From Myxococcota bacterium (lineage in GTDB: Bacteria; Myxococcota_A; UBA9160; JAFDDA01), in assembly GCA_965228475.1 (NCBI GenBank), contig OZ245817.1, positions 3,392,001 to 3,456,000 of the forward strand: a stretch of 64,000 nt of DNA, read 5' to 3'. Below are positions 1 to 64,000 of this stretch, in pieces. Both the position numbers and the translations under genes were made by a program. The first letter of the stretch is position 1; every line of letters begins with the position of its first letter. The notes under the pieces were generated by a model. That model was given only the letters and a program-made list of their open reading frames with translations. It was not told the origin of the DNA and did no database searches.

Positions 1-218
1 ACGTCGGCCTCTACGTCTACCGCCGCGAGTTCCTGCTCGAGTTCGTGACGCTCGCCCAGACCCCGGCCGAACGGGCCGAAGGGCTCGAACAGCTGCGCGC
101 CCTCGAACACGGCCACGCCATCCGCGCCGCGATCCTCGAAGGCTGGCAGAGCCGCGCCGTCGACGTGCCGGGCGACGTCGACGAGGTCGAGCGGGCGCTC
201 CGGGAACGCGGCGCGTGA
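1..218 (+). CDS. kdsB: 3-deoxy-manno-octulosonate cytidylyltransferase, C-terminal part (truncated by window edge)
   Basis: Frame 3 reads VGLYVYRREFLLEF..ERAEGLEQLRALEHG..AVDVPGD, matching the KdsB GxYxY / LEQLRxLE / VDxPxD motifs; its TGA overlaps the next GTG. Confidence 0.85.
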   Translation, partial: VGLYVYRREFLLEFVTLAQTPAERAEGLEQLRALEHGHAIRAAILEGWQSRAVDVPGDVDEVERALRERGA

Positions 219-1150
219 GCGAGGAGAAGCTCGATGCGAGGACCGTCCGCGAGCTCGGGCGGCGCTACTCGAACTGGGGCCGCTGGGGCCCGGACGACGA
301 GTTCGGCACGCTGAACCATCTGACCCCGGAGCGGGTGCTCGCCGCGACGAAGCTCCCGCGCAGCGGCGAGGTGTTCTCCCTCGGCCTGCCCTTCGAGGCG
401 GACGGCCCGGCCCGCGGCCGCCGCTTCAATCCGATCCACACCATGCTCGTGGACGGCGGCGACGCCCAGGAGCACCCGGGCGGCTTTGGCTACGCAGACG
501 ACGCCATCCACATGCCGACCCAGTGCGCGACCCAGTGGGACGCGCTCTCCCACGTCTTCTACGACGGGAAGATGTACAACGATCGCGACGCGGCGCTCGT
601 CTCGAGCAGCGGCGCGGCCGCCAACGGCATCGAGAAGCTCGCCCGGGGCGTCGTCGGGCGCGGCGTGCTGCTCGACGTCGCGCGGCATCGCCGGGTCGGC
701 CATCTCGAGGATGGGGAAGCCATCCTCCCGGAGGAGCTCGACGCCTGCGCCGAGGACCAGGGCGTGACGGTCGGGCCGGGCGACGTCGTTCTCGTCCGGA
801 CGGGCAAGCTCGGACGGCATCGGAGCCAGGGTTCCTGGGACGGCTACGTCGGCCCGTCACCGGGGCTCTCGCTCCGCTGCGCGCGATGGCTCTTCGAGCG
901 AGAGATCGCGGCGGTCGCCACCGATACGTTCTGCGTGGAGGTCCACCCCGCCGAGACACCGGACTGTGTCATGCCGCTCCACATGGTGAGCCTGCGCAAC
1001 ACCGGGCTCCTGCTCGGCGAGATGTTCGTGCTCGACGCCCTCGCCGAGGCCTGCGCGGCCGACGGCGACCACGCGTTCCTCTTCACCGCCCCGCCGCTCC
1101 CGATCACCGGCGGCGTCGGCTCGCCGATCAACCCCCTGGCGATCAAGTAG
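215..1150 (+). CDS. Cyclase family (kynurenine formamidase-like) metal-dependent hydrolase
   Basis: NWGRWGPDDEFGTLN, QCATQWDALSH, GRGVLLDVAR, GEMFVLDALA, GGVGSPINPLA. Confidence 0.85.
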   Translation: MSEEKLDARTVRELGRRYSNWGRWGPDDEFGTLNHLTPERVLAATKLPRSGEVFSLGLPFEADGPARGRRFNPIHTMLVDGGDAQEHPGGFGYADDAIHMPTQCATQWDALSHVFYDGKMYNDRDAALVSSSGAAANGIEKLARGVVGRGVLLDVARHRRVGHLEDGEAILPEELDACAEDQGVTVGPGDVVLVRTGKLGRHRSQGSWDGYVGPSPGLSLRCARWLFEREIAAVATDTFCVEVHPAETPDCVMPLHMVSLRNTGLLLGEMFVLDALAEACAADGDHAFLFTAPPLPITGGVGSPINPLAIK

Positions 1151-1221
1151 TGGCCGCCCGCCGACCTTCTCGCGGACGGGCCGCGGGCGCCGAGCCCCCT
1201 GCCCCGCCGGCGCCCCCGGAC

Positions 1222-3726
1222 ATGGGGCGCCTCCTCCAGCTCGCGCCGCTCTTCCTGCTCTCCGGGGCCAGCGCCCTGCTCGCCGAGACGGTCTGGCTGC
1301 GCTGGCTGCGCGATCTCCTCGGGGCAACGGCCCCGGCCGCCTCTGCGACCCTGCTCGCCTTCTTCGCGGGCCACGCCCTCGGCGCGCTCGTGGCGGCGCG
1401 CCTCGCACGCCGCTGGCGACGCCCGCTCCGCGCCTACGCGATCATCGAAGCGCTCGCGACGCTCGGCGTCCTCGCCGTCCCGGTCCTCCTCGGAATCGGC
1501 GAGGGCCTCATGGATGGCTCCTACGACGCCCTGCGCACGCAGCCGACGCTGCTCGTCGCCCTGCGCTTCGGCGTCGCACTCCTGGCCACGCTCCCGGCGT
1601 CGATCGCGTTCGGCGCGAGCTTCCCGGCCATCGGCGGCGCCGCGGCCCGGGAAGGCGGCCGGATCGGACGCGCCGGATCGATTCTCTACGCGGTGAACCT
1701 GCTCGGCGCCGCCGCGGGCGCCGCCGCGGGCGCGTTCTGGATCCCGGACGCCTTCGGCGTACGCGCCGCCTGGCTCTGCGGCGCCGTCCTCTCCGCCCTC
1801 GCGGCCGTCGGCGCGTTCGTGATCTCTGCGCGGGACGAACCCCGGGAACCGATCGCGGAGGGGGCCGACGCGGGATCGCTCGGGGCGGGCCCGCCCGCCC
1901 TCGCCGCCCTCTCGGGTTTCGGAACGCTGGCGAGCCAGGTCCTGCTCGTCCAGGCCTTCGCCCAGGTCATGAACCAATCCGTCTACGCGTTCGGGACGGT
2001 GCTGGTCGTCGTGCTCGGCGCCCTGGCCCTCGGCGCGGCCGCCGCCGCGGCCCTCGTACGGCGCGTCCATCCCGCTCCGCGGGCGGCGGGCTTCGTCGCG
2101 GTCGCCGCCGCGCTGACCCTCGTCGCCTTCCCCGGCTCGTTCTACGCGCTGAGCGACGGGCTCGAGTTCGCGGGCGTCGGTGCGCCCTGGCCCCGCTACC
2201 TCTTCGAGTGCCTCGGCATGGCGGCCCTCGGCGCCGGTCCGCTGCTCTTCGCGGGCGGCATGATCTTTCCGCTCTCGCTCTCCTGGGCGGCCGAGCGGCG
2301 GCCCGAGGCGGCGAGCGGCGACCTGCTCGGCAGGCTCGTCGTCGCGAACACGGCCGGGGCCATGGCGGGCGCACTCGCGGCACCCTACTGGCTGCTCCCG
2401 ACGCTCGGCCTCTGGGGCGCCTTCGCCGGCGTCGCGGGGGGCTACCTCGCCGCCGTGTTCCTGATCCCGGACCCGAACGACGGCGTGCGCCGCCTCCGGG
2501 TACTGGCCCTCGTCGCGGGCTGGGCCAGCTGCTTCTCCCTCGCTTCGCCCCTCGAAGTGCCCCAGATGCGCCTGGCCGAGGGGGAGACGGCAATCGAGGC
2601 GCGCACCACGCCGGGCGGCATCGTCGCGGTCATCGAGAGCCGCGGCGAGCGGCTCATCCGCACGGACAACCACTACTCCCTCGGCGGCACGGCGGAGATC
2701 GTCCACCAGGAACGCCAGGGGCACCTGCCCCTGCTCCTGCACCCGACCGCGCGCTCGGCGGTCCATGCCGGCTCGGCGAGCGGCATCAGCGCCGGCGCCC
2801 TGCTGGCCCACCCGCTCGAGCGGATCCACCTGGTGGAGATCCTCCCGGAGGTCGCCCGTGCCGGCGCGCGCCACTTCGCCGACGCCAACCGCGGCGTCCA
2901 CACGGACCCGCGCGTCGAGGTCGTCGTCGACGACGCGCGCAACTTCCTCGCGCGCACGAGCGAGCGCTTCGACGTCGTGATCGCGGACCTCTACGTCCCC
3001 TGGCGATCGGGAACCGCCGCGCTCTACACGCGCGAGCACTTCGAGGCGGTCCGGGAGCGGCTCGCACCGGGCGGGCTCTTCTGCCAGTGGCTCCCGCTCT
3101 ACCAGCTCGGGGGCGAGGAGTTCCACGTCATCCTCGCCACCTTCCTCGACGCCTTCCCGAACGCGGGCCTCTTCCGCGGGGATTTCTACGGCCGCTTCCC
3201 GATCGTCGCCCTGGTGGGCTGGCGGGATGCGCTGGCGAGCGCGGCGGCCGTCGAGGCCGCGGTGCGCCGACTCGCGGCGCGGGGCGAACGCGACCGCTGG
3301 GTGACCGACCCGGCCGGCTTCTGGAGCCTCTACGCGGGGGCCCTCGGCCCACTCGTGCCGTCCCTCGTCCCGACGCCGCGCAACACGACCGATCACCCGG
3401 CCCTGCAGTACCTCGCGGCCCGCAACCACCGCGGCGGAAGGGCCGGCCTCGCCGATCCCTACGTCGCGATCGAATGGCAGCGCTTCGTCGACGGCGTGCG
3501 CACGGCCTCGCTCACGGGAGACCCGCTCTTCCCGGGCCTCGGGCCCGAGGCCAAGCGCGCCTCGGCAGCGGGCGCGGCGCTCCAGATGGCCGGGGCGCTC
3601 TGGGTGGAGGGCCGGTCCGGGGAGGCGGCGCGGGCGCTCACCGTCGCTGCGGAGCTTCTTCCCCCGCACCTGCTCGCCCAGGCGGAAGCCGACCCGACGG
3701 CCGCGGAACTCTGGCCCGACGAATGA
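1222..3726 (+). CDS. Fused membrane (MFS-like) / spermidine synthase-like SAM-binding protein
   Basis: About 13 hydrophobic segments starting FLLSGASALLAETVW, then LVEILPEV, DDARNFL, FDVVIADL, LYTREHF, GGLFCQWLP; start placed at ATG 1222. Confidence 0.8.
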   Translation: MGRLLQLAPLFLLSGASALLAETVWLRWLRDLLGATAPAASATLLAFFAGHALGALVAARLARRWRRPLRAYAIIEALATLGVLAVPVLLGIGEGLMDGSYDALRTQPTLLVALRFGVALLATLPASIAFGASFPAIGGAAAREGGRIGRAGSILYAVNLLGAAAGAAAGAFWIPDAFGVRAAWLCGAVLSALAAVGAFVISARDEPREPIAEGADAGSLGAGPPALAALSGFGTLASQVLLVQAFAQVMNQSVYAFGTVLVVVLGALALGAAAAAALVRRVHPAPRAAGFVAVAAALTLVAFPGSFYALSDGLEFAGVGAPWPRYLFECLGMAALGAGPLLFAGGMIFPLSLSWAAERRPEAASGDLLGRLVVANTAGAMAGALAAPYWLLPTLGLWGAFAGVAGGYLAAVFLIPDPNDGVRRLRVLALVAGWASCFSLASPLEVPQMRLAEGETAIEARTTPGGIVAVIESRGERLIRTDNHYSLGGTAEIVHQERQGHLPLLLHPTARSAVHAGSASGISAGALLAHPLERIHLVEILPEVARAGARHFADANRGVHTDPRVEVVVDDARNFLARTSERFDVVIADLYVPWRSGTAALYTREHFEAVRERLAPGGLFCQWLPLYQLGGEEFHVILATFLDAFPNAGLFRGDFYGRFPIVALVGWRDALASAAAVEAAVRRLAARGERDRWVTDPAGFWSLYAGALGPLVPSLVPTPRNTTDHPALQYLAARNHRGGRAGLADPYVAIEWQRFVDGVRTASLTGDPLFPGLGPEAKRASAAGAALQMAGALWVEGRSGEAARALTVAAELLPPHLLAQAEADPTAAELWPDE

Positions 3727-3753
3727 CCGGGGCGCGGTTCCGCGCCGAAGCCC

Positions 3754-5355
3754 TCAGCCCTTGATCCGGCTCGTCTCGCTCGCCCACTCCTTCTCGCGCA
3801 GGCGGAACTTCTGGATCTTGCCGGTGCTCGTCTTCGGCAGCTCGCCGAACTCGATGGCCTTCGGGCACTTGAAGTGGGCGAGGCGGTCGCGCGTGAACTC
3901 GATCAGCTCCGCCTCCGACAGGCTCGCGCCCTCGCGCAGGGTCACGAAAGCCTTGGGCACCTCGCCCCACTTCTCGTGGGGCATCGCGATCACCGCCGCT
4001 TCCAGGACGTCCGGGTGCTGCACGACGGTGTGCTCGACCTCGATCGTCGAGATGTTCTCCCCGCCGCTGATGATGATGTCCTTCTTGCGGTCGCGCAGCT
4101 CGATGTAGCCGTCGGGGTGGAGGACGCCGATGTCGCCCGAGTGGAACCAGCCGCCGCGGAAGGCCTCCTCGGTGGCCGGCTCGTCCTCGAAGTAGCCCTT
4201 CATCACGTTGTTCCCGCGCATGACCACCTCGCCCATGGTCTCCGCGTCGGCCGGCACGTCGTTCATCTCGGCGTCGACGACGCGCAGATGCGTGGCGTGG
4301 TGGAAGGGCACGCCCTGGCGCGCCAGGTACTGGGCCTTGGTCGGGATGTCGAGGGTCTCCCACTCGGGCTGGAGTTCACAGTAGACGTGGGGCCCGTAGG
4401 TCTCGGTGAGCCCGTAGAGGTGACAGATGCGGACGCCCATCTCTTCCATGCGCGCCAGCAGCGTCGGCGAAGGCGGTGCGCCGCCCGTGGCGACGCGGAT
4501 CTCGGGGTCGAAACGGATCCCCTCCGCTTCGGGTGCCTCGGCGAGCATGAGGAGCACCGTTGGCGCCCCGTTGAAGTGGGTGACCCGCTCCGCCTCGACG
4601 AGTTCGAGGATGCGCGGCGGGTCGACGGCCCGCAGCATCACGTGCTTGCCGCCGGCGCCGGTCACGGCCCACGGAAAGCACCAGCCGTTGCAGTGGAAGA
4701 GTGGCAGCGTCCACAGGAAGGTCGAGTCCCGCTCCAGCCGGTGGACGACCATCTCGCCGAGAGCGTTCAGCATGGCGCCGCGGTGGGTGTACATGACGCC
4801 CTTCGGGCGCCCCGTCGTTCCCGACGTGTAGTTGATCGAGAGGACGCGCTCCTCGTCGTCGAGGTCGTTCTGGATCGGGAGGACCTCGGCGCCTTCGACG
4901 AACTCGGTGTAGCGGGGGCCGTCGAGCGGCGTCCCGAGCACGCCCGCCTCCGGGTCCTCCACGTTCACGAGGGTCGGCCGCGCCGCCAGCGGCTCCGGGC
5001 CGTCGCTCACGCGGTCCGCGAGCTCCGGGTCCGCGAAGACGATCTTCGCGCCGGAGTGGTTCAGGATGTAGTTCACCTCGGCCGGGTTCAGCCGGGTATT
5101 GATCGCGACGAGCACGCCGCGCACCAGGGGCACGGCGAAGTGGGCGGCCAGCAGGGCCGGAACGTTCGGCGCCAGGAAGGCCACGCGGTCGCCCGGCTCG
5201 ACGCCAGCGCGAACGAGCGCACCCGCCAGCCGGCCGACCTCCCGGGCGAAGTCTTCGTAGCTCCAACGCAGGTCACCGTGGACGACCGCCGTCTTCTTCG
5301 GGAAGACGCGCAGGGTCCGCTCGAGCAGCACGATCGGGGAGAGTTCGTCTCGCAT
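3754..5355 (-). CDS. Acyl-CoA synthetase (AMP-binding enzyme)
   Basis: YTSGTTGRPKG, YGLTE, GWFHSGD, DRKKDIIISGGENI, PKTSTGKIQK. Confidence 0.92.
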   Translation of the reverse strand: MRDELSPIVLLERTLRVFPKKTAVVHGDLRWSYEDFAREVGRLAGALVRAGVEPGDRVAFLAPNVPALLAAHFAVPLVRGVLVAINTRLNPAEVNYILNHSGAKIVFADPELADRVSDGPEPLAARPTLVNVEDPEAGVLGTPLDGPRYTEFVEGAEVLPIQNDLDDEERVLSINYTSGTTGRPKGVMYTHRGAMLNALGEMVVHRLERDSTFLWTLPLFHCNGWCFPWAVTGAGGKHVMLRAVDPPRILELVEAERVTHFNGAPTVLLMLAEAPEAEGIRFDPEIRVATGGAPPSPTLLARMEEMGVRICHLYGLTETYGPHVYCELQPEWETLDIPTKAQYLARQGVPFHHATHLRVVDAEMNDVPADAETMGEVVMRGNNVMKGYFEDEPATEEAFRGGWFHSGDIGVLHPDGYIELRDRKKDIIISGGENISTIEVEHTVVQHPDVLEAAVIAMPHEKWGEVPKAFVTLREGASLSEAELIEFTRDRLAHFKCPKAIEFGELPKTSTGKIQKFRLREKEWASETSRIKG

Positions 5356-5391
5356 GCCGGGATCCTAGACTCTTGAGGGGGAGAGCCGGGC

Positions 5392-5445
5392 AAAAGAAAG
5401 CCCCGGAGGCGGTTTCAGCGGCTACGACGTCCGCACCTCCGGGGC
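5392..5445 (-). terminator. Intrinsic terminator-like hairpin
   Basis: Minus strand GCCCCGGAGGTG...CGCCTCCGGGGC followed by TTTCTTTT. Confidence 0.6.
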
Positions 5446-5706
5446 CGGTAGACTGGGAACAGCGTCCCAACCACACCTGGATCAAGGATTCGATGTGGCG
5501 TCTAGGACGCGTCCACCTCACTCGCCGTAGTTCTACATTGAGACACCGAATCACCTCCATCCCGGCGTGGTCATTTTCCAGCGAGGCCCAGACCTCGCGT
5601 CGGAACCCGGGTGCGGGGCGGTCGCCGAGCCCGCCCCTCCGAGCTGCCCCGACCCGGCCCGCCCACTGCGAACCGTCCGGGACTCGGGGGTGAGTGAACC
5701 CCCTCA
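5392..5706 (-). ncRNA. Candidate structured non-coding RNA (unknown family)
   Basis: Several stems whose mismatches are mostly G-U on the minus strand; TAAGTT -10-like box at 5713-5718; ends in a GC hairpin plus U-tract. Confidence 0.45.
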
Positions 5707-5766
5707 CACGGCAACTTATCGGACGACCGGGGGAGGCGCGAGAACGGAATGCTAGACTGCGGCGCC

Positions 5767-6639
5767 ATGACGCAGCGCACCGAACCCTCTAACACCGCGA
5801 TTCTGCTGGTTTCTTGCCCCGATCGGCCGGGCATCGTCGCCGCCCTGGCACAGCTTCTTTACGGGCACGGCGCGAACATCCTGGCCGCCGATCAGCACAC
5901 GGACGCCGCCGCGGGCATGTTCTTCCAGCGCATCCGCTTCGACTACGCCGGTCTCCACACCGACCGGCAGACCCTCGAACGCGCCATCGCCGAGGTCGCG
6001 GAGCGCTTCGAGATGGACTTCGAGCTCTCCTACACGGGCCAGCCCAAGCGGGTGGCGATCTTCGTTTCGAAGTACGAGCACTGCCTCTACGACCTCCTCC
6101 TGCGTCACCGCTCCGGGGAGCTCGCCTGCGAGATCCCGCTGATCGTGAGCAACCATCCGGACCTCGCCCCCGTGGCCGAGGACTTCGGGCTCCCCTACCA
6201 CGTCTTCCCGATCACGCGGGAGACCAAGCGCGATCAGGAGAAGGCCGAGCTCGAACTCCTGCGCGAGCACGACGTCGACCTCGTGGTCATGGCCCGCTAC
6301 ATGCAGATCCTCTCCTCGGAATTCATCGACGAGATGCCGGGGCGCATCATCAACATCCATCACTCGTTCCTGCCCGCCTTCCAGGGCGGGAAGCCCTACC
6401 ACCAGGCGCTCGAGCGCGGCGTGAAGCTGATCGGCGCCACCGCCCACTACGCGACCACCGATCTCGACGAGGGCCCGATCATCGCCCAGGACGTCGTGCG
6501 GACCTCCCACCGCGATTCGGTGAAGGACCTGATCCGCAAGGGGCGCGACGTCGAGCGCACGGCCCTGGCGAGCGCCGTGCGCTGGCACCTCGAAGACCGG
6601 GTGATCGTCTTCCAGAACAAGACCGTCGTCTTCGCGTGA
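5767..6639 (+). CDS. purU: Formyltetrahydrofolate deformylase
   Basis: N-terminal ACT domain CPDRPGIVA; ARYMQILS, INIHHSFLPAF, GATAHY, LDEGPII. Confidence 0.95.
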   Translation: MTQRTEPSNTAILLVSCPDRPGIVAALAQLLYGHGANILAADQHTDAAAGMFFQRIRFDYAGLHTDRQTLERAIAEVAERFEMDFELSYTGQPKRVAIFVSKYEHCLYDLLLRHRSGELACEIPLIVSNHPDLAPVAEDFGLPYHVFPITRETKRDQEKAELELLREHDVDLVVMARYMQILSSEFIDEMPGRIINIHHSFLPAFQGGKPYHQALERGVKLIGATAHYATTDLDEGPIIAQDVVRTSHRDSVKDLIRKGRDVERTALASAVRWHLEDRVIVFQNKTVVFA

Positions 6640-6649
6640 GGAGCCTGCG

Positions 6650-7615
6650 TTGAAGCTCCGCGTCTTTGCCATCTTCCTCGCGATCGGCGTGACCATCGCG
6701 AGCTGGGGCACCCACTACATCGCCACCCAGTTCAAGGCCATGGCCGAGGACCTGCAGTGGCTCGAGCCGCGCGAGTTCGACGGACTGACCATCGTCACCG
6801 TCGGCACGGGCACGATCTACGAGAACCCGAACCGCCTCGGCCCGGCGACCCTGCTCGGCACCGGCACCCGCGCGGTGCTCGTCGACGCGGGGCGCGGCGT
6901 CGCCGAGGCGCTGCGCACAGCGCGCATTCCGCTCACCCAGCCCGATACGGTCTTCCTGACCCGGCTCTCCCCCGAGACGACGGTCGGCCTCGACGACCTC
7001 CTGCTCACCGGCTGGCTCAACTCCCGGGAGACGCCCCTGCGCCTCGTCGGCCCGCCGGGAACCCGCGCGCTCGCCGAGGGCCTCACCGCCGCCCACCGGG
7101 CCGGCGTCTCCGCGCGAGGCGCCTCCTTCGACCTGCCGGGCGCCGGCGCGACCTTCGAGGTCGTGGAGATCGCCGACGGGTGGAACGCGCAATCCGCGGG
7201 GCTCTCGGTGCGTGCGGCCGAGCTTCCGGGCGGACCGGCCCAGGCCTTCGCCTATCGCTTCGAGGCCGCCGGTCGCGCCGTCGTGGTCGGCACGTCGGGC
7301 TGGGGGCAGGAGCAGCTCGTCGCCCTCGCGAGCGGCGCGGACGCGCTCGTCCACGACGCCTACTGGAGTGGCTCCCTCGAGCAGGCGATCGAAGCGGGCG
7401 CCGACGACCCGGAACGCCTCCGCGTGGAGGCCACCTGGCTGACGCCCCTCGAAGAGGTCGGCGGCATCGCAACGCGCGCCGGCGTCGACTCCCTCGTGCT
7501 GACGCGGCTGCGCCCGCCGCCGCTCTACGACTTCATGTTCAGCCGGGTGGTCGACGAGTCCTACGACGGCCACGTGCTCGTCGCCGAAGACGGCGAGGAG
7601 CTCGTCCTCCCCTAG
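6650..7615 (+). CDS. RNase Z/arylsulfatase-like metallo-beta-lactamase-fold protein with degenerate metal site and N-terminal signal/anchor
   Basis: VGTG, LVDAGRG, AFAYRF, GADALVHDA, LVLTxL pattern; HxHxDH replaced by RLSPET. Confidence 0.7.
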   Translation: MKLRVFAIFLAIGVTIASWGTHYIATQFKAMAEDLQWLEPREFDGLTIVTVGTGTIYENPNRLGPATLLGTGTRAVLVDAGRGVAEALRTARIPLTQPDTVFLTRLSPETTVGLDDLLLTGWLNSRETPLRLVGPPGTRALAEGLTAAHRAGVSARGASFDLPGAGATFEVVEIADGWNAQSAGLSVRAAELPGGPAQAFAYRFEAAGRAVVVGTSGWGQEQLVALASGADALVHDAYWSGSLEQAIEAGADDPERLRVEATWLTPLEEVGGIATRAGVDSLVLTRLRPPPLYDFMFSRVVDESYDGHVLVAEDGEELVLP

Positions 7616-7630
7616 ATCGGGAACGCGGCC

Positions 7631-9046
7631 CTAGATCGGGAACTCGGGCGCCGTCGGGTCGAGCGGACCGCTCCGGGGCGGGCCCTGCGGCAGGCTCGGC
7701 GGGTCGGGGCGATCCTCACGCCGGCCGAGGAAGCGGTCGCGCTGGCCGCGGTAGTAGCCCTCCGTCGGGTCGAGCTGCATCGCCTCCTCGATCACCGCGA
7801 TCGCCTCCTCCGTCTGCCCGAGCTGGAAGAGCACCTCGGCCAGGGTGTCGAGGATGTTCGGCTGCCGGCGCGCGGTCTCGTCGACGGCGCGCTCGGCCAG
7901 GGAGAGCGCCGCGTCGAGCTCCTCCCCGCTCGGGTCTTCCCCGGTCGCCATCAACCAGGCGAGGTTGTTCAGCGCCTGGGGCGGGACGCGCTCGCGCTCG
8001 AGGAGGAGGTCCGCCTGCCGGATCAGGTCGGGCCCGCGGGCGTAGGTCTGCCCGACGTTCACGACGGCCAGCAGCACGACCGCGGCGGCCACGGCGTTGG
8101 CCGCGCGCAGGCGGCCCGAGACGGGCTCCCGGTACAGGCCCGCACGGCCGACCACGGCGCAGGTCGCGAACCCCGAGACGAAGCCGCCCACGTGGGCCCC
8201 GGTCGCGATGATCGGGAAGAACGCCCAGGCCACGATCTCGAGGGCCGCCTGGAGCGCGATCCCGGCCCAGATCACCGCACGCGGGAGCCGCCAGTGCGCC
8301 GGAAGCTCCCCGCCGTGGCGAAGCTCGAGGAAGACCAGCGCGCCGAAGACGCCCATCACGATGCCCGAGGCACCGACGGCCTGCTCGTACTGCACGAGCC
8401 ACCCGGCGCTCATGGCGCCGATTCCCGAGGTGAACAGGATCAACGCCGTGCGGGCCGTCCCGATCGTCCACTCGAGGAGCGCTCCGAGCGCGAGGAGGCC
8501 GAGGGCGTTCAAGACGAAGTGCACGGGAACGAACGGCACGGCGTGGAGCAGGTTCGCGGTGACGATCCGCCAGTACTCGCCGGCCGAGACCCAGGCCGTG
8601 CTGAACTCCCCCGCCGCCTCCCAGCGCCCGGGGTCCCAGAGCTGGAGGATCTGGACGAAGGCACACAGGGCGACGAGGCCCCAGGTCGCCCACTGCTTGC
8701 CCGCGAGGGCCGAGCGGCGATCGATCTCGTGCATGGCGGCGACGCGCGCCTCGCCCCCCGGCGCCGCGGCGACCCGGCGCGCCAGCTCGCCGACGAAGGC
8801 CTCGGCCTCTTCGGGGCGGCGGAAGGCGCTGCGGTTCAGGATGTAGACGGAGCTGCGGCTGCCGATCCGGATGCTGCGGCCGGAGACGGCCACGTGCGTG
8901 ACGTCCTCGTAGCGGGTGACGACGGGGTCGAGCCGCTCGAGGGCCGCGGGGTGCCGGAAGCCGGTCTCGCTGAACACGAGCCGTTCTCCCTCCCGGAGGG
9001 AGAACTCGACGGTCTCGCGCGGAGAAGGTCCGAAATCCGACGTCAC
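7631..9046 (-). CDS. Rhomboid family intramembrane serine protease with C-terminal TPR
   Basis: EYWRIVTANLLH, HFVLN, GASG, AHVGG; TPR-like LNNLAW..ILDTLAEVLF. Confidence 0.88.
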   Translation of the reverse strand: MTSDFGPSPRETVEFSLREGERLVFSETGFRHPAALERLDPVVTRYEDVTHVAVSGRSIRIGSRSSVYILNRSAFRRPEEAEAFVGELARRVAAAPGGEARVAAMHEIDRRSALAGKQWATWGLVALCAFVQILQLWDPGRWEAAGEFSTAWVSAGEYWRIVTANLLHAVPFVPVHFVLNALGLLALGALLEWTIGTARTALILFTSGIGAMSAGWLVQYEQAVGASGIVMGVFGALVFLELRHGGELPAHWRLPRAVIWAGIALQAALEIVAWAFFPIIATGAHVGGFVSGFATCAVVGRAGLYREPVSGRLRAANAVAAAVVLLAVVNVGQTYARGPDLIRQADLLLERERVPPQALNNLAWLMATGEDPSGEELDAALSLAERAVDETARRQPNILDTLAEVLFQLGQTEEAIAVIEEAMQLDPTEGYYRGQRDRFLGRREDRPDPPSLPQGPPRSGPLDPTAPEFPI

Positions 9047-9085
9047 GCTTCGACGGTAGCGCGCCCCGGCGCGGCGTCCCGTCCG

Positions 9086-10351
9086 CTAGGAGCGCTCGGG
9101 CAGTGCGATCGAGGGGAAGACCCGCGAGTAGTAGAGGTAGACCAGGCCGAACGCGCCCACGAAGCCCAGGGCCACGCCGATCTGGATCGCCCCGAACCAC
9201 GAACCGCCCTGCCCCGGCGCCAGCGAGGGCCAGACCAGCACGTTCTGGAGCAGCCACTGTCCGAAGAGCAGGATCGCCGCCACGGTGCCGAGGATCTGCG
9301 GGGTCTTCTTCGCGGCCTGACCGAGCAGCACGACGAAGGGAATGATCCAGCAGCAGGCCCAGGTGGCGAGGCTCAGCTTCACGTAGGGCTCGGAGATCCG
9401 GTCCCAGACGAAGTAGCGCGTGTCCTGGAGGAACTGCGAACCGAGGCGGTCCTTCAGGAAGAACGTCTCCTCGGGCATGTTGCCGTACCAGATCACCAGG
9501 TACTGGGCGAAGAACAGGTACATCCAGAAGATCGAGAAGGCGAAGATCATCTTCCCGAGGTCGTGCAGCCGATCCTTCGTGACCGCCCCTTCGAACCCCG
9601 GCGAGTTGCGCACCAGCACCGTGATGAGCGTCGTCGCACAGACCGCGGAGAGGAACCCGCCCCAGGACCACCAGGCCGGGAACAGGTTCGAGAACCACGT
9701 CGGGGACAGCGACATGACCTGGTCGATGCCGATGAAGGAGTAGCCGAAGGCGAACAGGAGGCAGACGATCGGCGCGAGCACCCGCAGGCGGTCGGCGGTG
9801 GCGGCCTGCTCTTCCTCGTCGCCGCGCCAGCCGGAGGTCCAGCTCGCGAACATCCCGCCCCGGCTCTCGGCGCTCTTCAGCACCGGGCGGAGCGAGCTGC
9901 GCAGGAAGATCATGGTCACGATCGTCATCACCGCGAGGATCGCGAGGTCCATCACGTAGAGACGCCCGATGCTCAGGTAGGCCGCCTTCGCGGGCGGCGG
10001 ACCGTCGATCCAGGTCGTGTAGATGTGCTCCCGGCCGAAGAACTGCACGCAGGCGAGCACGAAGGTGATCGGCACCCAGGCCGCGAGGCCCTCGGCGATG
10101 CGGCGGATCGGCCCGGGCCAGCGGGCGCCCACGATCACGAAGATCGCGGCGATCACGAGGCCGCCCTGGGAGAGGCCGGCGAAGTACAGGAAGTTCACGT
10201 GGAAGGCGCGCCAGGCGGTCTCCGCGTCGCTCGCGAGGCCGCCGAGGAAGGCGAGAACGCCCACGGCCGCCAGGCCGGCGAAGACCATCGTGAGCGGCTG
10301 CGGCAGGTCCCGCGGCTGGGCCTGCTCGAGGGTGGGTGCATGCGCGCTCAC
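9086..10351 (-). CDS. actF: Alternative complex III subunit F (NrfD-like membrane protein)
   Basis: IRRIAE, MSLSPTWFS, LHDLGK, QYLVIWYGNMPEE; position in operon; GTG start overlaps actE stop. Confidence 0.85.
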   Translation of the reverse strand: MSAHAPTLEQAQPRDLPQPLTMVFAGLAAVGVLAFLGGLASDAETAWRAFHVNFLYFAGLSQGGLVIAAIFVIVGARWPGPIRRIAEGLAAWVPITFVLACVQFFGREHIYTTWIDGPPPAKAAYLSIGRLYVMDLAILAVMTIVTMIFLRSSLRPVLKSAESRGGMFASWTSGWRGDEEEQAATADRLRVLAPIVCLLFAFGYSFIGIDQVMSLSPTWFSNLFPAWWSWGGFLSAVCATTLITVLVRNSPGFEGAVTKDRLHDLGKMIFAFSIFWMYLFFAQYLVIWYGNMPEETFFLKDRLGSQFLQDTRYFVWDRISEPYVKLSLATWACCWIIPFVVLLGQAAKKTPQILGTVAAILLFGQWLLQNVLVWPSLAPGQGGSWFGAIQIGVALGFVGAFGLVYLYYSRVFPSIALPERS

Positions 10352-10935
10352 AGCTGGCCTCCCATGGCATCGAGGAACCGCACGTAGTTCACGATGTCCC
10401 AGCGGTCCTGCTCGGGGATGCGGCCGTAGCCGGGCATTCGCAGGCCGGGCTGACCGCCGCCCCCGATGCGGATCACGTTGTAGATGTACCCGTCGCTGCG
10501 GCCGGTGGTGAGGCCGACGAGCGGGAAGACGCCGGCGAAGGGGCCGGCCTTGGCGCCGGCGAGGCTCACCGGGCCGTCGCCCATGCCGCCCGCGCCGTGG
10601 CAGGTCGCGCAGTAGATGTCGTACTGAACGCGGCCGTTCTCGAGGGAGCGGTAGTCCTTCGGATCGCGCGGGTTCACCAGGGCATCGGCGGCCGCGAGAT
10701 CCATGCGGGCGACGTCCTTCTGGCGGCCGCTGACCGGGACGGTGCCCTCGGCCGGGGCGAAGCCCACGACCTGGCCCTCGTGCTCGACGGACTCGAAGGC
10801 CTGCACGGCCTTCTGCCACTTCATCTGCGGGAACCAGTCCTCGCTCCACTGCTCCCAGCAGCCGGTGGTCGTCACGAGGATGAAGACCGTCGCGACGATG
10901 CCGCGCAGGGGGGTGCCGAGACTACGCATCGACAA
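10348..10935 (-). CDS. actE: Alternative complex III subunit E (monoheme cytochrome c lipoprotein)
   Basis: Lipobox TTGC, PAEGTVP, YDIYCATCHG, distal MPGY, RWDIVNYVR. Confidence 0.88.
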   Translation of the reverse strand: MSMRSLGTPLRGIVATVFILVTTTGCWEQWSEDWFPQMKWQKAVQAFESVEHEGQVVGFAPAEGTVPVSGRQKDVARMDLAAADALVNPRDPKDYRSLENGRVQYDIYCATCHGAGGMGDGPVSLAGAKAGPFAGVFPLVGLTTGRSDGYIYNVIRIGGGGQPGLRMPGYGRIPEQDRWDIVNYVRFLDAMGGQL

Positions 10936-11434
10936 GGGTCACCTCCTTCGCGGAGTGGGCGCGTAGGAGCGAATCGACCTCGGCGACGTCGCGATCCCCG
11001 CAGCCGACGACGAGCCCGAACTCCTCGGCGGAGAAGCGCGCGTCGTAGCCCGGATCGTGGGTGCCGGGGGTGCCCTTGGGCAGGCCGCCGACGATGAACA
11101 GGCCGAGCGCCGTCAGGAGGCCGCCGAAGAGGATGGTCAGCTCGAAGGCGATGATGATGTAGGGCGGGATCGAGGAGAAGGGCTTGCCGCCGACGATGAT
11201 CTGCCAGTCGTTCGACATCCAGATCGTGAGCAGGAAGCCCGTGAACGCGCCGAGCAGGCCGCCGATCAGGGTGAACACCCGAACGCCCGACGGCTTCTCC
11301 TTGATCGCGTCGTCGATCTCCGCGAACGGCGCCGGCGAGAAGACTTCGAGCTCGCCGAAGCCGCGGTGCCGGAGCTTGGTCGCGACGTCGGCGACGTCAC
11401 CGGGTGCGTCGAATACGCCGAGGACGGTCGGCAT
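10922..11434 (-). CDS. actD: Alternative complex III subunit D (DUF3341-like)
   Basis: FSPAP, two TM helices, IVGGKP, FELTIL. Confidence 0.88.
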   Translation of the reverse strand: MPTVLGVFDAPGDVADVATKLRHRGFGELEVFSPAPFAEIDDAIKEKPSGVRVFTLIGGLLGAFTGFLLTIWMSNDWQIIVGGKPFSSIPPYIIIAFELTILFGGLLTALGLFIVGGLPKGTPGTHDPGYDARFSAEEFGLVVGCGDRDVAEVDSLLRAHSAKEVTLVDA

Positions 11435-12789
11435 CAGTGCGCCCCCCCGTGGGTCTTTTCGTGAATCTCGAGCTCCTTCACCTCGGCGATGGCGATCACC
11501 GGGAAGAGCTTGATGAAGAGCAGGAAGGCGAAGCCGAAGAGGCCGAAGCTGCCTGCCAGGACGATCAGCTCGGGGATGCTGGGCGTGTAGATGCCCCAGA
11601 CGCTCGGCACGTATTCCCGCGAGAGGCTCGTGATGATGATGACGTACCGCTCGAACCACATGCCGATGTTCACGAACACGCTCACCACGAACAGGATCGG
11701 GATGCTCTGTCTCGCCCACTTGAACCAGAAGATTTGTGGGATCAAGACGTTCGGGATGATCATGCTCCATGTACTGAGCCAGTAGGGCCCGAAGGCGCGC
11801 AGCCAGAAGGAACTCTGCTCCGCCTCGACGCCGGAGTACCAGGCGATGAAGTACTCCATCCCGTAGCTGTACCCGACGATCAGCGACGTCAGCAGGATGA
11901 AGCGGGCCATCATGTCGAAGTGGTAGAGCGTGAGGTAGCGCTCGAGGCCGTAGATCCGGCGGACCGGGATCAGCACCGTCAGCACCATCGCGAAGCCCGA
12001 GAAGATGGCGCCGGCGACGAAGTACGGAGCGAAGATCGTCGCGTGCCAGCCGGGCACGATGGACATGGCGAAGTCCCAGGAAACCACCGAGTGCACCGAG
12101 AGCACGAGGGGCGTGGCGAGACCCGAGAGGTGGAGCGTGGTGCGGCTGTGCGCCTTCCACTGCTGCGCCGTGCCCTGCCAGCCGAGGGCCAGCATCGTGT
12201 AGAGGGGCTTTCGCCAGCCGGTGGCGCGGTCCCGCGCGATCGCGAGGTCCGGGATCATGCCGACGAAGAGGAACACCGCGGAGATCGTCCCGTAGGTCGA
12301 GATCGCGAAGGTGTCCCACATGAGCGGGCTCTTGAAGTTCACCCAGAGCCCGCGCTGATTCGGATACGGCAGGATGAAGTAGGACTTCCAGACGCGGCCG
12401 ACGTGGATGCCGAGGAACTGCATCGCCGTGATGACCGCGATCACCGTCATCGCTTCCGCGCTGCGGTTGATGGCGTTGCGCCACTTCGCGCGGAAGAGGT
12501 AGAGGATCGCCGAAATCAGCGTTCCGGCGTGGGCGATGCCGACCCAGAACACGAAGGTGACGATGTAGACGCCCCAGAAGATCGGCTGGGTGTAGCCCGC
12601 GATCCCGAGGCCCTTGTAGACCTGGTAGAAGACCGTCACGACCGCGGCGTTCAACACCAGGAACGTGATCGCCACGAGAGCCACCCACCCGAGAGTGGTG
12701 TTCTCCATCACGCGCAGGATGTCGCGGTTCGCGCGGCTGTCGCTGCTGGCGGGCGGGCTTGCGGAAGTCGTCATGTCGGCGGCAGCCAT
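11434..12789 (-). CDS. actC: Alternative complex III subunit C (NrfD/PsrC quinol-binding)
   Basis: FVFWVGIAHAGTLISAIL, RSAEAMT, NFKSPLMWD, PLVLSVHSVVSWDF, GMWFER. Confidence 0.92.
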   Translation of the reverse strand: MAAADMTTSASPPASSDSRANRDILRVMENTTLGWVALVAITFLVLNAAVVTVFYQVYKGLGIAGYTQPIFWGVYIVTFVFWVGIAHAGTLISAILYLFRAKWRNAINRSAEAMTVIAVITAMQFLGIHVGRVWKSYFILPYPNQRGLWVNFKSPLMWDTFAISTYGTISAVFLFVGMIPDLAIARDRATGWRKPLYTMLALGWQGTAQQWKAHSRTTLHLSGLATPLVLSVHSVVSWDFAMSIVPGWHATIFAPYFVAGAIFSGFAMVLTVLIPVRRIYGLERYLTLYHFDMMARFILLTSLIVGYSYGMEYFIAWYSGVEAEQSSFWLRAFGPYWLSTWSMIIPNVLIPQIFWFKWARQSIPILFVVSVFVNIGMWFERYVIIITSLSREYVPSVWGIYTPSIPELIVLAGSFGLFGFAFLLFIKLFPVIAIAEVKELEIHEKTHGGAH

Positions 12790-12792
12790 CGG

Positions 12793-15700
12793 TTAACCCT
12801 CGACCTTTCCGCGATCGACCTGCGCCAGGTAGGTGACGGCGGGCCGGGTGTTGAGCTGGTGCAGCGAGATGTAGCCGCGCACCGGGTCGTCCCCGAGCTT
12901 GGAAACCTCACTGCTGGGGTCCTTCAGGTTGCCGAAGGCGATGGCGCCGGAGCCGCAGGCCTGCTGGCACGCGGTCTGGACTTCGCCGTCGGCGATCAGC
13001 CGGCCCTCGTCCTTCGCTCCCTGGCGGGCATCCTGGATGCGCTGCACGCAGAACGTGCACTTCTCCATGACGCCCTGGCCGCGGACGGTGACGTCCGGGT
13101 TCAGCATCAGGGGCATCGGATCCGGCCAGGTCTCGATCTGGTAGTCGTAGTAGTTGAAGCGGCGGACCTTGTAAGAGCAGTTGTTGGCGCAATACCGCGT
13201 GCCGATGCAGCGGTTGTACACCATGCCGTTCAGGCCCTCTTCGTTGTGGTACGTCGCGAAGACCGGGCAGACGGGCTCGCAGGGCGCCGCACCACACTGC
13301 TGGCAGAGCATCGGTGAGTGGCGCACGTCGCTTTCGCCGAGCACCTCGTTGCTCTTGATCGAGGGGCGGCCGGCCACGAGAGTGGGCTCGCCGTCGCCGA
13401 TGTAGCGCTCGATGCGAATCCAGGGCATCTCGCGTCCGAGTGCCGTCTGGCGCTCGCCGACGATCGGAATGTTGTTCTCGATGAAGCAGGCCGTGACGCA
13501 GTCACTGCAGCCGGTGCAGCGATCGAGATCGACGGTCATTCCCCAGCGATAGTCTTCGCTCTCCGAGTCGTTCGCCGGGTCGAAGGGGGCGTAGAGATGC
13601 GGGTCGGGCTTCTCGCCTCCTGCGCCGGCACCGCCGCGGAAGACGCCGTCGGCATCGGCCGCATGCTCGTCGTGGTGGCCGTCGGAGGCCGGCCCGTGAT
13701 CGTCCGGGTAGGCGGCGCCCTTCTCTCCGGAAGCGAGGGCGACGAGCGAGATCTGCTGACCCAGCAGCCGGCCGCGCTTGTTGTCGTTGGTCTGCCACAT
13801 CGGCATCTTGCGGAAGCCGCCGGTCGCGCTGACCTTGGCTCGCACCGTCAGGTAGGCAGGCCCACCGTTCTCGTCGGCGCGCGCGGGAAGCAGATCGAGC
13901 ACGTTCACGCCGCGGGCTTCGCCGTCCTGGCCGTCCATCGCGGCCGAGGCGTACCAGCCGACGGTCTGGCCTCGGCCCATCGCGATGGCCACGACGTCCT
14001 TGCGAACGCCGCCGCGCGGGACGACGGGAACCTCCACACGGCCAGCCGGCGTCTCGACGGCGACGACGTCGCCGTGTTCGACGCCGAGCTTCTCGGCCGT
14101 CTCGTTGTGGATCTCCGCCCAGGAGATCCAAGCGACCTTGGTGACCGGGTCTGCGACTTCCTGCAGCCAGGGCAGGTTCGCGCCGCGCCCATCCCCCAGT
14201 AGCGGGTGCGGGTGCGCGAAGAGCACGAGCTCGCCGTCGCCTTCGAGGGGCGGCTCGCCCGCCTCGAGGCTGCCGGCGCCTGCGGCGAGGGGGCGGCCTC
14301 CGCCGTTGCCCGCGTCCGTGAAGACGCCACCCGCCTGGAGGGCGGCGTGGAAGTCGGTATCGGCCCAGGCTTCGGCGAGAACTTCGCGGAACGAGCCGGC
14401 CGGGAGCGAAGCGCCGAGCGTGCGGCCCGTCTCGAGCAGCACGTCCTCGAGAGCCTTCGTGTCGTAGATCGGCGCCACGGCAGGCTGCACCACCGAGCGA
14501 ACGCCGTCGCGCGGAGCGCGGTCGCCCCAGCTCTCGAGGGGCGAGTGGTCGGGCAGCACGAGGTTCGCCGCCGCCGAGGTCTCGTCCGCCATGGAGGCGA
14601 AGGACACGACGAAGGGCACCTTCGCGAGCGCGTTCTGGAAGCCGAGCTCGGCCGGGAGGCCGTGCAGCGGGTTGGCGTCGTGCACCAGGAGGACCGAGAC
14701 GCGGCCGGCCTTCATGGCGTCGATCAGGGTCGAAAGTTCCCGGTGGCTCGCCGCGGCGCCCGCATCGGCCGGGACGTGCATCGTCTTGCCCTGGGCCCCG
14801 GCGACGTGGTTCAGCAGCAGCACGGCAGCGGAGTTCGCGACCGCGCGACGGGTGGCGAGACCGACCCCGGGCGGAAGCGCCGCAGGCGCCTTCGCCTTGG
14901 CCACGGCGCGGCCGAGCCGGATGATCGTCTGCGCGTCCACGCCGGTCTTCTCGGCGGCGCTCTGGGCGTCGTACTTGGCGAGCGCCGTCAGCGCTTCGCC
15001 GCCCGCACCGGCCTCGACCGCCGCGCGCGCGATGGCGAGGGCCAGGATGCCCTCGGTGCCGGGCCTGGCCGGGATCCACTCGTCGGCGTTCGAGCCGGTC
15101 TGCGAAAGCCGCGGACCGACGTAGACGAAGCGGGCACCGCCGTCGCCGTGCTCGCGCACCGAGCGCGCTTCCGCGAGCTGGCGGCTGTGCTCGACGCTCG
15201 AGCCCTGCTCGAGGAAGTCGCTGCCGAAGTCGATGACCAGGTCGGCCTGGGAGAGGTCGAAGCGCGGCGCGCTCGCGACGCCGAAGACCTGGCGCGTCGC
15301 CGCGCGCAGGGCCTCGCCACCGGCCGGATCGTAGAGAACGCGGCCGCCAGCGCCGGTGCCGGAGACGAATCCGTCGACGACCGAATCCGCGGTCGGTCCG
15401 CGGGAGCGGCCGAGCACGTACACGCCGGCCGGGTTCGCGCGCACCTTCTCGGCGAGCGTCGCGAGACCCTTCTCCCAGGTGATGACCTCGCCGTCCATCT
15501 GCGGCGCCTTGTATCGGTCCGGGCTGTAGGTCCGGCCGATCGAGGCCTGGCCGCGCGAGCACAGTGCGCCCTCGTTGACCGGATGCTCCGGGTTGCCCTC
15601 GAGCTTGATCGGACGGCCTTCGCGCGTCTTCACGTGCAGGCCGCAGGCGGCCTCACACTCGGTACACGTCGAGGCGTAGTAGAGCGGAACGCCCGGCGTG

Positions 15701-15834
15701 ATCTCCTCCGGCTGCACGACGTAGGGGATCAGCTTCTGGGGGATCTCCGAGTAGCGGTAGCAACCCGTCGCGACGGCCCCCGCCGCAGCGGAGCCAGTCA
15801 CCTTCAGAAAGCTTCGTCGATTCAAGTCCGGCAT
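12793..15834 (-). CDS. actB: Alternative complex III subunit B (molybdopterin-oxidoreductase-like domain fused to 4Fe-4S domain)
   Basis: Tat motif RRSFLK plus lipobox ATGC; EGRPIKLEGNPEHP; CTGCSDCVTAC, CQQC..PCEPVCP, CIGTRYCANNC, EKCTFC. Confidence 0.92.
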   Translation of the reverse strand: MPDLNRRSFLKVTGSAAAGAVATGCYRYSEIPQKLIPYVVQPEEITPGVPLYYASTCTECEAACGLHVKTREGRPIKLEGNPEHPVNEGALCSRGQASIGRTYSPDRYKAPQMDGEVITWEKGLATLAEKVRANPAGVYVLGRSRGPTADSVVDGFVSGTGAGGRVLYDPAGGEALRAATRQVFGVASAPRFDLSQADLVIDFGSDFLEQGSSVEHSRQLAEARSVREHGDGGARFVYVGPRLSQTGSNADEWIPARPGTEGILALAIARAAVEAGAGGEALTALAKYDAQSAAEKTGVDAQTIIRLGRAVAKAKAPAALPPGVGLATRRAVANSAAVLLLNHVAGAQGKTMHVPADAGAAASHRELSTLIDAMKAGRVSVLLVHDANPLHGLPAELGFQNALAKVPFVVSFASMADETSAAANLVLPDHSPLESWGDRAPRDGVRSVVQPAVAPIYDTKALEDVLLETGRTLGASLPAGSFREVLAEAWADTDFHAALQAGGVFTDAGNGGGRPLAAGAGSLEAGEPPLEGDGELVLFAHPHPLLGDGRGANLPWLQEVADPVTKVAWISWAEIHNETAEKLGVEHGDVVAVETPAGRVEVPVVPRGGVRKDVVAIAMGRGQTVGWYASAAMDGQDGEARGVNVLDLLPARADENGGPAYLTVRAKVSATGGFRKMPMWQTNDNKRGRLLGQQISLVALASGEKGAAYPDDHGPASDGHHDEHAADADGVFRGGAGAGGEKPDPHLYAPFDPANDSESEDYRWGMTVDLDRCTGCSDCVTACFIENNIPIVGERQTALGREMPWIRIERYIGDGEPTLVAGRPSIKSNEVLGESDVRHSPMLCQQCGAAPCEPVCPVFATYHNEEGLNGMVYNRCIGTRYCANNCSYKVRRFNYYDYQIETWPDPMPLMLNPDVTVRGQGVMEKCTFCVQRIQDARQGAKDEGRLIADGEVQTACQQACGSGAIAFGNLKDPSSEVSKLGDDPVRGYISLHQLNTRPAVTYLAQVDRGKVEG

Positions 15835-15849
15835 TGAGTCGTCCCGTGC

Positions 15850-16680
15850 CTAGTAGTGGCAGACGAGGCAGTCCTGGCTTGCCCCGTTCTGGCGATGGCA
15901 CTTGATGCACCAACCCATTTCGAGTTTCTGCGTCGGCAGTCCGTAGGCCCACCACTTCGTGTCGGGGACCATGCGCAGCTTGTGCGCCTCCTCGACCGGC
16001 TCGGCGGCCGAGCCGTGACAGGCGTTGCAGTCCAGGCCGGCCGAGATGTGGCGGTTGTGGCGGAACTGGACGTGCTCGGGAACGCGGTGGATCTGCTCCC
16101 ACTCGATGGGCTCCCGGTTCTTCCAGGCATCCTTCAGGATCTGGATGCCCTCGAGCTCGTCGTACTCGGCGGGGAAGTGCTCGTGGCAGCCCATGCAGAG
16201 CTCGACGGAGGGCATGCCCGCCACGGCGGAGCGGTCCGTGCCGCTGTGGCAGTAGAGGCAGTCGATCTCGAACTCACCGGCGTGGTGCGCGTGGCTGAAA
16301 GGGATGGGCTGCTTCGGGCCGTCCGCGTTCTCGTCCCAGGCGAGGTCGTGGGATTCGCAGGCGGACAGCGACGGGAACGGCCGATCGAACTCGGCCGGGA
16401 TCTCGATCTGGAGCGACGGGTTCTCCGCCTTCGCGGCCTTCAGGCGCTGGGCGTCACAGACGCTCTCGGCAACCTGAACTTCGCCGTGGGCCCCCGCGAA
16501 GGGGGCCGCCGTTCGGGATCGGTCGATTCCCGTCATGGCGGAGGCTTCGATGGCGTGGTCGTCGCCGACAGAATCGGCCTGGGCAGGCAAGATGGCGGAG
16601 CCGCCCCATGCCGACAGCGCAACGACCGCCACCCCAGAAAGAAGCACGAAGGCTCGTCCTGTAGAGCGATTGCGGCTCAT
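15850..16680 (-). CDS. actA: Alternative complex III subunit A (pentaheme cytochrome c3-like)
   Basis: Five CxxCH motifs (CLYCH, CMGCH, CNACH, CIKCH, CLVCH); PKQPIPFSH; LEMGWC; start uncertain (16680 or 16758). Confidence 0.88.
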   Translation of the reverse strand: MSRNRSTGRAFVLLSGVAVVALSAWGGSAILPAQADSVGDDHAIEASAMTGIDRSRTAAPFAGAHGEVQVAESVCDAQRLKAAKAENPSLQIEIPAEFDRPFPSLSACESHDLAWDENADGPKQPIPFSHAHHAGEFEIDCLYCHSGTDRSAVAGMPSVELCMGCHEHFPAEYDELEGIQILKDAWKNREPIEWEQIHRVPEHVQFRHNRHISAGLDCNACHGSAAEPVEEAHKLRMVPDTKWWAYGLPTQKLEMGWCIKCHRQNGASQDCLVCHY

Positions 16681-17031
16681 CCGGAGCGCCGGAATCCTTT
16701 CTAGAGCAACACTCGCGGCCGGATTCTTGGCGGGCGGGAGCGTCTCGGGTCGGTCCAAGGAGGCGCGGGACAGGGTGGCCGTCGACGTCCGGAGGAATCC
16801 GAACCTCGACGCTTCCCCGATAGCGCCGGCGGCGCATTAAGTAGGATGTTCGCCGCATGGCGTCAAGCGCGAGAAGGCGCAAATCCGACCATTTCCGGCG
16901 CGTTGCGGCGGAATCGACCGGTGCGGAGACGAACGCGGGTTGGCGTCGTCGGCTGTACGGAATGAGATGAAACGAACACCAATTTGGTTCCCTTTTCTTC
17001 GGCGATGACGCCGTGCGGCACCAAGGGAAGC

Positions 17032-17068
17032 TGATAACATGCGGCACCGATTCATGAATCAATGCCGC
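17032..17068 (+). promoter_or_regulatory. Extended -10 promoter (TGnTAACAT) followed by 28-bp palindromic operator
   Basis: GCGGCA-cc-GATTCATGAATC-aa-TGCCGC at 17041-17068 directly downstream of TGATAACAT. Confidence 0.55.
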
Positions 17069-17101
17069 GGGCCCCGCCCCGCCCACCTCGCAGGAGCCAG
17101 G

Positions 17102-17266
17102 GTGCCCGAGGTCAGGATCATCGACGCCGTTCGAACCCCTCGCGAAGCGGGAAACGTCCCCCAGGGAACGGACGGAACGGCGGTCCGACGCCCATCGAAC
17201 CCACCGCAACCGCGCCGACCCGGCGCTGCGGGCCACGCGCCCGCGGAACGAGGAAGCCCCGAATGA
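17102..17266 (+). pseudogene. Thiolase N-terminal remnant
   Basis: AGGAG RBS then (M)PEVRIIDAVRTPR, a typical thiolase N-terminus; similarity is lost after ~14 codons. Confidence 0.55.
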
Positions 17267-18342
17267 TCGACTTCTCCCCTTCCGAAGAACAGCAGCTCAT
17301 CATCGAGACCGTCCGGCAGTTCGCCGAGAACGAGATCCGCCCCCTCGCCCACGAGGCCGACGAGGCGAAGCGCGCTCCGGAGGCGATCCTCGCCGCGGCC
17401 CACGAGCTCGGCCTCGTCGCCAACGCCTTCCCGGAGGCCCACGGCGGCGGCGGCGAACGAAGCGCCGTGACGGGCGTGCTGATCACCGAGGAGCTCTGCG
17501 CGGGAGACGCCGGCATCGGGCTCGCCGTCCTGACGCCCTCGCTCTCGGGCTTCCCCGTGGCCGACCACGGCAGCGACGCCCAGAAGGGCGCCGTGCTCGG
17601 GAAGCTCACCGGCACGAGCTTCGTCCCGGGCTCCCTCGCCATCGTCGAGCCGCGCTTCGGTAGCGACGCCTTCCAGCCGAAGACGAACGCGAGCGCCGAC
17701 GGCGGCGACTACGTGCTGAACGGCGAGAAGTGCTTCGTGCCCTGGCTCGACGGCGGCGAGCACGTCGTCGTGGTGGCCGAGCTCGAGGGCGCCGCGCGCG
17801 CCTTCGTGGTCGAGCGCAGCGCAGCAGGCCTCTCGACCGAGCGCGAGCAGAACCTCGGCCTCCAGGCCCTCGAGACCGTGGAGCTCCGGCTCGACGGCGT
17901 CCGCGTCCCCGGCGATGCCCTGCTCGGCGAAGGCGCGGTGCGCGAGATCGTGACCCGCGGCCGGGTCGCCCTCGCGGCGGCGGCCGTCGGCGTCGCTCGG
18001 ACGGCCTTCGAGGTCTCCCGGGACTACGCGAAGGAACGCCACGCCTTCGGCGTGCCGATCGCGAGCAAGCAGGCCATCGCCTTCAAGCTCGCGGACATGT
18101 CGATCGAGATCGACGGCGCGCGGCTGCTCGCCTGGGAAGCCGCCTACCGGCTCGACCAGGGCGCCGACGGCCTGCGCGAAGCCACCCTGGCCCTGCAGCA
18201 GGCTTCCCGCATCGCCCTCCAGGTGGCCGACGGCGCCGTCCAGGTGCTCGGCGGACACGGCTACATCCGCGATTACCTTCCCGAGATGCATCTTCGCAAC
18301 GCCCGCGGCTTCAGCACGTTCGAAGCCCTGGCCCTGGTCTAG
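17263..18342 (+). CDS. Acyl-CoA dehydrogenase (FadE24-like)
   Basis: LNGEKCFV, RHAFGVPIASKQAIAFKLADM, VQVLGGHGY; short C-terminus. Confidence 0.9.
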   Translation: MIDFSPSEEQQLIIETVRQFAENEIRPLAHEADEAKRAPEAILAAAHELGLVANAFPEAHGGGGERSAVTGVLITEELCAGDAGIGLAVLTPSLSGFPVADHGSDAQKGAVLGKLTGTSFVPGSLAIVEPRFGSDAFQPKTNASADGGDYVLNGEKCFVPWLDGGEHVVVVAELEGAARAFVVERSAAGLSTEREQNLGLQALETVELRLDGVRVPGDALLGEGAVREIVTRGRVALAAAAVGVARTAFEVSRDYAKERHAFGVPIASKQAIAFKLADMSIEIDGARLLAWEAAYRLDQGADGLREATLALQQASRIALQVADGAVQVLGGHGYIRDYLPEMHLRNARGFSTFEALALV

Positions 18343-18351
18343 GAGAATCCC

Positions 18352-19584
<1,233 letters not shown>

Positions 19585-19592
19585 GAGGCGCC

Positions 19593-19844
19593 ATGAGCTC
19601 CGTCAGTCAGGAACTTCTCGACATCCTCGTCTGCCCCGAGACCAAGCAGCCCGTCGCGCCCGCCGACGAGCAGACGCTGGCTTCCGTCAACGAGAAGATC
19701 CGTGCGGGCGAGCTGCGCAACCGCGGGGGCAACCCCGTCGAGCACGAACTCGCCGAGGCGCTCCTGCGCGAAGACCGCAAGGCGCTCTACCCCGTCGACG
19801 ACGGGATCCCGGTCATGCTGATCGACGAGTCCATCGAGCTCTAG
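19593..19844 (+). CDS. Trm112/YcaR family protein
   Basis: LLDILVCPETK ... YPVDDGIPVML; GGAGG RBS. Confidence 0.85.
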   Translation: MSSVSQELLDILVCPETKQPVAPADEQTLASVNEKIRAGELRNRGGNPVEHELAEALLREDRKALYPVDDGIPVMLIDESIEL

Positions 19845-19887
19845 CCGGACCAGCACGCCAGGCAGGAACGTCCCCGGGTCTGACGAG

Positions 19888-20664
19888 CTACTGGGCGAAT
19901 TCGCGGCGCTTGAGTTCGCGGACGTACTCGGCGAGCTCCGGGTCGCCGGCGACCATCTCGGAAACCCGCTCCTCGAAGTCCGCGGCGGTGCTCGCCAGGG
20001 GTTCGAGGTCGAGCTTCAGCTCGAGCGACTGCGCGAGGGTCTGCATGAGCGCGAGCCCGCCGCGCGGGTTGGGCGTCGCGGTGATGTAGTGCGGCAGCCC
20101 GGCCCACAGGGAAAGCACGTCGAGCTCGAGGCGGCGGAACCCTTCGCCGAGCACGCCGACGATGCCCGTCGGCCCCTCGTAGTGCGAGGGCTGCACGCCG
20201 AGCTCCGTGAGCCACTTCTCCTGGGTCGCGAAGCCGCTCACCACGACCGGGCGCGAGTACACGACGTCCGCCAGGTACGCGCCGAGCAGCACGACGCGCC
20301 GGACGCCGAGCTCCTGGGCGTATCCCTCGACGAGGCTGCAGAACTCCCGCCAGCGCAGGTGCGGCTCGGGCCCGACGCCGACGACGATGTCGTGCCCCTC
20401 CCGGAGGCTCCCGAAGTGGAACTCCACCGCGGGCCAGTCGATCTCGCGCACCCCGCCCTCTTCGATGCGCACGCGCGGCCGTTGCACCGTGAGGTCGAGG
20501 AAGGCGTCGCCTTCGATCCGCGCCAGCGGGGCCAGGCCGAGCTGCTCCGCCACGTAGCGGAGCGCCAGGCTCGCCGCCTCCCCGGCGTCGTTCCAGCCCT
20601 CGAAGGCGAGCACGAGCGTCGGGTCGGAGAGCGTCGGCTCGACGCGGCGTACGAGTTCGGTCAC
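19888..20664 (-). CDS. PAC2 family (proteasome assembly chaperone-like) protein
   Basis: AFEGWNDAGEAAS, GPEPHLRW, YEGPTGIVG, LWAGLPHY; GTG start overlaps upstream TGA. Confidence 0.85.
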   Translation of the reverse strand: MTELVRRVEPTLSDPTLVLAFEGWNDAGEAASLALRYVAEQLGLAPLARIEGDAFLDLTVQRPRVRIEEGGVREIDWPAVEFHFGSLREGHDIVVGVGPEPHLRWREFCSLVEGYAQELGVRRVVLLGAYLADVVYSRPVVVSGFATQEKWLTELGVQPSHYEGPTGIVGVLGEGFRRLELDVLSLWAGLPHYITATPNPRGGLALMQTLAQSLELKLDLEPLASTAADFEERVSEMVAGDPELAEYVRELKRREFAQ

Positions 20665-21449
20665 TTCTTGCGCCCCGCGGCCACGCGGCGCACGGCGTAG
20701 TTCCCCCGCTCCTCGTCGAAGTCGAGCTCGAGCAGGCCCTGGTCCTCCGCATCCTCGAGCAGGTCCGAGAAGGAGGAGTAGCCGTGATAGCGCTCGTTGA
20801 AGCCCGGGTGCAGACGGCGGATCGCCTGCTTGATCATCGAGCCCCAGACGACGTCGTAGTCGATCGCCATGGACTCGACGACCTCGCACAGGATCTCGAG
20901 CGCCTCGCCCTTCTTCACGTCGGCGGGCTTGGTGCCCTTCTTCTTCGAGGCGGTCGCGCGCTTCTGCTGACCGGCGTCGCGGACGAGGTCGTCGTAGTAG
21001 ATGAACTCGTCGCACGCGGCGACGAGCAGGTTGCTCGTGGACTGCTTCACGCCGCAGCCGATCACGCGCTTGTCGTTTTCCTTCAGCTTCGAGACCAGCG
21101 GCGAGAAATCGCTGTCCCCGGAAACGAGGCCGAAGATGTCGATGTGGGACTTCGCCGCGCACAGATCCATCGCGTCGACCACCATGTGGATGTCCGCACT
21201 GTTCTTCCCGCTCATCTTGCTCTGCGGGATGTCGACCATCTCGACGCCGTTCTGGTGCAGCTCGAGCGCCGACGAGCGGAAGCGGCTCCAATCGCAGTAG
21301 GCGCGCTTGTAGACGATGCGGCCCTTCTCGAGCAGGCGCTTCAAGACCAGGTCGATCTTGAAGGCGGTGCCCTTCTTTCCGCCGGCGGGAATTCCGAGCG
21401 CGAGGTTTTCGAAGTCCACGAAGACGGCGATGCGAGGTTCGGTCGACAT
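20661..21449 (-). CDS. NYN domain protein with OST-HTH/LOTUS domain
   Basis: VFVDFEN, GKNSADI, VSGDSDFSPL, CDEFIYY, PGFNERYHGYSSFSDLL. Confidence 0.88.
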   Translation of the reverse strand: MSTEPRIAVFVDFENLALGIPAGGKKGTAFKIDLVLKRLLEKGRIVYKRAYCDWSRFRSSALELHQNGVEMVDIPQSKMSGKNSADIHMVVDAMDLCAAKSHIDIFGLVSGDSDFSPLVSKLKENDKRVIGCGVKQSTSNLLVAACDEFIYYDDLVRDAGQQKRATASKKKGTKPADVKKGEALEILCEVVESMAIDYDVVWGSMIKQAIRRLHPGFNERYHGYSSFSDLLEDAEDQGLLELDFDEERGNYAVRRVAAGRKK

Positions 21450-21512
21450 GGAGCAGAGTGTGGCACGTCGGGGAAGGGAGCGACAGACGGTGGCTCGCCC
21501 CGGTGCGCCTCC

Positions 21513-22208
21513 CTAGCGCACGAAACGGTAGCCGTGGCCGCGCACGGAGACGATGTGCTTCGGGCGGGAGGGGTCGCGCTCGAGATAGCGGCGCAGGCGC
21601 ACGATGAAGCTGTCGACGACGCGCGTCCGCGTGTCGGGCCGGAGGCCCCAGACCTCCTCGAGCAGATCGCCGCGCGGCACCGCCTCGCCCTCGCGCTCCA
21701 CGAGGACGCGCAGGAGCGCCGCCTCCTTGGTCGTCAGCTGGATCCGTTCGTCCCCGGCCTCGATCTCGAATCGGTCGAAGTGGATCTTGGCCGTGCCCAC
21801 GTCGATGCTCGGAAGCGCGCCGTCGCGCTGGGCCCCGTCCCAGCGCCGGCGGCGCAGGACGCTGCGCACGCGCGCGAGGAGCTCCTCCAGGCGGAACGGC
21901 TTGAAGAGGTAGTCGTCGGCGCCGTCTTCGATGCCGCGCACGACGTCCTCGGGGTCGTCCTTCGCCGTCAGGATCAGCACGGGAGTGAAGTTCCCCGCGG
22001 CACGCATCCGCTTCACGACCTCGAAGCCCGAGAGCTCCGGCAACATGAGATCGAGCACCACGAGGTCGTAGGCAGCCTCCTGGCTCACGCGCTCGATCGC
22101 GGAGCGCCCGTCGCCGACGACGTCCGTCTCGTAGCCATCGGCTTCGAGGTTGAACTTCAGACCTTCCGCGATGTGACTTTCGTCTTCGACGACGAGGATC
22201 TTCGCCAC
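21513..22208 (-). CDS. OmpR-family response regulator
   Basis: ILVVEDE, LDLMLP, LTAK, GADDYLFKPF, winged-helix SVRGHGY. Confidence 0.92.
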   Translation of the reverse strand: MAKILVVEDESHIAEGLKFNLEADGYETDVVGDGRSAIERVSQEAAYDLVVLDLMLPELSGFEVVKRMRAAGNFTPVLILTAKDDPEDVVRGIEDGADDYLFKPFRLEELLARVRSVLRRRRWDGAQRDGALPSIDVGTAKIHFDRFEIEAGDERIQLTTKEAALLRVLVEREGEAVPRGDLLEEVWGLRPDTRTRVVDSFIVRLRRYLERDPSRPKHIVSVRGHGYRFVR

Positions 22209-22216
22209 CCGGTCTC

Positions 22217-23137
22217 CTAGGCCGCCGCGCGTAGCGTGACGACGAAACGGCTCCCCCGGCCCGCGCCCTCGCTCTGGGCCTCGACGCGACCGCCGTGACG
22301 GCGCACGAGGTCGCGCACGATGAACAGGCCGAGGCCGAGGCCCGACGCCGTGCGCTGCACGTCGCGGCCGGCCCGGTAGAAGCGCTGGAAGATCTTGCGG
22401 AGCTCGCGCTGCGGGATGCCGATGCCCTGATCCGCGATCTGCACGCGCACCCGGCGCTCCCCGGCCTCGCTGATGCCGACCCGGACGTCGACGGGCGGGT
22501 CCGAATACTTGACGGCGTTCTCGAGCAGGTTCCGGAAGACGAGGCCGAGCTCGCCCTCGTCGCCGCGCACGAGGGGGTCTTCGTCGGCGTCGAGCCGGAT
22601 CGATTCCGGGTCGAGCCCGTGGCTCTCCCGGATCTGATCGATGCACTCGGCGAGCAGCTCGCGCAGGGCGACCCGCCCCTTGTTCGGCGGCGGGGCCGCT
22701 TCCTCCGCGCGGGCCGCGGCAAGCACGTGGGCCACCGTGCGATCGAGGCGCTCGACGTCCTCGTCCATCATCCCGAGGAAGGACGCGCGACGCTCGGCGT
22801 CCGGGTCGCGGCGGCGCAGGGTGTCGACGGCGAGCCGGAGCGAAGCGATCGGCGTCTTCATCTCGTGGGTCACGGCGTCGAGGAAGGCCTGCTGCCGCTG
22901 GTTGTGCCGCATCTCGCGGATCAACCAGGCGCACAGCAGGACGAGGCCGAGGATCACGAGCCCGAAGAAGATCGAGCCGAGGATCAGGAACCACCAGTTC
23001 GCCGGCGTGAAGCCGCGCGCGACGGAACCGAAATCCGAAACGACGAGGATCTGCCAGCCGACGGCGAGCGCGACGGCGAGCACCGTCGCCACCACGCCGA
23101 TGGCGAGGCGAAACACCATCGAACGCCGGCTCCACAT
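22217..23137 (-). CDS. Sensor histidine kinase (two TM helices, minimal periplasmic loop)
   Basis: H-box THEMKTP, N-box NLLENAVKYS, DQGIGI, FQRFYR, GLGLGL. Confidence 0.92.
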   Translation of the reverse strand: MWSRRSMVFRLAIGVVATVLAVALAVGWQILVVSDFGSVARGFTPANWWFLILGSIFFGLVILGLVLLCAWLIREMRHNQRQQAFLDAVTHEMKTPIASLRLAVDTLRRRDPDAERRASFLGMMDEDVERLDRTVAHVLAAARAEEAAPPPNKGRVALRELLAECIDQIRESHGLDPESIRLDADEDPLVRGDEGELGLVFRNLLENAVKYSDPPVDVRVGISEAGERRVRVQIADQGIGIPQRELRKIFQRFYRAGRDVQRTASGLGLGLFIVRDLVRRHGGRVEAQSEGAGRGSRFVVTLRAAA

Positions 23138-23177
23138 GCCGGGAGGGTACGATAGAATCGGCGCTCGGGAGAAACCT

Positions 23178-24653
23178 TTGCCCCAGCCGCCGCGCCTCCG
23201 CGCCCTTGCCGCCGCCCCCTTCCTGGCGATCCTCTGCGCCTCCTCCTTCGCCGCGCTTCCCGCCGCGGCCGAGCCTCCGCCCGAAGGCCGCTGCCCCTCG
23301 ATCGCGCCGGCCGGCGCCGGCGGAGCGACCACGGATGCCATCGCCATCCCGATGCGCGAGGGCATGACCCTCACGCTCAAGGACATCTACTCCCTGCACC
23401 ACCTCCTGCCGCGCGAGGTCTGGCGCAACCGCAAGATCTTCTTCCACGAGGGCATGAAGCTCGAGGTGGGGCCCTGCCACCGCCGCTACTCGCTCCCGGT
23501 CTGGTACCACGACGCCACCGAGCGTCACGCCGACGCCGTCTCCCTCGACGACGACGGCAACCTCACGGGCTACCGCGCCGGCGTGCCCTTCCCTCCCGAG
23601 AAGATCCACCCCGAGGATCCGGCCGCCGGCGCGCGCTGGGCCTGGAACCACGTCTACCGCTGGCAGGGCGCCGGCCCGCGCGGGCGTTTCCGTCTGACCG
23701 ACATGCCGAGCCGCATCGGCAGCGTCGAGGTCTACGAGGGGAGCTTCTTCCAGGTCCAGACGGCCCACCGCGCGGACCTCGGCGCGACGAACTACGAGGC
23801 CCCGGAGGCCGAGGGCTACGCCTTCGTCTCCGGCGGCCGCTTCGAGAAGCCCTTCGACGCCCGGCACCTGGCCTGGCGCCAGATGCGCCCCCTCGATTTC
23901 GAGCAGCGCTTCAAGGAGCCGGACACCACCTTCGTCTACGTCCCCTCCATGCGGAAGTCGCGCCGGGGCGCGACGGCCTGGGTCGACGGCCTCTACCTGC
24001 CGACCTACCGCGTCGGCCACATCCAGGCCGGCGGCGGCGTCCCCTTCGGCTCGACGGAGTTCGGCCCGGCGGGCGCGATCAACCCGACGGCGGGCATCTC
24101 CGCAGCCTCGAGCGAGCACATCCGCCGCGGCTTCGTCGGCGTGGCCCTGCGCGCGAACGCCTACAAGTGGCACCTGGTGACGAAGCGCGAGGTCCTCGCA
24201 CCGATCAACACGGTGAACCCCGTGTACCCCGAGAGCGAAGAGCGCAACTTCGGCGAATCCGGCCTCTCCCTCGGCAGCGACCGCTGGGACGTCCGCTACG
24301 CCGTGGTGATCGAAGGCGTCTCCCGCACCGGCAGCAACCCCGTCGGCCGGCTGACCCTCTGGATCGACCATCAGACCGGGCAGCTCCTCTACTACATCTC
24401 GCGCAAGAAGAACCGGCGCATCATCGACATCGGCGTCCTGGCCCACCGCTACAGCGGGGACATCGTCGAGTACCCGGAGTGGCCGGGTGGCGGTCAGGCG
24501 CGCGTGTTCGACCCGGTGGCCGCGTCCTTCTACGGAGAGATCGAGGGCGGCACCGGCTGGCGCCGCGAATCCTGGGACATCCTCTCCATCCCGCCCGACG
24601 CCGCCGAGATGAAGAAGATCCTCTCGACGAGCGACCTGCTGAAGGGGCGCTAG
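23178..24653 (+). CDS. DUF1329-like secreted/periplasmic protein
   Basis: Signal peptide (..AALPAAA), AGVPFP, GARWAWN, DTTFVYVPSMRKSRR, WIDHQT; TTG start after GGAG. Confidence 0.7.
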   Translation: MPQPPRLRALAAAPFLAILCASSFAALPAAAEPPPEGRCPSIAPAGAGGATTDAIAIPMREGMTLTLKDIYSLHHLLPREVWRNRKIFFHEGMKLEVGPCHRRYSLPVWYHDATERHADAVSLDDDGNLTGYRAGVPFPPEKIHPEDPAAGARWAWNHVYRWQGAGPRGRFRLTDMPSRIGSVEVYEGSFFQVQTAHRADLGATNYEAPEAEGYAFVSGGRFEKPFDARHLAWRQMRPLDFEQRFKEPDTTFVYVPSMRKSRRGATAWVDGLYLPTYRVGHIQAGGGVPFGSTEFGPAGAINPTAGISAASSEHIRRGFVGVALRANAYKWHLVTKREVLAPINTVNPVYPESEERNFGESGLSLGSDRWDVRYAVVIEGVSRTGSNPVGRLTLWIDHQTGQLLYYISRKKNRRIIDIGVLAHRYSGDIVEYPEWPGGGQARVFDPVAASFYGEIEGGTGWRRESWDILSIPPDAAEMKKILSTSDLLKGR

Positions 24654-24665
24654 GCCGAGCGCCCG

Positions 24666-27600
24666 CTAGAACGTGTACCGGAAGGTCACGAACAGCTCCT
24701 CGCGATCGGAAACCGGCGTCAGGCCGTTGAAGCGCGTCCGTGTTTCATAGTCGTTGCCCGCGGTGGACGAGAGTGCAAGGGGCACCCGTGCCTGCCTCGC
24801 CGAGCGCGGCTCGCCTCGGAAGGTCGTCAGGCCCGTCGAGACCGAGAAGTTCTCCGTCATGCGGTAGGTGTAGTTCACGATCAGCCCGCTCGAGTTCGAC
24901 TCGATCTCGTGGATCAGGGTGAAGCTCGAGATCAGTCGATCCTGCCAGAACCCCGTGAAGGCGGTCAGCGTCATCAGGGCCGAGAAGGGGCCGTCCGGGG
25001 TGAGCGCCTTGTCCGTGTAGCCATCGATCCAGCGCACGAAGAACTGGGCGTTGAAGAAGATCGTCCGGTTGGCATTGAGGAAGTTGATGAAGGTCGGGCG
25101 GTCGACGGACACGGTGAGGTTCAGCGTGTCGTTGCGCGACCAGCCGTCTTTTTCATGGGTGTTCGAGTAGGGCTCGTCCTCGAACCAGACGAACTCGATG
25201 CCCCAGTTGGTCTTGGTGCGGTCCTCCGCGAAGTCCATCGAGAAGCCGAGTACGTTGCGGCGCTTGTAGAGGAGCCTCGCCTCTCCTCCCCCGTGCCACA
25301 GGAAGTCGCGCCGGCCGAAGCGGCCGTTGCCACCCGCCGAGATGTCCGGGCGTCGTGCCCCGGCCACCGAAAAGAGCGCGGTGATCAGCGTGCAGCTCAG
25401 GAGACCCTGTTCACTGACTGCGCTGCAGTTTTCGTTGTCCGGCAGGAGCCCGGAAAGCGTCGAGAGCAGGATCATGAGGTTGTAGGAGGTCGTCTGGACT
25501 TCGCTCTGGAAGAACTGGCCGGTGCGCGGGTCGATCTGGTTCGCGGCGCCGTTGCACTGGGCGCCGAGGCCCGGGCTCTGCTGGTTGAGCGCAGCCGCGA
25601 CGGCAGGAAGGTTCACGCTCAGATCGGTCACGCAGCCGTCGATGAGGGGGTTGTAGCGGAAGCCAACGGGGTCGGTGAAGAAGGAGAACGGGCTTCGCGC
25701 CCCGGGCAACTGCACCTGCCCGACCCCTGCGATGAAGCGAGTACCGATCGGGCCGTCGAACTGCGGGAAGGCCGAGAGGATGACCGAAGCCTCGGCGGAG
25801 TAGAGGTCGACCCCACCGAACTCGAGAACGCCGTCGCCGTCGAGGTCGTAGCCCGCTCCGCAGATGTCCGTCCCGGCGGGCGCGTTCGGGTGGAAGAACC
25901 GGCCCGTGCCGAACAGGGCTTCCTGCTGATCCGTGAGGAGGCTCCCGCACGTATCCGCGAACCCGAGATCGGCGCCATCGCTCAAGGGATTCTGATGGAG
26001 GGCGACGGCGGGCACGAAGGTCGCGCCGAGCTGCGCCGCGAGCAGTCCTCCGATGCCTGTCCAGGCCACGTCGCCACCGAGCGCGAGCCCGAGCACCGAG
26101 CGGATGGCGATGTTCACGGGCACGGTGAGCGAATCGACCGTGTTGAACAGGTCGAGCGCGCAGTCGCTCTGGAGGACCGGGGCACCTCCGCCGGCCAGCG
26201 TCACGCCCGCGTTGGCCGCGAGCCCGCTGCTGGCGGAGCACAGTACGTCGAAGAATTGCCGATTGCCCGAGGTATGAGTGCCTGCGTTGGCCGGCGACAG
26301 GCAGGTCTCCTCGAACCCGGTGATGCAGGTCCCGAGCCCCGTCGCGCCGGCGATGCGCGGGCGCCCGGTGACCGGATCCGCGTTCCGGTCGTATTCGTTG
26401 AAGATGTCGATGACCGGGACGTCCGGGAAGCCGTAGAAGTTCGTGATGGCGAAGCTGAAGCGGCCGTAGCGGAACTCGAGCCGCAGGCCGGCCTCGAGGC
26501 CGCGCGTGCTGTTCCACGGGTCCTGGGGCCGCTCCTCGCCCGCGAGCCCGACGCCGGTCAGGCCGTGGCCGTAGGCTCCGAACTTCTTCAGGCACACCAG
26601 CCAGACCGTGTAGGGCTCGCCGCAGATGCCGAGGTCCGTCGGCTCGAAGTGGTCGAGGTTCGTTGCCAACTCGAGGCGCACGTCCTCGAAGGGGCCGACG
26701 TTCCAGAAGGACCAGATCGCGCGCAGGGACCACAGCGCAATCCGCGAAGACTCGAGACTCGAGAGGGTCGCCAGGGCGATGTCCTGGGGGTTGAACTGGT
26801 CCTGGGCCCGGAAGAGCTCCGTCTTGCCCCAGACCGTCGTCTGGCGCCCGACGCGCAGGAAGAGCTGGCCGTCGAGGAACTCGATGTCGAGGTAGGCCTC
26901 GCGAAGCTCCTTGACCTGCTGCTGGCTCGCACCCCGGTTCCACTGGAGTTCGTTCTCGCTGAAGTTCACGTCGAGATCGTCGAGGTCGTCGATGATCTCG
27001 CGGAGGCGAGGCGAAGGCGAGAACAGCGAGCCCTGGGCCGGTCGCAGCGGGAGGGGGATCGGGATCGTGGCCGGGCCGGCGAGCGTCGTCACCGCGGTCG
27101 GCACGTTTCGCAGCGCCCCGTTGGCCTTCACGTCCTCGGGTGTCCACGGCCCCAACGGAGCGGTGAGCGGCCCCACGGACCCCTGGATGTGTTTGACGGC
27201 GAACTTGAAGTCCGAGACCGGTCCGAGGGTACGCGCCAGAGCCAGCTCGGTCGCGGCACCGCCGATGCCGAGAATCGTGTCGAGCGGCGGGATCTCCGCG
27301 ACCCCGACCAACCGCGCCCCCGACCCGTGCACCCGTCGCGATGGGCTCGACGGGTTGCGGAACCGTCCGGTGAAACCGCTCGACCGGCCGTTCGTGAACT
27401 GGGACGGCGCCCGGTTCGCCTCGTTGCCCCAGAGGCGCTGTCCGGTGGCGATGTGGCACATGGACTGCCAGACGCAGTCGTAGCGCCCCTCGACGCGGAT
27501 GAAGCCCTGGAGGAGCGAGATCGGGCCCCAGCCGTCGGGCAGGAGGTCGAACTCCGCCTCGAGGCTCAGCGTGTGGGCCCATTGGTGCGGGTTGAAGTTG

Positions 27601-27803
27601 GTGAGCTCGAAGCTGTCCGCGATGCCGCGGAACTCCATCTGGTAGGCGCCGTGCAGCTCGACGAAGCCGTTACCGAACTCGATCGCGCGGCCGGGAGAGG
27701 AAACCAGGATCGCTGCCGCCATGGACAGCGTGAGCGAAATCAGAAAGCCGGGCTTGCGACTCTTCTTCGACGTCGAGCGCACCACACCATCCGGACGGGT
27801 CAT
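24666..27803 (-). CDS. Large DUF1302-like outer-membrane beta-barrel protein, paralog 3 (1045 aa)
   Basis: Signal peptide; ELREAYLD, RVGRQTTVWGKTE, DQFNPQD; C-terminal FVTFRYTF. Confidence 0.7.
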   Translation of the reverse strand: MTRPDGVVRSTSKKSRKPGFLISLTLSMAAAILVSSPGRAIEFGNGFVELHGAYQMEFRGIADSFELTNFNPHQWAHTLSLEAEFDLLPDGWGPISLLQGFIRVEGRYDCVWQSMCHIATGQRLWGNEANRAPSQFTNGRSSGFTGRFRNPSSPSRRVHGSGARLVGVAEIPPLDTILGIGGAATELALARTLGPVSDFKFAVKHIQGSVGPLTAPLGPWTPEDVKANGALRNVPTAVTTLAGPATIPIPLPLRPAQGSLFSPSPRLREIIDDLDDLDVNFSENELQWNRGASQQQVKELREAYLDIEFLDGQLFLRVGRQTTVWGKTELFRAQDQFNPQDIALATLSSLESSRIALWSLRAIWSFWNVGPFEDVRLELATNLDHFEPTDLGICGEPYTVWLVCLKKFGAYGHGLTGVGLAGEERPQDPWNSTRGLEAGLRLEFRYGRFSFAITNFYGFPDVPVIDIFNEYDRNADPVTGRPRIAGATGLGTCITGFEETCLSPANAGTHTSGNRQFFDVLCSASSGLAANAGVTLAGGGAPVLQSDCALDLFNTVDSLTVPVNIAIRSVLGLALGGDVAWTGIGGLLAAQLGATFVPAVALHQNPLSDGADLGFADTCGSLLTDQQEALFGTGRFFHPNAPAGTDICGAGYDLDGDGVLEFGGVDLYSAEASVILSAFPQFDGPIGTRFIAGVGQVQLPGARSPFSFFTDPVGFRYNPLIDGCVTDLSVNLPAVAAALNQQSPGLGAQCNGAANQIDPRTGQFFQSEVQTTSYNLMILLSTLSGLLPDNENCSAVSEQGLLSCTLITALFSVAGARRPDISAGGNGRFGRRDFLWHGGGEARLLYKRRNVLGFSMDFAEDRTKTNWGIEFVWFEDEPYSNTHEKDGWSRNDTLNLTVSVDRPTFINFLNANRTIFFNAQFFVRWIDGYTDKALTPDGPFSALMTLTAFTGFWQDRLISSFTLIHEIESNSSGLIVNYTYRMTENFSVSTGLTTFRGEPRSARQARVPLALSSTAGNDYETRTRFNGLTPVSDREELFVTFRYTF

Positions 27804-27979
27804 TTCACCCTCCTCCTGCTCGACCCCTCGCATGTGCTGCGGAATCCGGCCCGAACCGCCGGCAGCCACCGCACCTTCCCCCAGCGATCGGGCTCCGCGC
27901 ATTATGAACCGCGAAAGCGGAGGGCCTCAAGGATTTTCGCCCTCGAGGCCCTCGGAAGAATCGCGCACGCTCCTCGGAG

Positions 27980-30900
27980 CTAGAACGTCTTGCGCAGGGT
28001 GAAGAAGAGTTCGTCGCGTTCGGTCAACGGCGAGACACCCTGGTAGTTGCTGCGCTGCGTCGCGTCGCAGCACGTGAAGCGCGTGAGCGGGCTCCGCTCG
28101 AGGACGCGCGAGCGGCGCGGCGAGCCGTAGAAGGTCGAGAGGCCGACCGTCGCCGAGAAGGATTCCGAGAAGCGGTAGGAGACCGTGAAGATCTGCCCGC
28201 CCGAGTTCGACTCGACCTCGTGGATGAGCGTGAGGAAGGCGTTCAGGCGGTCCTGCCAGAACCCCGTGAAGGCCGTGAAGGTCGCCAGCGCCGCCACCGG
28301 GCCGTCGACCTCGAAGGTATCCCGGCGCTCGTAGTTCGGGATGTAGCGGAGGAAGAGCTGCGCGTTGAAGAAGATCGTGCGGTTCGCGTTCAGGAAGTTG
28401 ATGAACGTCGGGCGATCGACCGAGATCGTGAGGTTCAGCGTGTCTTCCCGCGAGAAGCCGCGGTCGGCCCGCTGGTTGATGTAGGGCGCGTCCTCGATCC
28501 AGGTGAAGTCCATGCCCCAGGCGGTCTTGCTCCAATCCTCGGTGAAGTCCACGGAGACGCCCAGCACGTTCCGTCGCTCGTAGAAGAGCTGGATCTCCGA
28601 GCCGGCGAGCCAGGTCATGTCGCGCCGGCCATAGCGGCCGTTGCCCCCCGCCCGGAACTCCGGCCGTTGGACGGCGCTCGTCTCGAACAGGCCGTTCAGG
28701 AACTCGCAACGCGTCGGGGCTGCAACGCTGCAGCCCGAGTCCGGATCGATCAGGCCGGAGATGCCGGCGAGCAGGCGAACGAGGTTCTCCGAGACGATCG
28801 CCATTTCGGTCGGGAAGAGCGTCCGGATCTGCTCGACCGTGTAGCTCGGTCCGGCGTTGTCGAAGTTGATGCGATTTCCCGGGTTTGCGCCGTCCGGAAT
28901 GGGAACCAGGTACCCGACGCCGGCGCCGTCGGCCGGATCGTCGTCACACTGGTCGGCATTCGCAGCACTGATGCCGCGGCTGATCAGATCCGCCCGGACC
29001 TGAGCCCCATAGGCACCGAGGTTCGTCAACCCGACGACGCAGCCGTCGACCGTCGGATCCCAGCGGTACCCGACCGGATCAGAGAAATAGGTGAAGACGC
29101 TGCGCGCTCCGGGAAGCTGGATGGTTCCCACGCCGGGGATGAAGCGCGTGGCGATCGCACCGTTGAGCGGGATGCCGCCGTGCTCCGATTGTGGGAAGGC
29201 TTGGTAGAGGACACTCGCCTCCAGGTTGAACAGGTCGATCCCATCGACGTTGCAGTCGGTCTGATAGAACGGGCCGCATCCGAGCAGCGCCTGCTGCTCC
29301 GGGCTGAGGAAGCCGGTGAAGGAGGTCGCGCCGGTCTGGACCGCGTCGTTTCGGCCCGGGTGCAACGGAATCGTGGCCGTCGAGGGGTCACCCCCGCCGA
29401 AGGTCTTCCCGAGGATGTTGCAGAAGACGAGACAGGCGGCGCTGCCGTTGAAGAAGTCTCCGTCCGCCAGGGTCTGGCCGAGCACGGCCGGCACGTTCCC
29501 GAGGCCCGGGATCGGGTCCGGGTTGTTGAAGATCGAGATGACGCACGACGTGATGGGAAGCAGGTTCCCGAGGTTGCCCGGGATCACGAGATTCTGGGTG
29601 GCCGAGCACGTCGTATCGTAGAGCTGCCGATTGCCGGAGTGATACGCGAGCGCGTTGCCGACGTTCAGGCAGGCCGGTTCGTTGCCAGTTACGCAGGCCC
29701 CGGTGGCGCCCGAGATCCGCGGACGCCCGGTGTTCGGGTCGACGTTGCGGTCGTATTCGTGGAAGTAGTCAGGCGTCGGGAAGTCGTCGTAGCCGTAGAA
29801 ATCGGTGATGGCGATGGAGAAGCGGCCGATGCGGAACTCGACGCGGGCGCCGAACTCGAAGCCGGTGCCGCTCTCGTAGAAGGCCGGCGGCCGCAGCTCG
29901 CCGGCGATGCCGAGGCCCGAGAAGCCGTGGGCGAACAGGCCGTACTGCTTCTGGCACACGAGGAACACGGCGTAGGGCTCGCCGCAGTCGCCGATGTCCG
30001 CCGGCTCGAAGTTGTCGAGGTTCACCGCCAGCTCGAGGCGGAGATCCTGGAACGGCCCGACGTCGTAGAACGAATAGACCGCCCGGGCCTGCCAGAGCGC
30101 GATCAGGGACTCCTCGAAGCTCGGGAGATTCGAGACCGCCACGTCCTGGGGATTCAGCTGGTCCGGCGTTCCGCTTCGGAAGAGCTCCGTCTTGCCCCAA
30201 CGCGTGATCTGCTTCCCGAGCCGGAGCTGAAGGCGCCCTTCGGCCATCACGATGTCGAGATAGGCCTCCTTGAGTTCCTTCGTCTGCTGCTGGCTCGCCC
30301 CCCGGTTCCAGGCGAGCTCGTTCTCGGTGAAGTTGACGTCGGGGTTGTCGTAGTCGTCGATGAAGCGGGTCAAGCCGGCCGAGGGAATGAAGAGCGAGGG
30401 GGTCGCGGGGCGGAAGGGCAGCGCCTTCTGGTCGGGCACGGGAACGCCAGCCAGAGAGCCCGTCGAGTCGATGTGGGTCCCGGGGTCGATCGGGCCGAGC
30501 ACCGAGACCAGCGGATGGAGCGAGCCCTTCACGTGCTTGCTCGTGAACTTCGCCTCGAGCAGCTCGTCACCGAAGGTCCGCTGGATGTCTTCCGGCGAAC
30601 CGAGCGTGAGCAGCGTGCTGAAGGGGTCGAAGTCCGCGAAGGAGGCGAGGCGGCTCGAAGGCTGCTCGCGCACGATCGGGTTGAGCGGGTTCGGGAGAAC
30701 GCCCGTCACGCCCCGCGTGCGGCCGTTCGAAATGTTCTCCGGCGCCCGCCTCGCGTCGTCGCCGAAGTAGTTCCACTGGCGCGCCATGTGGCAGGCGTGC
30801 TCGAACACGCAGTCGTACTGGACGTCGACGCGCGCGAAGGCCTCCACGATGTCGAAGGGCCCGATGCCGTCGGGGAAGAGCTCCGCCTCGAACTCGAGGG

Positions 30901-31093
30901 AGAGCTTCGTGGCCATCTTGCTCAGGAACCAGTTGTGGTCCCGGACCCGATAGCCGTCCCCGATCACGCGGATCTCTTCCGAGAGCGATCCGTGGAGCTG
31001 GAGCCGGCCGTTGAAGGCCTCGAGCGCCGGTGCGACCCCGGGCGTGGCGGCCAGCAGCGCTGCCGCCACGAGCAACGGTCGAACGAGACGCAT
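27980..31093 (-). CDS. Large DUF1302-like outer-membrane beta-barrel protein, paralog 2 (1037 aa)
   Basis: Signal peptide; ELKEAYLD, RLGKQITRWGKTE; C-terminal FFTLRKTF. Confidence 0.7.
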   Translation of the reverse strand: MRLVRPLLVAAALLAATPGVAPALEAFNGRLQLHGSLSEEIRVIGDGYRVRDHNWFLSKMATKLSLEFEAELFPDGIGPFDIVEAFARVDVQYDCVFEHACHMARQWNYFGDDARRAPENISNGRTRGVTGVLPNPLNPIVREQPSSRLASFADFDPFSTLLTLGSPEDIQRTFGDELLEAKFTSKHVKGSLHPLVSVLGPIDPGTHIDSTGSLAGVPVPDQKALPFRPATPSLFIPSAGLTRFIDDYDNPDVNFTENELAWNRGASQQQTKELKEAYLDIVMAEGRLQLRLGKQITRWGKTELFRSGTPDQLNPQDVAVSNLPSFEESLIALWQARAVYSFYDVGPFQDLRLELAVNLDNFEPADIGDCGEPYAVFLVCQKQYGLFAHGFSGLGIAGELRPPAFYESGTGFEFGARVEFRIGRFSIAITDFYGYDDFPTPDYFHEYDRNVDPNTGRPRISGATGACVTGNEPACLNVGNALAYHSGNRQLYDTTCSATQNLVIPGNLGNLLPITSCVISIFNNPDPIPGLGNVPAVLGQTLADGDFFNGSAACLVFCNILGKTFGGGDPSTATIPLHPGRNDAVQTGATSFTGFLSPEQQALLGCGPFYQTDCNVDGIDLFNLEASVLYQAFPQSEHGGIPLNGAIATRFIPGVGTIQLPGARSVFTYFSDPVGYRWDPTVDGCVVGLTNLGAYGAQVRADLISRGISAANADQCDDDPADGAGVGYLVPIPDGANPGNRINFDNAGPSYTVEQIRTLFPTEMAIVSENLVRLLAGISGLIDPDSGCSVAAPTRCEFLNGLFETSAVQRPEFRAGGNGRYGRRDMTWLAGSEIQLFYERRNVLGVSVDFTEDWSKTAWGMDFTWIEDAPYINQRADRGFSREDTLNLTISVDRPTFINFLNANRTIFFNAQLFLRYIPNYERRDTFEVDGPVAALATFTAFTGFWQDRLNAFLTLIHEVESNSGGQIFTVSYRFSESFSATVGLSTFYGSPRRSRVLERSPLTRFTCCDATQRSNYQGVSPLTERDELFFTLRKTF

Positions 31094-31184
31094 GCGCATC
31101 CTCCGCGCCGTGGTCAGGAGCTCCGGAACCCGGTCCAGCCTCGGTCGGCGCGATGGCTGGGCGGAGCAGCGATCGATCGAACTC

Positions 31185-34100
31185 CTAGAACGTCTTGCGC
31201 AGTCGGACGAAGGCTTCGTCACGGTCGCGGACCACGCCGAGCCCGCGCTCGCTGAAGTCCCGGTAGGCGCCGCTTCCCGTGTTGTTGCCCAGGCTGATCG
31301 GATTGATGGGCATGCGGGTCGACTGCCACTTCCCGTAGAAGAGCGCCATGCCGAACTCCACCGAGAAGCTCTCGCTGAAGCGGTAGCTGATGCTCGGCAG
31401 GATGCCGCCGGACTCCGACATGAAGTCGTAGATCACGGTGAGGCTCGGGTTGAGGCGGTCCTGATAGAAGCCCGAGAAGACCGTCAGCGTGGCCAGCACG
31501 TTGAACGGGCCGTTGCGCGGCATCGACTGCTCGAAGCCCTCGGTGTACTGGAAGAACCACTGGGAGTTGATGAAGAACGTCCGGTTCTGGTTCAGGAAGT
31601 TGATGAAGGTCGGCCGGTCGACCGAGACCGTCATGTTGAAGAAGTCCACTTCCTTCACGCCGTCGAGAGCGTCGTTGTCCGCGACGATGACGTTGTGGAA
31701 CCAGGTCGACTCCACCGACCAGTTGGTCTTCGTGATGTCCTCGGCGAAGTCCATCGAGAAGCCGAGCACGTTGCGCTTCTGGTGCTTCAGCCGGTTCGAC
31801 GTGCCGCCGTGCCACACGAAGTCCGAGCGGCCGAAGCGGCTGTTGCCGCCGGCCAGCGCCGAGTTCCGGCGCTGCCCGATGATCGAGAGGAACGCCGATA
31901 CGTTCGAGCAGAACTGCGGCGCGGCCCAGGAGCAGCGGTCGGCCGCCAGCGGCGCGCGCGGGTTGAACTCGGTGACGTCGAACTCGTCGGGGTTCAGGAC
32001 GGCCGTGCCCGGCGGGTCCACGACGTCGTTGTTCGCGCCGATCAGCGAGAACACGACGAGCAGCATCTGGAAGTTCCAGGAGAAGGCGTCCATGTAGCTG
32101 TACCAGCCTTCGCCCGTGAAGGGATGGCCGTTACAGAACCCGACGTCGCCCGCGATCGGGCAGTTGAAGATCGTCGCGGCCGGGAGGCCGCCGCGGTTCT
32201 CCGTGTGGGTCGGGATCTGGCGGTCCCCGTCGACCGCGAGCTGCCAGCCCGCCTCGACCGCACCCTCGGCGGCGCTGCCGGCCTTGCAGCCCGGCAGGAC
32301 CACGAGGCCCGAACCCTGGACGAAGCGCTGACACCAGAACCGGCCGTTGGCCGCGGCGTAGGGGATCGTTCCGGGCTGACCGGCACCGAGCGTCGTCGAC
32401 GGCGCGTTCGGCTGCGTGATCCACGCGGAGCTGATCGCGCTGGCCTCGGCGTTCAGGAGGTCGAGACCGTCGGCCTGGCAGGCCGTCCCGTAGAACGGAC
32501 CGCAGCCGATCAGGGCCTGCTGCTGGGGCGTCAGGTTGTCCAGGCCGTTGCTGTTGCCGACGGCGACGTCGAGGTCGACGATCGGGATGTTCTGGGCCGT
32601 GATGTTCGGGCAGTAGCCGAACGGGTCCGGGCCCGGGCAGGTCGTGCCGGGGAGCAGCAGCGCGAGAACCGCGGAGCCGGTGCCCAGGCCGATCTGGTCA
32701 CCGCCGAGCGCCAGGCTGATCGCCTGGGCCGGGGTGATCGTGGCGAGCAGGCGGTTCTGCGAGTTGAAGATGCTCTGGGCGCACACCGTCGGGTCGAGGT
32801 CCGCCGCGAAGGCGATGCTCGTGCTGCAGATGAAGGCGAACAGCTGCTGGTTGACCGAGTGCTTGGTCAGCGCTTCGGAGGCCAGCAGGCAGTCGGCCTC
32901 GGTGCCCGTCGTGCACTGGCCGCGCTGGTTGCGCTCCCGCGGGCGGCCCGTGAAGGGATCCACGTTGCGCTCGTAGCGGAAGAGCTGGTCGGCGAAGGGG
33001 AAGTCGTCGTAGCCGTAGAAGTTGGTCAGGGCGAAGGAGAAGGCGCCGTAGCGGAACTCCATGCGCGCGCCGAACTCGAGGCCCTTGATGTCCTCCCAGG
33101 GCGCCGGCGGCCGGGTCAAGCCCGCGAGGCCGAAGCCACTGATGCCGTGGGCGAACAGGCCTGCCCGGATGTTGCAGGCGGGGTTCGGCGTATAGGGCTC
33201 GCCGCACTGGCCGAGGTCCGCGCCCTGGTACGTGTCGATGTTCGCGGCGACCTCGAGGCGCACGTCCTCGAGAGGCCCGACCTGCCAGAGCGACCAGACG
33301 GCGCGCGCCGCCCAGAGCGAGATGCGCGACTCCTCGAGGGAGGGCAGCGTCGAGAGCGCGAGGTCCTGCGGGTTGAACTGGTCCGTGGTGCGGAAGAGCT
33401 CGGTCTTCCCCATCACGATGCTCTGCTTGCCGAGGCGCAGCCACAGCGAGCTGTCGAACAGCTCGATGTCGACGTAGGCCTCCTTCAGGAAGTGGGTCTG
33501 CTGCTGGCTCGCGCCGCGGTTCCACTTGAGCTCCGACTCCCGGAAGTTCTGGTCGAAGTTGTCGAAGTTGTCGTCCGCGATCTGCTGGGCGAGCGCGAAG
33601 TTCGGGTAGTAGATGCCCTGGGCGAACTGCTGCTCGGCGCCGTTCGGGCCGACGATCGGCGCGGGGCGGTAGGGCAGCGCGGCAGTGCCGAAGCACTTCG
33701 AGGAGTTCCACTGGTCCCGGGCCGGATCGACCGGCGCCGCCGGGCCGCCGCCGTCGGCGCGCTGGGGCGTATTGAACTCGGAGCACGGCGCGACCTGCCC
33801 GCGCTGGAAGCCGACCTCGTCGTCGAGGAAGTTGCCGCGCGAGATCAGCTGCGAGCTCGGGTTCGGGCCGCCCGGCAGGAGGTCGCCGTAGGTGACCTGC
33901 GGGAGGATCGGGTTCAGGTCGCCGCTGCGGAAGGGGTTCGGCTTGTCGCGCAGGGCGCCGGTGCCGTCCACGAAGTTCTTCGGCAGCCACGGGCCCAGGG
34001 TCTGGGTGCCGTTGCCGTTGACCGAGCCGCGCACCTTGCGGAGTCCGAACTTGTAGTCGTCGAAGCGCGAGAGCACGAACGGGGCCGGGTCGTCGAAGTC

Positions 34101-34721
34101 ACCGAGGATCGAGTTCGCGCCTTCCTGGCCGAACAGCGTGTCGATGCCGGGGACGTTGAAGATGCTCGCAGGCTTGCGGCGGCCGCCCGGGAAGAGGCCC
34201 GGCTGCTCGAGCCCGGCGGCCAGGTTGGCGGGGGTCGTCGGCGCCGGGATGCCGAACTTCGTGGGGAGGATGTCGCGCGAGATGCCATGCCGCTTGCGGA
34301 CGTGGCCTGTGAACTGGCTTCCGGTGAAGCCGCTGCGGCGCCCGTCGCTGTAGCGCTTGGGCAGCTTCTTCGCGCGGTCCCCGAAGGCGTTCGCCGACGG
34401 GAAGACGTAACAGGCGCGGTCGTAGACGCAGTCGAAGCGGGCTTCCACGCGGGCGTACGCGGAGATGATGTCGAAGGGGCCCCAGCCATCGGGGGCGATG
34501 TCGAGTTCCATTTCCAGGTTGAGCACCTGGTACCACTGGGTGAGATCGAAGTCGTCGGTCCCGTCGAAGTTGCGCGAGATCACGCGCGTCTGGTTCTCGT
34601 AGAACCCGTGGATCTGAAGCGGCCCGGCTTCGATGGCCTGCACGCTCGGCGCTGCAAGCAGCACACAAACTGCGACCCACGCCGACGCAAGGAAACGGCT
34701 CGAAATCTGCACCCCGCCCAT
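31185..34721 (-). CDS. Large DUF1302-like outer-membrane beta-barrel protein, paralog 1 (1178 aa)
   Basis: Signal peptide ..PSVQA; LKEAYVD, RLGKQ..GKTE, DQFNPQD; C-terminal FVRLRKTF; GGAGG RBS. Confidence 0.7.
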   Translation of the reverse strand: MGGVQISSRFLASAWVAVCVLLAAPSVQAIEAGPLQIHGFYENQTRVISRNFDGTDDFDLTQWYQVLNLEMELDIAPDGWGPFDIISAYARVEARFDCVYDRACYVFPSANAFGDRAKKLPKRYSDGRRSGFTGSQFTGHVRKRHGISRDILPTKFGIPAPTTPANLAAGLEQPGLFPGGRRKPASIFNVPGIDTLFGQEGANSILGDFDDPAPFVLSRFDDYKFGLRKVRGSVNGNGTQTLGPWLPKNFVDGTGALRDKPNPFRSGDLNPILPQVTYGDLLPGGPNPSSQLISRGNFLDDEVGFQRGQVAPCSEFNTPQRADGGGPAAPVDPARDQWNSSKCFGTAALPYRPAPIVGPNGAEQQFAQGIYYPNFALAQQIADDNFDNFDQNFRESELKWNRGASQQQTHFLKEAYVDIELFDSSLWLRLGKQSIVMGKTELFRTTDQFNPQDLALSTLPSLEESRISLWAARAVWSLWQVGPLEDVRLEVAANIDTYQGADLGQCGEPYTPNPACNIRAGLFAHGISGFGLAGLTRPPAPWEDIKGLEFGARMEFRYGAFSFALTNFYGYDDFPFADQLFRYERNVDPFTGRPRERNQRGQCTTGTEADCLLASEALTKHSVNQQLFAFICSTSIAFAADLDPTVCAQSIFNSQNRLLATITPAQAISLALGGDQIGLGTGSAVLALLLPGTTCPGPDPFGYCPNITAQNIPIVDLDVAVGNSNGLDNLTPQQQALIGCGPFYGTACQADGLDLLNAEASAISSAWITQPNAPSTTLGAGQPGTIPYAAANGRFWCQRFVQGSGLVVLPGCKAGSAAEGAVEAGWQLAVDGDRQIPTHTENRGGLPAATIFNCPIAGDVGFCNGHPFTGEGWYSYMDAFSWNFQMLLVVFSLIGANNDVVDPPGTAVLNPDEFDVTEFNPRAPLAADRCSWAAPQFCSNVSAFLSIIGQRRNSALAGGNSRFGRSDFVWHGGTSNRLKHQKRNVLGFSMDFAEDITKTNWSVESTWFHNVIVADNDALDGVKEVDFFNMTVSVDRPTFINFLNQNRTFFINSQWFFQYTEGFEQSMPRNGPFNVLATLTVFSGFYQDRLNPSLTVIYDFMSESGGILPSISYRFSESFSVEFGMALFYGKWQSTRMPINPISLGNNTGSGAYRDFSERGLGVVRDRDEAFVRLRKTF

Positions 34722-34788
34722 GAAACCCTCCAGCAGACGGCCCGGGTTCGACCCGGCGCCCGTCGCGCGCCCCAGTAACGACACCGCC

Positions 34789-34820
34789 CTTATATGATGA
34801 AACGTTGCGTGATTACAACG
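34789..34820 (-). promoter_or_regulatory. Possible sigma70-type promoter of the DUF1302 cluster, with inverted repeat over -35
   Basis: Minus strand TTGTAA-18nt-TATAAG in an AT-rich patch; CGTTG..CAACG dyad at 34803-34820. Confidence 0.4.
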
Positions 34821-35023
34821 GATTCTTGCGAGCGGACGATGTGGTGTAGGGGGGGTTCGGGCCCAGCGGTCCGAAACGCGGCGAACGACGCAGCGCGCGG
34901 CGCACTGCGTCATTCGCGGATCGGCGTCGCGGAATCCGGGCGAAGGCCCCGGATCCGGCTCGACGGACGACGCTGGAGTTCAGGTTTGGCGGGGGCTTGG
35001 CGCCGTCGGGGGCGCGCTTTCGG

Positions 35024-37897
35024 CTAGTCGTCGTTCTCGGGCGCCGACTTCCGGGCGGCGGCCTTCTTGGTCGTCTTCTTGGCGGCCGCCTTCTTCTTCG
35101 TGGCCTTCTTGGTCGTCTTCTTCTTGGCCGTTTTTTTCTTGGCGGTCTTCTTCTTCGCGGCCTTCTTCTTCCCGGAGGCGCGGGCGGCCTTGCGGCGGGG
35201 CTCGGCGCCCTCCGCCTTGGCGGGCGTCTTGCCCTTCTTCTTCTTGCCCTCCCCCCGCGGCTGGAACTCGAAGCCGTGGCGGCCGGTGTCCTTGAGCACG
35301 AGCGTCGCCGAGAACGGCCGCCCGAAGCGCGAGGTGAAGTCGGTCAGGAGCTCGGTGCGGCGGTTCGCCAGGTAGTGGAGCGCCTCGTCCCGGGTGATTT
35401 CACGCTTGCAGACCGTCCGCGGCAGGATGTAGCCGCAGGCCTTCTCGACCTTCTTCCGCCGCTTCTTCTTGACCGTCTTGCCTTCCTTGGCCGCGGCCTC
35501 GACCTCGGCGGCGAAGGCCTCTTCCTCGGCCTTGGCGATCTTCGCGAGCTCCTCTTCCTGCTTGAGCCGCGCCTCGCACTCGAAGGTCGTCGCGGTCTCG
35601 ACGATCGGGTGGTCCTCGCACATCGGGCACTGGCCGAGGGGCTCGGTATCGACGTCGTATTCGGGCGTCGCGCTCTCGCCTTCCTCGTTCCAGCCGACCG
35701 AGCGGACCTTCACCTTCCACTCGTCGCGGTCGAGCTCGAGCACGCCCTTGTAGGTGCGCCCGTTGCGCGCGGTGAAGCCGTCGAGGACGGGCGTCTCGCC
35801 GTGCTCGATCAAGGCCTTCACGGCGCCGCGATCCATGTAGCGGCCCGAGGTGTCCTTCCAGAAGATGACGGGCGGGTTCTCGTCGTCGTTCTCGCCCTCG
35901 GCCTTGTAGAACCAGGAGTGCTCGAAGACGGGCTTGCCGTTGCGCGGGTCCTTGCCGAGCGGCTCCTCGTCCCGGTAGAGCTCGTCGTACTCGAAGTGCT
36001 TGGCCACCTCGACGATCCCGCGCGCGTAGTCCTTGATGTCCTCGATGAACTTCTCGCCCGTGCGCTCGCCCTTCTCCACTTCGCGGAGCTGGAACTCGAG
36101 CTCACCGGTCAGGGCCGGCGAGGCGATGCGGTCGATGTCGGCGGCGTGGGCGCGCCCGGCCTCGGTCTTCGCCATGCGCACGAGGCTGTCGATCAGGCGC
36201 ATGCCTTTCACCGTCGGGCGAAGCGACTTCCCGAGCCGGACGGCGTAGCCCTTGGCGATCAGGTTCTCGATCACCTCGGCGCGCGTCGCCGGAGTACCGA
36301 TGCCCTTCTCGTGCAGCGCCGCGGAGAGTTCCTCGTCCTCGATCTGCTTGCCGGCGTTCTCCATGAGCGAGAGCAGGCGCGCTTCCGAGATGCGCGGGGG
36401 CGGCTTGGTCTCTTCCTCGCTCGATTCGACGCCGAGCGCCTCGACGGCGACGCCGCTCGCCTCGGTCTCGCCGCTGCGCAGGGCCGGCAGCGTCTCGGCT
36501 TCGTCGTCGCTCCCCGCCGGCAGGATCGCGCGCCAGCCGGGCGTGCGGAGCACGCGCGCCCGCGAGCGGAAGCTCTCCCCCGCGACCTCGGTGGTGCGCT
36601 CGACGCGCTCCCAGATCGCGACGGGGTGGAAGGTCGCGAGGAAGCGCCGGGTCACGAGGTCGTAGAGGCGGCGGTCGTCGCCGGAGAGCTCGCCCGAGGG
36701 CAGCGTTCCGGTCGGGATGATCGCGAAGTGGTCGGAGACGCCCTTGTCGTCGAAGGTGCGCTTCTCGTTCTCGAGCCCGTTGTCGATCAGGTTCTTCGCG
36801 GCGGTGGCGTACTCCGCGAGCGGCAGCGGCGCACTCCCCTTCCCTTCCGCGAAGCTCGCGAGGATGCCGTCGACGGTCTCGCGGTAGTCGTTCGGCAGGC
36901 AGCGGGAGTCGGTCCGCGGGTAGGTCAGGATCTTGTGACCCTCGTAGCAGCGCTGGGCGGCCGAGAGCGCCCGGCGCGCCGACCAGCCGAAGCGGCGGTT
37001 CGCTTCGCGCTGGAGGCTCGTCAGGTCAAACAGCGGCGGTGCACTCTCGCGCGAGGGCTTGCGCGTCTCGCTCGCCTCGGCGGGCTGGCCCGTCGTGGCC
37101 TCGACGATCGCGCGCGCGCGCTGCTCGTCGAAGATGCGGTCTTCCTTGGCGTGCTCGTCGTCGCCCGCCTTGAAGTTCGGATCGAACCACGTGCCGAGGT
37201 ATTCGTTGCTCTCGTGGGAGAAGCGCGCCTCGACCTTCCAGAAGGGCTTCGGGACGTGGGCCAGGACCTCGTGCTCGCGCGCCACGAGCAGCGCGAGCGT
37301 CGGCGTCTGCACGCGGCCGGCCGACCACGCGCCCGCCTCGCGCCGGCTCTTGAAACGCTTGGTGATGGCGCGCGTCGCGTTCATGCCGATCAGCCAGTCC
37401 GCGACGGAACGGCACTCGGCGGCGGCGGCAAGGCCTTCGAGCTCCTCGCCCGGCCGGAGGTTCTCGAAGCCGTTCTTGATGGCATCCCGCGTCATGGACT
37501 GGAGCCAGAGCCGCTTCACGGGCTTGTCGGACTCGAAGTACTTCAGGATCTCGCGGAAGATGAGCTCACCCTCGCGCCCGGCGTCGCAGGCGTTCACGAC
37601 GGCGTCGATGTCCTTGCGCTGGAGGAGCTTCTTGATCACGCGGATGCGCTCGCTCTGGCGCGCCTTCGGCTTCAGGGGAACCGTCTCGGGCACGATCGGG
37701 AGCACGTCGAGGGTCCAGCGCTTGAAGACCGGGTCGACCTCCTCGGGGCCGAGCAGCTCGAACAGGTGGCCGACCGCGAAGGTCAGGACGCGGTCGTCGC
37801 TCTCCCAATATCCATCGTGCTCTTCGAAGCCGCCGAGGGCCGCGGCGATGTCGCGCGCGACGCTCGGTTTCTCCGTGATGATGAGGTCCTTGCCCAC
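35024..37897 (-). CDS. topB: DNA topoisomerase III (type IA) with C-terminal repeats and Lys/Ala-rich tail
   Basis: ITEKPSVA, NACDAGREGELIF, SAGRVQTPTL, catalytic LTYPRTD, GIGTPATRA. Confidence 0.88.
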   Translation of the reverse strand: MGKDLIITEKPSVARDIAAALGGFEEHDGYWESDDRVLTFAVGHLFELLGPEEVDPVFKRWTLDVLPIVPETVPLKPKARQSERIRVIKKLLQRKDIDAVVNACDAGREGELIFREILKYFESDKPVKRLWLQSMTRDAIKNGFENLRPGEELEGLAAAAECRSVADWLIGMNATRAITKRFKSRREAGAWSAGRVQTPTLALLVAREHEVLAHVPKPFWKVEARFSHESNEYLGTWFDPNFKAGDDEHAKEDRIFDEQRARAIVEATTGQPAEASETRKPSRESAPPLFDLTSLQREANRRFGWSARRALSAAQRCYEGHKILTYPRTDSRCLPNDYRETVDGILASFAEGKGSAPLPLAEYATAAKNLIDNGLENEKRTFDDKGVSDHFAIIPTGTLPSGELSGDDRRLYDLVTRRFLATFHPVAIWERVERTTEVAGESFRSRARVLRTPGWRAILPAGSDDEAETLPALRSGETEASGVAVEALGVESSEEETKPPPRISEARLLSLMENAGKQIEDEELSAALHEKGIGTPATRAEVIENLIAKGYAVRLGKSLRPTVKGMRLIDSLVRMAKTEAGRAHAADIDRIASPALTGELEFQLREVEKGERTGEKFIEDIKDYARGIVEVAKHFEYDELYRDEEPLGKDPRNGKPVFEHSWFYKAEGENDDENPPVIFWKDTSGRYMDRGAVKALIEHGETPVLDGFTARNGRTYKGVLELDRDEWKVKVRSVGWNEEGESATPEYDVDTEPLGQCPMCEDHPIVETATTFECEARLKQEEELAKIAKAEEEAFAAEVEAAAKEGKTVKKKRRKKVEKACGYILPRTVCKREITRDEALHYLANRRTELLTDFTSRFGRPFSATLVLKDTGRHGFEFQPRGEGKKKKGKTPAKAEGAEPRRKAARASGKKKAAKKKTAKKKTAKKKTTKKATKKKAAAKKTTKKAAARKSAPENDD

Positions 37898-38078
37898 GAA
37901 GCTCTCTCCCCCCTCGGTCGAGTCGTGATGGGGCGCACGGGTAGCCCGGCATTTCGAACCCATCAAATGGGTTGTTTTACACACGCCTCTCGGGGCCCCG
38001 GCGAGCGCCCCGTCCGCAACGCGTCGGATGTGGGCCCGCGAACTTGAGCCCGGCCCGCCCACCGGTTGAGCTCCTTGA

Positions 38079-39227
<1,149 letters not shown>

Positions 39228-39288
39228 TCCCGAGCGCCCCCTGACCCGGGGGACGTTCCTGCCTAGCTGACGAGACGGACGTTCCTGC

Positions 39289-40641
39289 CTAGGGCGCGAG
39301 CGGTGCCGGGTCGCCCTGGGGCACGAGGCTCTCGGGGACCGGCATGATGTTCCAGGTCAGGTACGCGCTCGGGTGCTCCTTGCGGTAGATCACTTCCTTC
39401 TCGAAGCGGCCGTTCTCCCACGCGTAGCGCCGCAGCTCGCCGTCCTGATCGCTCGCGACGTAGAGCTCGTCGCGCCCGTCGCCGTCGAGGTCGGTCAGGG
39501 TCGAGGCGTGCTCGAAGCCGCCGGACTGCCGGTCGATCTGGGTGCGCGTCCAGGAGCCGTTCGGGTCGTCGCCGGGCCGCAGGAGCCACAGCCCGCTGCG
39601 GAAGGAGGCCACGACCATCTCCTTCGTGCCGTCGCCGTCGACGTCGCCCACGGTGATGAAGCGGCAGAGCCGGTCCTGGAGCGTCGCGACGACGGCGCCG
39701 GCCGCCGGGTCCGTGCCGGCCTCGTAGCGGCGGATCTCCACCGGGTGGACGAGCCGGGTCGAGGCGCCCTTCCCTTCCGCGTGGCCCTCGACGGCGACGT
39801 ACAGTTCGTCGGTGCCGTCGCCGTCGACGTCGCCGACGTAGATCTCCTTGGCGTGGCGGTCGCCTAGGTCGGCGGCCACCGTGCCTTCGATCGGCTCGCC
39901 GGGAGCCCCCGGCACGTAGCGCTTCACCTGGCCGCGCTGGACGCTGCCGTCGAGCCGGTTCGGCTCGCTCGGCGTCGAGTAGATCTCGAGCTGGCCGTCG
40001 CCGTCGACGTCGCCGATCTCGATCTCGTGGACGAAGGTGTCGGCCTCCGCGTCGATGCGCTCGACGTCCCAGCCGCCTTCGGCCTTCGGCGAGACGATCG
40101 CCACGACGCCCTGGTCGTGGGTGGCGACCGCGATCTCGGGCCGGCCCGAGCCGTGGAGGTCGGCGATCTCCGCGTCGCGCATGCGGTTGAACTTGCCGCC
40201 GAACTCGGCCTCCCAGAGGTTCTCGGCGATCCACTGGTTGTTGCCGGTGCCGGGCTCCCAGAGCTTCAGGAACGCGCCGGAACCGCCCAGGGTGAGGATC
40301 CCGGTGCGGCCGTTCGGCGGCGTGTAGACCATGGCCTTGTGGTAGACGTTCGAGTCCTTGTCCTCGAGGGTCGACATCTGCCAGACGCCGTCGCGCTGGG
40401 CCAGGAACTCGAGCAGCGCGGGGCCGGGCTTGGGCAGGACCTTCCCCTCCGGGCTCACCTCGAACTGCGAGAGCGCGACGAGCAGGCCGTTCGGCAGGGT
40501 CGGCCCGGCCGGGGCCGCCGGCTCGCTCTCGCCGCCGCCGCAGCCGCCCAGCACGAGGGCGGCCGCGCACAGGGCGCCTCCGAGTTGCCGCGCCCGCGCG
40601 GCCTTCGCTCCGTGGCTTCCGATCGACTCCGTACCCTGCAT
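39289..40641 (-). CDS. FG-GAP/VCBS-repeat lipoprotein (beta-propeller)
   Basis: Lipobox LGGC; four D(V/L)DGDG Ca-binding repeats. Confidence 0.75.
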   Translation of the reverse strand: MQGTESIGSHGAKAARARQLGGALCAAALVLGGCGGGESEPAAPAGPTLPNGLLVALSQFEVSPEGKVLPKPGPALLEFLAQRDGVWQMSTLEDKDSNVYHKAMVYTPPNGRTGILTLGGSGAFLKLWEPGTGNNQWIAENLWEAEFGGKFNRMRDAEIADLHGSGRPEIAVATHDQGVVAIVSPKAEGGWDVERIDAEADTFVHEIEIGDVDGDGQLEIYSTPSEPNRLDGSVQRGQVKRYVPGAPGEPIEGTVAADLGDRHAKEIYVGDVDGDGTDELYVAVEGHAEGKGASTRLVHPVEIRRYEAGTDPAAGAVVATLQDRLCRFITVGDVDGDGTKEMVVASFRSGLWLLRPGDDPNGSWTRTQIDRQSGGFEHASTLTDLDGDGRDELYVASDQDGELRRYAWENGRFEKEVIYRKEHPSAYLTWNIMPVPESLVPQGDPAPLAP

Positions 40642-40746
40642 GCTCGTGCCCCTCTCGATCCGGGGGCGTGCCCCCTTTGAACCGGTGTCTTGTAGCAACT
40701 GGCGGAGCGCCGCGCCGCGCGCCGGGGCCGTGCCTGCGCTAATTCC

Positions 40747-42042
40747 ATGGGCGTGGCGGGGAAAGACGGACACCTCCAGGCGCCGCGCGGGACCCGGGAC
40801 TTCTACCCCGAGGACGTTCGCCTGCGCAGCTGGCTCTTCGGGCACTTCCGGGAAGTGGCCCGGCGCTTCGGCTTCGAGGAGGTCGACGCGCCGATCGTCG
40901 AGCACGCGGAGCTCTTCATCCGCAAGGCCGGCGAGGAGATCGTCGACCAGCTCTACCACTTCGAGCTCCACGGCCGGCACCTGGCGCTGCGTCCCGAGCT
41001 CACGCCCTCGCTCTCGCGCATGCTGATCGCCCGGGCGGGCGCCCTGGCCCTGCCCGTGCGCTGGTTCGCGATCGGCCAGAACTGGCGCTACGAGCGCATG
41101 ACCCGCGGCCGCAAGCGCGAGCACTACCAGTGGAACGTCGAGATCCTCGGCGAGGCCTCCGTGGCCGCCGAAGCCGAGCTGATGGCCGCGATCTTCACCC
41201 TCTTCGATCGCGTCGGGCTCCCGCGCGATGCCATCCGCATGCGGGTGAACAGCCGCGCCCTGCTCGAGGAGACCCTGCGCGGCGGCGTCCTGCGGGACCG
41301 GCCGGAGGTGTTCGAGCCGCTCTGCGTCGTGATCGACAAGCTCGACAAGATCGGCGCCGAGGCCGTGGTCGAGCAGCTGACGGCCGCGGACGGCCCGGTC
41401 GGGCTCGGTGAAGCCGAAGCGCGGGAGGTGCTCGCCGCTCTCCAGGTGAAGGACCTCGAGGAGGCCGCAGCGCGAGCGCCCGCCGACTCCGCCGGCCTCG
41501 CGGACCTGCGGCGCCTGTTCGAGCTGCTCGAGGCCTACGGCGTGGCCGACCGGGTGGTCTTCGACGCCGCGGTGGTCCGGGGCCTCGCCTACTACACCGG
41601 CATCGTCTTCGAGGCCTTCGACGCCGCCGGGGAGCTGCGCGCCGTGTGCGGCGGCGGGCGCTACGACGGCCTGGTCGAGCAGCTCGGCGGCCCCTCCCAG
41701 CCCGCGGTCGGCTTCGGCTTCGGCGACGTCGTGATCCTCGAGCTGCTCTCGGACCGCGGCCTCCTGCCCGAGCTCCCGCGGGACCTCGACGCCCTGGTCT
41801 TCGCCTTCTCGGAGGAGGAGCGGCCCGCCGCCGTGCGCGTGGCCTCGCAGCTGCGCGCCGCGGGCCGCTCGACGGAGCTCGTGCTCGGGACGCCCCGGCT
41901 CAAACGGGTGCTGAAGGACGCGGACCGCTCCGGCGCGCGCGAGCTCTGGGCGATCGGCCCGGACGAGGCCGCCCGCGGCGTGGCCCGGGTCCGGGACCTC
42001 GCGAGCGGCGAGCAACGGGACGAGCCACTTCCCGAGGCCTGA
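40747..42042 (+). CDS. hisS: Histidine--tRNA ligase
   Basis: RGTRDF, LRPELT, WRYER, RGLAYYTG, GGGRYD. Confidence 0.95.
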   Translation: MGVAGKDGHLQAPRGTRDFYPEDVRLRSWLFGHFREVARRFGFEEVDAPIVEHAELFIRKAGEEIVDQLYHFELHGRHLALRPELTPSLSRMLIARAGALALPVRWFAIGQNWRYERMTRGRKREHYQWNVEILGEASVAAEAELMAAIFTLFDRVGLPRDAIRMRVNSRALLEETLRGGVLRDRPEVFEPLCVVIDKLDKIGAEAVVEQLTAADGPVGLGEAEAREVLAALQVKDLEEAAARAPADSAGLADLRRLFELLEAYGVADRVVFDAAVVRGLAYYTGIVFEAFDAAGELRAVCGGGRYDGLVEQLGGPSQPAVGFGFGDVVILELLSDRGLLPELPRDLDALVFAFSEEERPAAVRVASQLRAAGRSTELVLGTPRLKRVLKDADRSGARELWAIGPDEAARGVARVRDLASGEQRDEPLPEA

Positions 42043-42182
42043 GCCGGCTGTCGAGCCTTCGCCCCGGCCGTCCGCCGCCCGGGCCGGAACCCACTCACTT
42101 CGACCGACTTTTTCCCCGACCGGCCCCGAAGCCGGCGCTATAACCTAACGGCGTTTCGCCCCATGGAGCAGGAGCCCCGCCC

Positions 42183-44087
<1,905 letters not shown>

Positions 44088-44110
44088 GGCCTATCTCTGA
44101 TACGCCGCGC

Positions 44111-44209
44111 CGGGTTGGGGGAAGGTCTGCCGAACCGACGTCACGCAGGTCTTGCCAGTGACCGGCATCGGGGATGGGTTTACGGTCCGGCAGACCTTCC
44201 CCCAACCCG
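44111..44209. repeat. Long hairpin element A (27-bp arms, 1 mismatch, 45-nt loop)
   Basis: 44111-44137 is the reverse complement of 44183-44209 except at one base. Confidence 0.85.
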
Positions 44210-44259
44210 ACGCTCCTCGGGGTGCGGTCGTCCCGCCGCAGGTTTTTTGGGAGTACGGA

Positions 44260-44363
44260 CGCGGGGTGGATGGGTCCCAGCCGAGACCGTAAACCACGCC
44301 CAGCAGTGCTCGTGACCCAGCCGCCCAAGACGCCGGTCTCGGCTGGGACCCATCCACCCCGCG
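44260..44363. repeat. Long hairpin element B (perfect 30-bp arms, 44-nt loop)
   Basis: 44260-44289 is the exact reverse complement of 44334-44363. Confidence 0.9.
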
Positions 44364-44397
44364 GTCTCCGAACCGAGAGTGGTAACCTCAGCGCTCG

Positions 44398-44796
44398 ATG
44401 GCCTCCGAGCACCACGAGCTGATCGTCATGCGCCAGCTCGCGAGCTACCTCGCGATGCCGATCTTCGTCCAGGACGAAGAGGGCACCCTCGTCTACTTCA
44501 ACGAGCCGGCCGAGCCGATCCTCGGGCGCCGCTTCGACGAGACCGGCGCGCTCTCGCGCCAGGAGCTCTGGGATCTGTTCCGCCCGGTGCGCGAGGACGG
44601 AAGCCCCCTCCCCTACGACGACAGCCCCTTCCGGACCGTCCGCGACCTCGGCGCGCCGATCCACCAGATCTTCCACATGCGCGGCATGGACGGCATCCGC
44701 CGGCACGTCGAGGGCACGGCGATCCCGCTGACGACGCCGGACGGCAAGATCGTGGGGTCGTTCTCGGTCTTCTGGGAGATCGACGAAGGGGCCTAG
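44398..44796 (+). CDS. Stand-alone PAS domain protein
   Basis: PIFVQDEEGTLVYFNEPAEPILG; terminal DGKIVGSFSVF. Confidence 0.8.
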   Translation: MASEHHELIVMRQLASYLAMPIFVQDEEGTLVYFNEPAEPILGRRFDETGALSRQELWDLFRPVREDGSPLPYDDSPFRTVRDLGAPIHQIFHMRGMDGIRRHVEGTAIPLTTPDGKIVGSFSVFWEIDEGA

Positions 44797-44800
44797 GCCC

Positions 44801-45424
44801 GTGGAGCCTCGTGACTTGAAGTTCTACAACGCTGGTGCGCCCAACCCGCGCAAGGTCCGGATCTTCCTCGCGGAGAAGGGCCTCGAGATCCCTCGCATCG
44901 ACCTCGACCTGGGAGCCGGGGAGAGCCGGACGCCCGAGTTCCTCGCCAAGAACCGGCTGGGGGAGACTCCCGTCCTCGAACTCGACGACGGAACCATCCT
45001 GACCGAGAACAACGCGATCTGCCGTTTCCTCGAGGAGCTCCACCCCGACCCGCCCTTGTTCGGTCGCGACGCTCTCGAACGGGCGAAGGTCGAGATGTGG
45101 ACGCGTCGCATCGAGATCCAGGTCGTGGCGACGGCGGCGCACGTCGCCGAGCACACCTTCGAGTTCTTCGCCTCGCGGCGACGTCAGGTCCCGGAGTTCG
45201 CGGAGGCCGAGCGCGCGGCGCTCGGCGACAAGCTCGCCTGGCTCGACAGCGAACTCTCCGACGGCCGGCCCTTCGCGACCGGCGACCGCTTCACCTTTGC
45301 CGACATCACCGGAATGACGGCAGGGCTGATTCTCGGGTTCATCGATTGCACGGTGCCGGACGAGAACGTTCACCTGCGGGCCTACTTCGAGCGGCTGAAG
45401 ACCCGCCCGAGCTGGGACGCCTAG
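44801..45424 (+). CDS. Glutathione S-transferase family protein
   Basis: PNPRKVRIFLAEKG, PVLELDDG, FTFADI. Confidence 0.9.
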   Translation: MEPRDLKFYNAGAPNPRKVRIFLAEKGLEIPRIDLDLGAGESRTPEFLAKNRLGETPVLELDDGTILTENNAICRFLEELHPDPPLFGRDALERAKVEMWTRRIEIQVVATAAHVAEHTFEFFASRRRQVPEFAEAERAALGDKLAWLDSELSDGRPFATGDRFTFADITGMTAGLILGFIDCTVPDENVHLRAYFERLKTRPSWDA

Positions 45425-47607
45425 CGCGCGTTCCGCGCGAGCCATTCGGCGCGCGCGACGAGCGCGGCCAGGGCGCCGACGGCGCGGTGGGCGCTCGGGT
45501 AGCAGACGCGGCCGGCCTCGCGGACGCCGGCGGGGCCGGCGTTCTCGTAACCGCGGCTCGTGTGCACGAGTTCGGTCGTCGTGAGCACGGGTTTGCCGTG
45601 GCGCTCGGACGCCTCCTTCGCGACCTGGGCGTAGCGCCGGTCCTGCCCCTCGTGGAACTGGCTGATGCGCTCGAGGCCGTGGTCCGGGAAGAACTCCCCC
45701 GAGCGGAAGACGTTCGCCTGGCCGGCCTGGATGCCGATGCCGAGGTGCAGCACGGCGTCGACCTCCGGGTGTCCGCACACGAGGTCGAGCACCTGCTCGA
45801 CGGTGTCACGCGTCTCGCCGCCGGCGAGGTCGATCGGGTTGTTGCGGCTCCAGCGCGGTGGGACGAGCTTGCCGATGGATTCGCGCAGGTCGTCGGGCAG
45901 CGCGATGACGTCGAGGCCGGCCTCGGAGCAGGCGTCCGCCGCGAGCACGCCCCAGCCGCCGACGGTCGTGAAGGTCACGGTGCGGCGGCCCGGCGGGAGC
46001 GGCTGGGTCGAGAACGTCGCGGCCCACTCGAAGGCCTCTTCGACGGTCGGGGCCCGCAGGGCGCCGACCTGCCGGGCGATGCCGTCGAAGACGCGATCGT
46101 CGCTCGCGAGCGCCCCGGTGTGGCTGGCCGCCGCCCGCTGGCCCGCGTCGCCGACACCGCCCTTCACGAGCACGAGGGGCTTCTTGGCCGTCAACCGGCG
46201 CATGGCCTCGATGAGCCGGCGTCCGTCCCCGACGCCTTCCAGGTAGGTCACGACGGCGTCGGTCTCGTCGTCCGCGGCGAAGTAGGCGAGCACCTCGGCA
46301 AGGTCGGTCTGGGCGGAGTTTCCGCACGAGACGGCCTTCGAGACACCGACGCCCGTCTGCACCGCGTAGTTCAGGAAGGCCGAGACGAGATTCCCGCTCT
46401 GGCTCACCACGGAGATGCGCCCGGGCGGCGGATACGGCGCCACGATCTGGGCGCACATGCTCTTGCCCGTCGAGATCACGCCCTGGCCGTTCGGCCCGAT
46501 CATCAGGAGCCCGAGTTCGTCGCACAGGGCCACGAGCTCGCGCTGGCGCGCGATGCCCTCCTCGCCCGCCTCGCCGTAGCCCGCGCTGCACATGAACGCC
46601 GCGCGCACGCCGCGCGCCGCGCACTCCCGGAGCAGGCCCTCGTTGATCTTCGCCGGCGTGCAGACGAACACGAGATCCGCCGCGCCTTCCGGAACGTCCG
46701 CGATCTCCTTGAAGGTCGGGCGGCCGAGGATCTCCTCGCCGTCGCGCTGGATCGGAAAGAGCTCACCTTCGAAGCCGTAGCGGAGGAGGTTGTGGTACGT
46801 GACGAAGCCGAACTTGCCCGGGTGCGCGGAGACGCCCGTCACGATGATGCCGCGCGGCGAGAAGAGCGGTGCGAAGCGCTCGCGGAGGGTCGCCTCGTCG
46901 GGGAGCGGGCGCACCGCGGGCTCGGGCGCTCCCTCGGCCAGCTCGACCAGGGCATCGACGGCGACCGGCCGGTCGCCCACCACGATCAACGGGTTCAGGT
47001 CGACGCTCGCGACGTCGGCCCGCTCCTCGGCGAGCCGCGAGAGCCCGAGCAGGACCTCGGCGAGCGCGCCGCGGTCGATGGCCGGCTCGCCGCGGAAGGG
47101 CTTCGTCACGAGGTGATGCGCCGAGAGGCCCTCGACCATCGCCTCCGCCTCTTCGCGGGCGAGCGGGGCCCGGGCGAAGACGGCGTCGGCGAGCGCTTCG
47201 GTGAGGATGCCGCCCAGGCCGAGCACCACGCAGGGCCCGAACTGCGGGTCGCGCACGAGGCCCGCGATGAGCTCCCGCCGCCCGGCGACCTGCTCGGCCA
47301 CGAGCAGGCCGACCTCGCCGTCCTCGGGGCGGGCCGCGGCCAGGAGCTCCGCGGCCTGGGACTCGACGGCGCCGGCGTCGCCGAGCCCCAGGCGCACGAG
47401 GTTGCGTTCGGTCTTGTGGGCGATGGCGTCGCCGCAGAGCTTCACGACGACGGGGAAGCCGAGCGCCTCGGCGGCCGCACGCGCCGCCACCGGATCCCGA
47501 ACGAACTCCTCCCGCGCGCACGGCACGCCGTACTGCGAGAGGAGCTGCTTGGATTCGTGCTCGGAAAGGGTGCGCGAAGCCGAGGAAGGGAACGAGGCGT
47601 CGGTCAT
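45421..47607 (-). CDS. Acetate/acyl--CoA ligase (ADP-forming) family, ATP-grasp domain first
   Basis: LSEHESK, HKTE, RDPQFGP, DLNPL, IGPNGQG, SQSG, SHTGALA, NPID. Confidence 0.88.
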   Translation of the reverse strand: MTDASFPSSASRTLSEHESKQLLSQYGVPCAREEFVRDPVAARAAAEALGFPVVVKLCGDAIAHKTERNLVRLGLGDAGAVESQAAELLAAARPEDGEVGLLVAEQVAGRRELIAGLVRDPQFGPCVVLGLGGILTEALADAVFARAPLAREEAEAMVEGLSAHHLVTKPFRGEPAIDRGALAEVLLGLSRLAEERADVASVDLNPLIVVGDRPVAVDALVELAEGAPEPAVRPLPDEATLRERFAPLFSPRGIIVTGVSAHPGKFGFVTYHNLLRYGFEGELFPIQRDGEEILGRPTFKEIADVPEGAADLVFVCTPAKINEGLLRECAARGVRAAFMCSAGYGEAGEEGIARQRELVALCDELGLLMIGPNGQGVISTGKSMCAQIVAPYPPPGRISVVSQSGNLVSAFLNYAVQTGVGVSKAVSCGNSAQTDLAEVLAYFAADDETDAVVTYLEGVGDGRRLIEAMRRLTAKKPLVLVKGGVGDAGQRAAASHTGALASDDRVFDGIARQVGALRAPTVEEAFEWAATFSTQPLPPGRRTVTFTTVGGWGVLAADACSEAGLDVIALPDDLRESIGKLVPPRWSRNNPIDLAGGETRDTVEQVLDLVCGHPEVDAVLHLGIGIQAGQANVFRSGEFFPDHGLERISQFHEGQDRRYAQVAKEASERHGKPVLTTTELVHTSRGYENAGPAGVREAGRVCYPSAHRAVGALAALVARAEWLARNAR

Positions 47608-47638
47608 TCCCGCGTCTCTTGGACGCCTTCGGACAAGC

Positions 47639-47836
47639 TCAGTCCCTCGTCTCTTCTTCTTCGTCGCCCACGGGGAAGCCGTAGCCAGCCAGGTCGTCCG
47701 CGCTGGCGACCTGGTTGCTCTCGCCTGCGCCGTCCTCGCCGAGTTCGGCCTGGCGCTCCTTCTTCAGAGCCGCCTTTTCGGCCTTCTTCAGCTCACGCTG
47801 TCGCTTGAGAACCGAGGACCCACTCTTTCTTCCCAT
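47639..47836 (-). CDS. Small hypothetical protein (basic N-terminus, acidic C-terminus), 65 aa
   Basis: GGGGAG RBS; fills the gap between thiolase and ligase on the same strand. Confidence 0.6.
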   Translation of the reverse strand: MGRKSGSSVLKRQRELKKAEKAALKKERQAELGEDGAGESNQVASADDLAGYGFPVGDEEEETRD

Positions 47837-47847
47837 GGTGTGCTCCC

Positions 47848-49029
47848 CTAGGCGGCCTCGAACAGCGATGCGAAGCCCTGCCCGCCGCCGACGCACATGG
47901 TAACGATCCCGTACCGGCCGCCGCTGCGCTTCAGGTGGCGGAGCAGCGCGCCCGTGAGGCGCGATCCGGTCATCCCGAAGGGGTGGCCGATGGCGATCGA
48001 GCCGCCCGCCGGGTTCAGCTTCTCGTTGTCGATCTCGAGCACGCGCTGGCACTGGAGGAGCTGCGAAGCGAAAGCCTCGTTCAGCTCCACCGCGTCGATG
48101 TCGTTCATCGAGAGGCCGTGCTGCTTCAGGAGCTTCGGCACCGCGTAGATCGGGCCGATGCCCATCTCTTCCGGCCCACAGCCCGCCACGGCCGAGCCGC
48201 GGTAGATGCCGAGCGGCTCGACGCCGAGCTGGTTCGCCTTCTCGGCGCTCATCAGCAGGGTGGCCGAAGCGCCGTCGGAGAGCTGCGAGGCGTTGCCGGC
48301 GGTGATCGTGCCGTCTTCCTTGAAGACCGGCTTCAGGCTGTTCAGGCCCTCGAGCGTGGTCTGCGGGCGGTTGCACTCGTCCTTCTCGACGACGAACTCT
48401 TCCTCGTACGGATCCTCGCCCTTCTTCATCACCTTGCGGGTGACGGTCATCGGGGCGATCTCCTCGGCGACCCAGCCCTTCTCGACCGCGGCGGCGTAGC
48501 GCTGCTGGCTCTGGAGGCCGTAGGCGTCCTGGTCTTCGCGCGAAACGTCGTAGCGCTCGGCCACGATCTCCGCGGTGATGCCCATCGGGAAGTAGAGGCC
48601 CGGGAAGCGCTCCTGGGCGGTCTTGTTCGCCAGGCGGTTCGTGTTCTGGGTGCCGTCCTGCATCATCGTGATGGTCTCGCAGCCCGCGCCGATGGCGACG
48701 TCCGCGCCTTCGTAGATGCGGTTGGCGGCCATCATCACGGCCTGGGAGCCCGAAGAGCAGAAGCGGTTCACCGTGACGCCGGCGACGTCCTTCGGGAAGC
48801 CCGCGGCCATGGCGGCGATGCGCGCCATGTTCATGCCCTGGCAGCCTTCCGGGAAACCCGTGCCGACGATGACGTCGTCGATCTCGGCGGGGTCGAGGTT
48901 CTTCTGGCCCTCGGCGACGGCCTTGAGCACGTGGGCGGTGTAGTCGACCGGCTCGGTGATGTTGAACGAGCCACGGTGAGCCTTGGTGAGGCCCGTGCGC
49001 AGACTGTCGACGATGACGGCTTCCCGCAT
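47848..49029 (-). CDS. Acetyl-CoA C-acyltransferase (thiolase)
   Basis: NRFCSSG, NEAFA, GHPFG, MCVGGGQG. Confidence 0.95.
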   Translation of the reverse strand: MREAVIVDSLRTGLTKAHRGSFNITEPVDYTAHVLKAVAEGQKNLDPAEIDDVIVGTGFPEGCQGMNMARIAAMAAGFPKDVAGVTVNRFCSSGSQAVMMAANRIYEGADVAIGAGCETITMMQDGTQNTNRLANKTAQERFPGLYFPMGITAEIVAERYDVSREDQDAYGLQSQQRYAAAVEKGWVAEEIAPMTVTRKVMKKGEDPYEEEFVVEKDECNRPQTTLEGLNSLKPVFKEDGTITAGNASQLSDGASATLLMSAEKANQLGVEPLGIYRGSAVAGCGPEEMGIGPIYAVPKLLKQHGLSMNDIDAVELNEAFASQLLQCQRVLEIDNEKLNPAGGSIAIGHPFGMTGSRLTGALLRHLKRSGGRYGIVTMCVGGGQGFASLFEAA

Positions 49030-49161
49030 GGAGATCTCCTTTGCAGCGATTCGGGGAACCGCTAATGCTACACGGCCGGCCGGCACGCGCAAACCCCCGT
49101 TTCCGTGGGGATTTCGGGGCCGTCGGGGGCGGGCGAGGATTTCGCCGCGAGGGGGGAAGGC

Positions 49162-50616
49162 GTGGAGGGCATCCGCAGTGCCATGGCGTGGCTCGAGGGC
49201 GCCTTTGGCGAATGGGTCGTGGCGCCGCTGTCGGCGGTCATCTTCTTCGACCTCTGGTTCTGGGACGCGCCGGGCAAGGCCGGGGTCGAGCTCCCGGCGG
49301 TGGTCGCCTGGCTGATCGTCGGCGCGACCTTCTTCACCCTGCGCTTCCGCTTCGTGAACCTGCGCGCCTTCGGCCACGCCGTCGCCTGCATCCGCGGCAA
49401 GTACGACAAACCGGGCGACACCGGAGAGATCTCGCACTTCCAGGCGCTCTCGGCAGCGCTCTCCGCCACGGTCGGGCTCGGCAACATCGCCGGGGTGGCG
49501 GTGGCGGTCGGCCTCGGCGGGCCGGGCGCGGTCTTCTGGATGATCCTCGCGGGCTTCCTCGGCATGACCTCGAAGTTCGCCGAGTGCACCCTCGCCCAGC
49601 GCTACCGCACCGTGCGCGAAGACGGCCGCGTGGCCGGTGGGCCGATGTACTACCTGAAGGCCGGACTCGCCGAGATCGGCATGCCGCGTTTCGGCGCCGT
49701 GCTCGCGGCGATGTTCTCGGTCTTCTGCATCGGCGGGAGCCTCGGCGCTGGCAACATGTTCCAGGCGAACCAGGCCTACGTGCAGGTCTCGAACGTCGTC
49801 CCCGGCATGGACGGGGAGTTCTCCTCGGCGATCTTCGGCGTCGTGCTCGCCGCCTGCGTCGGCGTGGTGATCGTGGGCGGCATCCGCCGCATCGGGCTGA
49901 TCGCCGCGAGCCTCGTGCCGTTGATGTGTTCGGTCTACGTGCTGACCGGCCTGTTCATCCTGCTCGCGAACGCGAGCGAGCTCGCCGACGGCATCGTCAC
50001 CATCGTCCACTCGGCCTTCGCCCCCGACGCCGCCTACGGCGGCTTCGTCGGCGTCCTGATCCAGGGGTTCCGGCGCGCCTGCTTCAGCAACGAGGCGGGC
50101 GTCGGATCGGCGCCGATCGCCCACTCGGCCGCGCGCACCGAAGAGCCCGTGCGCGAGGGGCTCGTCGCCCTCCTCGAACCCTTCGTCGACACGCTCATCG
50201 TCTGCACGATGACCGGGCTCGTGATCGTCGTGACGGGCGCCCACCTCCAGCCGGGGCTCAGCGGCATCGAGATCACCTCCTGGGCCTTCGAGTCCGTCTT
50301 CCCCTGGTTCAAGTACGTGCTCTCGCTCTCGGCGGTGCTCTTCGCCTTCTCGACCCAGATCTCCTGGAGCTACTACGGCGAGCGCTCCTGGGAGTACCTG
50401 TTCGGCGACGGATCGACGATCGTCTACAAGGGCGTATTCCTGTTCTTCGTCTGGTTCGGCGCGGTCTCGGAACTCGCGGTGGTGGTCGAGTTCTCGGACC
50501 TGCTGCTGTTCGCCATGGCCTTCCCGAACCTGCTCGGCATCTACCTGCTGGCTAAGAAGATCGACCTCGACCTGACCTCCTACCTGACCCGCCTGCGCGC
50601 CGGCGCCTTCGACTAG
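49162..50616 (+). CDS. Alanine/glycine:cation symporter (AGCS family)
   Basis: ATVGLGNIAGVA, GGPGAVFWM, GGPMYY, FSNEAGVGSA. Confidence 0.92.
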   Translation: MEGIRSAMAWLEGAFGEWVVAPLSAVIFFDLWFWDAPGKAGVELPAVVAWLIVGATFFTLRFRFVNLRAFGHAVACIRGKYDKPGDTGEISHFQALSAALSATVGLGNIAGVAVAVGLGGPGAVFWMILAGFLGMTSKFAECTLAQRYRTVREDGRVAGGPMYYLKAGLAEIGMPRFGAVLAAMFSVFCIGGSLGAGNMFQANQAYVQVSNVVPGMDGEFSSAIFGVVLAACVGVVIVGGIRRIGLIAASLVPLMCSVYVLTGLFILLANASELADGIVTIVHSAFAPDAAYGGFVGVLIQGFRRACFSNEAGVGSAPIAHSAARTEEPVREGLVALLEPFVDTLIVCTMTGLVIVVTGAHLQPGLSGIEITSWAFESVFPWFKYVLSLSAVLFAFSTQISWSYYGERSWEYLFGDGSTIVYKGVFLFFVWFGAVSELAVVVEFSDLLLFAMAFPNLLGIYLLAKKIDLDLTSYLTRLRAGAFD

Positions 50617-50691
50617 GCCGCCCTCCCCGCGCGGCTGCCCGGCCAAATCGTCCGATACCCGCCCCGCGGCGGGCCCGGTATGCTCCGCGCC

Positions 50692-51927
50692 ATGGCACGG
50701 ACCAACCCGCACTACGCAAAGCTTCAGGCCGGTTACCTCTTCCCCGAGATCGGACGGCGCGTGCGCGCCTTCGCGGAGGCGAACCCCGACGCCGCGATCA
50801 TCCGGCTCGGCATCGGCGACGTCACCGAGCCGCTCTCGCCCGTCGTCGTCGAGGCGCTGAAGGCCGCCGCCGACGAGATGGGGACCGCCGAGGGCTTCCA
50901 CGGCTACGGCCCCGAGCAGGGCTACGGCTTCCTACTCGATGCGATCGTCGAGCACGACTACCGCTCGCGCGGCGTGGACGTCGATGCCGAGGAAATCTTC
51001 GTCTCCGACGGGAGCAAGCAGGACAGCGGGAACATCCAGGAGATCTTCGGCGCCGACTGCCGCATCGTGGTGACGGACCCGGTCTACCCGGTCTACGTCG
51101 ACAGCAACGTGATGGCGGGGCGCACGGGCGAGGCGGACGGCGATGGCCAGTACGAGGGCCTCGTCTACGTGCCCTCCACCGAAGCGAACGGCTTCTCCCC
51201 GGGCCCCCCGAGCGAGGCGGCCGACGTCGCCTACCTCTGCTCGCCGAACAACCCGACCGGCGCCGTCATGACGCGCGAGCGCATCGCCGAGTGGGTCGCC
51301 TGGGCGCGCGCGAACGACGCCGTGCTGATCTTCGACGCCGCCTACGACGCCTTCATCCAGGACCCGGCGCTGCCGCGCTCGATCTACGAGGTCGACGGCG
51401 CGCGCGAGTGCGCGATCGAGATGCGCAGCTTCTCGAAGCGCGCCGGATTCACCGGCGTGCGCTGCGCCTACACGGTGATCCCGAAGGAGCTCACGGGCGA
51501 AGGGCCGGACGGCGCGCGGATCCCCCTGCGCGATCTCTGGAACCGGCGGCATAGCACCAAGTTCAACAGCGTCCCCTACGTGATCCAGAAGGCCGCGGCG
51601 GCCGTCTTCACGCCGGAAGGCCTGAAGCAGACCGGCGAACAGGTCGCCTTCTACATGGAGAACGCCCGGCGCCTGCGCGAGGGCCTCGGCGGCGCCGGCT
51701 TCACCGTCTTCGGCGGCGAGCACGCCCCCTACATCTGGCTGCGCACGCCGGGGGGTGCGGGCTCCTGGGACTTCTTCGACCGGCTGCTCGCCGAGACCCA
51801 CGTCGTCGGCACGCCCGGCGCCGGCTTCGGCTCCTCGGGCGAGGGCTACTTCCGCCTCTCGGCCTTCAACTCGCGGGAGAACGTCGACGAAGCCATCGCG
51901 CGGGTGACGAAGGCCTTCGGGAGCTAG
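50692..51927 (+). CDS. dapL: LL-diaminopimelate aminotransferase
   Basis: [41 protein letters not shown]. Confidence 0.93.
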
Positions 51928-51998
51928 CCGAAAGACTCCGCCCCTCGCGGATCCGATCGAATATGCTGGCCCCGGCGGATCGCCGCCGGGAGGCCAGC

Positions 51999-52835
51999 AT
52001 GGGTGTATCGACGGAGCGATGGCAGGCGGATGCGGCGAGCGCTGCGCCGCCGGCGGCCGCGGGCGCCACGCCGCGCTCGCTCTCTCCCACCGCGCGCCGC
52101 GCCTTCACGATCTGGACGGTCGTCTGGTGGAGCGGCGTCGTCCTCGCCGGCGGCCTCTTCTACGGCGGCGCGCTCGATTTCACGACGAGCGCCAAGGCCT
52201 CCCTCTACGGCGTCAGCATCTGGCTGAACGGCTGGCTGCTCGCCTACTGGGCCCGCAGCCGGGAGGCGCGCTCCGACCTCGACCTCCTCCACGACTGCCT
52301 CGTGCTCTGGATGGTCTCCTACGCGATCACGAACCTGGCCTGGGAGATCCCCTGGGTGATCCTCTCGCCCTTCGTCTTCGACGGCCTGCACACGCTCGAC
52401 GACCTCGTCGCCCAGACGGGCTACATGCGCTCGAGCCTGCCGAACATGTACTTCTGGGTGCTCTCGGCCTTCGGTTCGGTCGACCTCCGGACCGTCAACC
52501 ACGACCCGACGTTCTACTGCGTCGAGCTCTTCGCCTTCTTGAACCTGGCCACGACGGCCGCGTTCTTCCACCTGCACCGGAAGCGCTCGCCGTACCGGTA
52601 CCTGATCCCGCTGATCGGCTGCGGCGAGCCGATCGCCGCGACCTTCATCTTCTCGTTCTCCGAGGTCTTCGGAGGCTTCGCGAACATGCCGGGCGGCATG
52701 GCGGACACGCTCCTGGCCCTGGTCTGGACCCAGTACCAGTACCTGGTGTTCCCGCTGATCCTCGGCGGCTTCGCCTTCCGGCTGCTGCGCGAGGACCTGC
52801 GCCGTGAGGCGGTGGAGAAGGCCGCGCGCGCCTAG
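51999..52835 (+). CDS. Membrane protein, EXPERA / emopamil-binding-protein-like
   Basis: About 6 TM helices; LAWE, W..FGSVDLRT...DPTFYCVE resembles the EBP W..Y...D.R....D......E core. Confidence 0.55.
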   Translation: MGVSTERWQADAASAAPPAAAGATPRSLSPTARRAFTIWTVVWWSGVVLAGGLFYGGALDFTTSAKASLYGVSIWLNGWLLAYWARSREARSDLDLLHDCLVLWMVSYAITNLAWEIPWVILSPFVFDGLHTLDDLVAQTGYMRSSLPNMYFWVLSAFGSVDLRTVNHDPTFYCVELFAFLNLATTAAFFHLHRKRSPYRYLIPLIGCGEPIAATFIFSFSEVFGGFANMPGGMADTLLALVWTQYQYLVFPLILGGFAFRLLREDLRREAVEKAARA

Positions 52836-53305
52836 AGGGCGGCGAGGATCGAGTCCGCGTCGGAGACCTCGAACTTCATCGGCGCCTCCACGGCGACGTG
52901 CTTCACCACGCCGTCCTCGGCCACGAGGGCGAAGCGCTGGCCGCGCAGGCCGAAGCCGATGCCCGTGCCGTCCATCTCGAGACCGAGGGCCTTCACGAGA
53001 TCCCCGTTGCCGTCGGCGATCAGCTCGACGGCGTCGCCGGCGCCGCGGTCCTTGCCCCAGGCGTCCATCACGAAGGCATCGTTGACGGCGGTGCAGACGA
53101 TCGAATCCACACCCTTGGCCTTGATCTCGGCCGCCTTCTCGATGAAGCCCGGCAGGTGCTTCGCCGAGCACGTGGGCGTGAAGGCGCCGGGCACCGAGAA
53201 GAGCACGACCTTCTTCCCGCCGAAGAGTTCGTCCGTCGTCACGTCGGACATGTCCGTCCGCTTGAGCTTCACGCTGGGAATCTTTTCACCGACCTGGATG
53301 GGCAT
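52832..53305 (-). CDS. Peroxiredoxin (Prx5-like)
   Basis: VPGAFTPTCSAKHLPG, VNDAFVM. Confidence 0.93.
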   Translation of the reverse strand: MPIQVGEKIPSVKLKRTDMSDVTTDELFGGKKVVLFSVPGAFTPTCSAKHLPGFIEKAAEIKAKGVDSIVCTAVNDAFVMDAWGKDRGAGDAVELIADGNGDLVKALGLEMDGTGIGFGLRGQRFALVAEDGVVKHVAVEAPMKFEVSDADSILAAL

Positions 53306-53337
53306 CGCTGGCTCCTTGTGGTTGCGGGAACGCTGGA

Positions 53338-54051
53338 TCATACCAGGGCAGGCCGTTCATCCCAGGTCTCCCCATCCAACGTTCGGCCGGTCCGCTTCTT
53401 TTGCACACCGCCCCACTGTTTAAAGAAGAACGGTACGCCGCGTGCAACACACCGGTCGCGAATACTGCGGACCCACTCCGCCTCGATGGGCCTCGCACCA
53501 GGCCCCGATTCGCCGCCAACGATCACCCAGCCAATACCCGCAAGCGGCAACCGACGGATCGGACCCAGGAGCGGCTCAACGGAGAGGAAGCGGAGCCTAG
53601 CGGGCACCTGTTGCAGGTCGCGAACCCGCTCGACGTAGTCCTTGTTTTCGACGCTCACCCCCATCCAGAGATTGCGAGGCCAATCGAGCTCGGGAGCGAT
53701 CTCGCGCAGGCGCTCGGAGCGTTTCGTCAGCACCTGGAACACGTGCTGATCCGCCCGCTTGATCGTGTCGAACACGGCGCGGATATAGTCGGTTGGCACG
53801 TCGGCATGGAAGAGGTCGCTCATCGAGTTGACGAAGATCACTCGCGGCGTCGCCCACCGAAGCGGCAGCTCCAGCAGATCGGGCTGGAGCGTCGGGCGGA
53901 AGCCGTTGCGGTAGCGGTGCTGCCCCATGGCATGCAGTCGCCCAGCCATGCGTTCCGCGTAGCAGAACTTGCACCCGGGGCTGATCTTCGTGCAGCCCGT
54001 GACCGGGTTCCACGTCGCGTCGGTCCACTCGATCGGGGAGAGCTGGGCCAT
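53338..54051 (-). CDS. DUF5131 / phage Gp37-Gp68 family radical-SAM-like protein
   Basis: [26 protein letters not shown] (Cx6Cx2C), [30 protein letters not shown]. Confidence 0.9.
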
Positions 54052-54061
54052 GCCGCGCCTC

Positions 54062-54895
54062 CTAGAAAGGGAGATTCATCTGGGGATTGCTGGACTTGCG
54101 GGCTTCGCGCCAGAATTTCTTGCCCAGCTCGTGCTGGCTGAAGAACCCAAGATGGTAGATGGGTCGACCTCCGTCCTTGGAGCTGATGGCAACCGTTTCG
54201 TCTGGCCCACCGTAGAGAAAGCCACGCTCGCGCATCGAACGGCCGAACTGATCGACGATGAAGTGGCCAAAATCTCCGGTCGTCTCGGCGCGCAGATCCT
54301 TCCACAACGGATTTCCGAGAAAGTCTGCAACGACATTGTTCCCAGGTTCCGAATAGACGCCCTCGTTGCGATGAGCGTCCATGTAGGACGAGATGAGGAC
54401 CAGAAAATCCATGCGTCCTCGCATCAGCTGCTCGACAGTCTCGAAGCGCAGATTCTTGAGGTTGAATGGATCCAGGACACAGAAGGACAGGACCCCGCGG
54501 CCACCGACGCGAGGCGGGAGTTCGGCCACAACCTGCGCAGCAAGGTCGTTTGAGTCGCCCTCCAGGATCCGTACGTCCCGGCCCGGATAGTCACGCTCTA
54601 CGCGATCCCGTAACGCAGCCACACAAGTAGAATCAATGTCACAGAAGATGTAGCGATCGAAGGGATCGCGAACGGCCAAGGCCAAGAGCGTCGACGTCGA
54701 TACGATCCGCTCCGTTTCTCGGATACGTGCACGGCCGGCGCCCGCGAACAGGTCAATGTAGACCCGCGACCACTTCTTCTTCATCGAGGTCGCGAACATC
54801 TGAGCGTAGTTCGAGATCAGGCGGTACTTCTGCTCGGACCACGGCCCGACCGCGGGCGTATGCAACCCATCGTCGGCGAGGCTGGGGCTCGGCAC
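54062..54895 (-). CDS. tcmP: Three-Cys-motif partner protein (methyltransferase-like)
   Basis: [27 protein letters not shown]; adjacent to DUF5131. Confidence 0.85.
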
Positions 54896-54933
54896 TGCAG
54901 CGGCCTCCTCTAGCTCGGGGCTGCTAGAAAGTA

Positions 54934-54967
54934 CGAAAACTCTATATTTTCGCTATTTTTTCGTCAT
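54934..54967 (-). promoter_or_regulatory. sigma70-type promoter for tcmP with repeated CGAAAA boxes
   Basis: Minus strand ATGACG-17nt-TAGAGT; CGAAAA occurs twice in direct and once in inverted orientation. Confidence 0.5.
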
Positions 54968-55146
54968 TTCACTGCGACCCAACGATCAAGCGCGGCACAA
55001 ACATACGCCAGGGCTTCATGCCAGCCTCAAGGTCTCGGCCAGCCGCTCTTTGACGGCAAAGTGGACGCGCCCGTGCAGCCGATCGAACGACATCGGCGCG
55101 AGTCTAGTCCTCGGCTCGCGGGAGCAGAAGCGATTCGCTCGAACGG

Positions 55147-56823
<1,677 letters not shown>

Positions 56824-56926
56824 GGGGCGGAACGTAGCGGGCCAGGGAGCGTCTCTCTAGCCACGACGACCGTCGTCCGTCGAGTCTTCGGGCATCGGGT
56901 AGACTGCGGGGCGATCGGAGGTCCGG

Positions 56927-59197
56927 ATGGCTCGCTCCCTGCCCGCGCATCACGAACTGGTTCATCGCTCCTGCCCGCTGTGCGAAGCGCACTGCGGCAT
57001 CTCGGTGGAGGTCGACCGCAAGGAACAGCAGGTCGTCACCGTGAAGGGCGACCCGGAGGATCCGCGCAGCCGAGGCTACATCTGCCCGAAGGCCTACGGG
57101 CTGAAGGGCCTCCACGAAGACCCGGACCGGCTGCGGCGCCCGCTGCGCCGCAAGGGCCCCCGCCCCGCCACCGGCCCCGGCGATTTCGAGGAGATCTCCT
57201 GGGAGGAGGCCTTCGACCTCGTCGCCGAGCGGCTCTCGGGCCTGCGCGAAGCCCACGGCGCGAACAGCATCGCCACCTACATCGGCAACCCGACCGCCCA
57301 CGACCTCGGCTCCGTGATCTACGGCCAGACCTTCCAGCGCGCCCTCGGCACGAAGTGGCGCTTCTCCGCGAGCAGCGTCGACCAGCTGCCGAAGATGCTC
57401 TCGAGCGCGTTCATGTATGGGAGCCCGCTGGCGTTCCCGGTGCCGGATCTCGACCGCACGGATCACCTGCTCATGCTCGGCGCGAACCCGCTCGTCTCGA
57501 ACGGAAGCCTTTGTACCGCGCCCGACTTCAAGGGCCGGCTCGAGGCGATCCGCGCACGCGGCGGCAAGCTCATCGTCGTCGACCCGCGTCGCACGGAGAC
57601 CGCGGCGATCGCCGACCGGTGGGTGCCGATCCGCCCCGGCGCCGACGCCTACCTCCTCTTCGCCATGGCGAACGTGCTGTTCGAGGAAGGCCTCGTCCGG
57701 CTCGGCGCCCTGGAAGGCTTCACCAACGGCGTCGAAGAGGTGCGCACCCTCGCCAAGGAGTTCACCCCCGAGGCCGTGGCCGACGCCACGGGCATCCCTC
57801 CGGAGACCACGCGGGAGCTGGCCCGGGAGCTCGCCGCCGCCGAGCGCGCCGTCTGTTACGGCCGCATCGGGACCTGCACCCAGGCCTTCGGCAGCCTCGC
57901 GAGCTGGCTGGTCGACGTCGTGAACGCCCTCGCCGGCAACGTCGACGTGCCGGGCGGTGCCATGTGGCCGCGCGCGGCCTCCGGCGCGGCGAACGACCCG
58001 CCGCGATCGCCGGGCCCGGTGCCCTATGCGCGCTGGCGCACGAACGTGCGGGGACTGCCGGAGTTCAACGGCGAACTCCCGGTCGCCGCCCTGGCCGAGG
58101 AGATCGACGAAGCACCCGAGGACGTGCGCGTGCGCGCGCTCGCCACCATCGCGGGCAACCCCGTGCTCTCGACGCCGAACGGCGAGCGCCTCGGCCGCGC
58201 CCTCGAGGGCCTCGACTTCATGGTGTGCGTCGACCTCTACCTGAACGAGACCACACGCTACGCCGACGTGATCCTCCCGCCGACGGGCCACCTCGAACAC
58301 TCGAACTACGAGATGGTCTTCGACATGGTCTCCGTGCGGCACTGGAGCAAGTTCTCGCCCCAGGTGATGCCGAAGCCCGAGGGCACGAAGCACGTCCACG
58401 AGATCCTGACCGAGATCGCCGCCCGCCTTTCGGGCGTCGGGCCCGAGGTCGTCGAGCAGGTGATGCTCGCGGCACTGCTGCCCGCGACGGTCGGCGGCCC
58501 GCGGACCGCGTGTCCGGAAACGAGCGAGGCCGAGGCCCGCGAAGCCCTCGGCGACGAGCCCGGCCCCGAGCGGCTGCTCGACCTCATGCTCCGCGCAGGC
58601 CCGTACGGCGACCGGTTCGGCGAGCGCGAGGAGGGCCTCTCGCTCGAGGCCGTTCGCACCGCCGAGCACGGCATCGACATCGGGCCGATGGAGCCGCGCC
58701 TGCCCGGCATGCTCGCCACCGAGAGCGGGCGCCTCGAGCTCGCCCCGGAGGTGCTCGTGGCGGACGTCGAACGCCTGCGGGCCGAGCTCCCCGAGCGCTC
58801 CCAGCGCGACGGGCTCGTGCTGATCGGCCGCCGGAACATCCGCTCGAACAACAGCTGGATGCACAACCTCCCCTCCCTCGCGAAGGGGCCGGAGCGCTGC
58901 ACGCTGCTCGTGAACCCCGAGGACGCCGAACGGCTCGGCCTTTCGGACGGCGGCGAGGCGCGGATCCGCTCGCGCGTCGGCGAGGTCGTGGCGCCGGTCT
59001 CGGTGAGCGATGGCCTCCTTCCGGGGGTCGTGTCCCTCCCCCACGGCCACGGTCACCGCTCGCCCGGGATCCGCATGGGGGTCGCCGCGAGCCGGCCCGG
59101 GGTGAATTCGAACCTCCTGACCGACGAGTCCTGCATCGACGTGCCCTCGGGCAACGGCGTGCTCTCGGGCATCCCGGTCGAGGTCTCCCCGGCCTGA
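56927..59197 (+). CDS. Cytoplasmic molybdopterin-dependent oxidoreductase
   Basis: CPLCEAHCG..ICPK Fe-S motif, GANPLVSNG, SNNSWMHN; no Tat signal. Confidence 0.9.
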   Translation: MARSLPAHHELVHRSCPLCEAHCGISVEVDRKEQQVVTVKGDPEDPRSRGYICPKAYGLKGLHEDPDRLRRPLRRKGPRPATGPGDFEEISWEEAFDLVAERLSGLREAHGANSIATYIGNPTAHDLGSVIYGQTFQRALGTKWRFSASSVDQLPKMLSSAFMYGSPLAFPVPDLDRTDHLLMLGANPLVSNGSLCTAPDFKGRLEAIRARGGKLIVVDPRRTETAAIADRWVPIRPGADAYLLFAMANVLFEEGLVRLGALEGFTNGVEEVRTLAKEFTPEAVADATGIPPETTRELARELAAAERAVCYGRIGTCTQAFGSLASWLVDVVNALAGNVDVPGGAMWPRAASGAANDPPRSPGPVPYARWRTNVRGLPEFNGELPVAALAEEIDEAPEDVRVRALATIAGNPVLSTPNGERLGRALEGLDFMVCVDLYLNETTRYADVILPPTGHLEHSNYEMVFDMVSVRHWSKFSPQVMPKPEGTKHVHEILTEIAARLSGVGPEVVEQVMLAALLPATVGGPRTACPETSEAEAREALGDEPGPERLLDLMLRAGPYGDRFGEREEGLSLEAVRTAEHGIDIGPMEPRLPGMLATESGRLELAPEVLVADVERLRAELPERSQRDGLVLIGRRNIRSNNSWMHNLPSLAKGPERCTLLVNPEDAERLGLSDGGEARIRSRVGEVVAPVSVSDGLLPGVVSLPHGHGHRSPGIRMGVAASRPGVNSNLLTDESCIDVPSGNGVLSGIPVEVSPA

Positions 59198-59363
59198 GGC
59201 ACCCCGGGCGCCGGGCCCCGCCCCGCCGAGACCGGTTCGCCCGGGAGGCGGCGGTCAGGGGACCGGGCCCGGTTTGGACTCAAGGGAATCCCGGATCCGC
59301 CGATTCGGGTGCGAGTTGCGCGTGAATTGCGAACGCTCCCCCCGCCCCCCGCGGAGGATTCCC

Positions 59364-59642
59364 ATGCATCGTCTCATCCTGGTCGGCCTCGCCGCTGCGT
59401 TCCTGCCGGCGTCCGGCTGCGCCAAGGCGCCCGTCGTCGCCAACACCTCGGCCGTCGAGCTGCCGCCGGTCAATGCGGGCCCCTCGCCCTGCGACCTCCT
59501 GTTCGAGCGCCTGCGCGGCGCCCAGCCGGCCTCCGCCCAGGCGGCCTGGTTCGGCGGCCCCGAGCGCATGGCCGAGGCGCACCGCGTCCGCGCCCTCGAA
59601 GCGCGCGCCGCGGCGCTCGGCTGCGGCCTGCCGCGCAGCTAG
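59364..59642 (+). CDS. Small hypothetical lipoprotein 1
   Basis: GGAGG RBS; lipobox ASGC; C-terminal RALEARAAALGC. Confidence 0.7.
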   Translation: MHRLILVGLAAAFLPASGCAKAPVVANTSAVELPPVNAGPSPCDLLFERLRGAQPASAQAAWFGGPERMAEAHRVRALEARAAALGCGLPRS

Positions 59643-59799
59643 GCCAATCGCCGGGCGGCAGGCCGCCCGCAGAACACACCCGAAAGCGGCGACGCGCTTC
59701 GCGCCGTCGGCGTGCTGGGTTTCGCCCTCAAGGGTTCCGCCGAGACGGCCGATCCATGGAGGAAGCCCAACACTCGACGTTGGCGAAGAAGAGCCCCCC

Positions 59800-60126
59800 A
59801 TGCGCAACGCACTCGTCCGTCTTTCCCTCGGTCTCGTTCTCGGCCTCGGTTCCGGCTGCGCCGGCACCCTTCCGGAGGCCGCGCCGACGCCTCGCCAAGG
59901 CGCCACCCAGGCGGCCCAGCCCGATCTCGCGGTGGCCGGCTGGCGCGTCCCCTTCCAGTGCCTCGAGCTCTCGGAGCGAATCGAAGCGAGCCAGACCCGC
60001 CTCTACGAGCGGGTCTCGGGCGTGCTCTCGACCGACCGCGCCACCGACGAGCGCCGCCTGCGCTCCCTCGAGGCGCGCGCGGACGAGCTCGGCTGCCTGG
60101 TCCCGGGATCGCCCCATACCTACTGA
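59800..60126 (+). CDS. Small hypothetical lipoprotein 2 (paralog of 1)
   Basis: Lipobox GSGC; C-terminal RSLEARADELGC. Confidence 0.7.
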   Translation: MRNALVRLSLGLVLGLGSGCAGTLPEAAPTPRQGATQAAQPDLAVAGWRVPFQCLELSERIEASQTRLYERVSGVLSTDRATDERRLRSLEARADELGCLVPGSPHTY

Positions 60127-60144
60127 GGGCGCGCGGCCGGCCGG

Positions 60145-61035
60145 CTAGTCCGCGCCCTCGGACGGTGCTTCGGCGTCGGTCAGCAGCATCAGGCTCGAGG
60201 TGTCGAAGCGGCCGCCGCCGCGTTCCTGCACGCGCTCGTAGAAGCCGTCGACGATCTTCGCGACCGGCAACGGCGCCCCGTTGCGTTCCGCCTCGGCGAA
60301 GGCCATGCCGAGATCCTTGCGCATCCAGTCGACGGCGAAGCCGAAGTCGAACTCGCTGGCGATCATCGTCCGGGCGCGCGCATCCATCTGCCAGGATTGC
60401 GCCGCGCCCTTCGAGATCACCTCGACCACGCGCTCCGGGTCGAGCCCGGCCCGCCGCGCGAAGCCGAGCCCCTCGGCGAGCCCCTGCACCGCGCCCGCGA
60501 TGCAGATCTGGTTGACCATCTTGGTGAGCTGGCCGGCTCCGGCCGGCCCCATCCGGACCGCCGTTCGCGCGTAGTGCGCGAGCAGCGGGCGGACACGTTC
60601 GAAATCCGCTTCCTCGCCGCCCACCATCGTGGTGAGCTGGCCCTTGCGGGCGCCCTCCTCCCCGCCCGAGACCGGCGCATCGAGGAAGGCTACGCCGCGC
60701 GCCGCCGCGGCCTCGGCGAGTTCGCCCGCGATCTCGGCCGAAGCGGTCGTGTGGTCGACGAGCACGCTGCCGTCGGAGAGAGCCTCGAGCGCACCCTCGG
60801 TGCCGAGCAGGACGGCGCGCAGGTCGTCGTCGTTCCCCGTGCAGACGAACAGGACGTCCGCCCCGGCGGCGGCCTCGGCCGGCGTTTCCGCCGCGGCGCC
60901 GCCGAACTCCCGGACCCACTCCCGGGCCCGCTCGGCCGTGCGGTTGTAGACGCGGACGTCGTGCCCCGCGCGCGCGAGGTGTCCCGCCATCGGATACCCC
61001 ATCCGCCCGAGACAAAGGAACGCGATCTTCTCCAC
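60145..61035 (-). CDS. 3-hydroxyisobutyrate dehydrogenase-like NAD(P)-dependent oxidoreductase
   Basis: LGRMGYPMA, DAPVSGG, GAGQLTKMVNQ, FAVDWMRKDL. Confidence 0.9.
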   Translation of the reverse strand: MEKIAFLCLGRMGYPMAGHLARAGHDVRVYNRTAERAREWVREFGGAAAETPAEAAAGADVLFVCTGNDDDLRAVLLGTEGALEALSDGSVLVDHTTASAEIAGELAEAAAARGVAFLDAPVSGGEEGARKGQLTTMVGGEEADFERVRPLLAHYARTAVRMGPAGAGQLTKMVNQICIAGAVQGLAEGLGFARRAGLDPERVVEVISKGAAQSWQMDARARTMIASEFDFGFAVDWMRKDLGMAFAEAERNGAPLPVAKIVDGFYERVQERGGGRFDTSSLMLLTDAEAPSEGAD

Positions 61036-61079
61036 CTTCGAGCCCTCCTGCCGAGAGGGCGGCAAGCTAGCATCACCGG

Positions 61080-61994
61080 ATGCAACGCATCGTTTCGCTG
61101 CTGCCGAGCCTGACGGAGATCGTCTGCGAGATCGGCCTCGGTCCCGCGCTCGTCGGTCGCTCCCACGAGTGCGACTTCCCGGAAGACCTCGGCGAAGTGC
61201 CGGTGCTGACGGAAGCCAAGCTCGATGCCGAGGCGCCGAGCGGCGCGATCGATGCCCGCGTCCGGGAGCTCGTCGAGCGCGGGCTCTCGGTCTACCGCGT
61301 GGATCCGGAGCGCCTGCGCGAAGTGGCGCCGGACGTGATCCTGACCCAGGACCACTGCGAAGTCTGCGCCGCGAGCCTCGCCGACGTCGAGGCCGCCCTC
61401 GCCGAATGGACGGGCGCGGCCCCGCGCGTCGTCTCGGTCGCTCCCAAGCGCTTGACCGAAGTGCTTTCGAGTTTCGGCCGCATCGGCCGGGAACTCGGCG
61501 AGACCGACGCCGGCTTCGCGCTCTCCGCACGCGTGCTCGGCGGCATGGAGGAGATCGCCGCGCGCACCCATGCCATTCCCAACCCGCCGAAGGTCGCGTG
61601 CATCGAGTGGCTCGACCCCCTGATGGGCGCGGGCAACTGGATGCCCGAGCTCATCGGCATGGCCGGGGGCGAACCGCTCTTCGGCGATGCGGGCGAACAC
61701 TCCCCGTGGATCGACGCGGTGACGCTCGCCGAGGCGGACCCGGACGTCCTGCTCCTCGTCCCCTGCGGCTTCGACGTCGCCCGAACGCGCGCCGAACTCG
61801 AAGGCCTTCCGGGACGGGAGGAGCTACTCGGCCTGCGCGCGGTGGCCGCCGGGCGCGCCTTCGTCGCCGACGGCAACGCCTACTTCAACCGGTCCGGGCC
61901 GCGCCTGCTCGACTCCCTCGAGATCCTCGCCGAGATCCTGCACCCGAGCCGTTTCCCGGCGCGGCACGAAGGCTCCGGCTGGCAGCGCCTCTAG
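61080..61994 (+). CDS. BtuF-like cobalamin/iron-siderophore substrate-binding protein
   Basis: RIVSLLPSLTE, SHECDFP, PDVILTQ, EWLDP, YFNRSGPRL. Confidence 0.85.
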   Translation: MQRIVSLLPSLTEIVCEIGLGPALVGRSHECDFPEDLGEVPVLTEAKLDAEAPSGAIDARVRELVERGLSVYRVDPERLREVAPDVILTQDHCEVCAASLADVEAALAEWTGAAPRVVSVAPKRLTEVLSSFGRIGRELGETDAGFALSARVLGGMEEIAARTHAIPNPPKVACIEWLDPLMGAGNWMPELIGMAGGEPLFGDAGEHSPWIDAVTLAEADPDVLLLVPCGFDVARTRAELEGLPGREELLGLRAVAAGRAFVADGNAYFNRSGPRLLDSLEILAEILHPSRFPARHEGSGWQRL

Positions 61995-63112
61995 TCCGCG
62001 ACCGCCCCGCCCAGGAAGCGATCCGGCAGGAACGCCTTGGCGTCCTCGGCCGTCGCCTGGCCGGAGATCCAATCGACGATGATCTCGCCGGTCACCGGCG
62101 AGAGCAGGACGCCGTTGCGGTGATGACCCGCCGCCAGCGCCAGCCCCTCGACGCCGGGCACCGGGCCGAGGAGCGGGAAGCCGTCGGGCGTGCCGGGGCG
62201 GAGCCCCGCCCAGGCCGTGCGGAAGGTCGCGTCGCCGAGCCCGGGAAGCAGCGCGCGCCCGATCGCCAATAGCTGGTTGACGCCCTCGGCCGTCACGCGG
62301 GCGTCGAAACCGACCCGCTCCTCGGTCGCGCCGAGCACGACGCTGCCGTCGCGTTTCGGGACGGCGTAGCCTCCGGCGCCGCGGAGCATGTGGCCGAGTT
62401 TCGGGGTCGGAGGGTCGAGCGAAAGGATCTGACCGCGCACGGGCTCGACGGGCGGAAGCGTCGAACCCTCGGGCCAAACGCCCGCGAGACCCGACCAGGC
62501 CCCCGCACAGAACACCACCCGCGGCGTCGACCAGGCCCCGTCGGCGCTGTCCACCCCCGTGATCCGGCCGCCCTCGACGCGGACCCCGGTGACCTCGCAG
62601 CCGGTCTCGATGCGTGCGCCGAAGCGCCGCGCGGCCGTCGCGTAGGCACGGACCAGCAGCGGACTCCGGACGTGGGCTTCGTCCGGGCAGAAGAGCGCAC
62701 CGAGTGCTTCCGGGGAGACCGCGGCTTCGCTGGCTCGCAGGGCTGACGCGTCGAGCCACTCCCCGACGCCCTCGCCAGCGGCGCGCGCCTCGAGAGAAGC
62801 GGCCTCGCCTTCCTCGTGCGCCAGGACGAGCGTGCCGCAGCGTTCCCACTCGCAGTCGACCCCGGAGCGGTCGAGCAGCTCCTTCGCGAGCGGGGCGAAA
62901 CGTTCGTGGCTGCGCTCGGCGAGGGCGCGGAACGCCCCCTCCGCGACGGCCTCGCTGCGCGGCGCCAGCATCCCGGCCGCAGCGCCCGACGCGCCCGCGG
63001 CGAGGGCGTCGCGTTCGAGGAGCGTCACCTCGATTCCCTCGCGCGCGAGGTGGAAGGCGACGCTCGTTCCGATGACGCCGCCTCCGACGACGACGACTTC
63101 ACTCGTTCGCAT
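61991..63112 (-). CDS. thiO: Glycine oxidase
   Basis: GGGVIG, ASGAAAGMLAP, PVRGQ, WAGLRP, GHHRNGVLLSP. Confidence 0.85.
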   Translation of the reverse strand: MRTSEVVVVGGGVIGTSVAFHLAREGIEVTLLERDALAAGASGAAAGMLAPRSEAVAEGAFRALAERSHERFAPLAKELLDRSGVDCEWERCGTLVLAHEEGEAASLEARAAGEGVGEWLDASALRASEAAVSPEALGALFCPDEAHVRSPLLVRAYATAARRFGARIETGCEVTGVRVEGGRITGVDSADGAWSTPRVVFCAGAWSGLAGVWPEGSTLPPVEPVRGQILSLDPPTPKLGHMLRGAGGYAVPKRDGSVVLGATEERVGFDARVTAEGVNQLLAIGRALLPGLGDATFRTAWAGLRPGTPDGFPLLGPVPGVEGLALAAGHHRNGVLLSPVTGEIIVDWISGQATAEDAKAFLPDRFLGGAVAD

Positions 63113-63207
63113 CATCCGAGGTTAGCGCCCCCTCGGCGGCGAGGGCCTCCGCGCGAGCCAACCGCCCGCCGTCTTCCGACGACGGGCGGCAAGCTCCCGC
63201 GTTGGCG

Positions 63208-64000
63208 CTAGAAGGCGTACTGCCAGCCGACGGTCGCGATCCAATCCGTCTCGAGCTGCGGGCCGTCGAGGGATTGGTGGACCGGGCGCGCGATCTCGAT
63301 CGCGAGCCGATTCCCCGCCAGCGGACCGTCCGGCACGACGAAGTTCAAGCCGAGGGCCGCGTCCACGCGCCGGCCCGCCCGCAGGGCGGTGTCGGCGGTC
63401 GGGACGAAGTTCTCGTTGAAGTCGTCGTCGTCCCCGACGATGTCCTTCCACTTCTCGAAGGCCAGGCGGACCGAAGCCGAGACCCACTGGACGATCTCGT
63501 ACTCCACCCAGCCGGTCGCCATCATGCGATGCCCGAGCCGGTAGCCCTCCCGGTTCCGGCCGATGCGGTACGTCCCCTTCACCTGGCTGCCGAGGCGGAA
63601 CCGGCCGAAGTGGCCGTTCCAGGTGAGACCGGGCTGGAAGTCCGGCGTCCCCGAGCCGAGCTGCATCGGGTACGGGAGCTTCACCCGCTCCCCCCCGGTG
63701 AAGGGCAGGTTGTCCTCCGCCCGCAGCGTGCCCGTCGGCGCGCTCATGCCGATGTCGAGCAGGAGCTCGTTCTGCTGACCGGCGAAGACCCGGGCCAGCA
63801 TCGAGAGCTTCACGTCCCCGAGCCCCTTCGAGCGCGTCGTGAAGCTGCCGCCCATGCGGGTGCGGTGCTCCATGTCGAGGCGCAGGAAGGGCACCATCGC
63901 CATCAGGGTGATCTCGTCGCTCGGGGCCCACATGGCGCCGAGCATGTGCATCTCCATGTCCATGGCGGTGGGCGTCACCGGGAAGTTCGCCAGGACGTCC
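63208..64000 (-). CDS. Outer-membrane beta-barrel 'transporter' family protein, C-terminal part (truncated by window edge)
   Basis: Met-rich MDMEMHM, GLGDV, PTG, YPMQLGSG, C-terminal VGWQYAF. Confidence 0.7.
   Translation of the reverse strand, partial: DVLANFPVTPTAMDMEMHMLGAMWAPSDEITLMAMVPFLRLDMEHRTRMGGSFTTRSKGLGDVKLSMLARVFAGQQNELLLDIGMSAPTGTLRAEDNLPFTGGERVKLPYPMQLGSGTPDFQPGLTWNGHFGRFRLGSQVKGTYRIGRNREGYRLGHRMMATGWVEYEIVQWVSASVRLAFEKWKDIVGDDDDFNENFVPTADTALRAGRRVDAALGLNFVVPDGPLAGNRLAIEIARPVHQSLDGPQLETDWIATVGWQYAF

What the first reader, a model, noticed from the sequence alone, without database searches (positions are those of the whole stretch)
21513..34820. Triplicated giant cysteine-paired outer-membrane barrels with a DUF1329 partner and a divergent two-component system
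Seen: three co-oriented paralogs (1178, 1037, 1045 aa) with signal peptides and BAM-type C-termini (..RxTF). They share near-identical blocks (WNRGASQQQ, GKTELFR, CGEPY, VDRPTFINFLN) around a ~350-450-aa variable middle. They converge on a secreted DUF1329-like gene, which sits back-to-back with a histidine kinase/OmpR pair. Established: DUF1302/DUF1329 genes usually co-occur with RND and YCF48-like genes in clusters linked to hydrophobic substrates, and the DUF1302 proteins I know are much shorter. No RND or YCF48 gene is present here. Inference: an uncharacterised envelope uptake or sensing system in which one periplasmic carrier serves several barrels with diversified extracellular caps, possibly feeding the nearby acyl-CoA dehydrogenases.
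Basis: partly seen in the sequence, partly recalled or inferred. Interest (0 to 1): 0.78.

Follow-up and report, generated by a model that had tools for sequence, protein, structure and literature searches.

The report
Giant capped DUF1302 outer-membrane barrels
Three oversized outer-membrane barrel genes, a LolA-like periplasmic partner and a small two-component sensor form a conserved gene cluster in uncultured Myxococcota; it is an expanded version of a poorly understood system that moves greasy molecules across the cell envelope.

Summary
Three co-oriented paralogs (1178, 1037 and 1045 aa; 39-44% identical) pass Pfam's DUF1302 cut-off. They converge on a DUF1329 gene that lies back-to-back with a histidine kinase/OmpR-type regulator pair.

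An AlphaFold2 model of paralog C (pLDDT 89.6) shows about 20 barrel strands. Two large insertions fall in loops that I infer to face outward, and they hold nearly all the paired cysteines. The DUF1329 model matches solved LolA-superfamily and DUF1329 structures.

In 64 related Myxococcota MAG loci:
- the kinase/regulator pair is adjacent in 48 of 56 evaluable loci;
- a barrel is adjacent in 38 of 52;
- barrel number is one or two and never three, and barrel size runs from about 990 to 1900 aa.

A tree shows an old split between two barrel types, then a later B/C duplication.

No RND or YCF48-like gene lies in the window or in the loci I sampled. The link to the acyl-CoA dehydrogenases is no stronger than general collinearity.

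Best reading: an Ame/PP_0765-0766-type outer-membrane route for hydrophobic molecules with lineage-specific disulfide-stapled caps. Transport direction is unresolved. This is a new variant of a known, uncharacterised kind.

The parts
21513..22208 (-). OmpR-type response regulator (about 231 aa, GTG start). It lies 8 nt downstream of the kinase stop.
   Evidence: Pfam Response_reg 101.7 bits and Trans_reg_C 80.8 bits. All NCBIfam equivalog scores are below cut-off; the best is MtrA at 195.8 against 300. Start read.
22217..23137 (-). Histidine kinase, 306 aa. It has two hydrophobic helices separated by about 14 residues, followed directly by HisKA and HATPase_c. There is no periplasmic or cytoplasmic sensor domain.
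   Evidence: Pfam HisKA and HATPase_c only. A Kyte-Doolittle scan gives two hydrophobic stretches in residues 5-40 and 45-77. NCBIfam best hits are PnpS at 164.9 against 400 and PhoR at 163.1 against 334.2, so it is not assignable to a named system. An alternative start at 23119 is possible.
23178..24653 (+). DUF1329 / LolA-superfamily periplasmic protein. It is 491 aa from TTG 23178 (GGGAGA 5 nt upstream) or 505 aa from ATG 23136. It has a signal peptide and no lipobox.
   Evidence: Pfam DUF1329 92.2 bits. AF2 model pLDDT 87.9, pTM 0.86. Foldseek hits: LolA3 9tp6 with target TM 0.77, 3bk5 with 0.74, and the DUF1329 family protein 4z48 with 0.71. C114 is invariant and C53 is at least 90% conserved in 120 homologs.
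24666..27803 (-). Barrel C, 1045 aa. It is a proximal-type DUF1302-family outer-membrane barrel with two large cysteine-paired inserts (residues 110-299 and 471-839).
   Evidence: Pfam DUF1302 49.8 bits. AF2 pLDDT 89.6, pTM 0.90. Foldseek matches only generic outer-membrane barrels. Orthologs are 63-70% identical.
27920..27953 (.). Hairpin with 13-nt arms, 92% complementary, in the 176-nt gap between barrels B and C. It overlaps a promoter-like site (TTGAGG-18-CATAAT, 27930-27901, minus strand).
   Evidence: These are consensus matches only; function was not tested.
27980..31093 (-). Barrel B, 1037 aa. It is proximal-type and forms the sister clade of C.
   Evidence: Pfam DUF1302 56 bits. Orthologs are 60-66% identical; one of them, P0018, shares an 11,060-nt longest-contig size with a C ortholog, P0007, so both may lie on one contig. 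Tree.
31185..34721 (-). Barrel A, 1178 aa. It is distal-type (next to the topoisomerase gene), and its first insert is longer than in B and C, with A-only stretches over about 130 alignment columns.
   Evidence: Pfam DUF1302 29.7 bits. Alignment. In the tree it groups with the single and distal barrels of other loci.
34722..35023 (-). 302-nt region upstream of barrel A. It holds an 18-nt-arm hairpin (34881-34917), possibly the topoisomerase terminator, and an AT-richer TTGTAA-18-TATAAG stretch.
   Evidence: Hairpin. The promoter-like words were read by eye and were not returned by the consensus scan.

Best explanation
The cluster encodes the outer-membrane end of a DUF1302/DUF1329-type (AmeAB / PP_0765-PP_0766-like) route for hydrophobic or amphiphilic molecules.

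Shown:
- Each of the three proteins is a DUF1302-family beta-barrel of about 20 strands.
- The neighbouring gene encodes a LolA-fold protein of the DUF1329 family with a signal peptide.
- The gene set barrel(s) + DUF1329 + kinase/regulator is conserved in an uncultured Myxococcota lineage.

Inferred:
- The two big inserts (190 and 369 aa in C, up to roughly 1000 extra residues in relatives) sit in extracellular loops 2 and 6. They form a disulfide-stapled cap over the barrel.
- The invariant blocks WNRGASQQQ, GKTELFR and CGEPY lie in loops 2-4 that line or plug the lumen.
- The invariant VDRPTFINFLN block lies at a periplasmic turn and is a candidate docking site for DUF1329.
- A greasy cargo passes between the cap/barrel and the hydrophobic cavity of DUF1329, which shuttles it across the periplasm.
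- The different caps of A, B and C give different cargo or surface specificities to one shared shuttle.
- The kinase has no sensor domain. It reads a membrane-borne signal and, through the OmpR-type regulator, controls the divergent DUF1329 gene and probably the barrels.

Direction: I lean to uptake, about 60:40 over export, because large variable surface caps are typical of capture devices rather than exit ducts.
For: Family assignment:
- Pfam DUF1302 above cut-off for all three barrels, and DUF1329 at 92 bits.
- Of the 120 best listed homologs of barrel C, 119 carry PF06980 precomputed. Where a name is given, they are called hypothetical or DUF1302 family protein from Myxococcota or Deltaproteobacteria MAGs.

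Folds:
- The AF2 model of C has pLDDT 89.6 and pTM 0.90.
- It has 20 long strands. All long connections (residues 110-299, 322-356, 383-418, 471-839, 997-1034) follow odd-numbered strands. Every connection after an even-numbered strand is 2-13 residues.
- Foldseek matches porins, FadL, AlgE and OccAB3 over about 210-320 columns. AlgE and an A. baumannii Occ-type carboxylate channel are also the hits a 2026 paper reports for canonical DUF1302 (passages of PMC13499233).
- The DUF1329 model matches LolA3, 3bk5 and the DUF1329 structure 4z48.

Disulfides:
- 115 of 118 homologs have an even mature cysteine count.
- Pairs 394/404 and 522/548 are present in 118 of 118, and pair 793/804 in 117 of 118.
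- Of the window paralogs' 52 mature cysteines, 50 lie in the inserts or in loop 4 (residues 394/404 of C); the two adjacent cysteines near the C-terminus of B fall in the C-terminal barrel part.

Conservation of the set in 64 orthologous loci:
- Divergent kinase-regulator next to DUF1329 in 48 of 56 evaluable loci. Three more carry it elsewhere in the locus.
- A convergent barrel within 600 nt in 38 of 52 evaluable loci. Ten more have a barrel elsewhere in the locus.

Variable caps: the inserts hold 721 of the 769 alignment columns that are absent from C, and have the lowest identity.

Published genetics on relatives (passages read):
- An ameABCD deletion lowers monoterpene tolerance and an ameB transposon mutant grows poorly on monoterpenes (PMC6394551).
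- PP_0765 and PP_0766 (DUF1302/DUF1329) have similar fitness scores, and the authors propose that they supply the missing step in the catabolism of Tween 20 and butyl stearate (10.1101/2020.07.04.188060); PMC10866462 calls them essential for the metabolism of Tween 20.
- DUF1302, DUF1329, a BNR protein and an RND protein are cofit in several bacteria (10.1101/072470).
- AlphaFold-Multimer predicts a DUF1302-DUF1329 complex with ipTM 0.84, and likewise (PMC10866462).
Against: - No cargo, binding or direction was tested, and the organism is uncultured.
- The Pfam match covers mainly one block. When C was scanned in four pieces, only residues 299-365 scored, against profile positions 145-216 of 541. 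The rest of the barrel is assigned by fold and context.
- Canonical partners (an HAE3 RND pump and a COG4447/BNR protein) are absent from the window and from the parts of related loci I scanned. The inner-membrane end is therefore unknown; they may be encoded elsewhere, as in P. putida and P. stutzeri.
- Four of 52 evaluable loci keep DUF1329 without any barrel within 10 kb (L011, L031, L066, L070). L011, L031 and L070 also keep the kinase/regulator pair upstream; L066 starts inside DUF1329, so its upstream side cannot be seen.
- Five of 56 lack the kinase/regulator pair.
- The outward topology of the inserts is read from the strand parity of a DSSP string. I had no coordinates to check barrel closure.
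- Papers give 18 or 16 strands for DUF1302, not 20.
- No shared regulator-binding motif was found upstream of the four genes.
- The Ame data favour efflux, not uptake.
Confidence: 0.5

Rival explanations
1. Same parts, opposite direction. The system is an export or insertion route. DUF1329 takes a lipidic product or a toxic hydrophobe from an inner-membrane pump encoded elsewhere (HAE3 RND plus a COG4447 protein) and hands it to the barrels. The caps then gate or shield the exit.
For: - The only deletion study of a full cassette, ameABCD, shows reduced monoterpene tolerance and higher Nile Red influx (passages).
- Price et al. proposed export of a cell-wall component from cofitness with an RND exporter (passage).
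- Sensor-less kinases often control envelope-stress or efflux modules. This point is recalled and comes from no call.
Against: - No RND or BNR gene lies in the window or in the sampled loci.
- Very large, variable, disulfide-rich surface domains are unusual for exit ducts (established knowledge, used here as inference).
- The P. putida mutants fail to use external fatty esters.
Confidence: 0.3
2. The barrels are mainly anchors that display a surface domain (an enzyme such as an esterase, or an adhesin or receptor), and transport is secondary. Paralog and cap diversity would then reflect different surface activities or pressure from phages and predators.
For: - Thompson et al. hypothesised an esterase role for DUF1302/DUF1329 (abstract and passages).
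- The cap has a conserved core with invariant polar residues (D666, E671, S673, R689, and H413 in loop 4). Around this core, the size varies widely, from about 990 to 1900 aa in loci and up to 2205 aa in the library.
Against: - The inserts match no Pfam family at E <= 0.01, and the insert-2 segment matches none even at E <= 1. The supergiant forms match nothing beyond DUF1302 at E <= 0.01.
- No usable Atlas neighbour was found.
- No stand-alone homolog was found. The only 4 short hits are all on contigs of 1.6-3.7 kb and one is labelled partial, so they look like fragments.
- The strict pairing with a LolA-fold protein argues for cargo handling.
- A catalytic triad could not be checked without coordinates.
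Confidence: 0.1
3. The kinase/regulator pair is only a neighbour by inherited collinearity and does not regulate DUF1329 or the barrels.
For: - The whole block ACAD-ACAD-PAC2-(NYN)-RR-HK-DUF1329-barrel(s)-topoisomerase-phosphorylase is collinear across the clade, including plainly unrelated genes.
- No shared upstream motif was found.
- Five of 56 loci lack the pair.
Against: - The pair stays next to DUF1329 even where barrels moved or were lost (L011, L031, L045).
- The two genes are divergent with start codons at most about 60 nt apart, a common regulator-target layout (established knowledge).
- The 15 orphan DUF1329 paralogs elsewhere in these genomes lack both the pair and a barrel.
Confidence: 0.2

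Closest known systems
AmeABCD of Castellaniella defragrans (AmeA DUF1302, AmeB DUF1329, AmeC COG4447, AmeD HAE3 RND). Passages read, PMC6394551.
   Same: An outer-membrane DUF1302 protein is encoded beside a periplasmic LolA-superfamily DUF1329 protein of similar size (451 aa against about 460 aa mature here). It is linked to hydrophobic compounds.
   Different: - AmeA is 605 aa, while the window barrels are 1037-1178 aa with two cysteine-paired inserts.
- There are three barrels here instead of one.
- No COG4447 or RND gene is adjacent.
- A two-component system is adjacent.
- The host is Myxococcota rather than Betaproteobacteria.
PP_0765/PP_0766 of Pseudomonas putida and Sama_1588-1591 of Shewanella amazonensis. 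Passages read.
   Same: The DUF1302/DUF1329 pair exists as its own unit. In P. putida and P. stutzeri the BNR and RND partners are encoded elsewhere, so a pair without adjacent RND has precedent.
   Different: - Those clusters are tied to a LuxR-type regulator, not an OmpR-type two-component system.
- Their barrels are of ordinary size. The only length I saw in a call is AmeA at 605 aa; the rest is recalled.
- Phenotypes are known there (Tween 20, butyl stearate), and none is known here.
LolA/LolB superfamily, including solved DUF1329-type structures 4z48, 3bk5, 3buu and LolA3 9tp6
   Same: The model contains the same open half-barrel fold, with target TM-scores of 0.60-0.77.
   Different: - The window protein is about twice as long as those chains (505 aa against 220-240 aa).
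- No sequence match to any PDB chain at E <= 1.
- Its cargo is unknown.
AlgE, Occ/OprD channels, FadL and general porins (structural neighbours)
   Same: An outer-membrane beta-barrel with loops folded over or into the lumen. FadL is a functional analogue for the uptake of hydrophobic molecules.
   Different: - Only about 210-320 aligned columns, with target TM-scores of 0.21-0.35 and 7-13% identity.
- None of them has a cap of several hundred residues.
Intramembrane-sensing histidine kinases (BceS/LiaS type). The definition is recalled and comes from no call.
   Same: Two transmembrane helices with a very short outside linker, and no other input domain.
   Different: - No ABC transporter or LiaF-like partner is adjacent.
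- The host is a Gram-negative bacterium.
- Membership in that group was not tested phylogenetically.

Membership tests
DUF1302 (PF06980) | Score against the Pfam model above the gathering cut-off | tested here: met
   Scores are 29.7 (A), 56 (B) and 49.8 (C) bits against 23.2. Coverage is partial: the best stretch covers profile positions 130-218 of 541. When C was scanned in four pieces, only residues 299-365 scored.
DUF1302 (PF06980) | Outer-membrane beta-barrel fold, reported as 18 (or 16) strands | tested here: inconclusive
   The barrel fold is supported: AF2 pLDDT 89.6, and Foldseek finds porin, FadL, AlgE and Occ hits. The strand count read from the DSSP string is about 20. No coordinates were available to count strands geometrically.
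DUF1302 (PF06980) | Signal peptide and C-terminal aromatic beta-signal | tested here: met
   Hydrophobic N-terminal segments and the C-termini ...RKTF...RKTF and ...RYTF. This is read from sequence; no predictor was available.
DUF1302 (PF06980) | Ordinary size of about 600 aa (AmeA is 605 aa) | tested here: not met
   The window proteins are 1037-1178 aa. Relatives run from 989 to 1902 aa in loci and up to 2205 aa in the representative library.
DUF1302 (PF06980) | Encoded next to a DUF1329 gene | tested here: met
   In the window, barrel C ends 12 nt from the DUF1329 stop. In relatives, 38 of 52 evaluable loci have an adjacent barrel and 10 more have one within the locus.
DUF1329 (PF07044) / LolA superfamily | Pfam score above cut-off and a LolA-like fold | tested here: met
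   92.2 bits against 23.1. Foldseek gives E 2e-11 to 7e-10 for 9tp6, 3bk5 and 4z48, the last deposited as a DUF1329 family protein.
Four-component Ame-type cassette (DUF1302 + DUF1329 + COG4447/BNR + HAE3 RND) | RND (COG1033) and BNR/YCF48-like genes in the same cluster | tested here: not met
   Neither domain occurs in the 52 window ORFs scanned, nor in the 70 ORFs of related loci scanned. Presence elsewhere in the genome could not be tested because only 64 kb are visible.
LuxR-linked DUF1302/DUF1329 clusters of Pseudomonas | Adjacent LuxR-type regulator | tested here: not met
   The adjacent regulators are a HisKA/HATPase_c kinase and a Response_reg/Trans_reg_C (OmpR-type) regulator.
Intramembrane-sensing histidine kinase (definition recalled) | Two transmembrane helices with a linker under about 25 residues and no further input domain | tested here: met
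   Two hydrophobic stretches fall within residues 5-77, with about 14 residues between them. The H-box lies near residue 91. Only HisKA and HATPase_c are found in Pfam. No transmembrane-topology program was available.
PhoR/PnpS or other named two-component systems | NCBIfam equivalog score above cut-off | tested here: not met
   Best kinase hits are PnpS at 164.9 against 400 and PhoR at 163.1 against 334.2. The best regulator hit is MtrA at 195.8 against 300.

The most novel reading that the evidence does not exclude
These are a distinct class of 'capped' outer-membrane translocons. A DUF1302 barrel of about 20 strands carries a modular, disulfide-stapled extracellular domain of 550 to more than 1500 residues. 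This domain captures, and perhaps hydrolyses, insoluble lipidic substrates at the cell surface and feeds them to a LolA-like shuttle without a dedicated RND motor. A sensor-less kinase reads the arrival of cargo in the inner membrane. The A, B and C paralogs would then be a small repertoire of substrate-specific caps sharing one shuttle.
Probability: 0.15. Interest if true: 0.7.

Novelty: new variant of a known kind. Interest (0 to 1): 0.45.

Why it matters
DUF1302/DUF1329 pairs are widespread in Gram-negative bacteria. They give clear mutant phenotypes on fatty esters and terpenes, yet they have no solved barrel structure and no agreed mechanism or direction.

The Myxococcota forms described here add three useful handles:
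- They show that the family tolerates, and conserves, huge outward-facing additions at two fixed loops. This marks those loops as the working surface.
- They show the barrel/shuttle pair persisting without adjacent RND or BNR genes.
- They tie the pair to a dedicated sensor-less two-component system, which could be used to find the inducing signal.

The practical weight is limited. The hosts are uncultured and every functional step is inferred.

Tried and rejected
- NCBIfam gave no family for the barrels or DUF1329.
- PDB sequence searches gave no hit at E <= 1 for barrel C or DUF1329.
- Cap domain (residues 471-839 of C):
  - No Pfam family even at E <= 1.
  - No usable ESM Atlas neighbour.
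  - A word-index search among shorter proteins found only 4 hits. All are on 1.6-3.7 kb contigs, so they are probably fragments of the same barrels.
- Pfam on 7 large or supergiant relatives (six ORFs from related loci and the protein P0015) found nothing beyond DUF1302. One of them, L016, gave no hit at all at E <= 0.01.
- A search for a shared 9-mer upstream of DUF1329, A, B and C found only GC-rich words and a weak CCGGATTCCG-like word upstream of A, B and C. I do not use it as evidence.
- Complex prediction of barrel with DUF1329 was not run. The mature barrel alone (about 1005 aa) exceeds the tool's 1000-residue limit, and a barrel cannot be cut into one contiguous piece without losing half its strands.
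- Per-region dN/dS was not attempted. The closest orthologs are only 63-75% identical in protein, in a genome with about 90% GC3, so synonymous sites are likely saturated.
- The acyl-CoA dehydrogenase link was considered and set aside, because the conserved neighbourhood also includes unrelated housekeeping genes.
- Genes lying between DUF1329 and the barrel in a few loci are unrelated: GlnRS, hybrid kinases, a GMC oxidoreductase and Coq4.
The context of the closest metagenomic relatives (for example P0004, P0007 and P0018) therefore stayed unchecked.
- Supplements of the bioRxiv preprints were not available.

Full report
**What is there**

The window has about 70% GC, so long spurious ORFs abound. 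Genes were picked by third-position GC and by domain content. From left to right, the finding covers:
- an OmpR-type response regulator (21513-22208, minus strand);
- a 306-aa histidine kinase (22217-23137, minus strand);
- a DUF1329 gene (23178 or 23136 to 24653, plus strand);
- three barrel genes on the minus strand: C (24666-27803, 1045 aa), B (27980-31093, 1037 aa) and A (31185-34721, 1178 aa).

Spacing is as follows:
- The gaps are 91 nt (A to B), 176 nt (B to C) and 12 nt (between the convergent stops of C and DUF1329).
- 302 nt separate the upstream topoisomerase gene from A.
- The kinase and DUF1329 start codons are at most about 60 nt apart. If both ATGs are used, they overlap on opposite strands.

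**Family assignment**

Pfam places all three barrels in DUF1302 (29.7, 56 and 49.8 bits; cut-off 23.2) and the partner in DUF1329 (92.2 bits). The DUF1302 match is concentrated in one block. When C was scanned in four pieces, only residues 299-365 scored. NCBIfam has no model for either protein, and neither has a sequence relative in the PDB at E <= 1. The kinase and the regulator match many named systems, but all far below the equivalog cut-offs.

**Structure**

With a 118-sequence alignment, AlphaFold2 gave a confident model of C (pLDDT 89.6, pTM 0.90).
- The DSSP string shows 11 long strands in residues 48-470 and 9 in residues 840-1044.
- Every long connection follows an odd-numbered strand: 110-299, 322-356, 383-418, 471-839 and 997-1034.
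- Every connection after an even-numbered strand is 2-13 residues long.

Outer-membrane barrels generally have both termini and their short turns in the periplasm and their long loops outside. By that rule (established knowledge; the application here is inference), both big inserts face outward. The blocks WNRGASQQQ (288-296), GKTELFR (326-332) and CGEPY (394-398) lie in loops 2-4. VDRPTFINFLN (900-910) lies at a 13-residue periplasmic turn.

I had no coordinates, so barrel closure, strand number and disulfide geometry are unchecked. Papers give 18 or 16 strands for DUF1302. Foldseek against the PDB found only generic barrels: OmpC-type porins, FadL, AlgE and OccAB3, with 210-320 aligned columns and target TM-scores of 0.21-0.35. 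AlgE and an A. baumannii Occ-type carboxylate channel are also the neighbours a 2026 paper reports for canonical DUF1302.

The DUF1329 model (pLDDT 87.9) matches LolA3 (9tp6), 3bk5 and 4z48. The last is deposited as a DUF1329 family protein. Target TM-scores are 0.71-0.77.

**Cysteines**

After the signal region, A, B and C have 20, 18 and 14 cysteines. Fifty of these 52 lie in the inserts or in loop 4; the two adjacent cysteines near the C-terminus of B fall in the C-terminal barrel part. Across 118 family members:
- 115 have an even mature count;
- pairs 394/404 and 522/548 are present in 118 of 118;
- pair 793/804 is present in 117 of 118;
- pair 633 (or 619)/648 is present in 118 of 118;
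- the optional pair 493/501 occurs together in 19, alone in 5 and is absent in 94.

This supports disulfide pairing in an oxidising compartment, either periplasm or surface.

**Variable regions**

Identity among the three paralogs is 47% in residues 300-470 and 35% in residues 840-1045. It falls to 27% in insert 1 and 21% in insert 2. Of the 769 alignment columns absent from C, 200 fall in insert 1 and 521 in insert 2. Insert 2 is not random, however. It keeps an invariant scaffold (for example Q516, D666, E671, S673, R689, R831 and D833). No Pfam family, Atlas neighbour or stand-alone homolog was found for it.

**Relatives**
- A word-index search found 922 proteins at E <= 0.001 among 8000 scored candidates. 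The 120 best are 652-1655 aa, and 119 of them carry PF06980. Where named, they are 'hypothetical protein' or 'DUF1302 family protein' from Myxococcota or Deltaproteobacteria MAGs.
- DUF1329 gave 633 hits of the same origin.
- A profile search of 1.84 billion cluster representatives gave 1868 hits at E <= 0.001, 912 at 1e-10 and 428 at 1e-30. Lengths reach 2205 aa.

**Synteny**

An alignment of DUF1329 homologs retrieved 79 loci from species-representative genomes, out of 293 confirmed relatives of which the best 80 were kept. Nearly all are titled Myxococcota, delta-proteobacterial or unclassified Proteobacteria MAGs; a few carry other labels (uncultured Spirochaetales, Gammaproteobacteria, Desulfobacterales).

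Sixty-four loci (DUF1329 at 46-70% identity) share the block ACAD-ACAD-PAC2-(NYN)-regulator-kinase, then divergent DUF1329, then convergent barrel(s), then topoisomerase and a phosphorylase-superfamily gene.

The kinase-regulator pair:
- It lies divergently next to DUF1329 in 48 of 56 loci with enough upstream sequence.
- Three more loci (L023, L039, L045) have it displaced.
- Five lack it (L021, L043, L047, L051, L054).

The barrels:
- A convergent barrel lies within 600 nt in 38 of 52 loci with enough downstream sequence.
- Ten more have a barrel elsewhere in the locus.
- Four have none (L011, L031, L066, L070).
- In L011 and L031, a dienoyl-CoA-reductase-like flavoprotein and a short-chain dehydrogenase occupy the barrel's place.

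The other 15 loci (37-41% identity) carry an orphan DUF1329 paralog among unrelated genes, with no barrel or kinase. Two of them come from the same MAGs as full clusters. No RND or BNR domain appeared in any ORF scanned: 52 in the window and 70 in the loci.

**Copy number and history**

Among 25 loci with a complete DUF1329-to-topoisomerase/phosphorylase interval, the script counted one barrel in 20 and two in 5. L075, scored as one, shows frameshifted pieces of two. None has three.
- Single barrels are 1158-1245 aa (5 loci) or 1562-1902 aa (11 loci).
- In two-barrel loci, the gene next to DUF1329 is 989-1012 aa and the distal one is 1040-1230 aa.

A FastTree of 49 barrels (975 kept columns) splits them with 100% local support into two types. 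The proximal type contains B and C. The distal type contains A, all single barrels and the supergiant forms. The B and C clades are sisters (99%). This tree has local support values only, with no bootstrap and no outgroup.

B has its own orthologs at 60-66% identity. One of them (P0018) and a C ortholog (P0007) both list an 11,060-nt longest contig, so they may lie on one contig. If so, the B/C duplication predates the window's genome. I could not see whether any relative has all three barrels, because the closest locus (L001) ends inside its first barrel and the metagenome contigs were closed.

**What is known**

I read passages, not whole papers.
- DUF1302, DUF1329, a BNR/ycf48-like protein and a COG1033 RND protein are cofit in several bacteria, and export of a cell-wall component was proposed (10.1101/072470).
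- In P. putida the pair PP_0765/PP_0766 has similar fitness scores and is probably LuxR-controlled. The authors suggest that it supplies the missing hydrolysis step for Tween 20 and butyl stearate, an esterase role (10.1101/2020.07.04.188060). PMC10866462 calls the two proteins essential for the metabolism of Tween 20.
- AlphaFold co-folding predicts a DUF1302-DUF1329 complex and a DUF1329-BNR-RND complex (PMC10866462, PMC13499233, ipTM 0.84).
- In Castellaniella defragrans, deletion of ameABCD lowers monoterpene tolerance (PMC6394551).
- No paper in the searched library holds both 'DUF1302' and 'myxococc...'.
- The 28 papers holding DUF1302 or DUF1329 (24 listed) and the 4 holding the Pfam accessions show no title on giant forms. 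About 1.7 million PubMed Central articles are not searchable, so this is not proof of absence.

**Interpretation**

The parts and their conservation support an outer-membrane barrel plus a LolA-like shuttle for hydrophobic cargo. It has been elaborated in this lineage by disulfide-stapled surface caps and by paralog multiplication, and placed under a sensor-less kinase and an OmpR-type regulator.

The following remain inferences:
- the direction of transport;
- the cargo;
- whether one shuttle serves all barrels;
- whether the two-component system controls these genes.

I lean to uptake because of the large variable caps, but the only full-cassette knockout in the literature points to efflux. 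The proposed link to the nearby acyl-CoA dehydrogenases has no support beyond general collinearity.

**Verdict**

This is a new variant of a known but uncharacterised kind, of moderate interest.

Noticed in passing
window 10348-16836 (minus strand): A respiratory gene cluster that resembles alternative complex III. It holds a c-type cytochrome, an NrfD-type membrane subunit, a 1018-aa molybdopterin/4Fe-4S fusion and a multihaem cytochrome c7-like protein. The same genes lie upstream in some related loci, judging by ORF sizes in L011.
   Followed up: no
window 53338-54051 (minus strand) and 54001-56000: A DUF5131 gene (338 bits, a family known mostly from phages) sits beside the lowest-GC stretch of the window (0.634 against about 0.70). 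ORFs without Pfam matches lie next to it. This may be a small foreign insertion.
   Followed up: no
window 523-3726 (plus strand): A long ORF combines an MFS transporter region with a spermidine-synthase-like domain.
   Followed up: no
window 35024-35250 (minus strand): The topoisomerase upstream of barrel A ends in a lysine-rich KKKTAKKK-type repeat tail. This also produces terminator-like false positives on the plus strand.
   Followed up: no
window 23135-23138 and 23178: The first ATG of the kinase (minus strand) and an ATG of DUF1329 (plus strand) overlap. A TTG at 23178 preceded by GGGAGA is a more plausible DUF1329 start. Either way, each promoter must lie inside the other gene.
   Followed up: partly
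L056, L059, L060, L063-L065, L067-L069, L071, L072, L074, L076, L077, L079: A second, orphan DUF1329 paralog (37-41% identical to the window's) lies among unrelated genes (transketolase, inositol monophosphatase, luciferase-like monooxygenase). It has no barrel or kinase nearby. L069 and L068 come from the same MAGs as the full clusters L001 and L039.
   Followed up: partly
L009, L012, L014, L016, L027, L034, L041, L052, L058, L061, L062; protein P0294: These are single 'supergiant' barrels of 1562-1902 aa, and the representative library reaches 2205 aa. The extra length sits in insert 1 in some of them (conserved block near ORF residue 795 in L009 and L027) and later in the protein in others (near residue 450 in L061). 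No Pfam domain is recognised in the extra parts.
   Followed up: partly
L011 11403-14720 and L031 11454-14543: In two loci that keep the kinase/regulator pair and DUF1329, the barrel's place is taken by an Oxidored_FMN + Pyr_redox_2 flavoprotein (2,4-dienoyl-CoA-reductase-like) and a short-chain dehydrogenase.
   Followed up: no
window 34806-34815, 31124-31133, 27655-27664 region (minus-strand upstream regions of A, B, C): A CCGGATTCCG-like word recurs upstream of A and C, and with one mismatch upstream of B. It is too weak and too GC-rich to call a binding site. The coordinates are approximate, converted from offsets in the script output.
   Followed up: partly
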